A DNA stretch of 64,000 bases. It comes from a virus. Its lineage: Duplodnaviria > Caudoviricetes. The translations under genes and the position numbers were made by a program. The stretch is from IMG/VR virus record IMGVR_UViG_3300025018_000091; one strand, written 5' to 3'. Each line of letters begins with the position of its first letter. Position 1 is the stretch's first letter. Positions 1 through 64,000 of the stretch are shown piece after piece. Under the pieces are notes generated by a model, which saw nothing but the letters and a program-made list of their open reading frames with translations, ran no database searches and was not told where the DNA came from.

Positions 1-407
1 TTACAATTGGTTCAATTAAATTGATTATAGCCTCTGTGGCTCTAGTTACATCACCCATTATATTTCCTTAAGTAAAAGCAAGTAAATCTAAAACTTTTTC
101 AAATTGTTTCTCAGTATACTTCTTACCTTGAAATGAAAAGATCTTAGCATAAAGATCATATGCTACAATTATCCCAATATTAGTATCAGAAAAGGCTAAT
201 GTTCTGTAAAGAAAACACATATCCTCTTTTCTTTTATAAACTACAACCATCTGACCTAATTTAGATTCAATTTTGTTCTTTAACGGTACAACTATCTCTG
301 ATTCCATTATCTATACCGCACATTTTTATTAGTTAATTGGATTTTAGTTAAATCCAATGTTGCAGCTAATACAAAAATAATAATAAGAAAGAAATACAAA
401 ACTATTA

Positions 408-752
408 TCATAGATCATCAATATCCGTAGCAACGGTAACAGTATCATCAATAGAAGTAGTATCATCAACAGACGTAACAGATGTGGCTTTCTTGGTAGA
501 CTTTACACCCCTTTGACCCTTTATGACTCCACCATTCTTTCCACGTGTAACATACGCTAAATCAGTATTATGAACATAATGATTTACGAAATGAAGCACA
601 CTCTTAGGTTCCATTGCTACCATTAGCCCAACAGTTTTGGCAAGTTCCTTGATTTGGATTCTCTCACCGTCACTCATTCCATCTAAAACCTTCTCAGAAG
701 CATTAAAGATTAACTCTACGCCTTCTAACATATTTTTAATATTTTGACTCAT
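408..752 (-). CDS. small winged-helix-like DNA-binding protein (VTRGxxGG paralog family, copy 1)
   Basis: C-terminal YVTRGKNGGV resembles the Rrf2-type wing; three paralogs in window. Confidence 0.5.
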   Translation of the reverse strand: MSQNIKNMLEGVELIFNASEKVLDGMSDGERIQIKELAKTVGLMVAMEPKSVLHFVNHYVHNTDLAYVTRGKNGGVIKGQRGVKSTKKATSVTSVDDTTSIDDTVTVATDIDDL

Positions 753-797
753 TTTAATTCTCCAATTTAAATTTTTGGTATTCCAAGAAACACCCTA

Positions 798-825
798 AAT
801 CTAAACATTATCCAGCCGTAGTCAA
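798..825 (-). promoter_or_regulatory. sigma70-like promoter TTGACT-N16-TAGATT
   Basis: Intergenic, upstream of ORF 408-752; same 16-bp spacing as six other sites. Confidence 0.5.
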
Positions 826-840
826 GTACAAAATATTAAA

Positions 841-1389
841 TTAAATATCTAATCTTCCTCTAATTTCCTCATGTAATTCTTTATTAGCTAGATTAAAGTT
901 AGAAAATCTTTTATCTTCAGTGACTTCTTTTATTACTTTCAAGAAAGAAGGTATTTCTACTTTATCATTTATATCCTCTAATTCTATTTCAAGAACTGCC
1001 ATACCTTTTAATGCGCCTTTGAAAACATCTAGCTCAAATAATTGGTCATGATATTCGAATACAAATCTTGTTTTCTCAATAGGGACTTTATCTTCATTTG
1101 CTTTAGTTAGAAGTTTTTCATATATAGCTTTAGAGATTTCCTTTTCTTTTTCTTTATGAACTCCTGGTTCGACAGGTTCTTTTTGATTGAAATGATATAC
1201 TGTATCTGTATCTCCAGTCAATCCTTGAACTGTTTTTCTAACTCTTGCAGCCTGTTCTCCCTTAAGAGAAGTTAGATATGTTTGACTAATTCTTTTAACA
1301 TCTACTAAATTATCAAACATCTCAGATAAAGATGACCAAGACTTAGGAAATTTAACAAGAAATTTGCGTTCCTTTTCTAATTTTTCCAT
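841..1389 (-). CDS. CYTH domain protein (triphosphate tunnel metalloenzyme)
   Basis: EKERKFLV N-terminal ExExK motif, EKTRFVF, FELDVF, VLEIEL, DKRFSNFNLA. Confidence 0.9.
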   Translation of the reverse strand: MEKLEKERKFLVKFPKSWSSLSEMFDNLVDVKRISQTYLTSLKGEQAARVRKTVQGLTGDTDTVYHFNQKEPVEPGVHKEKEKEISKAIYEKLLTKANEDKVPIEKTRFVFEYHDQLFELDVFKGALKGMAVLEIELEDINDKVEIPSFLKVIKEVTEDKRFSNFNLANKELHEEIRGRLDI

Positions 1390-1416
1390 TTATTTTCCCA
1401 TAATAATAGTTAGATA

Positions 1417-1761
1417 GGAGTAAATCTATAAGCGGAGTCCTGTCTATAAATCGAGACAATCATTAATCTTGGCGAACAATTACTCATTCGCTCCAGCGTC
1501 AACCCGGAAACTCAGACGAGTAGTCCTCAATCATTTCCTGTTCGACTTGCAGCACATAGGGTTTGCAAATGCCACTCATATCACTATGAGTGCGGTAGGC
1601 TCTTACCCTGCCTTTTCAACCTTACCATTTTACTGGCGGTATGTTTTCTGTTGCACTTTCCGTCACCTCACAATGCCTGGGTGTTACCCAGTATGTCACT
1701 CTTTGCTGCTCCGACTTTCCTCATATAACCGCCGGTTATATGCGATTGTCCAATCTACTCC
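1417..1761 (-). ncRNA. rnpB: RNase P RNA, bacterial type A
   Basis: Minus strand: GGAGUAGAUU/AAUUUACUCC-type P1, GACAAUCG/UGAUUGUC P2, GAGGAAAGUCGGAG with ACAGGACUCCGCUUAU (P4), CUGGGUAACACCCAG, ACGGAAAGUGCAACAGAAAACAUACCGCC, GGUAAGAGCC, GCAAACCC...GCAAG. Confidence 0.95.
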
Positions 1762-1969
1762 CGTCTAACAAATCTTCGTATGCCATAATATAATCACTTC
1801 AATCGCGATGTCAATAACATGTGTTTTTTAAAAATTAAAACGTTGAAAATCTCTACAAAAATCCGAGAAAAATCATATTATTTGCGACACATGTACCAGT
1901 ATATTATTGAGGTAACCATGGTCGCATTACTAGTTGCATTAACTATTGTTGTTTGTTTATCAATAGAAA

Positions 1970-2488
1970 TTATTCTTCCCAAACATCACAAAGATAATCA
2001 ATAAAAAAATCAAAAGAAATTGGTGCAAATGCATATTTTCTTTTGTAATATTCACTATCTACTGCTTGCTGACTATCCATCTTATCAATTAATTTCAATT
2101 GAAGTTGACGGCTATACTTTCCAGCACAATTCCTAGAACAAAATGGACCAGCTTTGCCTTTTTTAGCCTTATCTCTAATTAATCTTGGACTTCTTTCAAA
2201 TGGTTTCCCGCACCAAGCACATTCAAATTTTACTTTTTTAACTCTTCGAGTATCATCAGCAGAATGTTGATCCCTAGGAACTATTCTTAGGTTTTTTAGA
2301 TCATTATTATCAATATTACTATCGATATGATCTACAGTTTCTAGATTAGGATCTAGTTTTCTGCCTAATTGTAATTCAAGAATCCACTTTGGATAAGATA
2401 CGGTACGACGTTTGCCATTGCGTTCAACCACAATTACGATTTGTCTACCATCTTTTCTCTTATATGGACCAAAAACCTTCATACACAA
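1970..2488 (-). CDS. HNH endonuclease
   Basis: ETVDHIDSNIDNNDLKNLRIVPRDQH plus CxxC zinc motifs. Confidence 0.85.
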   Translation of the reverse strand: MCMKVFGPYKRKDGRQIVIVVERNGKRRTVSYPKWILELQLGRKLDPNLETVDHIDSNIDNNDLKNLRIVPRDQHSADDTRRVKKVKFECAWCGKPFERSPRLIRDKAKKGKAGPFCSRNCAGKYSRQLQLKLIDKMDSQQAVDSEYYKRKYAFAPISFDFFIDYLCDVWEE

Positions 2489-2501
2489 TATGGGATTATA
2501 T

Positions 2502-3356
2502 TCACCAATCTGGATAATTTATAGGATCCTTATTAGTAGGAGACCATTTTAGAACCTTATCCTTGAGGTGCTTTGGAATTTTATTCCAATAAGCCAGCTC
2601 ACCAGAAGATAACTTTCGATCTTTACGAGCAACCATATTATAACCAAATGGTCTCTTCCAAATGTCCTTAATACCAATAACATTCCCTTCTTTATCCAAA
2701 ATATCTTCCTTAGTTAGATAAAGGTATTCAAGACTACTATATCCATAATTATAATGATATCCGGTTCTCCATTGGTACTTCCATTTTTCATGGTCACTAC
2801 CACGATGTTTCTTACTTTTAATCACTGGGACGAACCAATATGGTTTACCATCTACTAATCCAATAATTTTACCTCCAAGCCAATTGGTTAGCTCTTTAGT
2901 ATTAAACTTTGGAAGTTTTTCTTTCTTAGGTCTGGTCTTCCTGCGTTGAAGAACACCATTGTCATCTACATAGAAATCCCAACTAAAATATGAATATTTA
3001 TGACAAGAAGGATCTGGATAAATATCTACGCTATTCCTAATAATATTTTTAATTTCTCTATCATCAGTAGTTGAGACTACTTTTAGTTTAGCTACTAATT
3101 GAGAATGAACTTGATTCCAGGGTTCTCCAACATGAGAGTTTAACCAACGACGAATGGGACGCCAATAACCTGACCAATAACTTCCTCCCCACATAGGTTC
3201 TTTTTTTGCAATATCATATGATAGGGGTGCATCATCATCTATTTTAGCGCGAGTACAAAACTCACGTTCACTCAATCTTACTTGACGAGTAGTATATTTT
3301 TGTCTATGTTTATCCCAACCACTATCGGCACCATTATCTCTATGTGTTCTCGACAT
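2502..3356 (-). CDS. hypothetical phage protein
   Basis: 284-aa ORF with GGAGA RBS, preceded by the 24-bp motif. Confidence 0.75.
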   Translation of the reverse strand: MSRTHRDNGADSGWDKHRQKYTTRQVRLSEREFCTRAKIDDDAPLSYDIAKKEPMWGGSYWSGYWRPIRRWLNSHVGEPWNQVHSQLVAKLKVVSTTDDREIKNIIRNSVDIYPDPSCHKYSYFSWDFYVDDNGVLQRRKTRPKKEKLPKFNTKELTNWLGGKIIGLVDGKPYWFVPVIKSKKHRGSDHEKWKYQWRTGYHYNYGYSSLEYLYLTKEDILDKEGNVIGIKDIWKRPFGYNMVARKDRKLSSGELAYWNKIPKHLKDKVLKWSPTNKDPINYPDW

Positions 3357-3399
3357 ATATCATCTCCAAGTAATTAACATTAGTCTTACTAACACCGTA

Positions 3400-3421
3400 T
3401 TGCCCTGCTTACTCGATGGGG
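3400..3421 (-). promoter_or_regulatory. 24-bp dispersed upstream motif, copy 1
   Basis: TTGCCC-TGC-TTACTCGATGGGG on plus strand; 5 copies, all intergenic and upstream of minus-strand ORFs. Confidence 0.65.
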
Positions 3422-4848
3422 CGCGGCGACCTTCACTGAAATACAAATATAGTTTTAATTCTATTTATCGCTTTGTCTTGATCAAAATTAGCGAAATCAA
3501 ATAAATCTATATTCATTACTAATTTCTTTTCTTTAAAATTAAATATAACTCTATGTTCTAAATCAGTTTCATACACTTTTATTTCGGTTATTATATGACT
3601 ATCAACATAAGATTTAGTTATAGAATATTTACGATTTTCTTCGTAAAGATTCACACACTCTCTATCAATCTTAATTATAGGCTCCCATAATATCAAATCT
3701 ATCTTCTAATTTCTGAATATAAGCAGCTCTACCCGACTCTAATTCCTCTTCAAAATCTTCAGAAAGCCAATGTTTAGGAATTTCATATAATTCCCACTCA
3801 TCACCATTCTTCATAAGAATAATCATATCTTTAGTGTCTCTAAGACGAGGATAGTATTCAATTGTTAATGCAATAGAATCATGATAAACTGCCTTATCAA
3901 AAGAACCAACCTCTCCCTCATCAGCGCCTGGAAAATACCAAGTTCGATATTTCAAACTAAAAATTTTACAAATCTGCTGGGCTATATAAGTAATCCTATT
4001 ATGTAACAGGACATCATATTGACTTAATTTCTTGATAACTTCAGTGCGCTTTTCAAAAAACTCTTCATTTAACGGACTAACTTTACCAAAATCGTTCATT
4101 AACATTCTCCATGACAAAATGCATGTTGTATTTTCCCAGCGAAGCTGACCACTACAAATCCCTTAAAAGTATCTCCATCATCAACGGCTTCAGAAGCAAA
4201 CCTAAATTGTAGTGCCTGTTCGTTCATAGACTTAACACCCTCAAGTCTCCAGTTCTCAGGCTTTATTACCTCTAATTTAAGGAAGTCAACCATTCCACCA
4301 ACCTCTTCAAGCAACTCACCATAATCTCCATATGGAGCTATATTAATCATATCTTCAATAACAATATCCACATTATCATTAATGTAATCTGCTAGACGCT
4401 CATACATCTGATTAAAAGATAATCCAAGTTTTTCTTGCACTTTCTTTTCAATATCTTCAGCCTCATCCTCTTTTGTTATTTCTAAATCATTATATGACTC
4501 AATCATAATCTGTAGATTCCTTTTTATAAAAATCGTATAATGCTTGGTAATCTTTCTTAAAAACTTTCTTTGTGTCTTTAATCATTTGTTTTAAAATTTC
4601 TTTTTCTTCTTTCACATCTACGAAATCTACTTTTGTTTCTTTGGTATATTGTTCTTGCTGCCTAATCTCTCTAAAAGCAGCGGCTAAAGCGAATTGTTGA
4701 TAATCCATCCCAGCTATTACATCTGGGATACTAGGTTTTTCCCTTTTAACTTCCTCTAAATAAGAAGCGAAATCTTCTAGACAAACAGTTCTATTTTTTA
4801 CATAGTTCTCTCTATCTGTTATTCTATCTGGATCTTCCTTCTTCTTTT

Positions 4849-5481
4849 TCATCGAAAACTATAAGCCTTTTTTGTAATAGAAACAATATCACTAATATTT
4901 GCCATAGCTCCAATTCCAGTTGTCCCACAAGCCAATTTCTTAGAAATAGGCTCAACTAAAACAAATAGCCTCTTAGAAATTCCCGGAGAAACCCGTTCCA
5001 TATATCTGTGGAAATCAACATCACCATTTTTATAAAAACGATACATGTGTGTAAGTTCTTCTATATTACGATATGTTGCCGGATGATTCCACATATCAGT
5101 ATTCATTGCGGGAGCAACTACAATAGGCTTCTCTGCTTTCCATGCTCTAATTGTAGATGTCAATAGATTGTCAGACATTCCATGAGCAATCTTTGCTAGG
5201 GTGTTGGCTGTCAACGGTGCCACTACCAACACGTCTGCCCAATCTTTTAAATAGATATGAGGGATCATCATGGACCCGTCGTCGTTGACGCGCTCATACT
5301 TAATAGGAAATTCGTCTTGGTCGTGCCATGTGGGGCAATGATATGCTTCATCATCTACAAAATGTTTTGCAGAATCGGTCATAACAACATTAACTTCATG
5401 ACCATCATTCTGAAAAGCCATCACCATTTTAGGCGTAAGCTTTGCAGCAATGCTACCAGTAACTCCTAATAGAACTTTCAC
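4849..5481 (-). CDS. coaC: phosphopantothenoylcysteine decarboxylase (HFCD flavoprotein)
   Basis: MKVLLGVTGSIAA, HIYLKDWADVLVVAPLTANTLAKIAHG, APAMNTDMW; adjacent to coaB. Confidence 0.88.
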   Translation of the reverse strand: MKVLLGVTGSIAAKLTPKMVMAFQNDGHEVNVVMTDSAKHFVDDEAYHCPTWHDQDEFPIKYERVNDDGSMMIPHIYLKDWADVLVVAPLTANTLAKIAHGMSDNLLTSTIRAWKAEKPIVVAPAMNTDMWNHPATYRNIEELTHMYRFYKNGDVDFHRYMERVSPGISKRLFVLVEPISKKLACGTTGIGAMANISDIVSITKKAYSFR

Positions 5482-6191
5482 GGCTTCTCCCCTATAAAAA
5501 ATAACGTGTCATATAATCTTTTTGGCAAATCATTCCTATTACACCCAGAAAGATGATCTACTCCATTTTTATTGGAAACAATAAAAGCCCTATCTTTTGA
5601 CCATTCCAAACAATTTGCCACTATAATATCTGCACCTGAATGATGCATACTTTTTGTTGCAATATCCGCTAACTCTTCATCAGTCATTCCAACTTGAAGC
5701 TTGAACTTCACAAGCTTGCCTTTGAAGCCCCATGGATTACGAATCTTATCAATAATCTTTTCAGTAGGAACTAACTTCAAAAACAACTCATTAGCTGATG
5801 AAGAAATCTTCTTAGAAGAATCTATTTTCTCCATTCCAAAATATCCTTTTGAATTAGGAATATAAGTTCCCTCAACTTTATAGTCACTTACTGCCGCAGA
5901 ATGAATAACAACATCATAATCATTTGATATAATTTGTTCTTCCATTAAAGCACACAGCTCATCATATGTTTTATATGGAAGTATATTAATGTGCCTTATA
6001 TTTTCAACTAAATGATGATGTGGATTAGATGTAATTAACGTAACTTCATTTTGAAAATGAGAATCAATAGGCGCCTTATAACAAAAATATCTTGCTAATT
6101 CAGCTCCAGTTCTACCTTTAAAGATATTAGAAATACATCTTACCTTATCAATCATTACATTAGTAGAACCGGCAGTTATTAATATTTTCAT
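5478..6191 (-). CDS. coaB: phosphopantothenate-cysteine ligase
   Basis: MKILITAGST..ID.VRCISN...GRTG, HSAAVSDY, LVKFKL, ADIIVAN. Confidence 0.9.
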   Translation of the reverse strand: MKILITAGSTNVMIDKVRCISNIFKGRTGAELARYFCYKAPIDSHFQNEVTLITSNPHHHLVENIRHINILPYKTYDELCALMEEQIISNDYDVVIHSAAVSDYKVEGTYIPNSKGYFGMEKIDSSKKISSSANELFLKLVPTEKIIDKIRNPWGFKGKLVKFKLQVGMTDEELADIATKSMHHSGADIIVANCLEWSKDRAFIVSNKNGVDHLSGCNRNDLPKRLYDTLFFIGEKP

Positions 6192-6493
6192 GGTTTTCCT
6201 CTACTCCTACGTAATCTATCTTTATTCTTTTTAATTGTTACCTTACCGCCAGGATCTTGTTTAGAAATAAACTTAACCATCTTAGCAAAGACTTCATTGG
6301 TCATTAAAACTTCTGGAGTATTGTATTTCTCTTCTAATTCCTTATTGGAAAAACAAGCATGGATTGCTTTGTGGCAATCTCTACAAATTGTCTCTGTAGT
6401 TTTGCCACCCCTAGAACGCGGGACCATATGATGATCTGAAGGATAATAATTAAGTCTTTCGCATATTGGACATATCAAAAAAGAATCATCCAT
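6188..6493 (-). CDS. small HNH nuclease
   Basis: CPICER..SDHHMVPRSRGG....ICRDCHKAIH. Confidence 0.85.
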   Translation of the reverse strand: MDDSFLICPICERLNYYPSDHHMVPRSRGGKTTETICRDCHKAIHACFSNKELEEKYNTPEVLMTNEVFAKMVKFISKQDPGGKVTIKKNKDRLRRSRGKP

Positions 6494-6494
6494 T

Positions 6495-7328
6495 TTATTT
6501 AAGATTTGGTAAATGTAAATCTAGTTCATATCGAACTAACATATCAATTTGAATAACTAATCTTAATGGTAATGTAACTAGAAAACGAGGAGCAGAACCT
6601 AAAAAGTTCATAAGTTTCTTTTCTTCGTACCCCATTAGCGCATCTAACACTGATGTGTTGCGTTTCCTAATATCATCTAATTGCGTAGAATAATGAGGGT
6701 GCAATGATATCATATCTAAAACGCGAGAATCCTCATCAGAATTACTAGTACCAACACCTATTCCTTCTTTAATAAGAAAATCATAGACCAATGACTGAGT
6801 TTCAATATTAAACCTTTCATCTATAAGTTTTCTTATATTAGACTGACTATTAAGAGCATCTCTTAACTTATAGGCATGTTCTAGACATTTATAATAAAGA
6901 TTTAAATTCAAAGACCTATTTTTATATTCTTTCATATAATTAAGATCAATTGATTGCTCTTCAGTAATATCCAATGGGGTAGCATTGTCGCTATTTTTTA
7001 TAAAATCATCAAGAATATCTCGTAAATCTCCAACAGATATATCGTGAGTGTCATAATCTCTTGCTAATAGTAATTGTCCGTTATACATATGAAAATATGG
7101 AACAAGTATAGGAGTATTGCTCTGTTGTTTTATTTTTTGTAATTGTGCATCATGCATTAGCAAATACATAAATAATTTAATATCCCCACGTTTCCCGCTT
7201 GTAGTATGTGGGTTACTTGGTCTCATAGGTAATTCTTCTAGAAGTTTACACCAAGCCTCCTCAATACTTACCGGTACATCAGCCTTTTTAATATCATCTA
7301 ATAGTTCTTGATCATCAATCATAGACAT
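6495..7328 (-). CDS. hypothetical protein
   Basis: 277-aa open frame, no recognisable motif. Confidence 0.7.
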   Translation of the reverse strand: MSMIDDQELLDDIKKADVPVSIEEAWCKLLEELPMRPSNPHTTSGKRGDIKLFMYLLMHDAQLQKIKQQSNTPILVPYFHMYNGQLLLARDYDTHDISVGDLRDILDDFIKNSDNATPLDITEEQSIDLNYMKEYKNRSLNLNLYYKCLEHAYKLRDALNSQSNIRKLIDERFNIETQSLVYDFLIKEGIGVGTSNSDEDSRVLDMISLHPHYSTQLDDIRKRNTSVLDALMGYEEKKLMNFLGSAPRFLVTLPLRLVIQIDMLVRYELDLHLPNLK

Positions 7329-7362
7329 TAAATTTTCCCTTTTATAATATAGAATACAAATG

Positions 7363-7437
7363 TGGCAGGGATGCTAGGTGCTGCCCCTAATTTTGCGGAT
7401 TCAAAGTCCACGGTCCTAGCTGATGAACGACATCCCC
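7363..7437 (-). tRNA. tRNA-Gln(UUG)
   Basis: GUGGA-CU-UUG-AA-UCCGC arm, CCA encoded, non-canonical T loop (GGCAGCA). Confidence 0.82.
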
Positions 7438-7709
7438 ATTTTTAAATACTTAACTTCAATCCAACTATCAAACATATATGGTGGAATCCATATAGTGATA
7501 ACTCCGGTTTCTTTATTAAAAGAAACCGCTTTTAATTCATTAGATCGCGGTATACTAATGATCGAAACTACATCTTCTATGTTTGTATATGCAGCAGCTA
7601 TATTGTAATAATAACCAACTGCCCATGGTGGTATATAGAAGTTTTCTTTTATCAAATTTAATTCAGGTTTAATAACCGCAGGTATACGATATGGACTTTC
7701 CATACACCT

Positions 7710-7737
7710 AAATTAACCATGAAAAATAGCGCGTCAA
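7710..7737 (-). promoter_or_regulatory. sigma70-like promoter TTGACG-N16-TAATTT
   Basis: Intergenic, upstream of ORF 7416-7703. Confidence 0.5.
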
Positions 7738-7771
7738 GTATCTGCTCAATTTAATAATTTAATATCCATTT

Positions 7772-7847
7772 TGGTGGGCTATACAGGTAACGCTCCTGTG
7801 TTTACTCCATATCAGAGAGTCGTCGTAAACTTTTGGACCAATAGCCC
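7772..7847 (-). tRNA. tRNA-Ile(GAU)
   Basis: GGGCUAU/AUAGCCC-ACCA; ACUCU-CU-GAU-AU-GGAGU; atypical T loop. Confidence 0.82.
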
Positions 7848-7893
7848 ATTGTCAATGCTCGCTACAACCTTTAACGTATGGACCAAGCAATGC

Positions 7894-7969
7894 TGGTAGC
7901 AGAGACGGGAATTGCACACCGTGACCTCCTGGGTATGAACCAGACGAGCTGCTTCTGTTCTACTCTGCA
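7894..7969 (-). tRNA. tRNA-Met(CAU), initiator-like
   Basis: UCUGG-UU-CAU-AC-CCAGG; unpaired 1:72; CCA. Confidence 0.82.
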
Positions 7970-7980
7970 ATAACTTTCAA

Positions 7981-8565
7981 TTAATAAGGATACTTCTTCA
8001 TAACCTCATCATCTGTAGGTACGTCTTTATTAACCTTATATAGCGCTCTTGAGATTCTAGAAACGCTTATTCTTTCACCTTTAATACATCTACCAGTATC
8101 ATAAATAGATAAGCCTGATAGTATTCCATACTTCCTGCAACCGTTCATACTTCGATGCATTGCATGGATACCTGCTAACAAACACTTTTGTCTATCAGCA
8201 ATAAGCTCTGGTCCAGTCCAACCTTCTTTGGTTTTTCCTCGACCAATATTCATAGACATCATACACCAACTAGCTCCATTATCTCCTCGTTTTTTACCAG
8301 TAACAATCTCCTGTCTATAACCACCAGTTTCTTCTGATGATATTATTGCAACCAAAGCTGCTTCTTGCGCTCTTGCCCATTTACCACCAAACCATGGTGT
8401 ATGTGATGGATCATATACAATCAATTGTATATGACCCACTACTTCATTAACGTACTCAATGTGAGCAGCTTGAAGTGCTTCATCATTTGGATGCATTCTC
8501 TCTGGAGTAAAATTACCCAAGATAATAGATACCAACCAAATACGTAGTATTTGTACAGCAGTCAT
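7981..8565 (-). CDS. secreted lysozyme/transglycosylase-like protein
   Basis: N-terminal hydrophobic segment, helix ending in SSEETGG, GDNGASWCMMSMN resembling SLT GxMQ region. Confidence 0.4.
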   Translation of the reverse strand: MTAVQILRIWLVSIILGNFTPERMHPNDEALQAAHIEYVNEVVGHIQLIVYDPSHTPWFGGKWARAQEAALVAIISSEETGGYRQEIVTGKKRGDNGASWCMMSMNIGRGKTKEGWTGPELIADRQKCLLAGIHAMHRSMNGCRKYGILSGLSIYDTGRCIKGERISVSRISRALYKVNKDVPTDDEVMKKYPY

Positions 8566-8645
8566 TATACTCTCCTATTAAAATCAACTAATTAAATTTA
8601 TTTAATTAATCTACAGTATGAAGTATAAATGACTAAATATTGGCA

Positions 8646-8721
8646 TGGTGGTACATACTAGAGTTGAACTAGTATTTGCTGTTTATCAGACAACCGTCTT
8701 AGACCGTTGGACCAATGTACC
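8646..8721 (-). tRNA. tRNA-Ile(GAU)
   Basis: GGUACAU/AUGUACC-ACCA; loop CU-GAU-AA; UUCAA T loop. Confidence 0.9.
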
Positions 8722-8727
8722 ATAGAA

Positions 8728-8891
8728 GAAACAACTAAAATTTGAGTGATAGCATGCCTTTCGGCATCATCGCGTCTACCATTCCGCCACAATCTCAGAC
8801 CTCTCGGCACGTAGAGAAAGGAGGGATTCGAACCCTCATAACTGTTAAGTTAATGATTTTTCTAAATGTAATCACTACAGGCATTTGTTTC
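8728..8891 (-). ncRNA. Y-RNA-like ncRNA A with circularly permuted class II (Leu-type) tRNA domain
   Basis: GAAACAA-AUGCC-UGUAGUGAU-UACAU ... AUCACUCA-AAUUUUAG-UUGUUUC; inside, in order: variable arm, T arm GAGGG-UUCGAAU-CCCUC, acceptor-like stem, D arm GUGGCGGAAUGGUAGACGCG. Confidence 0.8.
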
Positions 8892-8892
8892 A

Positions 8893-8968
8893 TGGTGGTG
8901 CCCCTCGGGATCGAACCGAGATATCAGGATCTTCAGTCCCGCGCATGAGCCATCACTGCCAGAGCACC
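8893..8968 (-). tRNA. tRNA-Phe(GAA)
   Basis: CGGGA-CU-GAA-GA-UCCUG; CCA. Confidence 0.9.
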
Positions 8969-8990
8969 ATGAAGTCATTTATACGAAAGA

Positions 8991-9066
8991 TGGTGGTACC
9001 TACTGGATTTGAACCAGTGACGCCAAGTTCTTCAGACTTGCGCTCTGCCAACTGAGCTAAGGTACC
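8991..9066 (-). tRNA. tRNA-Phe(GAA)
   Basis: Canonical cloverleaf, CAAGU-CU-GAA-GA-ACUUG; CCA. Confidence 0.95.
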
Positions 9067-9162
9067 ATTGGTGGGGCATATTAGGAATCGGAGCCCCCGT
9101 CCCGAACATTGTTGTCATCCAACATCTCATATCGTAAGATATGATTTAATAATGTTGGCGTC

Positions 9163-9738
9163 CTAAATTTTAGTAAAATCTGCTGTGCTTCCAAAATCTA
9201 CATAAACATAATTACCATAAGTGTCTTGCATTATATTATCTGGATTCGCCTCAAAATCCCAAGGATCTAATCCAAGTTCACTCATCAATGTTTCTTTTAA
9301 GTTTTTAACTTTAACCGGATCTTTATTACCTTTAATTGGAAATACCCTGTCAGCAATATAATATGCTATCCATATTGGATTAGCAAATGAAGACACATCA
9401 CCAACTAATAACTTTTGACCTACCCTTACAGCTATTCCAGAATTATAAACATTGGTTATATGCTCTGACTTAATTGATTCCAATCCCTTAAGAAAAGAAA
9501 GAACCTTATCTTTTTTATTATCTGGTAACAAAAAGAACTTAATTATTTTATTATTACCATAATCATAAACTTCGCCTTCTGCACCCGCGCCAAGCATTTC
9601 CCCATGAGGAATTTGAACACCCAAAGATTTTTCAACTATATCTAATAAATCTGTATCATTAGATCTAAAACTATTATATAGTTCATCTAATTTCATTTCC
9701 CTTACAGGATTTTCATAAGATGTGCTCATCTCATCCAT
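9163..9738 (-). CDS. protein kinase-like protein
   Basis: LGAGAEGEVY Gly loop, IIK lysine, NPDNIM catalytic-like loop, VDFG; frame stays open upstream to ~9828. Confidence 0.65.
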   Translation of the reverse strand: MDEMSTSYENPVREMKLDELYNSFRSNDTDLLDIVEKSLGVQIPHGEMLGAGAEGEVYDYGNNKIIKFFLLPDNKKDKVLSFLKGLESIKSEHITNVYNSGIAVRVGQKLLVGDVSSFANPIWIAYYIADRVFPIKGNKDPVKVKNLKETLMSELGLDPWDFEANPDNIMQDTYGNYVYVDFGSTADFTKI

Positions 9739-9807
9739 CTCTTTTAATTTATCAAGATTAGAAATGAACCTATCTAAATCAAATAAGGTTGCATTTAATG
9801 TTCTATC

Positions 9808-9863
9808 TACAACCCCTTTAACTCCTTGAATTAATATTAATTCAAGGAGTTAAAGGGGTTGTA
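9808..9863. repeat. 56-bp perfect palindrome
   Basis: TACAACCCCTTTAACTCCTTGAATTAAT followed directly by its reverse complement. Confidence 0.95.
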
Positions 9864-10099
9864 TTGTATTATAGATGTTCCATCCTTGAGTTTCAAAAAA
9901 GAGTATATATATTCGCCGGAAGAATCATTTATAAAATCTGAATCTGTAAATACAAAATTATATCCTTTGTATTGAGAACCATTTCCTTCTTTGACTTGTT
10001 GGGCAAAATTATCTAAATCACTAGAGGCTAATGCTAAAAAAATACTCTGCTTGTTTTAATAAACTAACTGCGCGCATAATATAATGGCGTGTTATTAAT

Positions 10100-10210
10100 A
10101 ATTGACTGTACCAGTTTCACTCCTGGCATGGTGTACCTTTCCCAACTATTTCAGGGCGTTACTGTGACGAATTTCACCATAAAGGAATAGCCATCAGATG
10201 CCAGTCAATT
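10100..10210. ncRNA. unassigned structured RNA candidate
   Basis: Closed by AATTGACTG/CAGTCAATT, GC-richer than flanks, internal CTGGCAT/ATGCCAG pairing. Confidence 0.3.
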
Positions 10211-10253
10211 CCAGCGCTTCAATCGAGGTCGGTTCCTCGTACCATAACAGTCA

Positions 10254-10329
10254 TGGGTATACTATTGGACTTGCACCAATTCTTCACCTCGGGAAAGAGG
10301 GAGTGCTTACTACTTACACTAATATATAC
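10254..10329 (-). pseudogene. degenerate tRNA-like gene (6-nt anticodon loop)
   Basis: D arm, T arm UUGG-UGCAAGU-CCAA, CCA; CCUC-UUUCCC-GAGG. Confidence 0.5.
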
Positions 10330-10330
10330 T

Positions 10331-10400
10331 TGATATGTACCTCGGATTTGCACCGAAACTGACGGCTCAGCCGTTATGCAGCTCTTACATCAATACATAT
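10331..10400 (-). pseudogene. degenerate tRNA-like gene (5-nt anticodon loop)
   Basis: AUAUGUA/UACAUAU acceptor, UCGG-UGCAAAU-CCGA T arm. Confidence 0.45.
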
Positions 10401-10510
10401 GCCTTATCTACTTACTGAGTCGGACTCAAATAATATATAAGTTTATGATGTCTGTACACAACAAATATAAACTTGGGGTTCCCTATTCGAATATTCTACG
10501 GAAGTAGATT

Positions 10511-10587
10511 TGGTTGGACAGGTGGGAGTTGAACCCACTTCTAGATGTTTATAAGACATCCCTCCATGACCGATTGAGTTCTGTCCA
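10511..10587 (-). tRNA. tRNA-Ile(UAU)
   Basis: GAUGU-CU-UAU-AA-ACAUC; canonical T arm; CCA. Confidence 0.88.
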
Positions 10588-10599
10588 ATGATCATTTTA

Positions 10600-10676
10600 T
10601 GGTCGTATAGGTGGGAATCGAACCCGACTTCTAACTGCTTGTAAAACAATCCTCCATACCAATTGAGTTCTATACG
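10600..10676 (-). tRNA. tRNA-Val(UAC)
   Basis: AUUGU-UU-UAC-AA-GCAGU; D arm nearly identical to neighbouring Ile(UAU). Confidence 0.85.
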
Positions 10677-10680
10677 ATAA

Positions 10681-10755
10681 TGGCACCCCTGAGCGGAATC
10701 GAACCGCCCTCAATAGCGTGACAAGCTACCCGCCTCACCAGATGCGTACAAGGGT
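10681..10755 (-). tRNA. tRNA-Asp(GUC)
   Basis: GUAGC-UU-GUC-AC-GCUAU; G73; CCA. Confidence 0.88.
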
Positions 10756-11041
10756 ATTCTAAGCATGAATAAAACCATGCCAGAGGTTATACATTATATG
10801 TGCCATCTATCATAGATTTCAAAGTAGTTAATACTTCAATCTTACTAGGATAGCTGACAACAAATGTATTATGCTCATAACTAGCAATTCCAACATATTT
10901 TTGTGTTCGATTGTTATGACTCAACGTTATATCATAATCACACTTATTATACCAATCTAGTATTTCTAGCTTATTCATACATTCTCCATGTTAGATAAAT
11001 CTTTAGTATAAGATAATATGCATTGTTAATTACAAACAATT

Positions 11042-11117
11042 TGGTGGGACCAGAGGGATTTGAACCCTCATCAAACAGATTAAGAGTCTGCTATGTTTCC
11101 ATTGACACCATAGTCCC
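11042..11117 (-). tRNA. tRNA-Lys(CUU)
   Basis: GCAGA-CU-CUU-AA-UCUGU; CCA. Confidence 0.92.
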
Positions 11118-11120
11118 ATA

Positions 11121-11212
11121 CAATTACTACAAGTTCGTTGGCAACAGCGCTTCTTCGCTTCTCTACCTGTCTTATTGAGTTCATCAATTGTGCAACTTAC
11201 ACCAAGTAATTG
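11121..11212 (-). ncRNA. tRNA-derived ncRNA candidate, family 2 copy 1
   Basis: CAAUUACU/AGUAAUUG closing stem, D-arm-like UGGUGUAAG..GCAC, similar to 11530-11618. Confidence 0.4.
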
Positions 11213-11271
11213 CAAACACACGATACATCAGAGGCTGGTTAAACTATCACTTGAGTATCTTAGCGTGTCAG

Positions 11272-11342
11272 CGGAACTAGGGGGAATCGAACCCCCGCTT
11301 ATAGATCGACAATCTACAGTCCTACCATTAAACGATAGCTCC
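11272..11342 (-). tRNA. tRNA-Asp(GUC)
   Basis: GUAGA-UU-GUC-GA-UCUAU; CCA not encoded. Confidence 0.9.
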
Positions 11343-11344
11343 TA

Positions 11345-11450
11345 ATATCAGACAAAATATGTAAACATAAGGGAACCATCCCGTCAAGTTGGAATCGAAC
11401 CAAACTAGTTGTTGATTTGGTACAATGTAATGCTTACTGCATTCTGATAT
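11345..11450 (-). ncRNA. Y-RNA-like ncRNA D (T arm only)
   Basis: AUAUCAGA-AUGCA-GUAAGCAU-UACAU ... AUGUUUAC-AUAUUUUG-UCUGAUAU; internal UUGG-UUCGAUU-CCAA. Confidence 0.8.
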
Positions 11451-11525
11451 GGTGGGACCAGAGGGGGTCGAACCCTCACCGAACAGATTAAGAGTCTGGC
11501 ATGCTCCCATTAACACCACGGTCCC
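11450..11525 (-). tRNA. tRNA-Lys(CUU)
   Basis: CCAGA-CU-CUU-AA-UCUGU; paralog of 11042-11117. Confidence 0.92.
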
Positions 11526-11529
11526 ATTC

Positions 11530-11618
11530 GATTACGCTGGAGTCGGCAATAGCAGATCTTTACTATATCTCTCTCCAGTCCTAGAGTCAAGGTCTAGGCG
11601 CTCTTACGCTACATAACC
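11530..11618 (-). ncRNA. tRNA-derived ncRNA candidate, family 2 copy 2
   Basis: GGUUAUG/CGUAAUC closing stem, UAGCGUAAGAGCGC, CUAGA-CCUUGAC-UCUAG hairpin. Confidence 0.4.
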
Positions 11619-11650
11619 AAGGCTGTTTTATTCGAAGTCAACAACCTTTT

Positions 11651-11690
11651 TAGTAGGAAAGGGTGGATTTGAACCACCTTTTACTTTCCC
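11651..11690 (-). ncRNA. tRNA minihelix (acceptor stem plus T arm only)
   Basis: GGGAAAG-UAAAA-GGUGG-UUCAAAU-CCACC-CUUUCCU-A-CUA. Confidence 0.65.
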
Positions 11691-11693
11691 ATA

Positions 11694-11920
11694 ATAAACG
11701 ACAAAAATTTGCTAAGACACCGGCACATTGATGGTCTTTTCAGATTACATCCGTTCGCCCCGCACTTTTGAGTCAGTGACTCTCTAGAAGACAGCATTAC
11801 CTGTTACCTTCGACTTATGAATATTACTATTCAAATTAGCGCCATCGCGTAATTCCTCACGGAATCAGTAGCTACCTTAGGGTCATTATTGATATGTAGT
11901 CCTAACTTGCATTCGTTTAT
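11694..11920 (-). ncRNA. Y-RNA-like ncRNA E (long insert)
   Basis: AUAAACGA-AUGCAA-GUUAGGAC-UACAU ... GUCUUAGC-AAAUUUUUG-UCGUUUAU. Confidence 0.78.
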
Positions 11921-11997
11921 GGCTCCCGCACTAGGGTTTTCACCTAGAACCTCGCACCCTAATCTGGGTGGTACTCTGTATTTTGAGCTATACGGAA
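11920..11997 (-). pseudogene. tRNA-like gene with 6-nt anticodon loop
   Basis: Acceptor, D and T arms and CCA present; CACCC-AGAUUA-GGGUG. Confidence 0.6.
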
Positions 11998-12157
11998 TGG
12001 TCAACGGAAAAGGATTCGAACCTTTGACTACCCAGCACACTCAGAGTAACTATCATCGTCCTCAACATAATATATCGATCTATCATATTTGGTGTCGAAT
12101 AATCTTTAAACTAAATGCTTCTACTACTTGGTGCTCTGACCTCTGAGCTATCCGTCG
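11998..12157 (-). ncRNA. tRNA body with ~90-nt insert replacing the anticodon loop
   Basis: CGACGGA-UAGCUCAGAGGUCAGAGCA ... AAAGG-UUCGAAU-CCUUU-UCCGUUG-ACCA. Confidence 0.7.
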
Positions 12158-12162
12158 ATAAA

Positions 12163-12292
12163 GTAACAACAAGGATTTGAAGAGACTAGTTGTACTAGCG
12201 CCAGCTTCCCCATATAGTGGGGAATAAAGGAATCGGACCTTAATCGTTTATTGTATCAAAATAAAATGTAATCCCTTACATGCATTTGTTAC
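12163..12292 (-). ncRNA. Y-RNA-like ncRNA B with permuted tRNA-like domain
   Basis: GUAACAA-AUGCA-UGUAAGGGAU-UACAU ... AUCCUUG-UUGUUAC; T arm AAGG-UCCGAUU-CCUU then acceptor hairpin UUCCCCA-CUAUA-UGGGGAA. Confidence 0.75.
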
Positions 12293-12293
12293 G

Positions 12294-12376
12294 TGGTTTC
12301 CCCGCTAGGATTTGCACCTAGATTTTCTACTTAGTACGTACTTAAATAGATGTCCTAATTATTAGACGACAGAAAA
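12294..12376 (-). pseudogene. tRNA-like gene with 15-nt anticodon loop
   Basis: D arm UCGUCUAAUAAUUAGGAC, T arm CUAGG-UGCAAAU-CCUAG, CCA; loop UUAAGUACGUACUAA. Confidence 0.6.
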
Positions 12377-12380
12377 ATAC

Positions 12381-12452
12381 AATGCTTCTTCCTGGCTTCT
12401 ATTCCAGAATCTTCGCCCTAAGCGAGATAATAATTTATACTAAAAAAGCATT
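12381..12452 (-). pseudogene. highly degenerate tRNA-like gene
   Basis: AAUGCUU/AAGCAUU closing stem with cloverleaf-like spacing. Confidence 0.3.
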
Positions 12453-12529
12453 TGGTGCTTCCGTTCGCCTTTCGATAGCGAAATCTCCCAGGTTCATTCC
12501 GGGCGTTTTACCATTTAAACTACAGAAAC
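12453..12529 (-). pseudogene. tRNA-like gene with atypical anticodon and T loops
   Basis: GUUUCUG/CGGAAGC-ACCA; loop AAUGAAC lacks U33; 9-nt T loop. Confidence 0.55.
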
Positions 12530-12531
12530 AT

Positions 12532-12677
12532 AAGTGACAAGAAATATAAAGATTTTATTCGGCGCCCTGCACTTTTTCCTTTCGGACCACTTGTGCTATG
12601 ATTAGCTTTCACTAACCAGCAGGATTCGATACCTGCACCATCGGACATTTTTGATGTAATCCTTATTGCATTCACTT
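12532..12677 (-). ncRNA. Y-RNA-like ncRNA F with permuted tRNA-like domain
   Basis: AAGUGA-AUGCA-AUAAGGAU-UACAU ... AUCUUUAU-AUUUCUUG-UCACUU; GCAGG-UAUCGAAU-CCUGC then UGGUUAG-UGAAAG-CUAAUCA. Confidence 0.8.
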
Positions 12678-12763
12678 GGCTCTCAGGGCTGGATTCGAAC
12701 CAACGGTGCATTTCTACGGCGGATTAACAATCCGCTGCCTTGACCTGACTAGGCTACCTGAGA
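12677..12763 (-). tRNA. tRNA-Asn(GUU) with long variable arm
   Basis: GCGGA-UU-GUU-AA-UCCGC; Tyr-like D arm, 14-nt variable region; G73; CCA. Confidence 0.8.
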
Positions 12764-13083
12764 ATATTATACTCAATAAAAGACTCATTAAATATTGACA
12801 CATTTAGTGGAACTAACAACACTCCTTCATGAATCTCGGCATGACAATTATTACAAACTAAGATGCACTTTCGTAATTCAATTACGATTTTATTCCAACT
12901 TTTAGGACTTCCTCTAACTGCTCCCAAACCAAATTCTTTTTTAGAAGGATCTAAATGATGTAAAGATAATGCAGAAGAACATTTATTATATCCACAGAAG
13001 CAACATTTACCTCCCATTGCAAGTATAATTCTCTCTTTTGTGCGTTTTCTCCAACGCTTAACTTTCTCAGATTGCTTACTCAT
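12754..13083 (-). CDS. HNH endonuclease
   Basis: GGKCCFCGY..SLHHLDP...CILVCNNCHAEIH. Confidence 0.88.
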   Translation of the reverse strand: MSKQSEKVKRWRKRTKERIILAMGGKCCFCGYNKCSSALSLHHLDPSKKEFGLGAVRGSPKSWNKIVIELRKCILVCNNCHAEIHEGVLLVPLNVSIFNESFIEYNILR

Positions 13084-13097
13084 ACTTAGATATATAG

Positions 13098-13168
13098 CGA
13101 CCCCCCTCGGACTTGAACCGAGATTCGAAACTTAACAGGCTCCCGTTCTACCTTTGAACTAAAGGGTC
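13098..13168 (-). tRNA. tRNA-Asn(GUU)
   Basis: GGAGC-CU-GUU-AA-GUUUC; CCA not encoded. Confidence 0.85.
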
Positions 13169-13173
13169 AATTA

Positions 13174-13456
13174 TTGATGACAAAATTTGTAAAGATAATG
13201 GCTTTATCTTAAGTAACACTGACGTGCCTCAAGAGCCATAGTGTAAGTATCCCCTCAACACCATATGGAATGTAATTTATCCATTAACATCTTTTGGAAT
13301 ATACAATTAATACTCACTGCATATTTATGAGACATATAGTTTTCTAACGGGTTTACCATTCATTATGTTTCGGAATGGCGGGCATTTCTTATAAATAAGC
13401 ATTACCCATTTATTATCGGTTGTTGTATTTATGTAATCCTTACATGCATTCATCAA
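13174..13456 (-). ncRNA. Y-RNA-like ncRNA C (long AU-rich insert)
   Basis: UUGAUGA-AUGCA-UGUAAGGAU-UACAU ... AUCUUUACA-AAUUUUG-UCAUCAA. Confidence 0.78.
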
Positions 13457-13532
13457 TGGTGGGACCGGAGGGAATTGAACCCTCAACTTTCTGGTTAAAA
13501 GCCAGCTACTCTGCCAATTGAGTTACGGACCC
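13457..13532 (-). tRNA. tRNA-Lys(UUU)
   Basis: CUGG-CU-UUU-AA-CCAG; CCA. Confidence 0.92.
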
Positions 13533-13560
13533 GATTTGCGGATATCATCCGCAAGGGAAA

Positions 13561-13683
13561 CTATTTTTTAGTTGTTTGTTTGGTACTCTTAGAACTCTTG
13601 CTAGAGTTTTTATTGAGTTTTCGCCAACATGGTCGGCAATATTTACCGCCAAGTGAACGAGCAATCTCACATGCTTTACACAT
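13561..13683 (-). CDS. 40-aa basic CxxC..CxxC peptide (not in ORF track)
   Basis: GAGAGGAGGTG RBS then MCKACEIARSLGGKYCRPCWRKLNKNSSKSSKSTKQTTKK*. Confidence 0.55.
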   Translation of the reverse strand: MCKACEIARSLGGKYCRPCWRKLNKNSSKSSKSTKQTTKK

Positions 13684-13761
13684 AGTTCACCTCCTCTCAT
13701 TGAGTGGAGGTCACTAACTGTCAACTAAATAAACCATGAATTCTCCTTGAATAGAATTATT

Positions 13762-13906
13762 GTAGCAACGAAAATTTGTGAGACTATTTTTAACGTGTGC
13801 TGCCGCTACACTAACCCAAGATATAAAGTAAATTGGTCTTGGGTGCGGGAATCGGACCCGCCCTTCGTGCGCCCAATGCAATGTAATCCCAACATGCATT
13901 TGCTAC
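13762..13906 (-). ncRNA. Y-RNA-like ncRNA I with complete permuted T-acceptor-D domain
   Basis: GUAGCAA-AUGCA-UGUUGGGAU-UACAU ... GUCUCACA-AAUUUUCG-UUGCUAC; GCGGG-UCCGAUU-CCCGC, ACCCAAGA/UCUUGGGU hairpin, D arm UAGUGUAGCGGCAGCACAC. Confidence 0.85.
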
Positions 13907-13907
13907 T

Positions 13908-13982
13908 TGGTGGTCTCACTAGGACTTTCACCTAGACCGCCTCCTGAAATGGAGGTATTCATAAAACTTAAACTACAAGACC
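13908..13982 (-). pseudogene. tRNA-like gene with 6-nt anticodon loop
   Basis: GGUCUUG/UGAGACC-ACCA; CCUCC-AUUUCA-GGAGG. Confidence 0.6.
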
Positions 13983-13983
13983 A

Positions 13984-14080
13984 TGACGCTATAAACTTAT
14001 TTATTTGGTAGCGTCAGCGGGACTCGGACCCACAACCTCGTTCTTATAAATGAAATGTAATCCCTACAAGCATTTGCTAT
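13984..14080 (-). ncRNA. Y-RNA-like ncRNA J (5' module, T arm and acceptor hairpin; 3' strand not found)
   Basis: AUAGCAA-AUGCU-UGUAGGGAU-UACAU, GUGGG-UCCGAGU-CCCGC, UGACGCU-ACCA...AGCGUCA. Confidence 0.6.
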
Positions 14081-14081
14081 A

Positions 14082-14154
14082 TGGTCGCGAGACTGTGGGA
14101 TGAGCACAGATTTCCACCCTAAAAGTGGCGAGCTATCATTTACTCCATCTCGCA
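14082..14154 (-). pseudogene. tRNA-like gene, nominal anticodon UUA
   Basis: CCAC-UUUUAGG-GUGG; T loop CUCAUCC is non-canonical; CCA. Confidence 0.55.
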
Positions 14155-14155
14155 A

Positions 14156-14227
14156 TGGATGCGGAGGCAAGAATTGAACTTGCAGAATCTAGCTTATGAG
14201 ACTAGGTTGGGACCGTCTCTCCCCGCT
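14156..14227 (-). tRNA. tRNA-Met(CAU), reduced D arm
   Basis: CUAGU-CU-CAU-AA-GCUAG; A1:A72 mismatch; CCA. Confidence 0.75.
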
Positions 14228-14252
14228 ATAAAATAATGTATGATATACATCA

Positions 14253-14326
14253 TGGTGGAGCGTAGGGGTTACCCTCCCCTTCTTCTGCGGTGCAAGCGCA
14301 GCGTATTCGTATCCTACTCACGCCCC
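14253..14326 (-). tRNA. tRNA-Ala(UGC)
   Basis: G3:U70, CUGCG-CU-UGC-AC-CGCAG; atypical T loop. Confidence 0.82.
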
Positions 14327-14385
14327 ATATTATCTATGCATATAGTGGAATAAAATTAACTTGCACAAAATAGGAAAACTCCACT

Positions 14386-14880
14386 ATGGCTAAAACGAAA
14401 ACTAACTGTTTAAATTGTAACAAAGAAATTTATGTTGAAAACAAAGAAATTAAAAGAGGTTTTGGAAAATTTTGTAATTCCAAATGTTCTAGTGAACATA
14501 GAATTCGTAATAAACCAAAATTGCTAGATAATGTAAATTGTGCCCTATGCAATAAATCTTTTCATATGACCGAAAGTAAAAAAAAGTTATCAAAATCTGG
14601 ATTATATTTTTGTTGTCGAACACATAAAGATGAAGCACAACGCATTGGTGGTATAAAAGAAATTATGCCGCTACATTATGGCACCGCCAAACCAGACAAT
14701 TCTCGTTCTTATAGAAGAATAGCTTTCAATGAAAAAGCTAAAATGTGTGAAAGATGTGGATATGATCAACACGAAGCTGCGATAATTGTTCACCACAAAG
14801 ATAGCAACAGAGACAATAATAATCTAGATAATCTTGAAATATTGTGTGCTAATTGTCACGCTATAGAACATTGGAGCTGA
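14386..14880 (+). CDS. HNH homing endonuclease
   Basis: CERCGY..IVHHKDSNRDNNNLDNLEILCANCHAIEH. Confidence 0.9.
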   Translation: MAKTKTNCLNCNKEIYVENKEIKRGFGKFCNSKCSSEHRIRNKPKLLDNVNCALCNKSFHMTESKKKLSKSGLYFCCRTHKDEAQRIGGIKEIMPLHYGTAKPDNSRSYRRIAFNEKAKMCERCGYDQHEAAIIVHHKDSNRDNNNLDNLEILCANCHAIEHWS

Positions 14881-14903
14881 TGCCCGTGGAACTACATCTC
14901 ATT

Positions 14904-14977
14904 TGGTGACGCATAGGAGAGTCGAACTCCTCTTCGTAGATTGAAAGCCTAATGTCCTACCGATAGACGAACGCGCC
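14904..14977 (-). tRNA. tRNA-Glu(UUC)
   Basis: loop CU-UUC-AA; canonical D and T arms; CCA. Confidence 0.88.
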
Positions 14978-15064
14978 ATAACTATGATAAAATCACCGGA
15001 GTTGCGCCGGATATTGTCCTCACGAACAATATTGAATACCATCGACCCTAATTCTATCAATTTG

Positions 15065-15137
15065 TCAGAGAGAGAGGATTTGAACCTCCACCACATGGAT
15101 CCAAACCATGGACGCTACCAGATTACGCTACTCCCTG
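15065..15137 (-). tRNA. tRNA-Pro(UGG)
   Basis: CAUGG-UU-UGG-AU-CCAUG; CCA not encoded. Confidence 0.88.
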
Positions 15138-15247
15138 ATTGAGTCGCCCTAAGAGATATGTTCTAAACTAACTCCTTGGGCGGATTAGGTTTAGCCAATC
15201 AATCTCTATTATTCCCAAACCTATGCGGGCTGAACATAGGTCTTTCG

Positions 15248-15323
15248 TGGTCGGAATGAGAAGACTCGAACTTCCGATACCTTGTACCCAAAACAAGTGC
15301 CATAGCCACTAGGCGACATTCCG
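15248..15323 (-). tRNA. tRNA-Pro(UGG)
   Basis: CUUGU-UU-UGG-GU-ACAAG; CCA. Confidence 0.92.
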
Positions 15324-15424
15324 ATATACTTCTGCTCTCCAACTTTCTGTTACGCTTCAAAAGTAAAAGGTAACTTCTATTAATAAGTATCGTACGTTAG
15401 ACTTGGAATTAAGTACGTATACTT

Positions 15425-15508
15425 TGGTGGGGACGGTAGGATTCGAACCTACATTGCTCAAGACGGCATCTTTATCGGATGCTGAGAGACCCATCTCTCT
15501 TCGCCCCC
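15425..15508 (-). tRNA. Tyr-type tRNA body with atypical loop (nominal AUA, G33)
   Basis: GCAUC-CGAUAAA-GAUGC, long variable arm, canonical T arm, CCA. Confidence 0.6.
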
Positions 15509-15550
15509 ATTGGATATTAAATTATCAGCGATCAAGACGTCCCATGACGT

Positions 15551-15639
15551 TGGTGCCGCCTGGTGGAATCGAACCACATAGCCACTCGGGGCGCCTGATT
15601 TACAGTCAGGAGATCCTCCCAGGAATCTAGTCAGTCGGC
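15551..15639 (-). tRNA. tRNA-Tyr(GUA)
   Basis: CCUGA-CU-GUA-AA-UCAGG, long variable arm, CCA. Confidence 0.9.
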
Positions 15640-15803
15640 ATTATATTTTGAATTGAATGTATTTATCTCCTAAAGTTATAGAATTTTTAGTTATTAAAGG
15701 TACTGAAACTACATAATTATTACTAATAAAGTAATAAATTGCTGCCGCCAACCCTACATCTCCCTGTTTTTTAGTATTTACTTGATTAAACATGAGACAA
15801 TAT

Positions 15804-15871
15804 TAACTGACAAAATATAGTGTAGATGTTTTTGGTCAAATATCAATGTAATCCACACAAGCATTCAGTTA
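15804..15871 (-). ncRNA. Y-RNA-like ncRNA G (minimal, module only)
   Basis: UAACUGA-AUGCUU-GUGUGGAU-UACAU ... AUCUACAC-UAUAUUUUG-UCAGUUA; 68 nt. Confidence 0.75.
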
Positions 15872-15961
15872 TAGTAAAATTAAACGAATTTAATCGAATA
15901 ACTTTATATCGAACCCTACCAATATTACAGCATACAAATATTGATGATACTTAGGAGTAAT

Positions 15962-16613
15962 ATGAGGCAAGGTAAAATAGCATCTATCACAAACGAAGAA
16001 TTAACAACCCTTATACAAAACAATATATCATTGAAAAACGTTTTGTTATTTTTAAATCTACATCCGAGTAGTGGAAAATAGAAGATTAAAACAAAAATTA
16101 GAACAAGAGAATATCAATTACGATCATATCAAAAATGGTTCGGGATACGATCCCTCCAAAATACATACATTTAGAAAGCATGTATCATTGAATGATGTTC
16201 TTACTCTAAACTCTTCTTATAGTCCAAGATTACTTAAGAAGCGTCTTATAAAAGAAGGTTTATTATTCAACTATTGTAATGTATGTAATATACAGCCACT
16301 TTGGAATAATCTACCACTTCAATTACAGTTAGATCATATCAATGGTAACAATAGAGATAATAGGTTGGAAAATCTAAGATTATTATGCCCTAATTGTCAT
16401 TCCCAGACAGACACATTCGCTGCCAAAAATAAAATCAAAAAGAACAAACCTACAAAAATAGTACAACCACGAAAAACAAAGATAACTTGGCCAGATGACA
16501 ATGAGTTGCTAGATTTAGTAACAAACTCAAATTTTGTTCAAGTTGCCGCAACACTTGGTGTAAGTGATAATGCTATTAGAAAAAGATTAAAAAGAGCGGG
16601 GCTAATCAAATAA
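15962..16613 (+). CDS. HNH homing endonuclease (frameshift near 16075)
   Basis: LQLDHINGNNRDNRLENLRLLCPNCHSQT; upstream frame MRQGKIAS... from 15962 joins through GGAAAATAG indel. Confidence 0.85.
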
Positions 16614-16619
16614 TTAGCT

Positions 16620-16691
16620 TGGCAGGTGTGGTAGGTAACGATCCCACTAGTAGAAGTTTTGGAGGCTTCCCTCTCACCTTGAGTCACACCC
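16620..16691 (-). tRNA. tRNA-Trp(CCA)
   Basis: GAAGC-CU-CCA-AA-ACUUC; G73; CCA. Confidence 0.85.
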
Positions 16692-16877
16692 AAATAATTA
16701 CTATAATTGTAACTTATAATAATCATTCGATAAATTTCGGATTCATTATAAAATAAATCTAAGTGATTTTGGACGTCACTTACATCCCTATTTACCTAGA
16801 GGAAAATAACGATTCCCCTAATCTCTATGCATCGATGCATACTTTGTTAATTAATGTTACACTTAATTAACAAAGCT

Positions 16878-16990
16878 TGGTGCGGAAGGTTGGAATTAAA
16901 CCAACAACCTTCGGGTTAATCATTTAAACTCTAGTGTCGACGTTATCCATCAACTCAAGTCCCGGCGCTCCTTCTTCAAGCCGCTTCCAC
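16878..16990 (-). ncRNA. fMet-like tRNA body with ~45-nt insert in the anticodon loop
   Basis: GUGGAAG/CUUCCGC-ACCA; CCGGG ... UAACCCGAAGGUUGUUGG as in initiator tRNA. Confidence 0.65.
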
Positions 16991-16993
16991 ATA

Positions 16994-17059
16994 AAGGTAA
17001 CAAAAAGTGTAAAGATTGTTTTTTTAATGGTTAGATGTAATCCTTACGGCATTTACCTT
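16994..17059 (-). ncRNA. Y-RNA-like ncRNA H (minimal, module only)
   Basis: AAGGUAA-AUGCC-GUAAGGAU-UACAU ... AUCUUUAC-ACUUUUUG-UUACCUU; 66 nt. Confidence 0.78.
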
Positions 17060-17134
17060 GGTAGGAAAGGTTGGACTTCAACCAACGTCCTGACAACCTT
17101 TACGTTGCCTGCTCTTTCTCTGAGCTACTTCCCT
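17059..17134 (-). pseudogene. tRNA-like gene with 6-nt anticodon loop
   Basis: AGGGAAG/CUUUCCU-ACCA; GCAAC-GUAAAG-GUUGU. Confidence 0.6.
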
Positions 17135-17390
17135 ATATAATCAAACGAGATAATTAATCCTACTATCTATATATCAATATGCCTAAAAGTTTTATCCAGT
17201 TGTTATTTTTATTACAAGACCACCATTTATTATCAAATTAAGTCTTATTGGTCTCCAATCTTGAGTAAGCATATATGAGTTGCCATCTCTCTCAGCAACA
17301 CGAAAATTTATGTTTTTCTCTTTTAAAGTCGCTATTACATCCTCTTCTTTTTTCATAAGAAGACTCCCTATATCAACTCCAACATCTACC

Positions 17391-17418
17391 ATTGTAACCT
17401 CTTCTCACCGCCTGTCAA
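17391..17418 (-). promoter_or_regulatory. sigma70-like promoter TTGACA-N16-TACAAT
   Basis: Points into the tRNA/ncRNA cluster; overlaps the annotated ATG of ORF 17192-17392, whose real start is probably the next Met. Confidence 0.6.
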
Positions 17419-17465
17419 GCCCAGCGTTTTTCTTTTTTAACACCGCGCCCCGTTGCGTACACCAT

Positions 17466-17493
17466 ACTATAACACCGCCTCTCCGCCCGTCAA
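17466..17493 (-). promoter_or_regulatory. sigma70-like promoter TTGACG-N16-TATAGT
   Basis: Second tandem promoter at the head of the RNA cluster, preceded by GCGAGGGG. Confidence 0.6.
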
Positions 17494-18394
17494 CCCCTCG
17501 CTATTTTTTTAAAAAGCCGCCGATAATATTTAGACATAAATCTATGGAACTAAAAGAAATATTATCAAAGGTAGCACAATACGAGGCTCTAACTAAAAAG
17601 ATAGATCCAAACAAATATATTGTTTATACGCATGGAGTTGCCGGTAATGATAGGTTCTATATAAAATACAGAAACAAAACTGTTTGTACAATTAGTGTTT
17701 CCGCGATTAATCCGCAAATCAATGAAGTGATGGGATTTTTTTTCAACATCTCCTATCGCTGCTGCCATAGGAATGGCACTGTTAAACAAATATAAAACTC
17801 CATTAATTCCAGATCAAGAATCATTAACCGGAGACTCGTATCGAGTTTTAACTGCTTATTTCGATAGATATAAAAACGATCCTACATTAATTAGGAAGAT
17901 ATATCCTGATAAACCACTCACTCCATTTAATGCAGTATTCATGCACAATCCAGCTTTAGATAGCTTATCATCTAATATAGAAATAGTTGATATAAATAAT
18001 CAACCATTCGATAGGGCTCAAAGTTTCATACAAGATAGTGAACGTATATTCCAACAAACATATAATGTTGAAAATGCAATACCTATAAGTAACGATAATG
18101 AACTTGACTCTATCTATTCAAAATTAGATGATACAGATGAATCCGGTGAGCCATTGAAATCTGAAGTTTAATCGTGTGCCGACCACGCTTCTTGACAACA
18201 AACATCACCTTTATAATTCAAAGCCATAGTAAATAATTGTTCAAGTTCCAACTTAAGTTGGTCCAACTCCGCTTTCATTCTATCTCCGGTGCGCCTACCA
18301 AGATAGCCTGACTCATCCGCTGAACTCATATTTGAAGTTAATTCAATAATACGATCAACAATTTGATGATGCCTGGTCCACATCTCTTGCTTAG

Positions 18395-18911
18395 TCATTG
18401 TGTCCTCATCTTCTTAGCTAACGCCTCCTCAACATAAGGCGGAACAAACTTACTCACATCTCCACCAAACTTGTAGATTTGTTTAACCATAGACGAAGAC
18501 ACGACTGCCAATTTAGGATCCGTTGGAATGAATACTGTCTCAATTTTCGGCGCTAAAACTTTATTAATGCCAGCCAAATTAATTTCATATTCGAAATCTG
18601 AAACAGATCTAATTCCACGAATTAATATCTTCGCCATATGTTCTCTAGCAAAATCAGTTAACAACTTATCAAACGCTATAGCGTAAACAGAAGTTGGTAT
18701 ATATGGTGGCTTATCAGGATCTCCAAACTCACTTACTAAGAATTTAGTAATTAATTCCTGTCTTTCCTTAACAGAAAATAAAGGAGTTTTTCCTGGGTTA
18801 ATACCAATTCCCATAATCAATGTATCACAAAACTTCAAACTCCTATTGAAGATATCAATGTGACCATTCGTAATCGGATCAAAAAGATCCTGCGTAGATT
18901 GCAGTCACCAT
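18395..18911 (-). CDS. coaD: phosphopantetheine adenylyltransferase (frameshift in T run near 18892)
   Basis: MVTAIYAGSF/DPITNGHIDIF across the indel; RGIRSVSDFEYE; VSSSMVKQI. Confidence 0.92.
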
Positions 18912-18952
18912 TTATATTAACCTTTCTTATCAGGTTCCGGAATAAACTAATC

Positions 18953-19660
18953 TTACTTTCCAAAATGTTTTTTATAAATAGAATAGAAATCGTCAGATGA
19001 TAAGTTACTACCAGTATCATGCATTGGTGCGAGATCATCTAAATCAATGTGAGACCAATCTACTGGAAAAGTAATCTTTCCCACAGTATCATCATTAACC
19101 CCTGGGTACTGACCAAACCCTAACAAATTCTTTTGTTTTATCTTATGTGTACTAATCTTCCATTTACCACCGCTATTACCACTAATACACTTAAACTCTT
19201 CATAATCATCATCAGATACTTCATATACTCTTCCGATATGTCGCCACCAAGATGTCTCTGGCTTTCCTGGTTGACTCCTATCAAAAATAATAAGATCACC
19301 AACCTTAATAGTATAAGATAAATCAAGCACATCTTTGATAGGTTTCCACAATCCTTTACTTTCAAGGTCAGCAACAATCTCTACTACACCAAGTCTACAT
19401 TCATGTGGCTTTTCTTCTCCAGGTAATAGAGAATTTAACATACAAAATGAAGCACTCGCCGCACACCAATTACCTTTGGTAAAATGTAGATTAACTTCTT
19501 TACCCTTGATCTTTCTAGTACAAATACTGAAGTATTCTCTAATTCTTGGAGAAGTATACGAACCCGGTTTGTCTTCTTGTACGCCGTTATTTAATTCATT
19601 TTCAGCAAATGCCACACAGCGTTCACCTAAACTTAATAGAGGATTCTGCCACTTACTCAT
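18953..19660 (-). CDS. CHAP/NlpC-like cysteine peptidoglycan hydrolase
   Basis: NWCAASASFC, GDLIIFDR, HIGRV, SGN. Confidence 0.7.
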   Translation of the reverse strand: MSKWQNPLLSLGERCVAFAENELNNGVQEDKPGSYTSPRIREYFSICTRKIKGKEVNLHFTKGNWCAASASFCMLNSLLPGEEKPHECRLGVVEIVADLESKGLWKPIKDVLDLSYTIKVGDLIIFDRSQPGKPETSWWRHIGRVYEVSDDDYEEFKCISGNSGGKWKISTHKIKQKNLLGFGQYPGVNDDTVGKITFPVDWSHIDLDDLAPMHDTGSNLSSDDFYSIYKKHFGK

Positions 19661-19865
19661 CTCATTCCTTCAATTTACTATTCATCTTCATTTGCATTCA
19701 AAGTTATAGTTCCAGTGCCTTTGAAATCAGAATATAATCCGCCTTTTTCAAGACCACATCTAATACACTTTCCATTTGCCAATAGATATGTACTATTGAA
19801 TCCTTGTTGATAAGTTAGTACCAAATCCCATTTGTGCCCTATACAAAGACAGATTAATTCTTTAA

Positions 19866-20489
19866 TCATTTTCCCTTACCAAAAAATCCAGACTTAGAAG
19901 GTCCACTCATACGATATCTCTTCATAGACTTAGAGACGTCTTGATATAAGCTGCGAGTCCCTGCTGGTGTTGGCATATAATCCATCGTATTATGTTGTGC
20001 AACACCTATTGAAGCTCCTTCTGCCATAGAATCAATATTGGCTCCCATGAAAACAAATTCCCACTTATAAACATCTTGTTGATGTTCAACCATAGATTTA
20101 ATCTGTTCCTTAGAAAATTCTACACTAGAGTTCTCTTCGCCATCTGTAATGACCAAGAAGATAACCTTAGAAGGGCGTTCATCCTCTTCCATTGTAGCCA
20201 ACTTAGCACCAACAGAATTAATGGTTTTACCCAATGCATCTAACAAAGCAGTACCACCTGCCGCTCTATATGTAGAAGAATCTAAATCAGAAATATCTGC
20301 TAATACCTTACAGTCATGTACCAAAGTATAATCTATACTGAATATTGCTAGAGTCAATACTGCTTCACCGGGCACATCTCTTTGGTCGGCTAGAAACTGA
20401 TTGAATCCACCAATAGTGTCGGATGTCAATCTTTGCATAGAACCACTTCTATCTATAACTACATTAATTGAGGTAAAATTTTCTTTCAT
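19866..20489 (-). CDS. von Willebrand factor A domain protein
   Basis: VVIDRSGSM MIDAS, GGTALLDA, LVITDGEENSS. Confidence 0.9.
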   Translation of the reverse strand: MKENFTSINVVIDRSGSMQRLTSDTIGGFNQFLADQRDVPGEAVLTLAIFSIDYTLVHDCKVLADISDLDSSTYRAAGGTALLDALGKTINSVGAKLATMEEDERPSKVIFLVITDGEENSSVEFSKEQIKSMVEHQQDVYKWEFVFMGANIDSMAEGASIGVAQHNTMDYMPTPAGTRSLYQDVSKSMKRYRMSGPSKSGFFGKGK

Positions 20490-20521
20490 AATCGCTCCGT
20501 GGCTAGTGTTTAGTAACTGTA

Positions 20522-20908
20522 CTATATCAGTTTAAAACTTAATTTCTCTTGATGAGATAATTGTTTAATTTTGTATTCGAGCTTCATTGCTTCAGATTTT
20601 GTGGCGCAAAGATAATAAGAAACAATCCTAACTGGTCGTCTGGCTCTTGTATATTTTGCGCCCTTTCCATTATTGTGGATTTTTATTCTTTTCGCTAGAT
20701 TATTCGTAGCTCCCGTATATAATGTCCCATCGGCACATAATACAATATATGCTGCCCATTGTATTCCAATCTCAATAAGCTCTCGGCATGACTTGCAATA
20801 ATGCTGTTTTTTATCACAAGCAATTGCCATGGTCCTGCATTCACCTTGACCACAATTTAAACAAGGTGCATCACAGTAAGTATCATGTTCCCATGCAGTA
20901 TTCATCAC
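20522..20908 (-). CDS. GIY-YIG nuclease (YhbQ-like)
   Basis: AYIVLCADGTLYTGATNNLAKRIKIHNNGKGAKYTR. Confidence 0.88.
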   Translation of the reverse strand: MMNTAWEHDTYCDAPCLNCGQGECRTMAIACDKKQHYCKSCRELIEIGIQWAAYIVLCADGTLYTGATNNLAKRIKIHNNGKGAKYTRARRPVRIVSYYLCATKSEAMKLEYKIKQLSHQEKLSFKLI

Positions 20909-21756
20909 ACACCAAACACTTGTTTGAAAGTCGTATATATTGGCGTACCTTCTCTTGAATCATACACTGCAAAACATACATGACCAAAATCAGGGATATC
21001 AACCAATGCTTGCTTGAAAGCATTGGCTACCATATCTGGATCATTTCCAAACGCCCCACATCCCCATGCTCCAAGAATTATATTCTCATGTTGATAAAGT
21101 CTGGCAATATGTAGAATTTTCAATATCCTATTATAAATAACAGAATATAAAACCTTTTCATCTATATCCTCCATTGACCTTACGTTTGGGGCAGGTGCTG
21201 AAATTATAGATAAATAATATGGATTTTCAAGGAACTGATTATATTCATCCCTAAAGAAAGGAACATTGGGAGAATAGATTATATTATCTGTATAGAATGT
21301 ATCATCACAAAGAATGTTCTCATTATAGAACACAGGCTTACGTTTAGTACAAACATATAATCCAGAACGCCTACAAAGGTCTTCTTCTTGAGCAACCGCT
21401 CCAGATAAAAAGCCGCCGCCAACATTACGAGCAGAAGCAAAATTCAATGCCACTATATCTTTTTTATTATCAGCAAGCAAACGAACCGCTGCTTGTGTGG
21501 TTGTTTCATTTACAACATCTACGATAGGGGCTGTCACGCTGGCTACAGGCGAAGTAGGTTGAGCATAAATGGCAGGAGTTACATCCTGAAATAGTTTGGT
21601 ATGATCAATAGCTTCATCCAAAGCAAAAGAAATGTCAACAATATTTCCGCTTGGTGCAATATATTGTTTATGTTTTAATACATCTAGCGTATCTTTTGCG
21701 AGGGAAACATTCTTTGTCCTAGCATTCATTAATGCAACACCATCACGTTTAATCAT
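20905..21756 (-). CDS. TIGR02452 family macrodomain (microbial PARG-like)
   Basis: ALNFASARNVGGGFLSGAVAQEEDLCRRSGLY; IILGAWGCGAFGNDP. Confidence 0.9.
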   Translation of the reverse strand: MIKRDGVALMNARTKNVSLAKDTLDVLKHKQYIAPSGNIVDISFALDEAIDHTKLFQDVTPAIYAQPTSPVASVTAPIVDVVNETTTQAAVRLLADNKKDIVALNFASARNVGGGFLSGAVAQEEDLCRRSGLYVCTKRKPVFYNENILCDDTFYTDNIIYSPNVPFFRDEYNQFLENPYYLSIISAPAPNVRSMEDIDEKVLYSVIYNRILKILHIARLYQHENIILGAWGCGAFGNDPDMVANAFKQALVDIPDFGHVCFAVYDSREGTPIYTTFKQVFGV

Positions 21757-22319
21757 TTAATGTCACTTTCTATATCACGAATCGAATATGATGAATTAAA
21801 TCCTGGTTGTGGATGTAGTTTATTGCGCTCTAATAATTCATCTAATTTCTTTTCACAAGATGTCTTAGATTTAGATGCAAAGACAGGATAAGAATACCAG
21901 CACTCACCAATATCTTCGAATAATAAATATATCATTTGGTGCATCCCCCAAGATTCGAACTTCGGCAGATAAAATCCATTATAAACATCATGTGGTTGCG
22001 ATCCACAATATAGTTTATAGCTTCAATTAAAGGTTCAGTTAATCACCAGAAACATTAATCTTGATAATCGCCGCGCGATCAATTATCTATAATGCCTGAA
22101 AAGACACATATAGATAATCATCCTCCACACCAACCACAACCACCAGGAATATACCCACATTTTTTACAAAGTGTTCTTTTACAATGCCCACAATGACTGT
22201 ATGGTGTCCCAGTTATAAGTTCGTGGCATGACGAACATTTATAGTTCAATTGGCATGAAGAACAGTTATTATTCAATAACCAAACTTTGGTAATTTGTTT
22301 AACAAACCAATCCAAAATT

Positions 22320-22997
22320 TCATTTCTCTGCATATTTATTTCCTAATTTGGAACAAGATTTGCATTGTGTTGATTTATCATTCAATAAATCAAATGCCGA
22401 TACAATCGCTTCTTTATCACATTCGCAACGGCAATTGTATTTGTTACAACCATCAACTTTACTAATAATTGTCCAAGAATTGAACTTATCACCAACATTA
22501 AGATAAGTTCGTTTCTTTGGTGTAGTGAAAGCTTTCAGCGGCTCCCAGCCTTCTGATATTCTATCTTTTGCCAAAGTATATTGAATATTATATATTTCAC
22601 ACCACTCTACCATTGGTTTGGTTTCAGAACCAATGGTAATTAATTTGGTGGTCCTACGATTGCGAGCCTGCTGTTTATCAGTTGCCCAGCGACAATTATC
22701 AGGAGAATAATTCCCATCACTATCGATCCTATCAATAGAATGTTTGGCAGATGGCTTGAGCCCCATATCTTGATGGAAATTATCAAATCCATCAACACCA
22801 AGCCACCTATCACAAACAGTTATTCCTCTACCACCATAATTCTCATAAAAAGGAGTTTGTGGATAATAACACCTACGTATCATATGATACCAAGCATTAT
22901 ATTCTTTAGTCCTTGAATTTGAATATTTGTACTTAAATCTTGAGGGAAGATTAAAGTTTAATCTGCTCGATTGTGTTGACCCATAAGTCTGCATCAT
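22320..22997 (-). CDS. HNH-type homing endonuclease
   Basis: YNAWYHMIRRC, YGGRGITVCDRW, SIDRIDSDGNYSPDNCRWAT..QQARN. Confidence 0.88.
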   Translation of the reverse strand: MMQTYGSTQSSRLNFNLPSRFKYKYSNSRTKEYNAWYHMIRRCYYPQTPFYENYGGRGITVCDRWLGVDGFDNFHQDMGLKPSAKHSIDRIDSDGNYSPDNCRWATDKQQARNRRTTKLITIGSETKPMVEWCEIYNIQYTLAKDRISEGWEPLKAFTTPKKRTYLNVGDKFNSWTIISKVDGCNKYNCRCECDKEAIVSAFDLLNDKSTQCKSCSKLGNKYAEK

Positions 22998-24522
22998 TTC
23001 CGTACTCCATGAACTTATATATCACGTCAAATACAGAATCGCCGAATCCTCCAATGTTAAGCACGTCATTTCTCGAATGAGCTTGCGTAGTTGCTCCTGG
23101 TTGAATATCAATGCAAACTAGCTTTGCATTTGGGTTGTTTTTCTTAAACTTCTGCCAAGCATACATAGTAGCAGTGCTACGATAACGTCCAGAATCAACC
23201 CAAGACTCGTTATCTGAAACATAAATCACTAGGTCTCCCTTAGCTCCTTCACGATTCAGTTGTTCTAATGGAAGTGAACAGCTAGTTCCACCACCACCAA
23301 ACTTAGCTAGATAAGCTGCATTTGTCATGATAGAATCCATAGGATTCATCTTAGCATTATGCACCCTAGTATCGAAAGGCATAACTCTTGCTTCTGGGTT
23401 CTTACGCAAGATTGCTGCCGCAACCAAAGCTGCAACATCTACACAAGTCGTCTTTGAAGTCACCGTTGAACGGTATCCCGTTACTGGAGAAGCCATCGAA
23501 CCTGAAACGTCTACCATTACATAGACTTTCCCATTGATTTCAGGAATGTTCTCACAAGCTACTTCCGCAGCCTTTTGCAAAGCCATGTTTAACTTCATAG
23601 GAACCTTCTCATCAATGTTTTTGAAAGCCGTGAACAACTGATATGGGAATACCTTTGCTCTACGAATCTGCTCTGGATCTGCCAACTTATCTGCCAAAAC
23701 AGAAACCAACTTAGTATCTTCCAACACACCGTGGCGTGCGAAAGTATTCAAATTCATTCTGACCTGAGTCCAAGTTGCATTGTCAGCAATCTTCTTCCAG
23801 TGTTCCTTTGTTAGAGGCAAAGCAGTCAACATCTGGAAAGGAACGTTAGGGATCTCTCCCTTCATATCCTTCTTGAAGGCTTGGAACTGACGAACCAATG
23901 GGCATAGATCTTTTCTATTATACTCCTTGTCAAGCAAGTAAGCATACATAGCATTTCTATTCTTGTTCGTTGGACGAGGGTGTACCAACTTGATAATATC
24001 TTCTAGCGAAGGATCATTACCAACATTAGCCTTAAACAACTGCTCATCAGTCAACCCCTCAAGATAAGCCTGTATTAACTTCTTTGGACGAGTACCCAAA
24101 GACTTACGTCCCGTTGCTCCAGAACGAACAATCTGCACAAAATTGCGCACCATCTTTGGATTGTCAATGACCTTTGGAAAAATCTTCGAAAGGAGTTCTG
24201 GCGCTCTACCTGCAACCAAAGCTGCAAGAACAGCAGGCATATCCTTCATAAGTCCCTTCTGTCTCGAATACACTGCCAACTTTGCCAAGAACTCAGGACT
24301 AACCTTCTTGGAAAGTTCAAGTACCTTATTCAACTGATCCTTATCAGAAGCATAATACGTACCGTTAAGACAACCAGTCATTGCATACTGCGCAAGCGCA
24401 GCTTTATCACTCAACTTATAAGCCTGTCCTCCAGCTTCATTCACCGTATCGGCTGCTCTCACAACCTTAACTGAAGTTGACTTGCTGTTTGACTTGTTTG
24501 AGAATAGGTTCTTAGATGCCAT
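22951..24522 (-). CDS. rsr: Ro60/Rsr TROVE-domain ribonucleoprotein with C-terminal vWA
   Basis: NEAGGQAY..SDKAALAQYAMTG, MKDMPA, LRNF-like VRNFVQ, HPRP, VMVDVSGSM, GGGTSC, ISDNES-like YVSDNESW. Confidence 0.93.
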   Translation of the reverse strand: MASKNLFSNKSNSKSTSVKVVRAADTVNEAGGQAYKLSDKAALAQYAMTGCLNGTYYASDKDQLNKVLELSKKVSPEFLAKLAVYSRQKGLMKDMPAVLAALVAGRAPELLSKIFPKVIDNPKMVRNFVQIVRSGATGRKSLGTRPKKLIQAYLEGLTDEQLFKANVGNDPSLEDIIKLVHPRPTNKNRNAMYAYLLDKEYNRKDLCPLVRQFQAFKKDMKGEIPNVPFQMLTALPLTKEHWKKIADNATWTQVRMNLNTFARHGVLEDTKLVSVLADKLADPEQIRRAKVFPYQLFTAFKNIDEKVPMKLNMALQKAAEVACENIPEINGKVYVMVDVSGSMASPVTGYRSTVTSKTTCVDVAALVAAAILRKNPEARVMPFDTRVHNAKMNPMDSIMTNAAYLAKFGGGGTSCSLPLEQLNREGAKGDLVIYVSDNESWVDSGRYRSTATMYAWQKFKKNNPNAKLVCIDIQPGATTQAHSRNDVLNIGGFGDSVFDVIYKFMEYGNDADLWVNTIEQIKL

Positions 24523-24584
24523 GATAGACTCCTTTTATTTGAAATATGGTTTCAACAATTACGACCTCAACGCCGTGTCGCAAC

Positions 24585-24612
24585 AATATGTACACGATTT
24601 GCGCGGCGTCAA
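24585..24612 (-). promoter_or_regulatory. sigma70-like promoter TTGACG-N16-CATATT
   Basis: About 60 bp upstream of the Ro60 start. Confidence 0.5.
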
Positions 24613-24665
24613 ACCCGATCCGAATTTTATTTAATACGCAAAGCAATAAATGCTTCAATACGTAA

Positions 24666-25562
24666 ATGAAATACGCTCACTCATTTAATCCTCCTTCTAA
24701 CACGAATATAAATAGTCATAACAAAAGAATGCCAACTCTTCTGTTCGTAACTATTTATATATCAATATTGATAGAAGTTTTGATTAAATCATTCCTCGGG
24801 AGGAAGAAAAAATATATTCTCGACAGAAATACTGTCAAGCTGATTTTAACTGACGAAACCAAACCCCTTGTTATATATTATAACATGAAATGTAAATTAT
24901 GTTTAATTGATAAACAAGTAGACGAATTTTATTTAGTCAACAAAACGAAAAATTATCGTGATAATACTTGTAAAAAATGCAGAAAACAAAACGCAAAATC
25001 CTATAAGGAAAAACATAAAGAAGAATATTGCGCATACTACAAACAATATAGACAGAAAAATAAAAGTAAAAAGATAGAAAATGATAAAGAATACTACAAA
25101 GACAATTCTAATAAAATCAAAACCAGAGTGTCAAAATATAAAGAATTACATAATGAAGAAATTAAAACATGGTATGCAAAATATAGGTATACATCTAATG
25201 GTCGTTATTCTATAGCAAAAGCCCAGGCTAAAAGGAAAGGTAAATTATTTAATCTGACAAAAGAAGAATACGCACTAGAAATAAATAAACCATGTTATTA
25301 TTGTAACAATATTTTAGGCGTACAAACTAAAACATCTATAGGTTTAGATAGATTAGATAATAATCGTGGATATGAAAAAGACAACGTTGTTTCTTGCTGT
25401 AATGTTTGCAATACAATTAAAAATCAATATCTAACAGATAAAGAAACTTTAGCTGCAGTAAAACTTATATCACTAATAAGAATTAGTAATTTGGAGAATA
25501 AAAACGATGTCCTTCAACAGATATTGAATCTACTTGGTTTGGAGAAATGCGAAATTGTCTAA
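24666..25562 (+). CDS. HNH-like homing endonuclease (probable start at MKCKLC)
   Basis: CxxC N-terminus, PCYYC, GLDRLDNNRGYEKDNVVSCCNVCN. Confidence 0.8.
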   Translation: MKYAHSFNPPSNTNINSHNKRMPTLLFVTIYISILIEVLIKSFLGRKKKYILDRNTVKLILTDETKPLVIYYNMKCKLCLIDKQVDEFYLVNKTKNYRDNTCKKCRKQNAKSYKEKHKEEYCAYYKQYRQKNKSKKIENDKEYYKDNSNKIKTRVSKYKELHNEEIKTWYAKYRYTSNGRYSIAKAQAKRKGKLFNLTKEEYALEINKPCYYCNNILGVQTKTSIGLDRLDNNRGYEKDNVVSCCNVCNTIKNQYLTDKETLAAVKLISLIRISNLENKNDVLQQILNLLGLEKCEIV

Positions 25563-26034
25563 ATGAACCAACAGGACACATACGACGCAACCTATCCTTA
25601 GCCACAGTCAAAGGCTTACGATTCTTGGTCTTATGAATTCCTGGCATAAGGATCTTCTTATGAACAACCAATCCATATAGATGGATAGTATTAGATTCTT
25701 CATGAAGTTTCACTCCCTTAATGTAAGTTCCATTTGAATCAGTAAAACGACGATAGGCATCGTCAACCTCTTCAATAGGAGTTGTCTCAATACGGTCCAA
25801 TGAATTCATAAAGCTGGCTAGACACTCTTCTTTTGCCTGCGCCTCTAGTTCATCAGCAGGGACCAGTGCTTCCAATTTTGCAATGCTTCGAAGCAAAGCA
25901 TTCTTGTAGCTCATATGAAAAACAATACTAAAATCAGAAACCTCACCACTCTCAGAACGATAACCCTTCAAAGTCAGAAAGGTAGAAGAAGTTCGAAGCT
26001 TTCCCAATTCTGCAACAAATTGTTGTTGATCCAT
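25483..26034 (-). CDS. hypothetical phage protein
   Basis: 183-aa ORF with AAAGGA RBS, preceded by the 24-bp motif. Confidence 0.75.
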   Translation of the reverse strand: MDQQQFVAELGKLRTSSTFLTLKGYRSESGEVSDFSIVFHMSYKNALLRSIAKLEALVPADELEAQAKEECLASFMNSLDRIETTPIEEVDDAYRRFTDSNGTYIKGVKLHEESNTIHLYGLVVHKKILMPGIHKTKNRKPLTVAKDRLRRMCPVGSFRQFRISPNQVDSISVEGHRFYSPNY

Positions 26035-26093
26035 AATAACTTTCCTTTAATGGTTAATTTGCAGACGATCCTATTCGTCAGCCTCATATACAG

Positions 26094-26117
26094 GCTTGCC
26101 CCGCTCACTCGATGGGG
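26094..26117 (-). promoter_or_regulatory. 24-bp dispersed upstream motif, copy 2
   Basis: GCTTGCCC-CGC-TCACTCGATGGGG. Confidence 0.7.
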
Positions 26118-26126
26118 CGAGCAATT

Positions 26127-26142
26127 TGGCACGAATATTGCA
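26127..26142 (+). promoter_or_regulatory. sigma54-type -24/-12 consensus
   Basis: TGGCAC-GAATA-TTGCA. Confidence 0.4.
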
Positions 26143-26469
26143 TCAATCTCTTAATACTTTACAATAGCCACCACAGGGGCATTCCAAATCTACTTTATCT
26201 TCTTGTACCTTTTTAATATCATCCTCATCATCAAACTCCACAGATAATATAGTTTCACACTCTTCACATTTAAAAAGGAATTTTCGCATTTGAGTAAACA
26301 TAATCAAATGCTTATAGATTCGTAGTTCTTAATTTATAAGATATATTTATGGCTAAATAACGGTAAATATATTTACAGAAATGAAATTTCTTAACTTTAA
26401 TACTATAGCAAGGACATTAAGACTTATTGTGCTAGAGCTACATAATATGGCTGATATATTTACTGAACG

Positions 26470-27630
26470 TTAATCTTCTAAATATGAAGCTAAAAAGATC
26501 ATACCTAATACACACCAATCCATATTAGGGTTATTTAATAATTCTTTTACAGTATAAACTTCAATAAATGTTCTTTCTGTATCAGATTCTACACCATGAA
26601 CAATTCCCTTCTGAGACTTAAACCACTTCATTTCATCTTCAGTTAGTTCAACTGAATAAAAATATGATCTGTGTGATGATAGTGTTGCACATAGTTGACG
26701 AGACTGATGGAACTTAAGTCTATCTGGTTCTACTGCAAAACCTGTCTCTTCTAATACTTCTTCTGCTGCTACTACCTTTGGATGCTCTGTTTTCTTAGAA
26801 GATCCTCCGACTAACTCTCGAACAAATCCATCTTCAGATACTGATGGTGTTCTGAATTCTTTTACTATTATTAGTTCCGAATCCTCTAACTTATCTTCTC
26901 TCTTCCATAATAGAATAGAAGAAATGTCTGGTCTAGCCAGAACAAATTCATTTGTCTTATGACGGTCTTCGTCTTTAATATAAATATCCGCCTTTAAAAT
27001 CCACATAAATACAAAGCTTTTATGCCCCGGTCTAAATGAATATAAAACTTTAGCACCATCTAATCTGTTACCAGCTTTAGTCTGCGCATTATACCAAGAT
27101 TGAAATGAATCTAATTTCCAAATATACAGCGGAACAAAACGCTCACCACCAGCACGTTCCTCTCCCTTACCCAACATATCCATTGCATTAGTAAGAGTCT
27201 CAGTTAAAGAATCACCTATAGGAACATTATATTTCTCAGAATAATTCAATAGATATCTATTCTTTGGAGCATCTTCTGGGGCACCGAACACAATCTTTCC
27301 AGACTCACACCACATACCAAACTCAACATTTGTAGTAAATGCTGGCATTGTTTCTAAATCTCTTGGCACCCAGAATACAATACAATCTGCTATATTAAGA
27401 TGTTCTTCTTCCCACTCTATAATTTTTTCGTAATCAAAAGATTCATCAAACTTATTATCATTATTCTCTGGACAAAAAATAACACCATCATATCCCTTAT
27501 CACTTAAGATCTGTATTGCATCTTTTCGCCACGACTCTATATCTTGCCCAGATCTTACAGATGGTCCAGCCAAAAATATACTTTTATTAATTGTTTTTGG
27601 TAATTCATCATTATAATAAATGATTTGCAT
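26470..27630 (-). CDS. nucleoside 2-deoxyribosyltransferase-like / Nudix hydrolase fusion
   Basis: IFLAGPS..SWRKDA, IVFWVPR...TTNVEFG in N-half; ELVGGSS...AAEEVLEETG Nudix box in C-half. Confidence 0.8.
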   Translation of the reverse strand: MQIIYYNDELPKTINKSIFLAGPSVRSGQDIESWRKDAIQILSDKGYDGVIFCPENNDNKFDESFDYEKIIEWEEEHLNIADCIVFWVPRDLETMPAFTTNVEFGMWCESGKIVFGAPEDAPKNRYLLNYSEKYNVPIGDSLTETLTNAMDMLGKGEERAGGERFVPLYIWKLDSFQSWYNAQTKAGNRLDGAKVLYSFRPGHKSFVFMWILKADIYIKDEDRHKTNEFVLARPDISSILLWKREDKLEDSELIIVKEFRTPSVSEDGFVRELVGGSSKKTEHPKVVAAEEVLEETGFAVEPDRLKFHQSRQLCATLSSHRSYFYSVELTEDEMKWFKSQKGIVHGVESDTERTFIEVYTVKELLNNPNMDWCVLGMIFLASYLED

Positions 27631-27662
27631 AATTATCTCCTATGGAGGATATATAACATAGT

Positions 27663-28217
27663 ATGAGTATTTGTTCCAAATGTAATTTAGAAAAATCCTA
27701 TAATGATTTTTATGATCGAGGTGATGGTAAGAAAAAGAAAATATGTAAAGTGTGCGACAACAAAACCAAACATGATTACTATTTAAAACATAAAGAAGAA
27801 ATCAAAAATAAAACTCATATATGGTATCAGAAAAATAAGCACAAAAGAAAACTTGTAAACAAGCAATATCAAAAAACTGTTAAAGGAAGATTAGTTCAAT
27901 TGATGAGACAGGCTAAAAACAGAGCTTTAAAAAATAATTTGTTATATGATTTAGACATTAAATTTTTATTAGAACTTTGGAACAAACAAAACGGAAAATG
28001 TATTCTTACTGGAATTGATTTTATTTTAGAACGTAGCGAAATTTATAATTCTGAACCATTTGCTCCTTCAATAGATAAAATCAATCCTAAATTAGGATAC
28101 ACAAAAGATAATGTTCGTTTAGTTTGTGTTGCTATTAATTACGCTCTTAATGAATTTGGTGAAGATATTTTTAAACAAATATGTAAAGCCTATTTACGAA
28201 ATAAATATATTATCTAA
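27663..28217 (+). CDS. HNH-like homing endonuclease
   Basis: CSKC, GKCILTG, PSIDKINPKLGYTKDNVRLVC..IN. Confidence 0.82.
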   Translation: MSICSKCNLEKSYNDFYDRGDGKKKKICKVCDNKTKHDYYLKHKEEIKNKTHIWYQKNKHKRKLVNKQYQKTVKGRLVQLMRQAKNRALKNNLLYDLDIKFLLELWNKQNGKCILTGIDFILERSEIYNSEPFAPSIDKINPKLGYTKDNVRLVCVAINYALNEFGEDIFKQICKAYLRNKYII

Positions 28218-28486
28218 TAAATCATCATCTTCAGCGCAGTTTATACCGTACTTAGTTAAGGTATAACCTCTCTGAGAAAATCTCTCTACAAAATCTTTTT
28301 GCTGTAAATAAGAAATTATACTATCTATTACACTTATTTTATCTTCGTCTTCAGATATTTCTATTGGAATACTTTCGATATATTCTTTATCGAATCCAAA
28401 AAAATCTGGTCTATTATCTTCTTCATATTCCTTATAAATATGCTTGATAACAATTTTACAATTATCATTCAATTTACAATTTTTCA

Positions 28487-29386
28487 TTATATTATCCTTA
28501 AACAATTGGGGCTAAACCATATTCTTTCTTTAGCCCTATTAGATTTACCTCTATCATTTCCTAGGTTAGCTAAACCACCATTGGTCTGCCACGAATGAAC
28601 CTTCCATGTATCTGGAATACGATGGTCTCCATCATATCCACACAATACAATTCGAAGGCGAGGGTTGTTTCCATTGTCTATTGCCCACTTACATACTTCA
28701 TTAAAGATATTTCCGTCTTCATTGTAGACTTGATCTCGTTTATTTAAATCGTATGGAGGATCTAAAAACACTCCAGTGATATCCTTTGGTCCTAATCCTT
28801 TATTGCCATACGTAACTGACGGAGTAACTACTCTAGACCAGTCACCACAGCATACTCTAACCCTTCTAGTACGTTTTTGTAGCTTCGTAAACCAATCTAA
28901 TATATTGTTTGATAGACCATGTATCCCACCACCAGCAGAGGATAGTAGGGGCGCGGAATTTAACCCCTTAGAATTTAGCCAATTATTTCCAATTGATGCT
29001 CCCATGCCCCAAACCCAGTATCCAGCAATCTTTGAATCAAAAAAATCAGGATTCATATCTAATTTAGTTTTGAATTCCTCAGTCGCAGCAGATAGTAACC
29101 ATCTCTGTCGAGCATGCAAATCAGTTTCATTTACAGGATAATCAGCATATTTAACTACACTGTGAGGATCATTTGATACTGCTCTCCAGAAATTACATAT
29201 AAAACAATCTTTATCATTAACTGTTTCTATTTTAGAAATTTGTGGGTTGGCTAATAATACGGCTAAAGATCCTGCAAATGGTTCAACATAATTAGATACG
29301 TCGCCCAGTCCTGACCAAATTATCTTTGCTACACGCCTTTTACCACCAAAGTATGGATAAGGGGATTTTATATCTGATGTATTCAT
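28487..29386 (-). CDS. DNA adenine methyltransferase (Dam/D12 class)
   Basis: PYPYFGGK, YVEPFAGS, ETVND, VFLDPPY. Confidence 0.88.
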   Translation of the reverse strand: MNTSDIKSPYPYFGGKRRVAKIIWSGLGDVSNYVEPFAGSLAVLLANPQISKIETVNDKDCFICNFWRAVSNDPHSVVKYADYPVNETDLHARQRWLLSAATEEFKTKLDMNPDFFDSKIAGYWVWGMGASIGNNWLNSKGLNSAPLLSSAGGGIHGLSNNILDWFTKLQKRTRRVRVCCGDWSRVVTPSVTYGNKGLGPKDITGVFLDPPYDLNKRDQVYNEDGNIFNEVCKWAIDNGNNPRLRIVLCGYDGDHRIPDTWKVHSWQTNGGLANLGNDRGKSNRAKERIWFSPNCLRII

Positions 29387-29450
29387 AAAAGCGTATATAT
29401 CTTATAGTAATAATATCGAATACTTTCGAAATAATTTCAAGGTAAAGTAT

Positions 29451-31586
29451 ATGATCTGGCTAACCAAACTACTAAAGAATATTGATGGCTTCTACACTAA
29501 AGCTACTGGTGATGTAAATCTTGCCGAAACCCGCGAGCAGATGAAGGCAAGATTACGTGAAGAGGCTTTAAGAGAAAGAGAGTTAGAAAAAGAGCAAGAA
29601 TTAAAACAGCAAGAAACATTTGAAATCCAAGAGCAAAAACAAAATGATGCAGAATCTGTTGGAAGAAAAGCATTACAAAAATTAAATTCAATAAATATAC
29701 CAGATCCGCTTCATGAAGATTTTAATCATTTTATGAGAGTATATACTGAGATATTTACTTTGGTTAATGATCTAAAACCAAATATGGTAAGTGAAAAATT
29801 AAATGAAGCTTATCAAGCTGCGTCTAATATAAAAAATGAAACTACATCTTATGAAGATGATATTAAAACATTTGAAGAAAAAGCTACTAAATTAGCTCAA
29901 TTCGCCAAGCATCATATAGTTTTAGCAGTTGATAGATTATTAAATAATCCTTATTTAAGAAAAAGTAAAACGGCAGAAGATGCCGCTAAAGAGTTGTCTG
30001 GACAAGAAGATCCTACATCCCCAATGTGGCAAGATTATAATGTTAGTGCATTAGAATTTGTTGAATTGATTGATGCTCTTGGTGAGGATGCACAAGAAAC
30101 AGCTATATATGCTTTAGGAGGAATAGAACAAATTGTAACATTAGTTCAAGCTGATTTCAAAGAGGATGAGGATAGGCGTACAAATATGGAGGGTGAGGGA
30201 CTTGGTGAAGCAATTCAACAAGGATTCCGCCCAATGCAAGATAAGCAACAGGCTGTAAACAGGGCAGTTAGCACGTTTAAAGCAAACTGTAGAGAAGCCT
30301 TAAGATTTGAAAAAAATAATAATTTTCACGAACATATTGCATCTGCCAGAATATGGGCGGCTCAACGTAAAAGATACGAAGAAGCATTAAAAGCAGACCC
30401 AGTAAGACACGCAAAACAATTAGAAAAAAATAGAAAAAATTCTGCTCGTTATAGAGAGCGAATGGTTATAATTGGTGGTATCAAAGAGGCTTGGGATACA
30501 GCTACTACACCAACTGATAGAAACAAAGTATTTAGCGAACTGAAAAGCTTTTATAGAAATAAACTCTATACTAGAGGACTCGATGGAGAAGCTCTTAGAG
30601 CAGCTGAAGCTATGTTACCTCCACCAGAAGAATTGTTAAAGAAAAGTTTTAATGAACTTGATAAGTATAATAAATCATTAGTAAAAACTAAAGAAAAAAT
30701 AAATATAAGGAATAGAGAAAGTAAAACTAATCGTGGAATAGTAGATTTAGCTACAATAGTATTTGGTCAAAAAATTAATAGCAGACCCAGTGACATGAAA
30801 AGAACTAAACAAACTAAAGAATTATTTAGAGCTAAATTAGCATCGTATGAAAATACACAATTAGTAAAATACAATCGTGATATAGAATTAGCTCACGAAA
30901 AGATAATGAATGCCACAAATACTATGGATAAAGTTAAAGCAGAAATGGAATTAAATAATGCTAAAGCTAATCTTGCTAAAGCTGAATCTGCTATTAAAGA
31001 TCAATTAGACCCAGTTGAAAAAGTAAGATACCATGTGAAAAAATTAAAAGAAATACAAAAGATGGTTAAGGAACTAATCAAGATGGGTATCATAGATAAT
31101 AATGGATTAGTACAGCCAGAAAGAGCCCCATTAGTTAAAATAGTTGTTGATCAAGGATATCAATTATTAAGTGAATATCCATTTCAAGATATGGTAGAGG
31201 CAACAGTAGGTAAAGAATTACTTGATAAACTATCCCAATTAATTTCTGATAATCCAGAAGAAACTCAGGAAGAAACTCAAGAATATAATATTGAAGAATT
31301 AACTCCACCCGATATAGATCTCACTGAGAAACTTTCAGTTCTAAAGACAGGACCTATTATGAATAAGAAATCTCGTAAAAAATTATTACAAAAAATTGAA
31401 AAACAAGCTCTGCAAAAGACATCTATTCAGACTATATTGGATAGAGCGGCTCCTGTTGATATGAATCTGCCCAGCAAAGAATATGCTAGACAAGTATTTC
31501 GTTCTATAACTAATGCTGTTGCAGATACTATTGATGATGATTTTGATAGATTAATCGCAGAATTAGAAGCTGAAGATCAGCAATAA
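29451..31586 (+). CDS. large alpha-helical/coiled-coil hypothetical protein
   Basis: 711-aa Glu/Lys-rich ORF, no recognisable motif. Confidence 0.7.
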   Translation: MIWLTKLLKNIDGFYTKATGDVNLAETREQMKARLREEALRERELEKEQELKQQETFEIQEQKQNDAESVGRKALQKLNSINIPDPLHEDFNHFMRVYTEIFTLVNDLKPNMVSEKLNEAYQAASNIKNETTSYEDDIKTFEEKATKLAQFAKHHIVLAVDRLLNNPYLRKSKTAEDAAKELSGQEDPTSPMWQDYNVSALEFVELIDALGEDAQETAIYALGGIEQIVTLVQADFKEDEDRRTNMEGEGLGEAIQQGFRPMQDKQQAVNRAVSTFKANCREALRFEKNNNFHEHIASARIWAAQRKRYEEALKADPVRHAKQLEKNRKNSARYRERMVIIGGIKEAWDTATTPTDRNKVFSELKSFYRNKLYTRGLDGEALRAAEAMLPPPEELLKKSFNELDKYNKSLVKTKEKINIRNRESKTNRGIVDLATIVFGQKINSRPSDMKRTKQTKELFRAKLASYENTQLVKYNRDIELAHEKIMNATNTMDKVKAEMELNNAKANLAKAESAIKDQLDPVEKVRYHVKKLKEIQKMVKELIKMGIIDNNGLVQPERAPLVKIVVDQGYQLLSEYPFQDMVEATVGKELLDKLSQLISDNPEETQEETQEYNIEELTPPDIDLTEKLSVLKTGPIMNKKSRKKLLQKIEKQALQKTSIQTILDRAAPVDMNLPSKEYARQVFRSITNAVADTIDDDFDRLIAELEAEDQQ

Positions 31587-32194
31587 TCTTTAAGATAATC
31601 AATTAGATGTTGAGTTACATTTTCAATTGATTTAAAGATATATACTGTATTTTTGGAACCCAAAACTTTCATTGAATCAGATTTCTCACCAGGAATCTTA
31701 AAGTTATATTCTAACCATCTAGATTTCGGCAACATGCTGGCTGATGATAACCAGAAGCAATAGTCTCTCATAACTGAGATACCAATTGATTCATAATCTT
31801 GAACATCAGAGTTCCCGTCAGTTCTATTAAGAAATACAACTACATCGGTATTATAATCAAATAGTCTACAGAAATCTCTTGGATTAAAGATTCCATCTAT
31901 AATCCAATTGTATCTTAAGCCATTTAATTTCTCTATAGAAGAGATAGATGCATAAACATTATTTGTAATGATATCTGGATTATCTTTTAATCTATTTGTA
32001 ACATATAAATGATATTCTTCTTCAAATTGATTATCAGTTTCATTTAAAAGTTTCTCTCTAAATGTATGTCTTATCCAATCAACTGCACTAATATGAAAAA
32101 ACTCTTGTCCCTTTGCGGTTGAAAAACACTGAACTAACTGTCTTGATACAGTAGTCTTTCCTGATTTTGGTAGTCCAACAATAAAAATTTTCAT
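31577..32194 (-). CDS. P-loop nucleotide kinase-like protein
   Basis: IFIVGLPKSGKTT Walker A, WIIDG. Confidence 0.65.
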   Translation of the reverse strand: MKIFIVGLPKSGKTTVSRQLVQCFSTAKGQEFFHISAVDWIRHTFREKLLNETDNQFEEEYHLYVTNRLKDNPDIITNNVYASISSIEKLNGLRYNWIIDGIFNPRDFCRLFDYNTDVVVFLNRTDGNSDVQDYESIGISVMRDYCFWLSSASMLPKSRWLEYNFKIPGEKSDSMKVLGSKNTVYIFKSIENVTQHLIDYLKDYC

Positions 32195-33503
32195 AGCATT
32201 ACTACTTTAATTTTAGCCGTTTCAAGTTTAAGTCTCTCAACTAATTGCCATTCAGTAATAGAATTTCCCTTTTTACGAAATGAGTTTTCTATTTCTACAG
32301 AAAGCAGCTCTTTCGCTAACTGATAAGATTGTTCTACTGTGTCTTGAAGAAACTGAGAATACCATTTCTCTCCCTTAAATTGTTCTGGAGACTCAATAAT
32401 ATATAACTGTTCATCACCCCTACACTCCCAAGGAGTCGGAATAACTTTAGTTACTTCACATTCATATATTATTGATTGATGGTATACAAACTTTCTCATC
32501 TTAAATAACTATATTTTTCTCGCAAGTCTTCAAAATAAGATTTGCGTATAATGTATTGTTCTTTCTCTGCCCATTCTAAATATTCATCTACATCTTTAAG
32601 AAATTGTCTTATATCATTTTCCCACTCAGCAAAACGCTTTATATAATTCTCTTTTGATTTCTTATAAGAAATATACTCTAAATCATATTTTTCATTAGGC
32701 TCAATAGATATATAATATACCACAATAGATGAGCCACACTCACTACCATTATCCCAACCCTTATTAGCAATCCTTAAATATTCTCTACCAATATGGGATG
32801 GTAACTTACTAGCTAAATCATCAATTGTATATTCATGAGCATATTCTAAATTAATATAATTCTTTACTACAAAGAAATCTTTGGGAGGTATAGGTTCTGT
32901 TGGTGGATATGGAAAACTAGGTTCAGTCATTATCATTTTTAACATTACCAATCTCCATAAACATAATGTGCAGTTGAAACATATGCAATACCATTGAACC
33001 CACACCCTTTAGGGCAAGGTCCATAAAGCCTAGGAAACCTCCTACGAATTTCTGTCGTAGAAAGATTTATAGCTTCTTCTAAATTAAACTTAAGACCATG
33101 ATCACATTTAGTAATTTGCTCTTTGTTCTTTTTATTCATGTATTCAACTAAATCAATAACCTCTCCCATATTAGCTCCAATTAATATCTTTTAAGATTAC
33201 GTTCTCTTTTAGCTACTTCTCTCTTTAACATTTCGCCTTTCTTCTGAAATTTTCTCTTGGCGCTTTCGTTCATCATAAACTTCTTTAGACATTAGGTAAC
33301 CAATATTTAATTCAGTATGCCCTCTGCTTTCTTGTCCGCCATCATCAGAAGGTATATAATGTGAAGTTAAAACAACATCCTCTAAAGGAATATCTTTAGG
33401 AAGCTTTTCTTTCAAGAAATCTAATAGAGGTAAACATTCATTACTTCCAACATAACAATATAATTCGATTAGTTTTTTATTATATGGCACTTTCATTTGA
33501 CAC

Positions 33504-34442
33504 CTAGTATTTTATACAATTAAACGTGGCTATATATTTAGCCCAAGACTTACTATTTATAATGGATTCAAATTCCATCTTTGCAAATTCTTCTTTGAGG
33601 GAAGAAAAATCTTTAACTCCCTCAGTAATAATTATATCTTCTATTGGAACTGTTCTAAACTCAATTAACTGACGATTGATATTAAAATTGGCTCTATTTT
33701 CTTCAATAGATAAAAGCTTACGTAATACTTCAGGATCACGCATAGCCGCTTCTACCTTTTTAGGAGTCAATACTTTAGGAATATTATCTGCCTTATCTCC
33801 AGCCAAACTCTTCCAAGCAACATATGGATATGTTGGTGGTTGCATAAACTCTTTTTTAATCGGATTATACACATGACAATTTTTATATCCACGTTGTAAG
33901 AGTTGTATGTAATCAGAATCATTACTTAAAACAGTTATATCTTCGTCCTTCATATTCTCGCACAATGTAGCTATTACATCATCAGCTTCATAAGCCTCAG
34001 CTTTACAGATTGTAATTGGTAAGTACTGCATAAGTCTAACAATTTCATCTTTATTTTTAAAGATTCTATCTCTAGAACTTTTCTTACTTGCAGTTTTTAC
34101 AATACGATTTGCTTTATATTCTGAATATAAATCATATCTAAATTGAGGATGCCCCTCTAAAACAAAGAAGCATTTATCTGGAGAAAATATTTCAATTATA
34201 GGTCTAAGGTTTCTGAAAAAATTATAGATAAGAACATAATCTTCATTTGGAGTTTCCTCACACCTATCTTCTACCATGAACCAGGCACCACCACATTCAC
34301 AATGAGGATGACCTAATTGGTGCAAAGTTATATAGGCATCACAGTCCATGCATAACTTATGCTTAGGATCTTTTTTTGGTCCAAAACCAACGCTAGCTCT
34401 CCAGATAGCATTCATGGCATCTATAAACAGAACTTTATCCAT
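33504..34442 (-). CDS. 5'-3' exonuclease / flap endonuclease (T4 RNase H-like)
   Basis: LFIDAMN, YKANR, EADDVIATL, SNDSDYIQLL, LAGDKADNIP. Confidence 0.92.
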   Translation of the reverse strand: MDKVLFIDAMNAIWRASVGFGPKKDPKHKLCMDCDAYITLHQLGHPHCECGGAWFMVEDRCEETPNEDYVLIYNFFRNLRPIIEIFSPDKCFFVLEGHPQFRYDLYSEYKANRIVKTASKKSSRDRIFKNKDEIVRLMQYLPITICKAEAYEADDVIATLCENMKDEDITVLSNDSDYIQLLQRGYKNCHVYNPIKKEFMQPPTYPYVAWKSLAGDKADNIPKVLTPKKVEAAMRDPEVLRKLLSIEENRANFNINRQLIEFRTVPIEDIIITEGVKDFSSLKEEFAKMEFESIINSKSWAKYIATFNCIKY

Positions 34443-34460
34443 TTTTAATACAATACTCGC

Positions 34461-35009
34461 TCACTTCAATTTAAAAGAATCTGCAATGGTCTGGCAATCC
34501 TCTGGCGGTATACCGACATCATTAGGTTCTCCACCGCAATTTAAGGAATAACCAAACCCATCTTTAGCTGTAAGCCAAGTATCCACAACCAAGCCATGGT
34601 CCTTGGTCCTAACATAAACAAACGCTTCTTCATCAAGAGAAACTGTTGCAGTGATAAGTACCTTGGCTCCCTGTCCCCTTAAACCTCTGATAGTCTCAAT
34701 AGCAAACTGATCAAATGAATCTATATATGTTTCTTTACTAAGAAGTAAAAATCCATTAGTAGTTTCATTATCTGCAAGTAAAGCCACTGTATCACTACCA
34801 TTCAATGGAGTTTGCTCTGTCCATCCAACTGGCAATACAAGCTGCCAATTATCCCTAGTAACAACCATATCAGTTTCCTCTACAACATCATCACATACAA
34901 GCACATCAGGTGTTGCGTCAACACCTGCTTCAACAAAGGAATTAGTATTAGTTGGGCATCCAATTAAGTTAAATGATAAGAATGGTAAAAGTAATAGTAT
35001 TTTTTTCAT
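34461..35009 (-). CDS. putative lipoprotein (PsbP/DcrB-like fold)
   Basis: Signal peptide LIGC lipobox-like, VEAGVDATPD linker, WQLVLPVGW. Confidence 0.5.
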   Translation of the reverse strand: MKKILLLLPFLSFNLIGCPTNTNSFVEAGVDATPDVLVCDDVVEETDMVVTRDNWQLVLPVGWTEQTPLNGSDTVALLADNETTNGFLLLSKETYIDSFDQFAIETIRGLRGQGAKVLITATVSLDEEAFVYVRTKDHGLVVDTWLTAKDGFGYSLNCGGEPNDVGIPPEDCQTIADSFKLK

Positions 35010-35086
35010 ATTGAACCTTATATTAAAATTAAAGAAAACGGGATAGGCTTGTACAACCTATCCCGTCATATCTATAATATCCTCTA

Positions 35087-35455
35087 TTATTCAGAATCTT
35101 CAGAGTCTAAAGAACCAGCAGATGCGACTTTAGCTTCAATTTGAGCTTTAAGATCATTCTTGATAGAAGTTTTAACTACCTTTGCTGCATCTCTTTTTTG
35201 TTTATCAGATGCTCTCATAATGCCGCCATGGGCTCCACGAGTAACATACCAATCAGGATGTTTGCGAACATAGTAACGTACAATAGGATCTGCTTCGCGC
35301 ATTTGCTTATCATCCCAATTCAACTTAACCGCCATCATACCCAGCAGTGCCGGGAATTGCAGATTACCTTCATTGGTCCAATTATTCAATACCGAATCGG
35401 TTGCGGTAAAAATACTGGTTAAATCGTCTAGTATATTTTTGATTGTATCACTCAT
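35087..35455 (-). CDS. winged-helix-like protein (VTRGxxGG family, copy 2)
   Basis: WYVTRGAHGGIMR; N-terminus MSDTIKNILDDL parallels 408-752. Confidence 0.5.
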   Translation of the reverse strand: MSDTIKNILDDLTSIFTATDSVLNNWTNEGNLQFPALLGMMAVKLNWDDKQMREADPIVRYYVRKHPDWYVTRGAHGGIMRASDKQKRDAAKVVKTSIKNDLKAQIEAKVASAGSLDSEDSE

Positions 35456-36409
35456 TTTTTATAACTCCATTGTCCTTTATTAAATCTCTAAGTCTATGGG
35501 AAAAGACAATGTAAGCATATACTGTCACAGCAACTATAACAGATAGTATTAGCGCCAAGTGTCTCTCTAAACCATAGAATAATAGCTGGTAGAATACTGT
35601 GTGTGAAACCACAGAAGATATAAAGATATCTACTAATACATTAATTATTATTGCTGGTAAGACTAATAAGAGTTTAGCAGATACCTTACTCATCAGTATG
35701 AGACCTTGCTTGCGAAACGTCCACGTTGATCACGGTAATATACTCGACCAGGCTTTTGAGTATATACCTTCTTTGCTACGGAAGACTTTGCCTTAGCTTG
35801 CACCGGCAACTTACTATTTTCCATAGCATAAACTTCACCCAACGCAAATACCATTGTAGTAGAATTGCGAACTAACTCATTGGCTGCGGCAAGAAAATCA
35901 CCCTTACCATCAAGATTCTCTTGAACCCTCTTAGCTAAGACTTCAATCTGTGCTGCAAGTTGCTTGACATCATTACGTGTTGACGAACTCATTTTATTCT
36001 CCTGTTTTTCTTATCGGAATCTACTGTAATTTTAATCACTAATTTTTGAAGCGCAAGTCCCCTATAATTTTTTTAATTTCTCATGCCGCCACCGTTACCA
36101 GGGCTTCCAAATTTAGATTTCAAAATAGAGTTTATTTGGTCCATAGGATCATTCTCTTCTGATCCCTGTAAAGCAAACTTCATAATCTTACTTAAATCGC
36201 CAACCAATAAAGAAGATTCATTGGATATACCATAAAGCAATCCAGCCGCTTTAGAAAGATCAATTATAAACTTTCTATATTCTTGACCATCTTTATCTTC
36301 AGATAGCTTATCTCTGGCTACATAAGACTCGTCTAATTGTTTCTCTAATTCAGAAACAAGATCCTTTAAAAGGGATAAATCAGCTTTGATATCTTTTCTT
36401 GACATATGT

Positions 36410-37009
36410 TTACTCTCCAATCATTACTCTATCAAAATCTATTAATTTGAAATTATCATTAATATTTTTCATTATATTTCTAGGATGCAAATCCATGTGA
36501 TAAAAATTAGACTCTTTCAATACTCTATAAAATCTAAATACTTTATTGTAATCAAAATCTAATCCTCTTTGCATACCACGCAGCATATCTGTTGCTGAAG
36601 CTAAAGAATAATTCTTCTTTACATTTCTATCTTCATGAGAAAGAAGACTGTAAAATACTTTCTTTTCATCTTCAGTAATCTTATACAACTTTTCCATTAC
36701 ATAATAGTAAAGAATATAATGTCGTTCTCCAATGTAAGCCCTCTCAGTACCACAGCCAATATACTTATGATCATATACACACGCACACATGGGATAATTT
36801 CCGCGCTTTATATCTTCTAGAACAGAATATATTTGATTATACTTAGGGTTTTCTATAACTAAGTTATCATATAATACACTGATTTTTATTACACGGTCAT
36901 CATAATCTACTAAGTCAAAAACTTGACCATCAGCACCATATCCAATTTCATTACCAAGATTATACTTTAAATCAAAATTATTAGATTGTACTAGTCTTAG
37001 CGCTTGCAT
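36410..37009 (-). CDS. protein kinase-like protein
   Basis: IGYGADGQVF, VIK, HMDLHPRNIM, LIDFD. Confidence 0.8.
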   Translation of the reverse strand: MQALRLVQSNNFDLKYNLGNEIGYGADGQVFDLVDYDDRVIKISVLYDNLVIENPKYNQIYSVLEDIKRGNYPMCACVYDHKYIGCGTERAYIGERHYILYYYVMEKLYKITEDEKKVFYSLLSHEDRNVKKNYSLASATDMLRGMQRGLDFDYNKVFRFYRVLKESNFYHMDLHPRNIMKNINDNFKLIDFDRVMIGE

Positions 37010-37291
37010 ATTATAATCTTTATGAATTTGCTTGAATGTTCTGTTCCACTTCCCAATCTTTTAGCTTTCGATTGAAAACAATTTCCCAAGCAGAAATGGC
37101 TGTGTATATATCTGGTTTATTATCACCAAAATAACAATACTTAGCGCCATATATTGCGTTATGTTCTTCTCCATTAATTTCAACAACAGTACTAATACCC
37201 CCGTCTGCTTCAATAGACAAGACATTAACTTCATGTCCCATTACATGGAACGTAATAAAATCTGAAAAATCTTCCATATAATCTCCAATTA

Positions 37292-37409
37292 TTGTGGGGC
37301 AGGTGAGATTCGAACTCACAATCATTACTAGTGTACTCAGTAATGATAGGCGTTTAAAAGTCGTACACTACTCTTAAATCGCCCGCGTATTCCATTCCGC
37401 CACCGCCCC
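37292..37409 (-). ncRNA. tRNA-Leu(UAA)-derived RNA with extended anticodon and variable arms
   Basis: GGGGCGG-UGGCGGAAUGGAAUACGCG Leu D arm, canonical T arm; UAA buried in a 9-bp stem. Confidence 0.7.
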
Positions 37410-37450
37410 ATACATTAAAGATGCTAATTAATTAGCATCTTTAATTCTAA

Positions 37451-38059
37451 TTAACTATTTTGAATTTTTGTTTTCAAATCATCAAAACAAATTCCATAAT
37501 CAATTACCCATCGAGCGTAAACTTCAGAATCCTTATTTAATCTCATAGCAACTTCTATTGTTTCATTATTTACAGTAGCTTTTTTTGTACCATGAGCGCT
37601 GCTTACTCTAATAAGAGATTGTTCTAATTCATATTGACTTTTAGTCAGATAAAATAATTGGCTATGTATGTTTGTCAAATCCGTAACATCTACTCCAATA
37701 AAAATATAATCTACATTTTGCCAAGGTCTAATCTGTACCAGATTAAGTTGATTATTTGATGATGTAAATATACTTGATTTAAATTCAAAATTTTTACCGT
37801 TAAAAGATTTGTCTCCCTGATCTATATCTTTCGAATTAGGTATACCTAATTTATCTGAATAAAAATTTGCAATTCTGGAACCGTATGATTGAGGATTTAG
37901 CAAAGCAATACACTTCAAAAAATCTTCTTCTTTTTTATCAAAAGACCATTTTGGATATCCTACGGCTTTACCTCTTATCTCATGTAATGAGCTTAAAAGT
38001 TTTGTAGCCATCTCCATATCAATATTATCCCTATCACTTTTTTTCACTCTAACTACCAA
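37451..38059 (-). CDS. putative type II restriction endonuclease
   Basis: GD...FEFK PD-(D/E)xK-like motif, QIRPWQ; overlaps stop of an N6 MTase gene. Confidence 0.55.
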   Translation of the reverse strand: MVVRVKKSDRDNIDMEMATKLLSSLHEIRGKAVGYPKWSFDKKEEDFLKCIALLNPQSYGSRIANFYSDKLGIPNSKDIDQGDKSFNGKNFEFKSSIFTSSNNQLNLVQIRPWQNVDYIFIGVDVTDLTNIHSQLFYLTKSQYELEQSLIRVSSAHGTKKATVNNETIEVAMRLNKDSEVYARWVIDYGICFDDLKTKIQNS

Positions 38060-38999
38060 ATCTTTCTGTATAGAGTTTCACTAAATCTGATTTACACAAA
38101 GATGATTGTCTTGCACTATTATCTGCACATGAATAATCTAATGATTCAAATCTTTTAATTAACTTTTCTTTATCAAGATTCGATTTGATAAAATGTACAG
38201 ATTTTGGTCTCCATTTAAATAAATCTACAGATACCTGACCAGGATTCGATCCGTAAGCTAATATCACAAAATCTGCATCTTGTGGTGGGAAAAGATCACC
38301 ACCCTTTTTAAGGTAAGGAAGAAACTCCCAATCTTCATGAGATAAAATCTTTTTAACCTTTTCCCTTAATTTATTTCTTTTCTCCCATATTTGAAAACAA
38401 CACTTAACATTTGTAGATTTAACACCCTCAAAAGGTTCTTCCAATAAATCTACTGACTTAATTAGATGAAATCTTTTATCTAACCTATCATGAATAGATT
38501 GTTTATTCCAAGTTCTAGGAATAATGAAAGCAATTACTTCTGAAAACTTAGCTGCGTGATTAAAAAAATCTACCGATAATTTATTCTGAGTACCAAAAGG
38601 AGGATTGCCAACGACAATAACTTTTTTGTATTGCTTACTGGGCTCGAAATCAAAAAAAGATTTGTTTATATATTTAGGATTTGCTCTACACAAATCTTTA
38701 TCTATTTCTATAGCCAATCTATTATCTGCTGGCAAATTATTGAAAAACGAACCCGTCCCAGCGCTTGGCTCAATTATTAAATCATAATCTTCAAACCTAT
38801 AAGACTGTGACAATAATTTCAAACACTCTTTAGCTACAAACTCTTTTGTATTAAACTGATCATAGATATACACATCATCAGTTTTTGTAATTTTAATTCT
38901 GGAATATATGGTTTTATTATCTGTAAAACTAACTACCTCTTCTAAAGCACATGTAGCAAAATCATTTCTAACTCTATTTAAAATAAATCTAATTATCAT
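38049..38999 (-). CDS. N6-adenine DNA methyltransferase
   Basis: DQFNT, IIEPSAGTGSF, VVGNPPFG, AFIIP. Confidence 0.85.
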   Translation of the reverse strand: MIIRFILNRVRNDFATCALEEVVSFTDNKTIYSRIKITKTDDVYIYDQFNTKEFVAKECLKLLSQSYRFEDYDLIIEPSAGTGSFFNNLPADNRLAIEIDKDLCRANPKYINKSFFDFEPSKQYKKVIVVGNPPFGTQNKLSVDFFNHAAKFSEVIAFIIPRTWNKQSIHDRLDKRFHLIKSVDLLEEPFEGVKSTNVKCCFQIWEKRNKLREKVKKILSHEDWEFLPYLKKGGDLFPPQDADFVILAYGSNPGQVSVDLFKWRPKSVHFIKSNLDKEKLIKRFESLDYSCADNSARQSSLCKSDLVKLYTERFGS

Positions 39000-39709
39000 T
39001 TAATAACCTGAAGTCGCCTCTTAATATGATTCTTTTTAACACCATGAACTACAAACGTTATACCATAATTGTTATTGAACAAATAATTATCATTCAAACA
39101 CAACCGACAATCTGCACATGGAACACCACGAGTTTGAGCTGGACAAGGAATCCATTTAGTATCAGAACCTGGTAGAGTATATGCTCTTTCACTTGGATGT
39201 TCTGAGACAACAAGCGCTGGAGCATACCCATTTTGGCGAGCATACTGAACTTCCTCGGTAGAATCTACAGAAGCCAACATAGAAACATTCTCCCAAACAT
39301 CTTTAGTAACATGATCCCAACAATGAGTATAAGACCAAACATCACCACCACCACGACTCTTCCATCGACCGACCGCATTATTAATTAACTTAGCTCCAGA
39401 AATAGTACGACAATCTCCAGATACATGCAGTCTCATATCACGACCACTAGGAACTGTTCCGCCACCATAAGACTCATCAATAACTTTAGCTTCGGCTCGT
39501 GCAATCTGTAATGCAGAAAGCCCATTTACTTCTTTATCAAGACGACCTACATGAATACCTAAAGGTCCCATTTGTGCATAACAGCCCTCATCTTTCAATG
39601 GGCAGGTTAAAGGACAAGATCCCATTACAGATACATAAGTTGCATCTATTTTTTTAAAACCCTTAATTTTTCTATTACTAGAATTACTTACATACTTAAC
39701 ACCGTTCAT
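38996..39709 (-). CDS. gp88-like Cys-rich phage protein
   Basis: SCPLTCPLKDEGCYA, RLHVSGD, WSYTH, CADCRLC. Confidence 0.6.
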   Translation of the reverse strand: MNGVKYVSNSSNRKIKGFKKIDATYVSVMGSCPLTCPLKDEGCYAQMGPLGIHVGRLDKEVNGLSALQIARAEAKVIDESYGGGTVPSGRDMRLHVSGDCRTISGAKLINNAVGRWKSRGGGDVWSYTHCWDHVTKDVWENVSMLASVDSTEEVQYARQNGYAPALVVSEHPSERAYTLPGSDTKWIPCPAQTRGVPCADCRLCLNDNYLFNNNYGITFVVHGVKKNHIKRRLQVIK

Positions 39710-39735
39710 TGAATAATTACTCCTTCTAACAGTAG

Positions 39736-39759
39736 GCTTGCCCGCCTTACTCGATGGGG
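39736..39759 (-). promoter_or_regulatory. 24-bp dispersed upstream motif, copy 3
   Basis: GCTTGCCC-GCC-TTACTCGATGGGG. Confidence 0.7.
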
Positions 39760-40475
39760 AATTTTCGAAATTAACTGTATAAATTAATTTGTACGATTGA
39801 TTGTTGTAAATTGATTTTTATAAACTGTGAGTTATTTTTAATGTAATTCGCGGGAACCAAAATTTCTTTTCAAAATAACATCATCAATCCATGCTCTAGT
39901 AGTCTTCCAACATTTACATGCTGAAACAGTTCCTGTTCTAGTTTCTTTTGGAGATACCCACATCACTGGTCTTCCTTCTTCACTTCCACCACAAATATTT
40001 CCGCCAACATCAGTCCCTTCATATGAAAAATTAGCAGTGACATGGAATCTATTCTGACACTTCGAAAGAACTGTAATATCCATCTCTCTACACCCGCCGC
40101 CAATTTCTCGACCAGTACCATATTGAATCTCTGCACACTTATAAAAATCTTCCCCATTTTCATCAGCAACAGCAACAACATCAGCACTAATATTTACAGA
40201 AATAAATGCCAACATAATTAATAATTTCTTTGTTATCATCATCTTTTCTCCAATCATATACTAATGACAAATTATTATTTGTTCTTAATTCTCAGAAGAA
40301 TACTTATACCATATCTTGTTTTCATCATGAGCATATACAATAGAATGTCCGTAAAATCCCCAATTTAATTCTATTACAATCCTAGCCGCAGACGCATCAT
40401 ACCAAACTCTTTCCACCATCGCTAGTTGATCCATCTCATGAACACGAAGAATATCGCCTACTTTAACCATAATTA

Positions 40476-40685
40476 TCACCAATCGCTAGATGAACCACCA
40501 CCACCAGAACTACCACCACCAAATCCGCCAAATCCGCCACCAGAATCTCCACCAGATCCAGAACCCCAACCACCACCGCCAGAAAACAATGCTTCAACAA
40601 TGGCTCCAAGAATCCTAAACTTAATTAGAATATATAGAACAAGAACGACTGTCACAACAATTGCTACTATAGTTAGTGTACTCAT
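40476..40685 (-). CDS. small membrane protein with TPM/YgcG-like Gly-rich tail
   Basis: One TM helix, then GGFGGFGGGSSGGGGSSSDW; follows lemA. Confidence 0.65.
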   Translation of the reverse strand: MSTLTIVAIVVTVVLVLYILIKFRILGAIVEALFSGGGGWGSGSGGDSGGGFGGFGGGSSGGGGSSSDW

Positions 40686-40687
40686 AA

Positions 40688-41326
40688 TTACTTACCTGAA
40701 TTTGCTGGAGAGAAATCTACTGTTGGCGCAACGGTAGCGCTAGGATCGGCAGAAAAATAAACACGAGATTTAAATTCATTGCCAGTTACTGGATTAATTG
40801 CTTTGCCACTAACACGACGAAGCTCAAGGTTATAATCCTTTACAACCTTATTGTATTGTTGACGGGCACGCAGGATACGATTCTCTGTACCTTCCATCTG
40901 AACCATAAGATCATGGAACTGTGCGTTTGCTTTTAGGTCGGGATAATTTTCCCGAACCATCATAAGACGAGATAGCGTTCCCTTCAATTGATCTTGAGCC
41001 TTTTGGAAAGCAGCAATCTTTGCAGGATCAGTTAAATCATCTGCACTCAACTTAATCTGAGTAGCCGCAGCCCTTGCTTCCATAACCTCTTTCAAAGTCT
41101 TGGATTCATAAGCCGCAGATCCCTTAACGATTGCAACAAGATTGGGAATCAAATCCGAACGACGTTGCAATTGTGCCTCGTAGTCAGACCACATTTGATT
41201 ACAGATTTCGTCCTTATCGACCAGGGTATCATACTTCTGAACGCCTTGGTCTACGAGCGAACATCCTGTAGAGCCAACTGTGGCACAACTAAGGCACAGA
41301 GCGCAAACAAGACTGTAAACTCTCAT
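40688..41326 (-). CDS. lemA: LemA family protein
   Basis: QLQRRSDLIPNLV, ENYPDLKAN..F..L..QMEGTENRI...R..YN. Confidence 0.92.
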   Translation of the reverse strand: MRVYSLVCALCLSCATVGSTGCSLVDQGVQKYDTLVDKDEICNQMWSDYEAQLQRRSDLIPNLVAIVKGSAAYESKTLKEVMEARAAATQIKLSADDLTDPAKIAAFQKAQDQLKGTLSRLMMVRENYPDLKANAQFHDLMVQMEGTENRILRARQQYNKVVKDYNLELRRVSGKAINPVTGNEFKSRVYFSADPSATVAPTVDFSPANSGK

Positions 41327-41660
41327 TGCTTATTCTCTTTCTTCATACGCTTCTTCTCTTCCTTAGAAGCTTTCTTCTCTTTATCAGATGCAGAATCTTC
41401 TACGACTACAACTTCTTTTGGCTTACTTGCCGCAGCTTCAAGAGCGGCTAGATAACGGGCGCGCTGTCTATTTGCCCCTGTTGGCGGTAAACGATCAAGC
41501 TTTTGTTTAATGGTGAGCTTATCACTCTCAGCTTGACGCTCTTGAGCGCTTTTACGAAGTCCGTCTCTGATTGATTTTGTTTTGGGCATTGTCATAATTA
41601 AAACCTTTCTATTAATAATTTTGAATTCATTTGTAACCAATTTACATATCGGTATACCAA

Positions 41661-42497
41661 ATGAATAAATACGATTACAACTTACAAACATTTTATAATG
41701 AAGATAATATATCTTATTATTTACTTGGAGCTTTTATTAGCGATGGGTGTATTTATATATCTAAAGACCGTCCTAATAGGAAAATAGTTACATTAACAAG
41801 TAAAGATAAAGATTGGCTTGAAATTATTAATCAATATATTTGCCCCGAAAAACCCATATTAAATCATGGCAAAAATTGTTTTAGATTAATGTATTGTTCT
41901 ACAGAATTAGCAGACTGGCTAATTACAAAGGGTTGTGGAGCGCGCAAGTCTTTAACATTATCTTTTCCTAATATTCCTGCAAAATTTTTATCTCATTTTA
42001 TCAGAGGTTGTTGGGATGGAGATGGTAGCTTATCTTTTACTAAAAGTGGTAATGGCGGTAAAAATTATCAAAGACAAGCTAACTTAACATCTGGCAGTTT
42101 ATCTTTTTGTAAATCATTGTGCGAAGAGTTAAATAAATTATCTATTAAATGTAAGATAATAAACCATAATCAACCTTCTAGGAAAATCGAAGAACGAATA
42201 TTAAAACCAAGTAATTGTTTTAGAGTTATTCTGTCGGGAGGCGAAAGCACCTATAAATTATGTAAACTACTTTACACTAACAACAACCCATCTATGCCAA
42301 GAAAAAACAAAATATCACAAGATATTATTAATGATTGGGAAAGACCAATCAATTGTATTGATTGCAACCAACACATAACGTTAAATAAGAATGGTCACAG
42401 ACAAATTAGATGCTCTGAATGCCAAAGATTACATATTAACAAAAATCAAAGAGAACGATATAAAATAAACAAGCTCTCCCACACAGCCATAATTTAA
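41661..42497 (+). CDS. LAGLIDADG homing endonuclease
   Basis: YYLLGAFISDGCI and FIRGCWDGDGS motifs. Confidence 0.88.
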   Translation: MNKYDYNLQTFYNEDNISYYLLGAFISDGCIYISKDRPNRKIVTLTSKDKDWLEIINQYICPEKPILNHGKNCFRLMYCSTELADWLITKGCGARKSLTLSFPNIPAKFLSHFIRGCWDGDGSLSFTKSGNGGKNYQRQANLTSGSLSFCKSLCEELNKLSIKCKIINHNQPSRKIEERILKPSNCFRVILSGGESTYKLCKLLYTNNNPSMPRKNKISQDIINDWERPINCIDCNQHITLNKNGHRQIRCSECQRLHINKNQRERYKINKLSHTAII

Positions 42498-42518
42498 CCA
42501 CAATTGCGCGGGAGTCAA
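42491..42518 (-). promoter_or_regulatory. sigma70-like promoter TTGACT-N16-TAAATT
   Basis: Shares GCGAGGGGTTGAC with the 17466-17493 site. Confidence 0.5.
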
Positions 42519-42531
42519 CCCCTCGCAATTT

Positions 42532-43089
42532 TTAAGATTGATTTTCTAAAAATAGGCACCATGCCATAAGAGTTACACCATCATCTAATTCATTAGTTCG
42601 AATCATATGTTTGAAATCAGAGATAGGAATCCAACTACGTGTTAGTCCCGTAAACTCTTCGTATTCTTCCAGTTCTGTTTCAGTTTCAACGAAATCATTA
42701 ACTAAATAAACATAGCATGTATTGTTATTCTGCCCAGATATTGGGTGACATTTTCCAAGAAAAATCAAATAGTTAGGCTTAATTCCTGCCTCTTCTTTTA
42801 ATTCTTTAATTACTGCTTGTTCTGGAGAATCTCCAGGGTCGATCATTCCGGCAACAAACTCAGTATTTATTCCGCGAACTGGATGACGATATTGATCTGT
42901 TACTAGAATCTCATTACCTCTAAGGACAATGCAGGTTACAAAATCAGGACACTTAATAGAATAATAATTCTTTCTAAGAGTTTTAGTTTTATCATTAACC
43001 TTTCGTTCAAACAAAAGATCTTCAGAAACTAATGTCATATATTCACTGCTGAATTCAATTTTAATATCAATAACTTTTGGTTTGTACAT
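42532..43089 (-). CDS. Nudix hydrolase (ADP-ribose pyrophosphatase-like)
   Basis: QYRHPV..EFVAGMIDPGDSPEQAVIKELKEEAG. Confidence 0.88.
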   Translation of the reverse strand: MYKPKVIDIKIEFSSEYMTLVSEDLLFERKVNDKTKTLRKNYYSIKCPDFVTCIVLRGNEILVTDQYRHPVRGINTEFVAGMIDPGDSPEQAVIKELKEEAGIKPNYLIFLGKCHPISGQNNNTCYVYLVNDFVETETELEEYEEFTGLTRSWIPISDFKHMIRTNELDDGVTLMAWCLFLENQS

Positions 43090-43414
43090 TTTTAGTTCCT
43101 TAAAATAAAAGATGCGGCGTAACTAGTTTCAAGCGATATTTAATCCTAGAATCAAATATCTGTGTAAACTAAGTTATATTCCGCTATTGTATAGCACGGT
43201 TGACTTTACTTATATCAACATTAATTTGTTAACTTTCATAATGTCATGTGAACTAATTACATCGCTGTCCTTGGCAACGAACTTTTTCCCTTTCAGAGAT
43301 CCCAAGTAGGGGTGGCTTTCCGGTAGCGACTCCAGTATTCATGGGTTATCCATCCCATTAGCAAGTAGCTAACTTGCGGCGCTTCATATTTAATGCGCCA
43401 CAAGCCATAGGCTA

Positions 43415-43750
43415 TCAATATACTTTAGTTCTCTCAACAATGATATGCACAGGTTCTGGCATCTTTGTAAACTTTTTTGCTAGAATCTTTTCTCCACCAG
43501 AAAGAATTACATTTAATACCCGATGCATTCCGTCTGCAACGTATCCTTCTGGAGTAAGAAGGATAGGGAATTTCATATCAGCAGTTTTAACTCTTATTAT
43601 GTTATAGTCAAAATCATCATCCATTGTAGATAAATGAATGTCATTGATACATATCTCTTCTGGTTCAATATCTTCAGAATACTTCCAAAGATCCTTTACG
43701 TCCCATTCTAGATTATCATGTGTGAAATATTGAGCCCAATCAATTCCCAT
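43415..43750 (-). CDS. ParB/Srx-like protein
   Basis: PILLTPEGYVADGMHRV. Confidence 0.55.
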   Translation of the reverse strand: MGIDWAQYFTHDNLEWDVKDLWKYSEDIEPEEICINDIHLSTMDDDFDYNIIRVKTADMKFPILLTPEGYVADGMHRVLNVILSGGEKILAKKFTKMPEPVHIIVERTKVY

Positions 43751-44376
43751 TATAGAAAACCATCCTTCATAATATTTAAGGTCGACACAAAATCATACAT
43801 TACAATACCAGATGCTGTTCCGCAGTTTAATGAGCGAACACTGCCAAACATAGGTATTTCAACAATCACATCGCAAATCTCCTGCATCTCTGGAGTTAAA
43901 CCTGTACCTTCTTCTCCAAAGATAAGAAGAGTGCCTGCCTGCCAACCATGTGTTGATATGTCAATAGAACCAGGAACATTATCAACTCCAACAAATGTAT
44001 ACTTCTTTTTCAGATCTAAAAGATCCTTAATGGTTGGCAAGAAATTAACTGGAGTATAATTGTAAACACCTACTGCGCTGCGTCTATCCCACTTCTTTTC
44101 TCCCACATAATACACGGCTTCTACGCCAAAAGCATTGGCATTGCGTATACCAGTACCTAAATTAAAATCACCAATCCAATGCTCAAAACATACTGCAAAT
44201 GGATTTGCGTTTCTCTTAAGAGCATCCTTAACTTCTTCAGGAGAAGAGTTCTTAAATCTATCTGCTACATTATAAGTCCAACAACTATAATGTTCCTTAC
44301 CGGCAGTAATTGCTTGCTGGTGCAAAGGAGATTCAGCAGCTAGATTTGGGCTGGTTGTAACTTTAGGTTTGCTCAT
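43750..44376 (-). CDS. SpoU/TrmH family RNA 2'-O-methyltransferase
   Basis: FNLGTGIRNANAFG, LIFGEEGTGL, IPMFGSVRSLNCGTASGI. Confidence 0.9.
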   Translation of the reverse strand: MSKPKVTTSPNLAAESPLHQQAITAGKEHYSCWTYNVADRFKNSSPEEVKDALKRNANPFAVCFEHWIGDFNLGTGIRNANAFGVEAVYYVGEKKWDRRSAVGVYNYTPVNFLPTIKDLLDLKKKYTFVGVDNVPGSIDISTHGWQAGTLLIFGEEGTGLTPEMQEICDVIVEIPMFGSVRSLNCGTASGIVMYDFVSTLNIMKDGFL

Positions 44377-46208
44377 AGATAACTCACATTAACATCATCT
44401 TCGAACTTAAGCTTTCCCATTTCAAATAGTTCAATTGCTAATTCAATTAAATGGATAGCTTGCTCTTCTGTTGCATTGATTCCTTTGTCACCCATAGATG
44501 ATTCTTCACTATCATCAAAACAAATCATAGATACGTCGGACTTCTTATCTTCAATCGTAATGATTGTTCTTCCGCACATCGTATAAGTGAGAACTTTGAA
44601 ATCTTCAATGGGAGTTTTAGTTGCGGAAACACCTTTGAATTTAGATTTACTAATAGTGTCTTGCAGTCCCTTAAACCAAACCTTCTTTTCAAATTCCTTC
44701 ATCTTATTATAGATTCTCTGAAATGAAGCACGTATTTCTAATTGAAGTCGAACTTCCTCTAACTCTTCTGGAGTGCCACTCTCTATAATATCATAAAATC
44801 TTTTGTGTTTATACTCACGACGATCTTGCTCATGCCAAGACCAAGCCCTTCCAATGTCTATTAAATCTAAGATATTAGAAGTAAGTAATCTTGTAGTAAG
44901 AACTTTTGTTTCTCGATACTTTTGAATAGTATTTAAACGATCACACTCAAAACAATGAGCGCCAATTAATTCAGAACCCTTGTATGTATAGCAATACCCC
45001 TGTTCTAAAGATGCATTACATTGGTCACAAGTTGTAGGTTTATCATCCATTATTCATGATCTTTCTTATCAAACAAGTTTTTATATCGATCTGGTTTATT
45101 CCTTAATAATAGGAACAGGAATATAAATATTACAATAATAGAAGATACTGATGTTAATGTGTCCATATTTAAATCTTATTAGGATAATATTCTTTTCCCA
45201 TTATTGAAAGAGTCTTGCGCCATTCAAATTCATGCAGACATTCTAGGCTGCAAAACCTACCATCGAAGTTTCCTATCTTAGCTATAGCAACAAACATCTT
45301 TGTGCCACAGACATTACAGTAAACAGTTTGCTTACCTATATAGGTAGTAGACCCATTCTTAACAGACACAAGTCCAAGCTTCTGCAATTGAAAATCTATT
45401 GGATGAGCAGTTGATGGACTACTAACTCTCAAGTCCTTCAAGCGTTCCAGTAACGAATTCTTATCAAGATCACTTAACTTTAAATCTTCTAGTTTCATTT
45501 TTAAATCCCCAAATTAAAATGCACCGCAATAGCAGCGCATTTTTTTTTTTTTGTTATTTTCAAATTAAATACATTTATTCTTCGGCGTGAAGCATAGCCA
45601 CGAATTGTTCAATTAATTCATATTCTCCAGGTCTACACTCTCGAAGATTATCTTTCTGCAACGCACCTTTAAGTAGAGGAGTAACCAGCAGCATCTTTTT
45701 AGATAGATCCTTTAAAATCTTAGTGGCATGAGATTTTCTTCCACTACCTATCTTAACAGAAGGTTTAACAATCGTAACCTTTTCAGGGTTTACTGTAACC
45801 CTTTCAGAGTTTGTTTCTTGCGGTAAAGAAATCTTAGAAACAGCTTCCTGAAACGGAGTCATCTTCTCTGTGGAAGATAATGTTCTAGGTTTCACTCTCC
45901 ATTGCTGTTTATTTTTTACGAAATAAACTTCAGCTACAAAAGTCTTACCAATTAATGCGCTACATTTAAAGGGGCTGCCACCTACGTTATCGTAAAACAT
46001 CATACGATTCGTAGATGTATATCCCGACCTAATCATTTTCTTTTGGGGATAAAGAATATCGAAGGAAACTTTAGATTCCCAAATTACCTCGGTCCATTTT
46101 CCATCATCACTAATATGTTTAACTGTTAGATCTAATACTTGATTTGACATTTATTTTCCTGTTCGCTTGACGTGGCACGAACGCCTCAGTAGAATATAAT
46201 GTCTAAAA

Positions 46209-46829
46209 TTAAGCAGTCAACCCTCGGAAAAACTTTTTAATTCGGTCCCACCACGACGTGCTTCTAAGACACATAACATGATTGTTCCAATATACAATAG
46301 ACTCTGCAAATTGTTCTGCCGTAAACTCGCCCTTAGTTCCACCCTTCATATGAAGGAAGTTTCTTGCCATCGTATATGGATCCATTGGATCTTCTTTATC
46401 AGAAGTTCTAGCTTTTATACAAATGATTTCCCAGTCAGCATCAGTAGACTGTTCATTGTTCTCCCTCAAAACATCCGATCTATATAGAACAATTTCTACA
46501 TGTTTAGCTATACACTTCTTGGCTTTCGCTCCGAGCTTGATATAAGGCGCTTCCCCAGCTCGTCTTAGTGAATACTCAGCGTCTATCTTAATACGTTTGT
46601 TCAACTTAACTATTGCTGAATAGAAACGATAGCCGCGCTTATATGAACCAGAAGCTGGAACACGAACTAGAACTACTCCATCTTTATATCCCGGTGTAAC
46701 GTTACTCGGAACCTTCCAACACTGATAAACGATATCTTCTAACTCTTCCCATGTTCCACTAAAATGAGAAAATCCCGACTCTGGAGTCTGACGCAATACA
46801 AATTCATTACATTTGATATCTTTATTCAT
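46209..46829 (-). CDS. DUF3228-like protein
   Basis: GYKDGVVLV, RRAGEAP, EIVLYRSDVL, WEIICI, PMDPYTMARN. Confidence 0.6.
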   Translation of the reverse strand: MNKDIKCNEFVLRQTPESGFSHFSGTWEELEDIVYQCWKVPSNVTPGYKDGVVLVRVPASGSYKRGYRFYSAIVKLNKRIKIDAEYSLRRAGEAPYIKLGAKAKKCIAKHVEIVLYRSDVLRENNEQSTDADWEIICIKARTSDKEDPMDPYTMARNFLHMKGGTKGEFTAEQFAESIVYWNNHVMCLRSTSWWDRIKKFFRGLTA

Positions 46830-47013
46830 ATTTTGATCTTCTGATTTTTCATATTGAGATGAACATTTACATTCATTACAAGGCTTCTTATATCACTATC
46901 AATTTCGGATGTACGATCATCATACTCAAGCGTTCGATACTTATTAGAATCAGGTAATCTAAGTCTATCTTTTCTAGTCTTATAACTTCTTTTAGGATCA
47001 TGGTATCTCATAT

Positions 47014-47772
47014 ATGCCTGATATTGGTAGGATACTATCAATAATAGTATATTGTAGTATGCGCAAAAAATATTCAATCAATGTCGGAGATAGATATAAC
47101 AACTTGATAGTGGAAAAAATTGGAATCAAAAATAAACATAACCAATCTTTTTTAATCTGTAGATGTTCTTGCGGAAATGAAGTATCATGTATGCCACATA
47201 ATTTAATTACTGGAAAAACAAAATCATGTGGATGTTTAAAACAAGAAAAACTAAAAATATACAATACAAAATATTATGTTGGTTCTAAAATTGGAATGTT
47301 AACAATACTTAAAGAATATGATACTCGCGATCCTAATGGTAAGAGGATGTTTCAAGTACAATGTGATTGTGGAATAGTTAAAGATATCTCAATACATTAT
47401 GGAATGAAATCCTGCGGATGCTTAAAACGTATATCCAAAATACCAGAAAAAGATCTTTTCACAAGATATAGACGAAATTCTATTAAGAAAAATAAGCAAT
47501 TCAATTTATCTATTGATCAATTCAAAGGACTAATATATAGTAATTGTCACTATTGCGGATCAAGTCCAGACTCTAAATTGAGAGTAATTAATTCTGATTT
47601 ACATTTAGGTATTGACAGGATAGATTCTAATAATGGATATACAATGGATAATTGTGTTTCGTGTTGTTCTAATTGTAATTATGCAAAAAGAACACTTTCA
47701 TATAAAGAATTTATGTTACTAATCAAATCTATATATGAAAAACATAATCTTCAATTAATAAATCAAGAATAA
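47014..47772 (+). CDS. HNH-like homing endonuclease
   Basis: Repeated CxCxCG...SCGC, CHYCG, GIDRIDSNNGYTMDNCVSCCSNCN. Confidence 0.85.
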   Translation: MPDIGRILSIIVYCSMRKKYSINVGDRYNNLIVEKIGIKNKHNQSFLICRCSCGNEVSCMPHNLITGKTKSCGCLKQEKLKIYNTKYYVGSKIGMLTILKEYDTRDPNGKRMFQVQCDCGIVKDISIHYGMKSCGCLKRISKIPEKDLFTRYRRNSIKKNKQFNLSIDQFKGLIYSNCHYCGSSPDSKLRVINSDLHLGIDRIDSNNGYTMDNCVSCCSNCNYAKRTLSYKEFMLLIKSIYEKHNLQLINQE

Positions 47773-48155
47773 ACCCTATCTATATTCTTTTTTACATACC
47801 ATACTCCATATTGGTGATCGTTTATTGTATAATAAACTTTCTTTATACCCTTGGACTTAATTTTAACCTGACACATACCGCAAGGTCTAGCCATTTGAAG
47901 AGACTGATCCTTACGAGCCACCCTGGCTACATAAAGTGTACCACCAAAATCCATCTTTCTAAGAACTCTTCCCTCAGCATGAACTTGAGGTATCGCTTGA
48001 TAGTCATCTACAGTAGTAGAAAAGAATGCGCCATTCTTAGAAAAAACCATAGTTCCGTCTTTACGAATACCTACAGCACCAATCCAAAAACCTCGCCAAT
48101 CTTTACCACTATCTGGTAGCGCTATCTTCGCTGCGAAAAGAAGTAAATCCAGCAT
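47763..48155 (-). CDS. cytidine/adenosine deaminase-like protein
   Basis: HAE ... ARPCGMC zinc motif. Confidence 0.8.
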   Translation of the reverse strand: MLDLLLFAAKIALPDSGKDWRGFWIGAVGIRKDGTMVFSKNGAFFSTTVDDYQAIPQVHAEGRVLRKMDFGGTLYVARVARKDQSLQMARPCGMCQVKIKSKGIKKVYYTINDHQYGVWYVKKNIDRVYS

Positions 48156-48364
48156 TATTATTCTCTTTAATTAGTTCGTCGTCAAACATTTCAATTGGTG
48201 GAAATTCATCCACCATCTCATAGACATCTTCATCTGAATAAACAACTAATTGTTCAGTGTCAGATTCAGATAAATTTAAATCAATATTATATTGATTATT
48301 TAATGGAACCTCTCCCCAACCACACCCACCAATTAACAATGATAAAATGAGTATATGTTTCATA

Positions 48365-48820
48365 TTATCCCCAATCAGTATATTCAGATTGGACTTTACT
48401 TAAATCCGTAATTGCTCTACTAATTGAGTTCTGAGCTTGTTCAATCCTAGAACTAAGTCTTTTAATTTCTTCATCCAGTGGAGATAAAGTGTCAGGAAAA
48501 TGCTTCTTACGCCATTTAGTTAGGGTCATCTTCTTACCAGAGGCAGTTTCCAAACCTTCAATATGATCATTGTTATATCCAAAACACCTTAATGCATAGC
48601 ACTCTTTACCCATTAAGTCCTCTGGAATACCTACGCTAAATGTAGAACATAAATCATCTAAGAATGATTTAAGTAGAACGTCATCTAATACAAGATTGCC
48701 AAATGATTGGTATCCTCCACCCGAAAACTCTATCCCTATAGAGCAAGTTAGAAAACCATGATCTGGTTCTACCCCATGAGAAACATTAATTATTCTACCA
48801 CAATCTCTTTTACTACTCAT
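48365..48820 (-). CDS. hypothetical protein, paralog of 50244-50708
   Basis: Shared HG.LTCSIGI.F.G..QxFGNL.LD ... CYALRCF ... YTDWG. Confidence 0.75.
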   Translation of the reverse strand: MSSKRDCGRIINVSHGVEPDHGFLTCSIGIEFSGGGYQSFGNLVLDDVLLKSFLDDLCSTFSVGIPEDLMGKECYALRCFGYNNDHIEGLETASGKKMTLTKWRKKHFPDTLSPLDEEIKRLSSRIEQAQNSISRAITDLSKVQSEYTDWG

Positions 48821-49476
48821 TTTCTAATCTCCAAATAAAAAGACAAACCATTTTGGCATCAAAATGAAACTGATTAAAGGAGGAAATGTTTCATTTGAAA
48901 TGGTTTATCTCAAAGCTGTATATATCAGTTTTATATACTTTTCAAACTAATCCTCTTTCTTTGCGGCTTTCCAATTCTTTTTCATAATGAGTTTCGCAAA
49001 GAGTAACTATATAACCACCAATATTTCTACGAGTTGCCTCAATAGAACCACAGTGCTCACACATAGAAAGACTTAACATATCAGCAAGATCTATCACACC
49101 ATCTATAAGGGGCGTAGATTGATTCATATAAAACCTAAGCCCTCCAAATTTCTCTTTAATCTGAACGACATAGATATGCTCAGCAATCAATGGGTCCAGT
49201 CTTTCTAAATTACGTTCTATAACAATAGACATCTTCTCTATTAGAAAGAACCATCCTTCAGCACACTCTATATAATAAAGATCTTTGTATAGGATGGGAC
49301 ACTTTTTTTTCATATGCTCAAGGAAATCATCGTTATTCATTTTTTCTTTTCCAATTCAGAAATCATTCGCAGTCGCATTTGAAAGTGTTTTTCTTGTTTA
49401 GAATACTTCTTAAGGCGTTTACGAATTCTATTCAATCTATCTTGAATTCGCTTCTTGTTCTTTGCCCAATCTTCAA

Positions 49477-50012
49477 TTACTTCTTTAGGAAACATATCAT
49501 ATCCTTAAGATATTTTGGATCTACATAATCTGTAAGCCAAACTCCATTGTCAGAGCAATAGAATTTACAACCATCATTATACATATCTCCACTATTAATC
49601 TGTAATATTACAGGTCTTCCATGTCTTTGACCAACTTTAAGAGCAGTATCTTCATCTGCTGAAAGATGAACGTGCTGCCTATTCATCTTTTTGATCCCTT
49701 CAGAATAAATGAATGATAGATACTTAACACCAGTTCCATGAAATAAAAACTCTGGAGGTTTAACTTCCTTGAAGTTCATCTCCACATTTGTGGAATGTCC
49801 TTGGTTTGCCCTGATATTTCCTTTGCCGTCATAAGAATATCGCTTCTTATTATCTGTTGCGACAATCTCGTCCAACTCTTCTTGAGTGAAATTACAGGCT
49901 TTCATTAAGCATCAACAGATACCCAACCACCTTCTGATAATGTTAGTCCAAACTCGTCAGGTTTATGACGCAAAACATAACTAAGAAATTTGCTTTTGTT
50001 CTTTTGACTCAT
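49477..50012 (-). CDS. kptA: RNA 2'-phosphotransferase Tpt1/KptA (frameshift near 49905)
   Basis: MSQKNKSKFLSYVLRHKPDEFGL..GGWVSV joined to IRANQGHS, LFHGT, RQHVHLS, NGVWLT. Confidence 0.92.
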
Positions 50013-50243
50013 GACAATCCTTACATTCAAGTTCATCTTGAAGTTGTTGACACTTTTCGTCGTGACATCCATGTTTGAATTTCATATGATACCACACTTG
50101 TATTTTTCGCACAAGATATCCTAATATAGGAATCATTGCCATTAACGCCATTGTTTCATTAGCACACCAATGCATTATTAATCTTCCTTTAACTCTAACA
50201 CTGCCTCAATATCATTAAGAGAAATATATGGGACTTGGAATCA

Positions 50244-50708
50244 TCATCCCCAATCTGTATACTCTGTATGGATTTTTCTCAATTCTTTATAGGCATCATC
50301 TATCCTACGCATATCAGAAGCGATTCTATTTTTAAGAGAACTAATCCTTTCTTCATAAGGAGATTTAGAATTAGGAAAATGTTTCTTGCGCCAAGAAAAA
50401 AGCGTAAACCTCTTGCCATCTAAGGTTTCTAAACCTTCAATTGGTTCGTTCCAATGAGAAAAACATCTCAACGCATAACATTGTTTACCAACTAACTCAT
50501 TAAGAGTCTTAACTCCAAATGTTTCGCAAACGCCTTCCATAAAATCTGGAAGAATTTTTTTATCTAAACACAGGTTACCAAACCCTTGATGGCTACCACG
50601 AAAATCTATACCAATAGAACAGGTTAAAATGCCATGGTCTTCTTTACCAGACCAAACATCAACAATTGTTCCAAGCTCCCTTTTGCCGTCTCTTTTATTT
50701 TCACACAT
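50244..50708 (-). CDS. hypothetical protein, paralog of 48365-48820
   Basis: See paralog. Confidence 0.75.
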   Translation of the reverse strand: MCENKRDGKRELGTIVDVWSGKEDHGILTCSIGIDFRGSHQGFGNLCLDKKILPDFMEGVCETFGVKTLNELVGKQCYALRCFSHWNEPIEGLETLDGKRFTLFSWRKKHFPNSKSPYEERISSLKNRIASDMRRIDDAYKELRKIHTEYTDWG

Positions 50709-50721
50709 TTGTTCTTACCTT

Positions 50722-50798
50722 TGGCATCCCCAGTAGGATTCAAACCTACGACCCTCGGATTAGAAGTCCGGTGCTCTATTCAACTGAGCTATGGGGAC
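50722..50798 (-). tRNA. tRNA-Arg(UCU)
   Basis: CCGGA-CU-UCU-AA-UCCGA; CCA. Confidence 0.93.
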
Positions 50799-50892
50799 AT
50801 ATTAATTATGACAACATAACAGCAATTCTATATAGAATATACAACACCACCAAATAACAAAAGCAGTGCCAACAACTTTCATTGGACCAAAA

Positions 50893-51153
50893 TCATGGCT
50901 CATTATTTACTCCTGCATCACAGTTTATTCCAACCCATGCACAACCAAAATCTTCTACAAACACACATTGTAACTCTCCAGCGTATGACCCATCACTACA
51001 TTTTAGTAATTCCGGGTACGCTCCACACGCAGAATACTCACAAGTGTAAACATCCGGTATATAGTTTTGAATATAAGGCGGACGATCATCCTTGTCACTA
51101 GCACAAGAATTTAAAACAAATGCGAGCCCAATTAAAAATCTTTTCATTGCCAT
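50893..51153 (-). CDS. small Cys-rich lipoprotein
   Basis: Signal peptide ending LNSC, Cys-rich body, CDAG. Confidence 0.55.
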   Translation of the reverse strand: MAMKRFLIGLAFVLNSCASDKDDRPPYIQNYIPDVYTCEYSACGAYPELLKCSDGSYAGELQCVFVEDFGCAWVGINCDAGVNNEP

Positions 51154-54100
51154 GGGTTCTTACAATTGTAACACAATGCCTTGCCATCACCAACATCATC
51201 TGGCTCTGCCATTGGCATAAATGTATTACATCTTGGGTTACGACAGAAACAACCATCATCTCTAAGAGTCTCAGAGTTAGGTTTCTTTACCTTTTCTTTT
51301 TCACAAGAGCAATCATCACACCCATCACAGTCATCACAATCATCATCATCACATCCAATGACTCTTCCACAACCACCAGAACAACTACCAGAACATGATG
51401 CCATTATAGGATTACTGCTCTTTTTTGCTAAATCTCTAGCATTTTTAATGCGAATCAAAAATTTATTCCAAGCCTCTTTATTTTGATTTACTGCCATATT
51501 AACCTCACGCGTCATAAAAACAAACAGCAACCGCTTCTTCAGTGTCAGACTTATAATAAATCCGACAACAAATCTTATCAAATCCACAGCCCAATTCATA
51601 CCACTCATAGATATATTCTTTATTAGGATCTATTTCTTCTCCAAAATAAGAAAGAGTTTCAGAAATAGGAACTATTGGATTATATGATAACCCAGTCCAA
51701 TTAAGCAACCATATACTTTTGCGACAAGTATCCTCAAACTCTGCTAACGAACAACGGTCACTCCATTGAGGATACAACTTTGCGATTACTTCATCACTAA
51801 AAAATAAGAACGGAGATTTGTTTAACATAATTTTAACCTTATCATAACAATATAGATAATGATGCCCAGCGTCTCTAACTCGATGATACCTATCGCAAAC
51901 TAAATCTCCACACCCCATGTAAATTACCTTTATTCAAAATCCGCTATCACTAATGGCAAGCACACAAATACCATTCTTATCTGGGCGTTTTAACATAATA
52001 CTGAAACCAGCTTCATGTAATTCCTGTATCTGTTTATAAGTAATCTCAGCATTTTCTCTATGAACAAACCAATCAGGTTTATTATCAGCGCCACCAAACC
52101 AATCTATCATACGAACTTTAATCTTTGTAACCAATGTTATCTTCTCCAATGTTGGATCAGTAACCTCTACCTTTGGCAGAGTTTTACTTGTATCATTTAT
52201 CCTCGCTAAAATCTTATCTGATCTGGCTTTGGCTAATATATACATTTGTGATGACGGCGGAAACCTTCTCATAATATCTTTTAAACCTTATTTAATCGTT
52301 TTGAATTATGGCACTATTAACTCCAGTCCCCATTCAGTTTTTATATACTTACGATCCAATTCCTTTTGAGATCTAGTCTTTTTAAACTTGAACTTATGTC
52401 CACATGATGTTAACTTAGAGCCATCTTTTGCTTTGCCCACAATACACATCATTTGTTTACATATTGGGCAAGGATATAAAGAAGTAGAACTCACTTATTA
52501 ACCTTCTTCAAAATCACTTCTATACTGGTGCAATCATCATCATGGTGAGTGAACGGCTTTACTTCATTATCATATAAGATAACCGTGTATAATACCTTAT
52601 AAATGTCACCAGTCTCCATATCCGATGACAATACATTATCACTCAAATAAACAAACTCACCTTTAAGTGGCTCTCTTCGCTAGGAAAGATTAGCAATACA
52701 CTTTAAATCAATATGTTTATTGGTATTACCTCTAAGGAAAAACCTAAGATTATACTTCATTTGTTTTTTCCAATTTATAATTTAACCAGCAAAGAAGATT
52801 AGCGGCGCGCATAATGTGCGACAACCTATCTTTAAATTGAGGGAACCATTGATTCTCATATGACTCGCCAAGCATATTAATCTCCATTAAACCATAATCA
52901 ATATTATGGAAATTAATGTTTAAAGTAATTGGAGTGTCATATTTGGCGCTCATCTCTGTAAGAGTTGCGATGGCTTCCGTCATCCTATTTCTATCTTCTT
53001 GATTCATATGTCAAACGAGCCTTTCTTATACATCTCCATAAACCTTGTCACACTAGGCACCCTAGATTTAGATCCAATATCGCAATGGTAATCAAACATA
53101 TTGCTGATATATTTGCGTAATCTTAAACTAAGATCCTCAGAACTCTTTTTAATTCGGGCTCTGCGGCTTGCAAAAATATCTACAAAAAGCTCGCCCTCGT
53201 TAAAAGATTCCTCGAAAAATTCCTCAAGATCTTTATCTGAAGCATCTTGTTCCATCTTCGAAAGTGGAAGCGGGAATTTTCCTTGCAATTGCCCGCAATC
53301 TAAACACAAGTCTAACTCTACATAGTCACCACCACCAATGCCAAGATCATCTGGCACATACCCATCGATTTCTAGATCACCGACAGAGGCAGTAAACATA
53401 TCAGAACATTTACAACCCGCCGACAGAATACGCTCACTGCCACATCGTTGACATTTCATATTATGACCCCACTGAAAGCGTAATTAACCTTTTGTCATGA
53501 TCTACTGAGATTGATTCTAATACCAAATCGCCTATATCATGCCCCCATATTCCAAACTGTTCTGGAGAAGCATAAACCTTTTCATATGCTTTTCCAATAT
53601 CACTCAATAGTGAAATTAATCCACACCCATTATCTCCAGAATGAATCAGAAACTCCACGCCAGAATTCAAAGGATAAGTTATTAGAAGGGTGTATAAAGT
53701 GTTTGGTTGCAATTCAATATTACCACTCATATCAGATAGATAAATTACTGAAATTCCCAAACGACATTTTTCTTTATTCATCAAAATCTTCTTCTTCCTC
53801 CTCAAAATGAGAGGCGACTCTAGTGATTATATGTTCTGGAATATTATGTTTGCGAAGTTGATCGTCCCAACCTGGACTTGGAACATCACCACTATAGCTT
53901 CTTTTACCAACAAAAAACATCGCAGGCTTGGAATAAACTCTACCAAAAGGCGTTTCCATATATGGCCAAATCTCTAATGGAGAGTCCGAACAACAACCAC
54001 AATTATGTCGACTATCATAACTAGTAACTAACGTATTTACAGCTGGCGAACAATGAACTACCTTATTCCATCTACCAGTATAAGTTTCAAGATCGGGAAA

Positions 54101-54211
54101 AGACTCTGCTAAAGCTTTTAACCTACATACTTCTTCTGATTTATCCGCCAACTCTTTTTCTAATTTAGTTATTTCATCTACAATAGAGCTCATATTTTAT
54201 ACCTCTGCCAC

Positions 54212-54239
54212 AATATAACCACGCTCTCGCTCACGTCAA
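54212..54239 (-). promoter_or_regulatory. sigma70-like promoter TTGACG-N16-TATATT
   Basis: Directly upstream of ORF 53774-54193. Confidence 0.6.
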
Positions 54240-54688
54240 CCCGCACATATTATCCAAAATTTCATGAAGCATCTCTCGACAAACATATGGGGGATCTTAT
54301 AGGGGGAGTAAGTATATAGAGAGTGACTATGTGTGACCATACGTCATGCAAACCCGATACCGAACATGAACCCTTCGCAATGAATTACTAATTGTTTTAG
54401 TAACATCTCATCATTTTCAAGAAGATCGTTTGGTAGATCACGCTTTTTCACAAGCAAACGATAATCACCAAAATCATCTTTGTACCAATGTAGAGATTTA
54501 TTATTAACCTCAAGTGTTTCAGCGACATAATCTAATGCCAGAGACATCATTTTTTTGGATTTCGCGATGCGCCATTCGCCGCAAACAAACCCCATTTCAA
54601 CATATAGTTCCATTATTTTCTCCATTTCTCACATGGGCAGTATGCGATATAAGTGCAGTGAGTACGAGCACCTACACGCGAGGATTAT

Positions 54689-55175
54689 ATGACTACAAAT
54701 TCTGAAGAATTATTTAGACCACTTATTTGGATTGAGGGAATCATTGGAGCAGGAAAAAGTACATTTTCCAGAGAGATTGCTTCAAGACTTAATTTGAGAT
54801 TAGTTGAAGAGCCAGTTGAAACAAATCCATATCTAGAGAAATTCTATCAAGATCCAAAACAATATGCATTTGGTATGCAAGTATTTCTTCTACACAAAAG
54901 ATATGCTATGCAACAATTAGCTTCATATGAAGCCACAGACAGCTTATGACAGAATGAAAGCTAGGAATCGAAATGCCGAGGCGGGAGTACCCCTAGAGTA
55001 TCTTTCTAAATTGCGTAAAGGATATCAAGAATTACTTAGGGAGGCTGAGTCGGCTCTCCTACCATGGGCACACGCGATACGAATTTTAAGAATTCCGTTT
55101 GATTTTGATATCCGCTCAAAAGAAGAATGGGACTCAGTTGCTTTAACTGTCAAAGATAGTTGTAGGATTATGTAA
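54689..55175 (+). pseudogene. deoxynucleoside kinase, split with central region missing
   Basis: IEGIIGAGKST..EEPVETNPYLEKFY..QVFLL in ORF1; RMKARNR.AE..VPLEYL in ORF2; DRS motif region absent. Confidence 0.75.
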
Positions 55176-55751
55176 TAATTCCCAATTGTAGACAAGTAAT
55201 TTCATTTCATCTAATGATAGATTACTTTTGGCAGTGTTCGCTTTTAAAGAAATTACTTGTACATTATCTTTAGTATATCCTTTTGATGAATCAATTCTAT
55301 CTAATGTTGGAGAATTTGGACAAGAATTTTTCTCACCTCTAAATAAAGGTATCTTTAATAAAGGGCAGAGGTTGTCTGTTGGATAGATTTTATTCAGAAA
55401 TTCCTCATCTAAATTGAAGCCTTCAATAGTCTCAAGAACACAGCAATCTGTATTAACTCCACAGACACGCAAGTGATTCTTTGGAAGTTTCTTTCTTTGT
55501 AGAAGTTTATTAATTGCTAAAGCTCCATTATTTGTAGTCTTGGTTACTGTATGAACATTCTCATATTTTACAGCAGCAACTAATTGTTTTAAACTCTCAA
55601 CTGTTTTACCTGAATAACGATACTCAACGAATACAATTGGAGCATTTCTTTTGATAGCTTGTTCTATCTCAGATATACATCCATATTGGACTGACTTATA
55701 TTTTGCCGCAGTAAAGCTATCTTGCATGTCAATAATTACAAGTGTATACAT
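55143..55751 (-). CDS. isochorismatase-like N-terminus fused to HNH-like C-terminus
   Basis: LVIIDMQ, VTK, VCGVNTDCCVLET then PTLDRIDSSKGYTKDNVQVIS. Confidence 0.6.
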   Translation of the reverse strand: MYTLVIIDMQDSFTAAKYKSVQYGCISEIEQAIKRNAPIVFVEYRYSGKTVESLKQLVAAVKYENVHTVTKTTNNGALAINKLLQRKKLPKNHLRVCGVNTDCCVLETIEGFNLDEEFLNKIYPTDNLCPLLKIPLFRGEKNSCPNSPTLDRIDSSKGYTKDNVQVISLKANTAKSNLSLDEMKLLVYNWELLHNPTTIFDS

Positions 55752-56173
55752 CGAAACAAACCTCTCCTTAAAGCCGTTCCGCAGTTATTGTTTTTAATAT
55801 TTCTGTTTGCTGCCAGTTTAATTTTTGGTAATTGCCAACAGCTTACCATCAATCGTTTTAACCACTTTACAAATAGCGCCATCAAATTTACGATAGCCTA
55901 GTGGTTTTTCACTACCAGTCAATTCAACTGTTTGAAAATCCCAACCATCTATATGTGAATTCTGCCAATTATCCGAACCATCATATACAAACGCATAAAC
56001 AGCGCCAGTCATATTCTCTCCAATTAGTAATTATCTTCCAAGTAAGCAAGTTGTTTATTCTTACCATTTAAACGCTTGGTACGTTTATCACGCATAGGTC
56101 CACCTTTTCTTTTCCTGGCGGGAAAATTAAATGGATTTCTATACTTGTTAATCTTTTGTTTCATAAAAATTTG

Positions 56174-56256
56174 TAGTCCCACTCGGACTTGAACCGAGAC
56201 GCCCATACGGGCACTTGCTCTTGAGGCAAGCGTGGCTGCCATTACACCATGAGACC
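56174..56256 (-). tRNA. tRNA-Leu(CAA)
   Basis: CUUGC-CU-CAA-GA-GCAAG, long variable arm. Confidence 0.9.
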
Positions 56257-56466
56257 ATAGAGTTTGGAAACTTATAGTTCCTCGACACGCCCGTACATCA
56301 TGTCGCTTATGGGTGGACCCAAGGAATACTTTACCTGAGCTAGCAATCACCATCAAAAATAATCAATGTTTATAGCAAGCTATATCAGGACTCGAACCCG
56401 ACTCAGAGGCGTATGGTTTCCCTCTTACCCCAACACTAATTATTTGACAATGAAACGTTTCCAAAC

Positions 56467-56552
56467 TGGTAGCACCTGAGAGACTCGAACTCTCACGCCC
56501 TTTCGGACACTTGCTCTTAAGGCAAGCGCGTATGCCATTTCGCCAAGGTGCC
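56467..56552 (-). tRNA. tRNA-Leu(UAA)
   Basis: CUUGC-CU-UAA-GA-GCAAG, long variable arm, CCA. Confidence 0.93.
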
Positions 56553-57001
56553 TCACATCACATATATAACGTGATATTGATATTTCAGTATGCAGATTTC
56601 CTTATATGTGGCTTACTCCGAAAACTATCAGATTCACCATTTACATTCATATCCATCTTTTCTCTCAAGAGTTTTTCTTTTTCAAGCTTACCCTTAAGAT
56701 AAGCTTCCTTATCTCTTCGTTTTTTTGAAAAACAACTTAATACTTTTGGAAAGTATATCTGGTAAAAACACAAATAGAAATGCTCCCAAGAAAAATAGAA
56801 GAGTTAAAGGAACTGTAATCTCCCAGAAAAAACCAAAAGCTGCTCTAGCGCAAGGAGTGTCATCACTATTCGATGCATCAATAAATTAAGTTATATTTAA
56901 AATCGTAATTACAATAAATGTAACTAGGATGTGAATTGCTATACACACCAGTACAGTTATCATATTGTTCCCGCCTTAGTAATATAGAATATTAAATTAG
57001 T

Positions 57002-57075
57002 TGGTTGAGGTGCAGAGATTCGAACTCTGATACTAGGTTCCAAAGACCCATGTCCTGCCGTTGAACGACACCTCA
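57002..57075 (-). tRNA. tRNA-Gln(UUG)
   Basis: UGGGU-CU-UUG-GA-ACCUA; U1:A72; CCA. Confidence 0.92.
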
Positions 57076-57631
57076 ATACTTATGATTATATATCATGATA
57101 TTAGCTGATTTGAATAGCTAACATCATTTTACATAATCATAAGGCTATTTTATAATAGCACACCAAGCTCTCAAAATAGCAAACACACTTGGTAACCTCA
57201 CCACTTCTCTTTTAGCGCGCATAGATGGCAGGTGACGCCAAATCTAAATCTTCAGTAATCATTGGCTTCAGATTCGTCATAAACATCATGTTCATCAAAA
57301 TCAAGCTCACCCTCTTCCTCTTCTTCATCAAGAGGTACAAGCTCTCCATCATCAGATTCAGTAAGACCAGTATAGATGATAATTTGCCGTCGTTATCAGT
57401 ATCAATCTGATAGCTTGGCAAGATTTCCTCAAGCGCCTCTTCTAGTTCCTCAAGAGTCATGTTCATATCTCCATGTCAAATCATTACCAATGATTAAAAG
57501 ATATTAGTAAAAATTGAGGGACAGTTACCTATCCCCCAATCCCCACTATTCGCTCATCAAATCTCACCTAACCGTGAGCCTGTCTTGAATTTATATTCAA
57601 ATTCGTGGTTGATCGTAGCAGTATCTATGAA

Positions 57632-57994
57632 TTATTCTGATTCGTCAGTCGCAGGCGCAGCAGCCTTACGGCTAACACCGCCGCCCTTACCCTTAGTGAT
57701 GGTCAGCGAACCACCTTCGCCAGCCATACCCTGAATGTGAGCATGAATACGCTTCGTAACAGCACCATGCTCAGCAGGAGTTGCACCAAGGTCAGCCACC
57801 GAAAGGGAGACCAATGCAGGCATTGGAAGGGTTTGACCAGGGTATCGATCAAACACCGCATTCACAACATCACTCAAGAGTTCCGGGTCAGTTTCATTCT
57901 CATTGACCCAAGCCTGCAACGCTTCAGCATACTTCGAAGCAGAAGCAACCACATCAACCGCACCACTCGTATCACGTACCGTAAACTTATCCAT
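57632..57994 (-). CDS. winged-helix-like protein (VTRGxxGG family, copy 3)
   Basis: LTITKGKGGGVSR. Confidence 0.45.
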   Translation of the reverse strand: MDKFTVRDTSGAVDVVASASKYAEALQAWVNENETDPELLSDVVNAVFDRYPGQTLPMPALVSLSVADLGATPAEHGAVTKRIHAHIQGMAGEGGSLTITKGKGGGVSRKAAAPATDESE

Positions 57995-58098
57995 TTTTCA
58001 TTCTCCTTACAGAAACAATTTCCGACAATTAAACTCAGACCATCTGAGTATTAATACTTTAATGTTGGATATATATACCAATACTTTAGTATAATATC

Positions 58099-58758
58099 AT
58101 GTTTTATGTATACAAACTAACTAACAAATCGAATTTCAAAAGTTATATTGGAAAATCCAACGATGCTTTAAAAAGACTACGCACACATATAAAAATTTCA
58201 AAAGGAGGCAAAGCAAAATATCCTAGAAAATTTCATGCAATTCATGCAGCTATAGCTAAGTATGGCATCGAGAGTTTCTATTTTGAAATATTACATCAGG
58301 TAGAATCAGAAGAACAAGCATTTGAATTAGAAACAAATGAAATTCTTAAGATAAGAAAATTAGGCATTAATGTTTATAACCTTAGTGATGGCGGTGAAGG
58401 TAATTCAGGATGGCACCATACTAATGAATCTAAATTAAAAATGTCTATTACACGCAAAGGTCGAGTATTTTCAAGTGAACACAAAAAAGCATTATCAAAA
58501 GCTCAAAGTGGCAATAAACATTCTCAATTTGGAAAACATCAAGATATATCTTGGAAAGAAAAGAAAAGTAAATTAACATCAAAACAAGTTTCTGATATTA
58601 AATACTTAATCAAGATAGGCACAAAACAAAGTCTAATAGCCAATACATATGGCGTAAGCATATCTACTATAAGTATGATTAAATCCGGTAAAATATGGAA
58701 TGAAGTTATTACTTCGTCTGAGGAGAATTATTCTGGTCTACCTGTGCCAATTTCGTAA
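58099..58758 (+). CDS. GIY-YIG homing endonuclease with NUMOD3-like repeats
   Basis: FYVYKLTN....YIGKS, YNLSDGGEG, HTNESKLKMS. Confidence 0.9.
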   Translation: MFYVYKLTNKSNFKSYIGKSNDALKRLRTHIKISKGGKAKYPRKFHAIHAAIAKYGIESFYFEILHQVESEEQAFELETNEILKIRKLGINVYNLSDGGEGNSGWHHTNESKLKMSITRKGRVFSSEHKKALSKAQSGNKHSQFGKHQDISWKEKKSKLTSKQVSDIKYLIKIGTKQSLIANTYGVSISTISMIKSGKIWNEVITSSEENYSGLPVPIS

Positions 58759-58993
58759 TTCCACCATGAGCACCTCTGGTAACTGAAACCCCAGGATATC
58801 CTTCCAAAAGGAACTTAATGGTAGGATATAGCGCAGGACCAGTCATTCCGATTTCCTCAGCCAAATCCTTTGCAAGACCTGTCGCCGTAACCTTCTCACC
58901 AACCTTGAGAGCTTCAATGCGAGTAGAAGCTTTCTCAAAAATATTACGAATCTTATTGAGCGACGCATCGATATGACTATTATTCATGTTCAT
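58709..58993 (-). CDS. winged-helix-like protein (VTRGxxGG family, copy 4)
   Basis: VSVTRGAHGGITK; downstream of 24-bp motif copy 4. Confidence 0.5.
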   Translation of the reverse strand: MNMNNSHIDASLNKIRNIFEKASTRIEALKVGEKVTATGLAKDLAEEIGMTGPALYPTIKFLLEGYPGVSVTRGAHGGITKLAQVDQNNSPQTK

Positions 58994-59059
58994 GTTGTAC
59001 TTCCTTTGCTAACATTTTCTTGTTCATTGCAGCGCTCTACGTCGCCGCTACATACCCTA

Positions 59060-59083
59060 GCTTGCCCCCCTCACTCGATGGGG
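59060..59083 (-). promoter_or_regulatory. 24-bp dispersed upstream motif, copy 4
   Basis: GCTTGCCC-CCC-TCACTCGATGGGG. Confidence 0.7.
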
Positions 59084-59680
59084 CGGCGTCCGCCCTCACT
59101 GTAATCAGAAGTTATATTGCAACCACAACTTAGCTGCTTTTCTAGCACGAGCAGGAACGTTCTTTGATTGCAAAAGACTCTGCATAACAGCAGTAGTTAT
59201 TTGATGGTTGTCTTGCTCACCGTCAAAACCCTTCAGACGAATAGGCTTCTCAAGCAAACGACCAAGAGCAATATGACGAGCAAGACTTCGCTCAAACTTA
59301 TCGACAGGATTCAACACTGACATTTGATACCTAACAGTGCTACGATCCTTACTCAAGGAAATCGCAACACAACCAACAGGATTGGACCTCTCATCCCTAA
59401 GATACATAACTCTACGATTCTGTTTCATTTTCTTTCTCTCTTTCTAATTAGTAATTGGCGATAGCATTATATCGTCTTTCTTCTCTATCAAACGTATGAT
59501 AAGCTCTAACAGCTTGTTGGAACTCATCTGCTTTCTTCACACTAATTGTAGGTGGATAATTTCTGATTGAAGGAAATTTATCACAAACCTCTAGAATTAC
59601 TTGGCGTGGTCTGCGTTTCAATAGCGCAAGTGTAACCAAAATATCATTGGTGCTTACAATCATTTTTAATTATCTCCTAC

Positions 59681-60286
59681 TTATACAGGATAATTTGTCC
59701 GAATTTTTTGAATAACTAATTGCGCTTGCTGCGCAGTTTCTTCTACGGTTCCAGAGGAATCAATTACGAAATCCGCTACCTTAATCTTTTTTTCCCTCGG
59801 AAGTTGTGATTTCAATCTAGCCACGGCTTCGTCGTATGTCAAGAGGTTGCGGCGCATCATTCTCGCGATTTGCGTTTCAGGCGCACAATGCACCACAATC
59901 AAGGGACGGTAACGCTCCGCGTCGCCAGCCTCGACGATTAATGCAGAGTCAAACCCAACGATTTTATTACCAGCATTATGAAACTTATCTATTTGATTGT
60001 CAGCTTCTTTTCTGATAAGAGGAATCATTATTGAATCTAACTTTAATCTAGCTTCTTTATTAAAAAAGATAAGATTAGCAAGTTTCTTTCTATCTAAGTA
60101 ACCATCATATGTAAAGTATTGTGGACCAAAAGTATTAAACAATTTACTATGACCAGTTGTACCTAGTTGAACTATTTCACGAGCAACTTCATCAGCATCA
60201 ACCATAGGTATATCATTCTCTTTAAAGAACTTAGTTATACGGCTTTTACCACAGGCAATACCGCCTGTTAAACCAAATGTTACCAT
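59681..60286 (-). CDS. coaE: dephospho-CoA kinase
   Basis: FGLTGGIACGKS, DADEVAREIV, LDRKKLA.LIF, Q.ARMMRRN, ARLKSQ. Confidence 0.93.
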   Translation of the reverse strand: MVTFGLTGGIACGKSRITKFFKENDIPMVDADEVAREIVQLGTTGHSKLFNTFGPQYFTYDGYLDRKKLANLIFFNKEARLKLDSIMIPLIRKEADNQIDKFHNAGNKIVGFDSALIVEAGDAERYRPLIVVHCAPETQIARMMRRNLLTYDEAVARLKSQLPREKKIKVADFVIDSSGTVEETAQQAQLVIQKIRTNYPV

Positions 60287-61617
60287 TATGTGTTCCTATG
60301 GGTTAAGAAGATAGTCTTCTAATATATGCTGCAATAAACCGTTAATTTCTTCAATTAGAAGATATCTTTCATCAGTTTCATCTTCAGGATAACAATTTAC
60401 ATAAAGCTTTCCTCCATCATTCCAGAACTTACCACCAAATCCTAACACCGAACAGCAGCGATATTCTACACCATCTTCATGAGTAAAGTAATTGATGAAG
60501 TCATCTCTATGCCAAGGTTCTGCGCCTAAACGTTCTTCAAGAAGATCATATATTTTATGATATAAAGATTCAGGTAAGATCATAGATATCCCCTAAACAA
60601 TTTTGATTTCTCATGAAGATATTCTAGCTTAAAAAGCAGCCCTCGTAAATGTGGCGATTTATAATCTGGATGCTTCATAGAAATAAGTTGTCGCATATAA
60701 TGCAAATCGGATAATAGTGTCTTACGTTCATCATGAGATAATGAACTGAACCATTTATCTATTGTGTTTTTTCTTATAAAGAACATTTAAAAATCAATTT
60801 ATTCTCAATAGTAATCCTGATAGTAGCCTGGGTCATCATATTCATAATCATCTGGTGGGTCAAAATCATCAAAGTCTTTAGCCATATCAGCGATTCTTTC
60901 TTTGATCGATTCTCGCTCATCTCTTGTTAATTTGTGATACCAATCATTTCCATTAGAATCAATAACCGATTCAATTTCAGTACCACCATCATCCGGTTCA
61001 CAATCCTCTGGATACTTACCAGTATGTCCAGGATAATAATATGAATTACCTTCAACAGTTAAGGCAACACTGACAATATCGTATTCGAAATCATCTTCAA
61101 GATTTGGAAGGTCTGCTTCTTTAAAAAGTTCCCCCGTTTCTCGATCTTTATATCTTTCAATTTCAAATTCAAATTCAGCGTTACCTGAGTAACCACCTTT
61201 TTTATTCATGATATCTACTCAATTCAGTTTAATAACTCTATCAATTTTGAATGAAAAACGTTCTTTAAAAGAATCTTTTTGAGGACTAACCCTAAGCCAG
61301 AAGTGTTCACCATCATCACAAATCTCATCCACTACACCAATGATCCTCTTACCTTCATAAAGATGAACACCAATAACTTCATTAAGCTTGATATCAACTT
61401 TCTTAATGACCGGAAACAAGAGGCATGAGTTTTCGTTTATAACAGAATTGACAACCATAGTTACCTCCGCGAATGTTAGAATTTATTTCAGCATCTTATA
61501 TCATTGAGACTAATTCCTCAATACCAACTCCTCTATCAAATCTCTCACCTAAACATGCCAAAGCAGTAATAGTTAGTTAGCTTTGCTGCAAGTTTTTATC
61601 GCTCGGTACGTAAGCTG

Positions 61618-61640
61618 GCTTGCCCCCCTTACTCGATGGG
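61618..61640 (-). promoter_or_regulatory. 24-bp dispersed upstream motif, copy 5
   Basis: GCTTGCCC-CCC-TTACTCGATGGG. Confidence 0.7.
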
Positions 61641-61650
61641 ACACGCCACT

Positions 61651-61666
61651 TGGCACGGTTTTTGCT
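61651..61666 (+). promoter_or_regulatory. sigma54-type -24/-12 consensus
   Basis: TGGCAC-GGTTT-TTGCT. Confidence 0.4.
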
Positions 61667-63257
61667 TTGCCTTATTAAGGAAGCAATTCAGGAACAGATG
61701 CAGAAGGTGCAGGAACAATAGGTGCAGGATAAGCCCAAAGAGTAGAGCTTGCTGCGACTGTTGCAGAAGTATCTGGTTTTACTTTAGAAGTAATTTCATT
61801 TTCATTTGGAGTAATATCCAAAGGACAGTACCAATCCATTTTTGTATACCACTTTGGTTTCTTAGGAGTTTCTCTTCTTGGTTCAGGATCTTTGGCAGCA
61901 GGTGTCCTATAAGGATCTATATTTATTTCTTTATTACAATGTGGACAAAACATTTGTACCTTATGCGGCAGCCAAACCGAAAAACAAGTATTTCACACCG
62001 CTGTCTTTATCCTTAAATTGGACACAGCCAGCAGGTCCCCACTTATCATTGATTTTTTCATCACCATTCTCAATAAGTTGATCGGCAAAATCATAGGCTT
62101 CCTTGTAAGAATCAAATACTTTGTCACTAACCATAACAAAAGATTCTTTCTCTGCAAGAGAGCCAGTATAGCCGCGATGACCATATTCATATGCTGCTGT
62201 TTTTGAAGCAGCAGTAAAAGCTTTCTTTGCATTCTTTCCACTAGCGATTTGAAAAAATTCTTCAGCTCCCATGATTATCCTCCAAACGTTCCATCTTCAA
62301 AACAACACCAAATACATCTTCCCATTCAAGAAATGCAGAAGCTCCATTATGCAATGTAACACTGCATCTTCCACCATTGTCCTTTGGACAGGTTTCAGCT
62401 ATATGTAAATTCTTATGCTTTCCGCCAGCTAGGCATACAATTTTTGTAGATGGACCATAAGCAAGTTTATTAAGATCTATAGGTAATGCTTCAACCAAAA
62501 CCTTACACATACCATCATCTCCTAAAGCAAACATCTCTGCTTGGAATATATCTCCATTACGAAGCTTTGTAATCATGTCCTGATTATGTTGCCTCTGCTT
62601 ATGAGATCTCTTTTGCTTCAAGAATTCACCAGGCTTCTTACCCTTTTTCATCTGTACTCTCCTTAAAGTAACTTGGATGTTCCATTCGCATGATCTTTAC
62701 GCCATGCTCACCAATGATATCTCGTTGTTCCCACCAGGCTTTTTTCCATTTTTTCACGGAAAGCTCTAGTACCGCAATTCTATCAGAATAGTATTTTTCA
62801 AGACACTTATCTGAACAGAATGTTTTTCCATCTCTTTCTATTTTTGAAGAAGAGTAGAAAACTATTTCACATATAGAACAAATTGATTTTGTCATTATTT
62901 CTTTTCTACCTTTAAAGTACCAGCATCATCAAACTTAATGATGTAGACATTATTTTCAGGCTCAACACAGATACATTGTCTGCTGTAATTTCTCTCCATC
63001 TTATAGGCAATGGTTCCTTCTGGACACTTTGAATCATCACACCTATCAGTTAGTGCAAGAAATCCCAAAGCTATACCTATTACTGCGCCCAATAACAATA
63101 GACCAATTAGACCAATCTTATCTGTATCTTTTTTCATTTGAATTTCTCGTAATAAGAATTATCTTCAATTGTTTTGGGATAAATCCATAAAATTATTCCT
63201 ATAAAGATTCCCAAAGCCCCACCTACTATAGGAATAGAATAGTTAATTAAATTTTGC

Positions 63258-63986
63258 TTATTCATCAAATTGTAATATATTTTCTATTCGTTGCTCTAGT
63301 TGAATTACTTCTTCACAATCAATCTTATTACCATCAGTAATACCTTTGAAGTAAGCATGAATATCTTTAATTAAAGACTGTGAATTGATATCAATAGATT
63401 CTTTTATAGGCTTTTCTTTTTCAGAATGTTTTGTAATACATTCATTACCTACATTAAGTATTGCTTCAGAACCAGGTTTATTCATTGCTTTAGGAACTTC
63501 AAAATATATGAAATCTAAATTGCTTTTAATTCCCTCAACTACACCCTCAGCATAAGAATGAGAATATACTGGTCCTTTGCCCCTACAATTAATAAGAATT
63601 AATTCTTCGACTTTCTTTTCTAAAGCGGAATATACAAACTTTACTGCCTGCATATTTTCTGAATCACCAATTACATAATAGGTAAACTCACTTATACCCT
63701 CGACTGGCACCGATTCCTCTTGAACCAAGAAGCAATCGTATCGAGTAGATACGCCTAAAGCTAATTGATTACGCCAGCTATCCAATCCAATAGTTGAGTA
63801 TACTTTATTACTGTCATCGTAAGGTGGCGGCTTATCCTTAATGCTCTCCAGATCCTCCTCAGTAATGTTATACTTTGCGATGAGCTTGTCTGCCATGTCA
63901 CGCGCAGTAGCGGCTTCGTTCTCGTTAGGAGAATTTGCTAAATTAAGCAGGAGCCTTATCTTATTGAGGATTAGTTCATTAGCCAT
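63258..63986 (-). CDS. DUF2786-containing protein
   Basis: KIRLLLNLANSPNENEAATARDMADKLIAKYNI. Confidence 0.8.
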   Translation of the reverse strand: MANELILNKIRLLLNLANSPNENEAATARDMADKLIAKYNITEEDLESIKDKPPPYDDSNKVYSTIGLDSWRNQLALGVSTRYDCFLVQEESVPVEGISEFTYYVIGDSENMQAVKFVYSALEKKVEELILINCRGKGPVYSHSYAEGVVEGIKSNLDFIYFEVPKAMNKPGSEAILNVGNECITKHSEKEKPIKESIDINSQSLIKDIHAYFKGITDGNKIDCEEVIQLEQRIENILQFDE

Positions 63987-64000
63987 TATTCTTTGTTAGC

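What the first reader, a model, noticed from the sequence alone, without database searches (positions are those of the whole stretch)
13762..13906. Circularly permuted tRNA domains inside members I, A, B and F (YrlA-type architecture)
Seen: in member I the order 5'->3' is module strand, T arm (GCGGG-UCCGAUU-CCCGC), acceptor stem closed as a hairpin (ACCCAAGA/UCUUGGGU), D arm (UAGUGUAGCGGCAGCACAC), module strand. Member A (8728-8891) does the same with a class II Leu-type body, including a variable-arm hairpin UAACU-UAAC-AGUUA and an AUCAU/AUGAU anticodon-stem remnant. B and F show T arm then acceptor hairpin. Known: YrlA RNAs are tRNA mimics in which the Ro-binding stem replaces the anticodon arm. 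Inference: these were built independently from different tRNAs (different D/T sequences), so the module was repeatedly grafted onto tRNA bodies.
Basis: partly seen in the sequence, partly recalled or inferred. Interest (0 to 1): 0.85.

Follow-up and report, generated by a model that had tools for sequence, protein, structure and literature searches.

The report
Phage Y RNAs built like tRNAs
The flagged stretch is a real small RNA gene of a known type, a "Y RNA" whose core is a tRNA with its ends moved to the anticodon side; it is one of ten such RNAs in a giant phage's tRNA gene cluster, and its closed acceptor stem still carries a tRNA's A-CCA tail and leader, so it may be cut open like a tRNA precursor.

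Summary
Confirmed. On the minus strand, 13762-13906 reads: closing-stem strand, T arm, acceptor hairpin, D arm, closing-stem strand. Rfam's YrlA model aligns over its full length, but below threshold (28.9 bits; cutoff 69). In 14 homologues from 12 phage contigs, 18 of 23 base pairs show compensatory changes. Members A, B and F share the plan, and A's class II features covary in relatives.

The closing module matches the Ro60-binding stem of bacterial Y RNAs. A Ro60 gene lies 9 kb upstream, and the phage also encodes RNase P RNA. This is the published YrlA design, already reported in phages, and this scan has noted it many times on other DNA.

My additions:
- In I, J and 16 relatives (18 of 58 members), the acceptor 3' strand is followed by an encoded A-CCA, a free-length linker and a tRNA-type (A/U)AU leader. 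That is the junction of two tandem tRNA genes.
- All 8 close orthologues of I keep it while the stem covaries. This suggests opening by RNase P, as shown for Mycobacterium smegmatis YrlA.

No donor was found among 697 tRNAs; only A's arm resembles tRNA-Leu. No RNA data exist.

The parts
13762..13906 (-). Member I: complete YrlA-type Y RNA (closing stem, T arm, acceptor hairpin with A-CCA, D arm)
   Evidence: Rfam YrlA aligns full length at 28.9 bits. Own model R1 scores 147.6 bits. Covariation in 14 homologues.
13881..13906 (-). I: 5' strand of the Ro60-binding module (terminal stem, AAUGC loop, inner helix, UUACAU)
13845..13861 (-). I: T arm GCGGG-UCCGAUU-CCCGC. The loop has C, not U, at position 55.
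13834..13844 (-). I: acceptor 3' strand ACCCAAG followed by the encoded discriminator A and CCA
   Evidence: The A-CCA is kept in all 8 close orthologues.
13821..13833 (-). I: AU-rich linker ending in AUAU, the same leader type as the phage's tRNA genes; predicted RNase P site at its 3' end
   Evidence: inference
13797..13820 (-). I: acceptor 5' strand CUUGGGU, then UA, then D arm GUGU-AGCGGCA-GCAC
13762..13785 (-). I: 3' strand of the Ro60-binding module
8728..8891 (-). Member A: YrlA-type RNA with a class II-like body (V hairpin, AC-stem remnant, Leu-like D arm, extra GCCGAAAGGC hairpin). No CCA.
12163..12292 (-). Member B: module, 4-bp T arm, acceptor hairpin (A-CUA here; A-CCA in the L008 orthologue), atypical D-position hairpin
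   Evidence: R1 63.5 bits
12532..12677 (-). Member F: module, T arm with an 8-nt loop, 7-8 bp acceptor hairpin closed by GAAA, D-like helix holding a GNRA hairpin
11345..11450 (-). Member D: module, T arm, short hairpin, no D arm
13984..14080 (-). Member J: 5' module strand, T arm, acceptor hairpin with A-CCA. It lacks a D arm and a 3' module strand and runs straight into the odd tRNA at 13908-13982.
   Evidence: R1 56.9 bits
15803..15872 (-). Member G: module-only short Y RNA
16993..17060 (-). Member H: module-only short Y RNA
11694..11920 (-). Member E: module closing about 180 nt with no T arm
13173..13457 (-). Member C: module closing about 240 nt with no T arm
22951..24522 (-). Ro60/Rsr orthologue (TROVE plus vWA), the presumed protein partner
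   Evidence: Pfam PF25045 at 3.6e-19 and PF05731 at 6.8e-12. PDB 2nvo Rsr at 1.5e-19 and phage phiLo Ro60 at 5.6e-16.
1413..1761 (-). Phage-encoded bacterial type A RNase P RNA, a candidate processing enzyme
   Evidence: Rfam RF00010, 278.2 bits

Best explanation
Members I, A, B and F (with D and J) are YrlA-type Y RNAs of a huge phage.

Structure: the 5' and 3' ends pair into a bulged stem that carries the bacterial Ro60-binding motif. The rest folds as a tRNA elbow in permuted order: variable region, T arm, acceptor stem closed as a hairpin, D arm.

Inferred steps:
- The RNAs are transcribed with the tRNA array.
- The enzymes that trim the neighbouring tRNAs release them.
- They bind the phage's own Ro60.
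- They present a tRNA-shaped handle to a tRNA-binding partner, or to host PNPase.

I and J belong to a subclass in which the acceptor hairpin is an intact tRNA 3' end (7 bp, A73, CCA), joined by a disposable linker to a tRNA-type leader and 5' strand. I infer that RNase P and 3' trimming open this hairpin. The product would be a two-piece Y RNA with a free CCA end.

The fold is shown by covariation. Binding, processing and function are inferred.
For: Architecture:
- Rfam YrlA aligns full length.
- A model built only from I's orthologues finds B (63.5 bits), J (56.9), A (39.3) and F (34.9) full length.
- 18 of 23 pairs are compensatory in 14 homologues.
- After rotation, ARAGORN of 16 members as tRNAs at 90% threshold. 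About 3 of 960 shuffled controls were called.

Module:
- Two helices with 10 of 13 pairs compensatory flank the conserved loop AAUGC / AAUUUUUG.
- This matches the GNCGAAN0-1G motif described in PMC4201824.

Partner:
- An intact Ro60 gene lies at 22951-24522.
- The RNAs lie downstream of Ro60 in all 8 related loci.
- Cultured Myxococcus phage Mx1 shows the same pairing.

Processing:
- A-CCA directly follows the 7-nt acceptor strand in 18 of 58 members. About 0.2 would be expected by chance from base composition.
- All 8 close I orthologues keep the A-CCA while the stem changes at nearly every position.
- The linker varies from 3 to 191 nt and ends in (A/U)AU.
- 79% of the phages' CCA-encoding tRNA genes have U at -1 and 65% have A73.
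- The phage encodes RNase P RNA.
- Precedent: M. smegmatis YrlA is cut by RNase P and then receives CCA (PMC4201824).
- A phage Ro60 binds phage Yrl RNAs and host PNPase in vitro (PMC12135203).
Against: - The Rfam score is far below the gathering cutoff (28.9 against 69), and A, B and F gave no YrlA hit at E up to 1.
- Ro60 lies 5.9-14 kb away, not within the 4 kb used in the founding survey.
- The T and D stems are not conserved between paralogues, unlike canonical YrlAs.
- I's T loop has C at position 55.
- In I the helix between module and elbow is only about 3 bp.
- Single-sequence folding z-scores are modest, -0.8 to -2.4.
- Many relatives close the acceptor with GNRA tetraloops, so opening is not general.
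- The U(-1) can pair with A73, which may hinder or shift RNase P cleavage.
Confidence: 0.8

Rival explanations
1. One reading: each tRNA-like body was captured independently from a different tRNA, for instance from a tandem pair of tRNA genes in the array, and the Ro-binding module was grafted on repeatedly.
For: - Class I-like and class II-like bodies coexist. A's D arm repeatedly matches tRNA-Leu best.
- Bodies of different lineages are no more alike than unrelated tRNAs.
- The acceptor loop keeps the A-CCA and leader of a tRNA-tRNA junction.
- T-arm and D-arm types assort independently among homologues. L110:5867 has an I-type acceptor (7 of 8 identical) but a different D arm (10 of 19).
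- HNH endonuclease genes sit inside the array.
- The dimeric-tRNA origin model is published (10.1101/312249).
Against: - No donor tRNA was found among 697; the best ungapped identity is 0.73, inside the background tail.
- The segments are short and covary, so divergence can produce the same pattern.
- A V stem-loop is a normal YrlA feature.
- The lineages are old and orthologous across phages.
Confidence: 0.3
2. Ro60-independent tRNA mimics. The tRNA-shaped core is the active part, acting as a decoy or competitor for host enzymes or defence toxins that act on tRNA acceptor ends or elbows. The conserved stem serves only for stability or processing.
For: - The CCA-bearing acceptor is conserved.
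- Ro60 is not adjacent (5.9-14 kb away).
- Earlier scan notes report similar permuted tRNA-like RNAs beside a different protein (unchecked leads).
Against: - The stem carries the specific Ro60 motif and is shared by module-only members that have no tRNA part.
- Ro60 co-occurs in all related loci.
Confidence: 0.1
3. True circularly permuted tRNA genes. The halves are processed and joined into working tRNAs, as in Cyanidioschyzon merolae.
For: - The 3' half with CCA lies upstream of the 5' half.
- The ends pair in a stem.
- Rotated sequences are called as tRNAs by ARAGORN.
Against: - There is no anticodon stem-loop. Its place is taken by a ~20-bp bulged stem that is conserved in sequence across all members, including members with no tRNA part.
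- The 'anticodons' called lie inside that stem.
- From established knowledge, bacteria and phages are not known to have the splicing-endonuclease pathway that matures permuted tRNAs.
Confidence: 0.03
4. Non-functional debris of tRNA duplication, or a false positive from two adjacent tRNA genes.
For: - The element sits in a dense tRNA array.
- The founding survey warns that dimeric tRNAs can mimic YrlA (PMC4201824).
- J is truncated.
Against: - No tRNA call overlaps I.
- The two acceptor strands are complementary.
- Compensatory change is extensive across 12 contigs.
Confidence: 0.02

Closest known systems
YrlA (Y RNA-like A; Rfam RF02553) of Salmonella Typhimurium and over 250 bacteria and 22 phages (Chen et al. 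2014, PMC4201824; tRNA-like domain structure in Wang et al. 2018, 10.1101/312249)
   Same: - A 5'/3' stem with the Ro60 motif.
- Order V, T arm, acceptor stem-loop, D arm.
- The anticodon arm is replaced by the stem.
- GG in the D loop and a T loop able to form the elbow.
- A Ro60 gene in the neighbourhood.
- The literature already describes these RNAs as resembling circularly permuted tRNAs.
   Different: - Scores below Rfam's cutoff.
- T and D stem sequences differ between paralogues, whereas canonical YrlAs conserve them strongly.
- Ten copies sit in one tRNA array.
- Ro60 is 6-14 kb away.
- I's T loop has C55.
- A subclass carries an encoded A-CCA.
Mycobacterium smegmatis YrlA (PMC4201824)
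   Same: [quoted passage not shown] RNase P cleaves it in vitro, and in vivo it is cleaved, trimmed and given CCA, yielding an opened acceptor end.
   Different: There the CCA is added after cleavage. Here A-CCA and a tRNA-type leader are encoded and conserved. Cleavage has not been tested here.
Thermus phage phiLo Ro60 with Yrl1 and Yrl2 (PMC12135203), and Bas63 gp130, a Ro60-like protein beside the tRNA genes that counters the Ppl defence (PMC11482910)
   Same: A phage-encoded Ro60 with phage-encoded Y-like RNAs close by. The reported roles are capture of host PNPase and counter-defence.
   Different: The phiLo Yrls are described as stem-bulge-stem RNAs, and a tRNA-like domain was not emphasised. 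No RNA has been defined for Bas63. Neither case has a ten-member family.
Circularly permuted tRNA genes of Cyanidioschyzon merolae and some archaea (cited in 10.1101/312249)
   Same: The 3' half lies upstream of the 5' half. The acceptor stem is first a closed loop, and the 5' and 3' ends pair.
   Different: Those mature into real tRNAs with anticodon loops through a splicing endonuclease and ligase. These RNAs have no anticodon loop and carry a Ro60 motif instead.

Membership tests
YrlA-type bacterial/phage Y RNA | 5' and 3' ends pair into a bulged stem carrying the GNCGAAN0-1G (CGAA) Ro60 motif on the 5' strand | tested here: met
   The motif [CU][GA]AAUG is present in all ten members, with exact GACGAAUG in relatives. 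Two helices have 10 of 13 pairs compensatory.
YrlA-type bacterial/phage Y RNA | T arm lies 5' of the D arm, with an acceptor-like stem-loop between them and no anticodon loop | tested here: met
   Met for I and A. F has a D-like helix. B has only an atypical hairpin at the D position. D and J lack a D arm.
YrlA-type bacterial/phage Y RNA | Elbow nucleotides: T loop U54-U55-C56-R57-A58 and GG in the D loop | tested here: inconclusive
   A, D and F have the UUCGA/AUCGA type of T loop. A, F and I have GG in the D loop. I, B and J have UCCGA, with C at position 55, and this is conserved in all I orthologues.
YrlA-type bacterial/phage Y RNA | Score at or above Rfam RF02553 gathering threshold (69 bits) | tested here: not met
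   I scores 28.9 bits. A, B and F are not reported at E up to 1. The Mx1 homologue scores 32 bits.
YrlA-type bacterial/phage Y RNA | Encoded next to a Ro60/Rsr orthologue (within 4 kb in the founding survey) | tested here: inconclusive
   Ro60 is present on the same strand. However, it lies 5.9 kb from the nearest member, 9.0 kb from I and 14 kb from A. The same layout holds in 8 related loci.
YrlA-type bacterial/phage Y RNA | Physically bound by Ro60 | not testable with these tools
   Needs EMSA or co-immunoprecipitation.
YrlA-type bacterial/phage Y RNA | Strongly conserved T- and D-stem sequences (10.1101/312249) | tested here: not met
   I's T stem GCGGG/CCCGC equals the consensus. The paralogues carry GAGGG, GCAGG, AAGG and UUGG T stems and several D-stem types.
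RNase P-opened YrlA (M. smegmatis type) | Seven-bp acceptor stacked on a five-bp T stem, discriminator and CCA available, leader 5' of position +1 | tested here: met
   I, J and 16 relatives have 7 bp, then A73-CCA, then a linker ending (A/U)AU.
RNase P-opened YrlA (M. smegmatis type) | Cleavage in the acceptor loop in vitro and in vivo | not testable with these tools
   No RNA run holds the sequence.
Circularly permuted tRNA gene | Joining the two ends restores a 5-bp anticodon stem with a 7-nt loop and a usable anticodon | tested here: not met
   The ends form a long bulged stem that is conserved in members lacking any tRNA part. ARAGORN has to treat 46-61 nt of it as an intron.

The most novel reading that the evidence does not exclude
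Two linked claims.
1. These phage Y RNAs preserve the birth of YrlA from a tandem pair of tRNA genes. The acceptor hairpin would be the 3' end of tRNA 1 (A73-CCA), the inter-tRNA spacer, and the leader and 5' strand of tRNA 2.
2. The junction is kept because RNase P, possibly the phage's own, opens it. This would give a two-piece Ro60-bound RNA with a free CCA end that could be charged, or could act as bait for host factors that attack tRNA 3' ends.

New bodies, such as the Leu-like one in A, would arise repeatedly in the array.
Probability: 0.3. Interest if true: 0.7.

Novelty: new variant of a known kind. Interest (0 to 1): 0.45.

Why it matters
The role of the tRNA-like half of bacterial Y RNAs is still unknown, and its proposed origin from dimeric tRNA transcripts is only a model. 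A phage lineage that keeps ten Y RNAs inside a tRNA operon gives concrete material to test both questions. Several of these RNAs retain an intact tRNA 3' end and leader at the acceptor junction, and the phage carries its own Ro60 and RNase P RNA.

Phage Ro60 has been linked to capture of host PNPase and to counter-defence, so naming its likely RNA partners is useful.

The basic architecture, however, is already published. It has also been seen many times in this scan, so the finding mainly extends a known family.

Tried and rejected
- Expression and processing: no RNA holder is listed for 8600-17200. The holders are DNA metagenomes (one carries all the sampled words, the other 12 only 5-18%), so ends could not be examined.
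- No whole genome is held for the window. Megablast against phage records found nothing.
- The Rfam gathering search gives no YrlA hit.
- ARAGORN on rotated sequences calls only A at its default threshold. Lower thresholds were needed for the others, and at 85% shuffled controls reach 3.6%, so I do not rely on the B call.
- Donor search: local, global and ungapped comparisons of each body with 101 and then 697 phage tRNAs found nothing above background except a weak, repeated tRNA-Leu match for A.
- RNAalifold proposed pairing ACGAGAA with the 3' U-rich loop instead of the inner Ro helix. I set this aside as a likely A/U-rich artefact, because the short members support the inner helix.
- I looked for a module/body mismatch for A. 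A and its G003 orthologue agree in both parts, so there is no incongruence.
- Pfam scans of 40 ORFs found no RtcB, PNPase or DUF7873 in the window.
- I did not check whether the phage RNase P RNA keeps the CCA-binding loop.

Full report
**Setting**

The window is AT-rich (GC about 0.35) and nearly all its genes lie on the minus strand. No genome is held for it, and it has no close match among deposited phages. It carries:
- 23 ARAGORN tRNA calls, mostly between 7.7 and 17.1 kb;
- a bacterial type A RNase P RNA at 1413-1761 (278 bits);
- an intact 523-aa Ro60/Rsr orthologue at 22951-24522. It matches Pfam vWA_Ro60 at 3.6e-19 and TROVE at 6.8e-12, and PDB Rsr 2nvo at 1.5e-19.

Ro60 relatives of 68-77% identity lie on viral contigs of up to 359 kb. 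The Ro60 of cultured Myxococcus phage Mx1 is 52.7% identical. Earlier scan notes describe this genome as a ~444-kb phage.

**The observation**

On the minus strand, 13762-13906 reads in this order:
- terminal stem and inner helix strand;
- T arm GCGGG-UCCGAUU-CCCGC;
- ACCCAAG, then A-CCA;
- a 13-nt AU-rich linker;
- CUUGGGU;
- D arm GUGU-AGCGGCA-GCAC;
- the complementary module strand.

Rfam's YrlA model aligns over all 114 positions with high posterior probability. The score is only 28.9 bits against a cutoff of 69 (E 0.0068 in 11 kb). The centroid fold reproduces the architecture, with a z-score of -1.9.

**Comparative proof**

I built a covariance model from I and four orthologues only.
- In the window it finds B (63.5 bits), J (56.9), A (39.3), F (34.9) and D (20.6) full length. 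The module-only members G and H score about 30.
- A motif scan of viral contigs returned 80 loci. In the 75 not already sampled, the model finds 46 more hits.
- In an alignment of 14 I-like homologues from 12 contigs, 98.8% of cells pair and 18 of 23 pairs show double changes. None of 500 shuffles reach this, and slid registers pair only 34-54%.
- When members are rotated by tandem doubling, ARAGORN calls A at its default threshold as a 95-nt long-variable-arm tRNA whose 'intron' is the module. It calls I at 95% threshold and 8 of 16 members at 90%. Shuffled controls gave 0, 1 and about 3 calls in 960.

A's V hairpin and anticodon-stem remnant covary in four homologues:
- V hairpin: UAACU/AGUUA, UUAUC/GAUAG, UCGUC/GACGG, AUCU/AGGU.
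- Remnant: AUCAU/AUGAU, ACUGU/ACAGU, UCAAU/GUUGA.

**What the module is**

Thirteen short members align to two helices with 10 of 13 pairs compensatory. These flank an invariant AAUGC loop opposite AAUUUUUG. The 5' strand matches the GNCGAAN0-1G Ro60 motif of bacterial Y RNAs (PMC4201824). In every related locus the RNAs lie downstream of Ro60 in the tRNA array. Mx1 has unannotated homologues at L009 8206-8335 (Rfam YrlA 32 bits) and 8558-8663.

**Known or new**

The layout is the published YrlA design. [quoted passage not shown] It also reports YrlAs in 22 phages (PMC4201824). Phage Ro60-Yrl-PNPase complexes and a Ro60-like counter-defence protein have been reported (PMC12135203, PMC11482910). 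This scan has logged the same kind of RNA on many other genomes, including CCA-capped forms.

**What I add**

In 18 of 58 members examined, the 7-nt acceptor 3' strand is followed by exactly A-CCA. A linker of 3 to 191 nt follows, ending in (A/U)AU, and then comes the 5' strand.
- All 8 close orthologues of I keep the A-CCA although the stem has changed at almost every position.
- The phages' own tRNA genes encode CCA in 487 of 697 cases.
- Among the 278 distinct CCA-encoding tRNA genes, 65% have A73 and 79% have U at -1.

The loop is therefore the junction of two tandem tRNA genes. This fits the dimeric-tRNA origin model. Its conservation suggests opening by RNase P, as shown for M. smegmatis YrlA. 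Other members are sealed by GNRA tetraloops instead, so both forms exist.

**The grafting inference**

Bodies of different lineages are 0.41-0.63 identical, which equals the background between unrelated tRNAs (0.54, sd 0.06). No body has a donor among 697 tRNAs; the best identity is 0.73. A's D arm points to tRNA-Leu in three separate comparisons. T-arm and D-arm types assort independently among homologues. HNH genes sit in the array. This is compatible with segment exchange or repeated capture, but it does not demonstrate either.

**Limits**

No transcript, binding or cleavage data exist. The function is inferred by analogy.

Noticed in passing
window 1413-1761 (-): The phage encodes a bacterial type A RNase P RNA (Rfam 278 bits). 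I saw no rnpA gene among the ORFs scanned. It is relevant as a possible processor of the tRNA and Y RNA array.
   Followed up: partly
window 13908-13982 and 17059-17134 (-); relatives such as L005:17799, L007:18350, L008:16217, L054:4511: These are tRNA-shaped genes with abnormal anticodon loops. ARAGORN-nt 'anticodons' (6-nt loops) here and 4-nt ones (ttaa, taat, ggaa, taaa) in relatives. Each sits directly upstream of a Y RNA.
   Followed up: no
window 13984-14080 (-): Member J has a 5' module strand, a T arm and a CCA-bearing acceptor hairpin, but no D arm and no 3' module strand. Its T arm matches that of the complete RNA L110:5867-6085, so J looks truncated. Alternatively, it may borrow the 3' strand of I.
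   Followed up: partly
L009 8206-8335 and 8558-8663 (OR576727.2 45168-45297 and 45520-45625): Cultured Myxococcus phage Mx1 has two unannotated Y RNA-like genes in its tRNA array. The second lies under an annotated hypothetical CDS. A tmRNA (117.7 bits) lies at L009 9684-10061.
   Followed up: partly
window 14386-14880 (+), 16071-16613 (+), 12754-13083 (-), 6188-6493 (-): Genes for HNH endonucleases (the hit at 12754-13083 is weak, below Pfam's cutoff) are scattered inside the tRNA and Y RNA array. They might drive duplication and segment exchange there.
   Followed up: no
L007:18123-18347, L086:6347-6571, L110:5867-6085, L069:9923-10248: In some orthologues the linker between CCA and the acceptor 5' strand holds an insertion of 87-191 nt containing hairpins. 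If the loop is excised, this would be released as a separate small RNA.
   Followed up: no
window about 13563-13683 (-): A 40-codon ORF with two CxxC pairs and a strong ribosome-binding site lies between member I and tRNA-Lys.
   Followed up: no
window 37295-37409 (-): An Rfam tRNA hit (36.5 bits) spans 115 nt, so this is a tRNA-like gene with a large insertion. It lies far from the main array.
   Followed up: no
window 13845-13861 and all I-group orthologues: The T loop reads UCCGAUU, with C where tRNAs and canonical YrlA have U55. Pseudouridine 55 therefore cannot form in this lineage.
   Followed up: partly

Follow-up and report, generated by a model that had tools for sequence, protein, structure and literature searches.

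A leucine tRNA-like RNA of an uncultured phage with predicted pairing between its anticodon-arm and variable-arm loops

The stretch of phage DNA analysed here (64,000 nt, hereafter the window) carries on its minus strand, at 37295-37409, a gene for a 115-nt tRNA-like RNA, in which the upper half of a leucine tRNA is combined with two long hairpins whose loops are complementary to each other. That this is a structured RNA with real loop-loop pairing is, judging from sequence comparison, very likely. The reading that we favour, with a probability of about 55%, is that of a non-decoding RNA maintained by selection, built on a leucine-tRNA shell and carrying the locked lower half as a specific module.

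Results and Discussion

Structure of the tRNA-like RNA

The Rfam tRNA model matches the locus end to end (37295-37409) with 36.5 bits (gathering score, 29), and 37 nt of the anticodon region appear in this alignment as an insertion. ARAGORN made no tRNA call at 37295-37409 in the window, and none on the copy of the gene in a distant homologue (L082, see below). The RNA is present in a single copy in the window, and its G+C content is 48%, compared to ~32% in the surrounding region. Both long hairpins are predicted by RNAfold (minimum free energy, -47.6 kcal/mol; z = -5.3), and none of 200 shuffled sequences folded as well. The parts of the RNA and the neighbouring features are listed in the table.

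Features of the tRNA-like RNA and of its surroundings in the window
Feature	Position	Strand	Remarks
Whole tRNA-like RNA	37295..37409	-	115 nt, from G1 (37409) to discriminator base A73 (37295)
Acceptor stem, 5' strand	37403..37409	-	GGGGCGG; pairs with 37296-37302, 7 bp
Leu-type (class II) D arm	37385..37400	-	3-bp stem GCG/CGC; loop with A14, A15, G18G19, A20a
Remodelled "anticodon" arm	37349..37383	-	4 bp, bulged A (37379), 9 bp, 8-nt loop AGUGUACG (37362-37369)
Kissing strand, anticodon-arm loop	37363..37368	-	GUGUAC; partner GUACAC, 37331-37336
Extended variable arm	37321..37347	-	10-bp stem, 7-nt loop AGUACAC (37331-37337)
Kissing strand, variable-arm loop	37331..37336	-	GUACAC; partner GUGUAC, 37363-37368
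U48	37320	-	Sole unpaired base before the T stem; Levitt-pair partner of A15; present in all three homologues
T arm	37303..37319	-	GUGAG, UUCGAAU, CUCAC
3' trailer	37292..37294	-	CAA; CCA not encoded in the window
Downstream ORF, 85 aa	37020..37277	-	GGAG ribosome-binding site 37283-37286, 8 nt after A73
Upstream ORF, 202 aa	37451..38059	-	Ends 41 nt before the RNA
Perfect palindrome, 16+16 nt	37414..37445		Inverted-repeat search; 4 nt upstream of the RNA 5' end
Type A RNase P RNA, phage-encoded	1413..1761	-	Rfam RF00010, 278 bits, full length

A preliminary description of this DNA had recognised a Leu-type D arm and a canonical T arm, and both are indeed present on the minus strand; the D arm aligns with the phage's own tRNA-Leu genes. 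The same description placed a UAA anticodon within a long anticodon-arm stem. The stem exists, but the UAA is incidental, as the equivalent motif is UUAAAGG in the close homologue L210 and GAAUGGA in L082. The variable-arm hairpin noted there was likewise recovered (an inverted-repeat search returned a 9-bp stem, 37321-37329 with 37339-37347) and, with its G-U closing pair counted, is refined to 10 bp and a 7-nt loop.

The RNA shares with class II tRNA-Leu (RF00005) the acceptor stem, A73, the 3-bp D stem, G18G19, the T arm, U8, A14 and the A15:U48 pair, as well as a long variable arm as a feature of the class. It differs in having 13 bp and an 8-nt loop where tRNA-Leu has a 5-bp anticodon stem and a 7-nt loop, in lacking a conserved anticodon and U33, in its variable arm of 27 nt and in its total length of 115 nt. 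For comparison, the anticodon stems of non-canonical decoding tRNAs reach only up to 6 bp (PMC7609411).

Covariation of the stems and of the loop-loop helix

Two homologues of the RNA were found, a close one in a metagenome contig (L210) and a distant, syntenic one in a 268-kb viral contig (L082), in which the flanking proteins are 32-60% identical to those of the window. The custom covariance model R1 scored 137.6 bits for the window, 136.1 bits for L210 and 63.3 bits for L082. Over the three sequences, the 44 pairs of the structure are 98.5% paired and 20 of them changed on both sides. These values were reached by none of 500 shuffles in a control covering the whole structure, and pairing fell to 40-50% when the 3' partners were slid. 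The 13 pairs of the anticodon-arm helix are 100% paired with seven changed on both sides, and the 10 pairs of the variable-arm helix are 93% paired with six changed on both sides. All seven acceptor pairs hold in the three homologues, the 5' strand being identical even in L082; the T loop is invariant, and four of the five T-stem pairs changed on both sides. Furthermore, the arm lengths (13 bp plus bulge; about 10 layers) are kept despite the divergence in sequence. Identity between the window and L082 amounts to 7/7 in the acceptor 5' strand, 15/18 in the D arm (positions 8-25) and 7/7 in the T loop, compared to 2/10 in the T stem and 6/18 in the distal anticodon helix. Note that only three sequences of the kissing-loop type are available and two of them are close, so the covariation rests essentially on one deep divergence.

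For the two loops, the preliminary description gave a match of 7 nt. This match is present in the window, but only six pairs are common to all homologues, the seventh (A-U) being confined to the window. Altogether, the complementarity amounts to 6-8 nt; the inverted-repeat search returned 8 nt of perfect complementarity between the loop regions (37329-37336 with 37363-37370). The energy of the loop-loop duplex (-7.5 kcal/mol) was reached by none of 200 dinucleotide shuffles of the insert (p = 0.005). The kissing helix was left out of the covariance model used for aligning the sequences. All six pairs are kept in the three homologues, three of them invariant, three compensatory and none broken; this answers the search for homologues with retained complementarity that the preliminary description had proposed, since L082 retains it with a different sequence (GUAUGU/ACAUAC versus GUGUAC/GUACAC in the window) and with three of the six pairs changed on both sides. 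The view taken there that the three matched pairings were selected rather than left by decay is borne out by the covariation of the long stems, the T stem and the kissing pairs across homologues. Among the sampled sequences, the kissing-loop lock is seen in this lineage alone, and a literature search found no description of a kissing loop between the anticodon and variable arms in tRNA or tRNA-like RNA.

Other searches returned no further copies. Exact pieces of the RNA (39 nt and 25 nt) found no homologue among the viral contigs, their one match being an ordinary tRNA; in the GenBank phages, neither the locus DNA nor the RNA, the downstream ORF or the exonuclease has a relative; and a search of the viral contigs with the ORFs on either side of the RNA returned no relatives. 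The methyltransferase-like neighbour has 80 related loci, which are too distant and not syntenic, and the 30 of them scanned for tRNAs contain no tRNA-like copy. The related phage genome G002 (394 kb, 92% complete) has no copy of the RNA, which is therefore dispensable in some relatives.

Genomic context and processing

The RNA sits alone between protein genes; the tRNA gene closest to it (50722-50798) is ~13 kb away, and the distance to the main tRNA array of the window (7772-17134) is ~20 kb. Besides 23 tRNA genes, the tRNA-related genes of the window include an RNase P RNA and a Ro60-like gene (phrog_850, "RNA-binding protein"). A link of the RNA to the Ro60-like gene and to Y RNAs was considered and rejected, as there is no Rfam match and no resemblance by eye to the window's Y RNA modules. 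A giant-virus origin, suggested by GVMAG contig names, is ruled against by the bacterial type A RNase P RNA and the mostly CCA-encoding tRNAs.

The downstream ORF also directly follows the RNA in L210, and it is found ~680 nt downstream in L082 (32% identity). No minus-strand promoter-like site was found between the upstream ORF and the RNA, so the RNA is probably co-transcribed with the 202-aa ORF. The palindrome in between was not called by the terminator scan and has no counterpart upstream of the L210 or L082 copies; it may become a hairpin at the 3' end of the upstream message once RNase P has cut. The base at position -1 of the RNA is U (37410), and the phage RNase P RNA is a candidate 5'-processing enzyme for the tRNA-like RNA. 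The 3' trailer is CAA in the window and in L210 and CCA in L082; among the ARAGORN-called tRNAs of the window, 18 of 23 encode CCA. Since CCA is not encoded for this RNA in the window and L210, its 3' end must there come from trimming and CCA addition.

Leucine identity without an anticodon

With a 13-bp helix and an 8-nt loop in place of a 7-nt anticodon loop with U33 or a conserved Leu anticodon, the RNA cannot decode. The lack of conservation of UAA further implies that it is neither a decoding nor an intron-bearing tRNA. The proposal of a non-decoding tRNA mimic made in the preliminary description is supported, the anticodon being unconserved and the loop complementarity being kept in the homologues. 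The bacterial Leu identity set comprises A73, A15:U48, G18G19, A20a, U8:A14 and the D/T-loop pairs G18:U55, G19:C56 and U54:A58, and tRNA-Leu variants without anticodon and variable arms remain chargeable (PMC9976931). The window, L210 and L082 all carry the complete set. The conservation of A73 and C74 may serve recognition by RNase P rather than by LeuRS. Of the roles proposed initially (LeuRS decoy, anticodon-nuclease decoy, regulator), the second has the lowest likelihood, as the RNA does not offer an anticodon loop.

Leucine-tRNA shells in other phages

A search pattern consisting of a Leu D arm, a gap of 55-85 nt and a T loop matched at least 119 viral contigs. Here, the inserts of 103 clean frames fall into 70 unrelated clusters, and the acceptor strand AGUCAGG is identical in 62 of the 103. 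These shells occur in several copies per contig, among tRNA genes. U48 is present in 68 (background T frequency, 0.26), A73 in 63 and C74 in 67 of the 70 insert clusters; none of the three was imposed by the search pattern. In several clusters, the loop of the first hairpin pairs with a stretch just 5' of the T stem, and in cluster 3 one compensatory change in this loop pairing was seen by eye in the alignment. Compared to shuffles, loop pairings are in modest excess across the family (11 of 70 clusters at p ≤ 0.05, versus 3.5 expected).

The window RNA matches the family pattern and carries A73, C74 and U48. Like the shells, it has a Leu-type D arm, a canonical T loop and a 7-bp acceptor; a structured insert, the distal loop of which pairs with a segment at the variable position, replaces the anticodon and variable arms, and both are found in uncultured phage DNA. 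However, the acceptor is GGGGCGG in the window, L210 and L082 and near-invariantly AGUCAGG/CCUGACU in the shell family, which makes the kissing-loop RNAs a divergent lineage of the family, if homologous at all. Furthermore, the window RNA stands alone between protein genes, whereas the shells stand in arrays among tRNAs, and it has two long regular hairpins with a true loop-loop kissing helix in contrast to the knots between a hairpin loop and a single strand of the other sampled members. Sequence comparison suggests that the window RNA is not a one-off but, provided that the two are homologous at all, a divergent member of a large phage family of Leu-tRNA shells.

No description of such a family was found in a literature search, and the GenBank phages contain no AGUCAGG-type shell. 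Host tRNA-Leu was rejected as the source of AGUCAGG, since the frame occurs in only eight contigs of metagenome-assembled genomes, and seven of the eight loci clearly carry an insert; the eighth, a second copy in L221, is truncated by the end of its contig. A shared protein partner was not found, no ORF family being present in more than nine of the 119 shell-bearing loci, and the only shared insert motif is a weak enrichment of GGUGG/CCACC, probably corresponding to the two strands of knots.

Comparison with known tRNA mimics

Known non-decoding tRNA mimics include tmRNA, Y RNAs, viral tRNA-like ends and the stable RNAs of phage T4. The T4 species 1 and 2 RNAs (rnaC, rnaD) resemble the window RNA in being small stable RNAs of unknown function located beside phage tRNA genes, and the 3' end of rnaC has a long hairpin, a canonical T arm and an acceptor-like 3' strand. 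The match of model R1 to rnaC is partial, covering only the 3' 92 nt, and its 21 bits stem from the T arm and the hairpin before it. In contrast to the window RNA, the T4 RNAs have no Leu-type D arm, the 5' part of rnaC is not tRNA-like and no loop-loop complementarity was seen; homology is not detectable beyond the T arm.

In tmRNA, the tRNA-like domain is of alanine identity (G3-U70). It, too, is an upper tRNA half without an anticodon arm, but its D arm is reduced, and tmRNA contains a tag reading frame and measures 260-400 nt. According to PMC3929946, tmRNA can be charged, binds EF-Tu and has pseudoknotted RNA at the place of the lower half. ARAGORN found no tmRNA in the window, and the 9.1 bits of the Rfam permuted tmRNA model at the locus are a chance score (gathering score, 47). 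YrlA-type Y RNAs possess a tRNA-mimicking module with T and D arms and are found among tRNA genes in phages with a Ro60-like gene (PMC4201824). The YrlA model (RF02553) has no match at the locus at E ≤ 10. Unlike in YrlA, the ends of the window RNA form an acceptor stem, the anticodon side is closed and there is no Ro60-binding end stem.

Proposed function and alternatives

The RNA would be transcribed inside a same-strand operon and excised by tRNA-processing enzymes, with RNase P, possibly with the phage RNase P RNA, cutting at G1, followed by 3' trimming and CCA addition. The upper half (acceptor stem, A73, Leu-type D arm, U48, T arm) is kept almost base for base, and the covariation shows a rebuilt lower half, in which helices of 13 bp and 10 bp, with loops pairing over 6-7 bp, would close a three-helix ring. 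The shell would then serve to have the RNA processed, stabilised and recognised by tRNA-binding proteins, a candidate being LeuRS, for which both the anticodon arm and the variable arm are dispensable. The locked ring would act as a lineage-specific functional module, most likely as a shape bound by a protein. Against this reading, no obvious single-stranded effector sequence is exposed by the ring. We hold this division of labour between shell and module only tentatively. More tentatively still, phages may use the leucine-tRNA shell as a natural scaffold to express, stabilise and perhaps aminoacylate varied structured modules, the module of the window being a three-helix ring with intramolecular kissing; the choice of a Leu shell would reflect the indifference of LeuRS, RNase P and the CCA enzyme to the lower half.

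Several other explanations have to be weighed. The RNA could be a chargeable but ribosome-inert Leu acceptor, which is leucylated after CCA addition and acts as a donor for a tRNA-dependent transferase or as a titrant of LeuRS/EF-Tu; the sole purpose of the locked lower body would be to keep it off the decoding site. Indeed, the bacterial Leu identity set is complete, the acceptor 5' strand and the D arm are conserved in sequence whereas the T stem merely covaries, and LeuRS is among the few synthetases that tolerate the loss of the anticodon and variable arms (PMC9976931), which would explain a Leu-type shell across the family. This explanation leaves the dozens of different conserved inserts, several per phage, unaccounted for, CCA is unencoded in the window and L210, and no tRNA-dependent transferase is among the nine neighbours scanned. 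We consider it unlikely. It is also rather improbable that the RNA is a decoy for a host defence system or toxin recognising the upper half or 3' end of tRNA (acceptor modifiers or cutters, elbow binders), soaking up the attack and staying out of translation. The strictly conserved upper half with intact elbow and A73, the compact base-paired lower half without an anticodon loop for nucleases, and a phage heavy in tRNA biology (23 tRNA genes, RNase P RNA, Ro60-like gene) would suit this role. A decoy for anticodon nucleases, however, should show the anticodon loop that is hidden here, the diversity and conservation of the family inserts would not be explained, the window has a single copy, and we know of no defence system that targets the upper halves of tRNA-Leu specifically. 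Kissing loops drive assembly in other RNA assemblies, and the sequence data fit intra- and intermolecular pairing alike. Pairing between molecules to give head-to-tail dimers or larger assemblies has a similarly low probability in our estimation. Each molecule carries both partners, making reciprocal dimers possible, a rough estimate has the intramolecular contact needing arms only ~30° apart, and one contig with family members, L135, also carries GOLLD, a large RNA. The conservation of the arm lengths and of the bulge close to the foot of the anticodon helix agrees instead with a ring within one molecule, and the same loop in other family members pairs with a single-stranded stretch at the variable position, most simply as an intramolecular pseudoknot.

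We regard it as quite improbable that the element serves merely as tRNA punctuation, being cut by RNase P and RNase Z to separate cistrons without a role for the excised RNA. The tight packing between same-strand ORFs would agree with this: in L082, the stop codon of the upstream gene lies 1 nt before the RNA and the CCA leads directly into an ATG, in the window and L210 the GGAG ribosome-binding site comes 8 nt after the end of the RNA, and in the window there is a 16-bp hairpin just upstream of the cleavage site. However, an acceptor and T minihelix suffices as a cleavage signal, and neither two helices of 10-13 bp with conserved length, nor a covarying loop-loop helix, nor Leu-specific tertiary bases would be needed. 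Decay of a tRNA pseudogene, with hairpins and loop match arising by chance, would agree with the missing ARAGORN call and the absence of a copy from G002, but is contradicted by 20 compensatory pairs at 98.5% pairing, by the fold z-score of -5.3, by the loop duplex matched in none of 200 shuffles and by an upper half conserved between phages with flanking proteins only 32-60% identical; we give it very little credence. Hardly any credence at all can be given to a tRNA-Leu(UAA) gene with one or two short introns or insertions that is spliced to a decoding tRNA. The 5' half of the window anticodon helix, GGCGA-UUUAAGA, resembles the anticodon stem and loop of Leu(UAA), and the region aligns with the phage's own tRNA-Leu(UAA). 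This motif is not conserved in L210 and L082, and there is no conserved mature anticodon loop; there is no bulge-helix-bulge, the helix being continuous save for one bulged base; the extra ~18 nt are far too short for a self-splicing intron; their removal would leave an A-A mismatch at 31-39; and Rfam finds no intron family at the locus. An intron-bearing tRNA was rejected on these grounds.

On the reading that we favour, a maintained non-decoding RNA on a leucine-tRNA shell, the window RNA would be a compact example of a phage that keeps the enzyme-read part of a tRNA and disables the decoding part. The locus would tie a giant phage from groundwater (444 kb) to a very large family of RNAs framed by Leu-tRNA in uncultured phages. 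If such shells are charged or bind host tRNA enzymes, phages would thereby interfere with the translation apparatus, or use it, at a new level; if the shells act as carriers, they would be a natural counterpart of the engineered "tRNA scaffold" for recombinant RNA expression.

Structure of the tRNA-Leu-like RNA and its homologues

The Rfam tRNA model matches the RNA under study from end to end (36.5 bits, 37 nt skipped), and ARAGORN, run on the window, called no tRNA at its position. A repeat search recovered the variable-arm stem together with a perfect 8-nt complementarity between both loop regions, and RNAfold predicted both hairpins (-47.6 kcal/mol, z = -5.3). The preliminary description (a Leu-type upper half with extended anticodon and variable arms whose loops are complementary) was accurate. 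The loop-loop duplex (kissing helix) amounts to -7.5 kcal/mol, a value equalled by none of 200 dinucleotide shuffles of the insert. The G+C content of the RNA is 48%, versus ~32% in the surrounding DNA.

Features of the window RNA and its upstream palindrome, with identity and both-side changes among homologues (L082, distant homologue contig)
Feature	Window position	Composition	Identical, window vs L082	Pairs with both-side changes
tRNA-shaped RNA	37409 to 37295, minus strand	115 nt
Acceptor stem		7 bp, GGGGCGG/CUGCCCC, then U8-G9	7/7 (5' strand)
Positions 8-25		U8-G9 and D arm	15/18
D arm		3-bp stem, class II (Leu-type) loop GAAUGGAAUA, one linker base after the arm
Anticodon-arm helix		4 bp + bulged A + 9 bp, 8-nt loop AGUGUACG, one U after helix	6/18 (distal helix)	7/13
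Variable-arm helix		10 bp, 7-nt loop AGUACAC, one U after helix	7/21 (stem)	6/10
Kissing helix				3/6 (remaining 3 invariant, 0 broken)
T arm		canonical, GUGAG, UUCGAAU, CUCAC, then discriminator A	2/10 (stem), 7/7 (loop)	4/5 (stem)
3' trailer		CAA
Palindrome (repeat search)	37414-37445	perfect, 16+16 nt, 4 nt upstream of G1

Two related viral contigs were reached via the neighbouring 5'-3' exonuclease gene. L082 (268 kb) carries a copy at L082:6333-6452, ~3.7 kb upstream of the exonuclease gene and in syntenic position; it was detected by BLAST through its 5' 28 nt and missed by ARAGORN and by Rfam at E <= 0.01. A pattern scan of metagenome contigs yielded a close copy in the 4.2-kb contig L210, where an 85-aa ORF and a kinase-like ORF lie downstream of the RNA, as in the window. 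The related phage genome G002 (394 kb, 92% complete) has no copy, and no homologue of the window RNA was found in GenBank phages.

For the covariation test, a covariance model with nested helices only was built from the window and L210 copies and used to align all three sequences; pairs were then counted on this alignment for the nested structure plus the kissing helix, entered as a pseudoknot. As the kissing helix was absent from the aligning model, its support is not circular. In the 44 pairs, 98.5% of cells hold standard pairs and 20 pairs changed on both sides, although with two of the three sequences being close this corresponds to one deep comparison. None of 500 shuffles matched these values, and pairing fell to 40-50% when the 3' partners were shifted by 1-3 columns. 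Helix lengths are kept across the homologues (13 bp with one bulge; ~10 layers). The kissing helix reads GUGUAC/GUACAC in the window and L210 and GUAUGU/ACAUAC in L082, where it can be extended to 7 bp (GGUAUGU/ACAUACC). Hence, the complementarity for which the preliminary description proposed to search homologues is retained in 6/6 pairs with a different sequence, and the comparison of the three sequences of this type supports its proposal that the matched pairings are under selection.

Flanking proteins of the window and L082 share 32-60% identity. The identity counts of the RNA (see the table) indicate that sequence itself is preserved in the acceptor and D arm, and structure alone in the other helices, which suggests that the upper half may be read by sequence by some factor.

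Loss of the anticodon

The window stretch GGCGA-UUUAAGA resembles the anticodon stem and loop of tRNA-Leu(UAA). The UUUAAGA part is replaced by UUAAAGG in L210 and by GAAUGGA in L082, in line with the non-decoding nature proposed at the outset. The anticodon arm sets the RNA apart from decoding tRNA-Leu; anticodon stems of non-canonical decoding tRNAs have 6 bp at most (PMC7609411). An intron-bearing tRNA can be rejected, since the anticodon stretch is unconserved, no bulge-helix-bulge motif is present in the window RNA, the extra sequence is only ~18 nt and Rfam gave no intron match.

The RNA is no tmRNA, as ARAGORN made no such call, and it differs from YrlA-type Y RNAs, to which it does not belong, in having its ends on the opposite side. 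It would work in a manner similar to tRNA mimics. The nearest classical analogues are the T4 species 1 and 2 RNAs, stable RNAs without assigned role in the phage tRNA cluster, one of which has a T arm after a long hairpin; kinship with them is not demonstrable.

Genomic setting and ends

The window is phage-like: its short ORFs run on the same strand, and it also encodes 23 tRNAs, a full-length type A RNase P RNA and a Ro60-like protein (phrog_850, 'RNA-binding protein'). The RNA lies outside the main tRNA array (7772-17134), between two minus-strand neighbours: the stop codon of a 202-aa ORF is 41 nt upstream, and the GGAG of the 85-aa ORF is 8 nt downstream. A further neighbour, a methyltransferase-like gene (38049-38999), has many relatives of 40-46% identity in giant-virus MAG (GVMAG) contigs; either the gene is common to phages and giant viruses, or some GVMAG bins contain phage DNA.

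No promoter-like site was found directly upstream on the minus strand, so the RNA is probably co-transcribed with its neighbours. The upstream palindrome was not called in the terminator scan and has no counterpart at the copies in L210 and L082; as a hairpin it could protect the 3' end of the upstream message once RNase P has cut, or it could be cleaved by RNase III. The trailer is CCA in L082 and CAA in the window and L210; 18 of the 23 window tRNAs encode CCA. The phage tRNA-Leu(CAA) (56173-56256, minus strand) has no encoded CCA, and its end, A-CAAA, resembles the usual trailer of the family described below. In L082 an ATG opening a putative reading frame immediately follows the encoded CCA (L082:6450-6460) with no ribosome-binding site before it, so that excision of the RNA could leave a leaderless downstream message.

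A second tRNA-shaped RNA (~110 nt, 16881-16990, minus strand) has a 7-bp acceptor stem (GUGGAAG/CUUCCGC), a T arm (loop UUUAAUU) and an encoded CCA, but its interior is unlike that of a tRNA and lacks a Leu-type D arm. It scores 19.7 bits with R1, a custom covariance model of the RNA under study.

A large family of phage RNAs with a tRNA-Leu shell

The window RNA is one of the tRNA-like phage RNAs and probably a divergent member of a large family, the Leu-shell family, in which a structured insert replaces the anticodon and variable arms of tRNA-Leu; it has the defining features, but neither the common acceptor sequence nor the array location. Literature searches found no description of this family. 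The family pattern (Leu-type D arm and UUCGAAU T loop separated by 55-85 nt, compared with ~37 nt in normal tRNA-Leu) matches in at least 119 viral contigs. Parsing of the matches listed left 103 in which both the acceptor stem and the T stem are clean, with the acceptor AGUCAGG/CCUGACU identical in 62; their inserts form 70 unrelated clusters. Even the most widespread protein family occurs at no more than 9 of the 119 loci (matches listed); the RNA frame is thus much more strongly conserved than its genomic context. A search of 185,579 species genomes located the AGUCAGG frame in only 8 contigs, all short and from metagenome-assembled genomes; the insert is clear in seven, and no normal tRNA-Leu was seen on this frame in the eight. 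The frame was not found in GenBank phages.

In several contigs, two to five shells with differing inserts are interspersed with ordinary tRNA genes. In contigs L089-L207 (e.g., L111, L090, L135, L193), shell arrays combine an identical AGUCAGG frame with unrelated inserts (37-122 nt), the copies being 100-300 nt apart with further tRNA-shaped elements in some spacers. L135 also contains a GOLLD RNA (1293-1710).

U48, A73 and C74 are all nearly fixed, although the search pattern did not impose them. Among the matches listed, the last insert position is U (U48) in 68 of 70 clusters (background T frequency 0.26), A73 is present in 63 and C74 in 67. In the same matches A76 occurs in 51/70 clusters and A or U predominates at position 75, giving C-N-A rather than CCA; this half-kept CCA may be an RNase P contact or a 3' processing signal.

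Several clusters have a first hairpin whose loop is complementary to the stretch immediately 5' of the T stem, and cluster 3 has one compensatory change in an alignment read by eye (GAUAAGUA/UACUUAUC versus GAUAAGUU/AACUUAUC). Loop pairing exceeds shuffles at p <= 0.05 in 11 of 70 clusters (matches listed; 3.5 expected), a real but modest excess. In this sample, only the window, L210 and L082 copies have two long regular stems whose hairpin loops form a true kissing helix. GGUGG and AGGUGGA are enriched in the 70 insert representatives (12 clusters, 2.9 expected), as is CCACC; these are probably two strands of recurrent knot helices, and GGUGG/CCACC is a possible shared recognition motif.

Proposed processing and function

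After co-transcription, RNase P would excise the RNA at G1, as judged from a U at -1 in all three copies and the phage's own RNase P RNA; 3' trimming and CCA addition would follow. Within one molecule, the kissing helix would join both arms into a closed ring. By a rough triangle estimate (sides of 13, 10 and 6 bp; our own geometry, no tool used), the arms would be ~30 degrees apart, and the bend could come from the conserved bulge, which is close to the base of the long helix. Intermolecular pairing of the same loops is the structural rival, and an unlikely one.

The upper half should be recognisable by LeuRS. Leucine identity in E. coli rests on A73, A15:U48, G18G19, A20a and the D/T-loop pairs, and tRNA-Leu variants without anticodon and variable arms can still be charged (PMC9976931). 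The window RNA carries every base of this set, as a leucine acceptor that is chargeable yet inert on the ribosome would; the conservation of A73 and C74 could serve RNase P instead, and we regard such a putative acceptor as doubtful. Somewhat less probable is a putative decoy for defence proteins binding the conserved upper half. A decoy for anticodon nucleases, as initially suggested, is unlikely because the RNA presents no anticodon loop. That the RNA, lying between same-strand neighbours, serves as transcript punctuation only appears improbable.

The simplest reading at the level of the family, to which we give a probability of about 0.4, is that the shell would provide processing, stability and recognition and the insert would be the specific working part, which would explain why one shell bears many inserts and why a phage can have several such RNAs.
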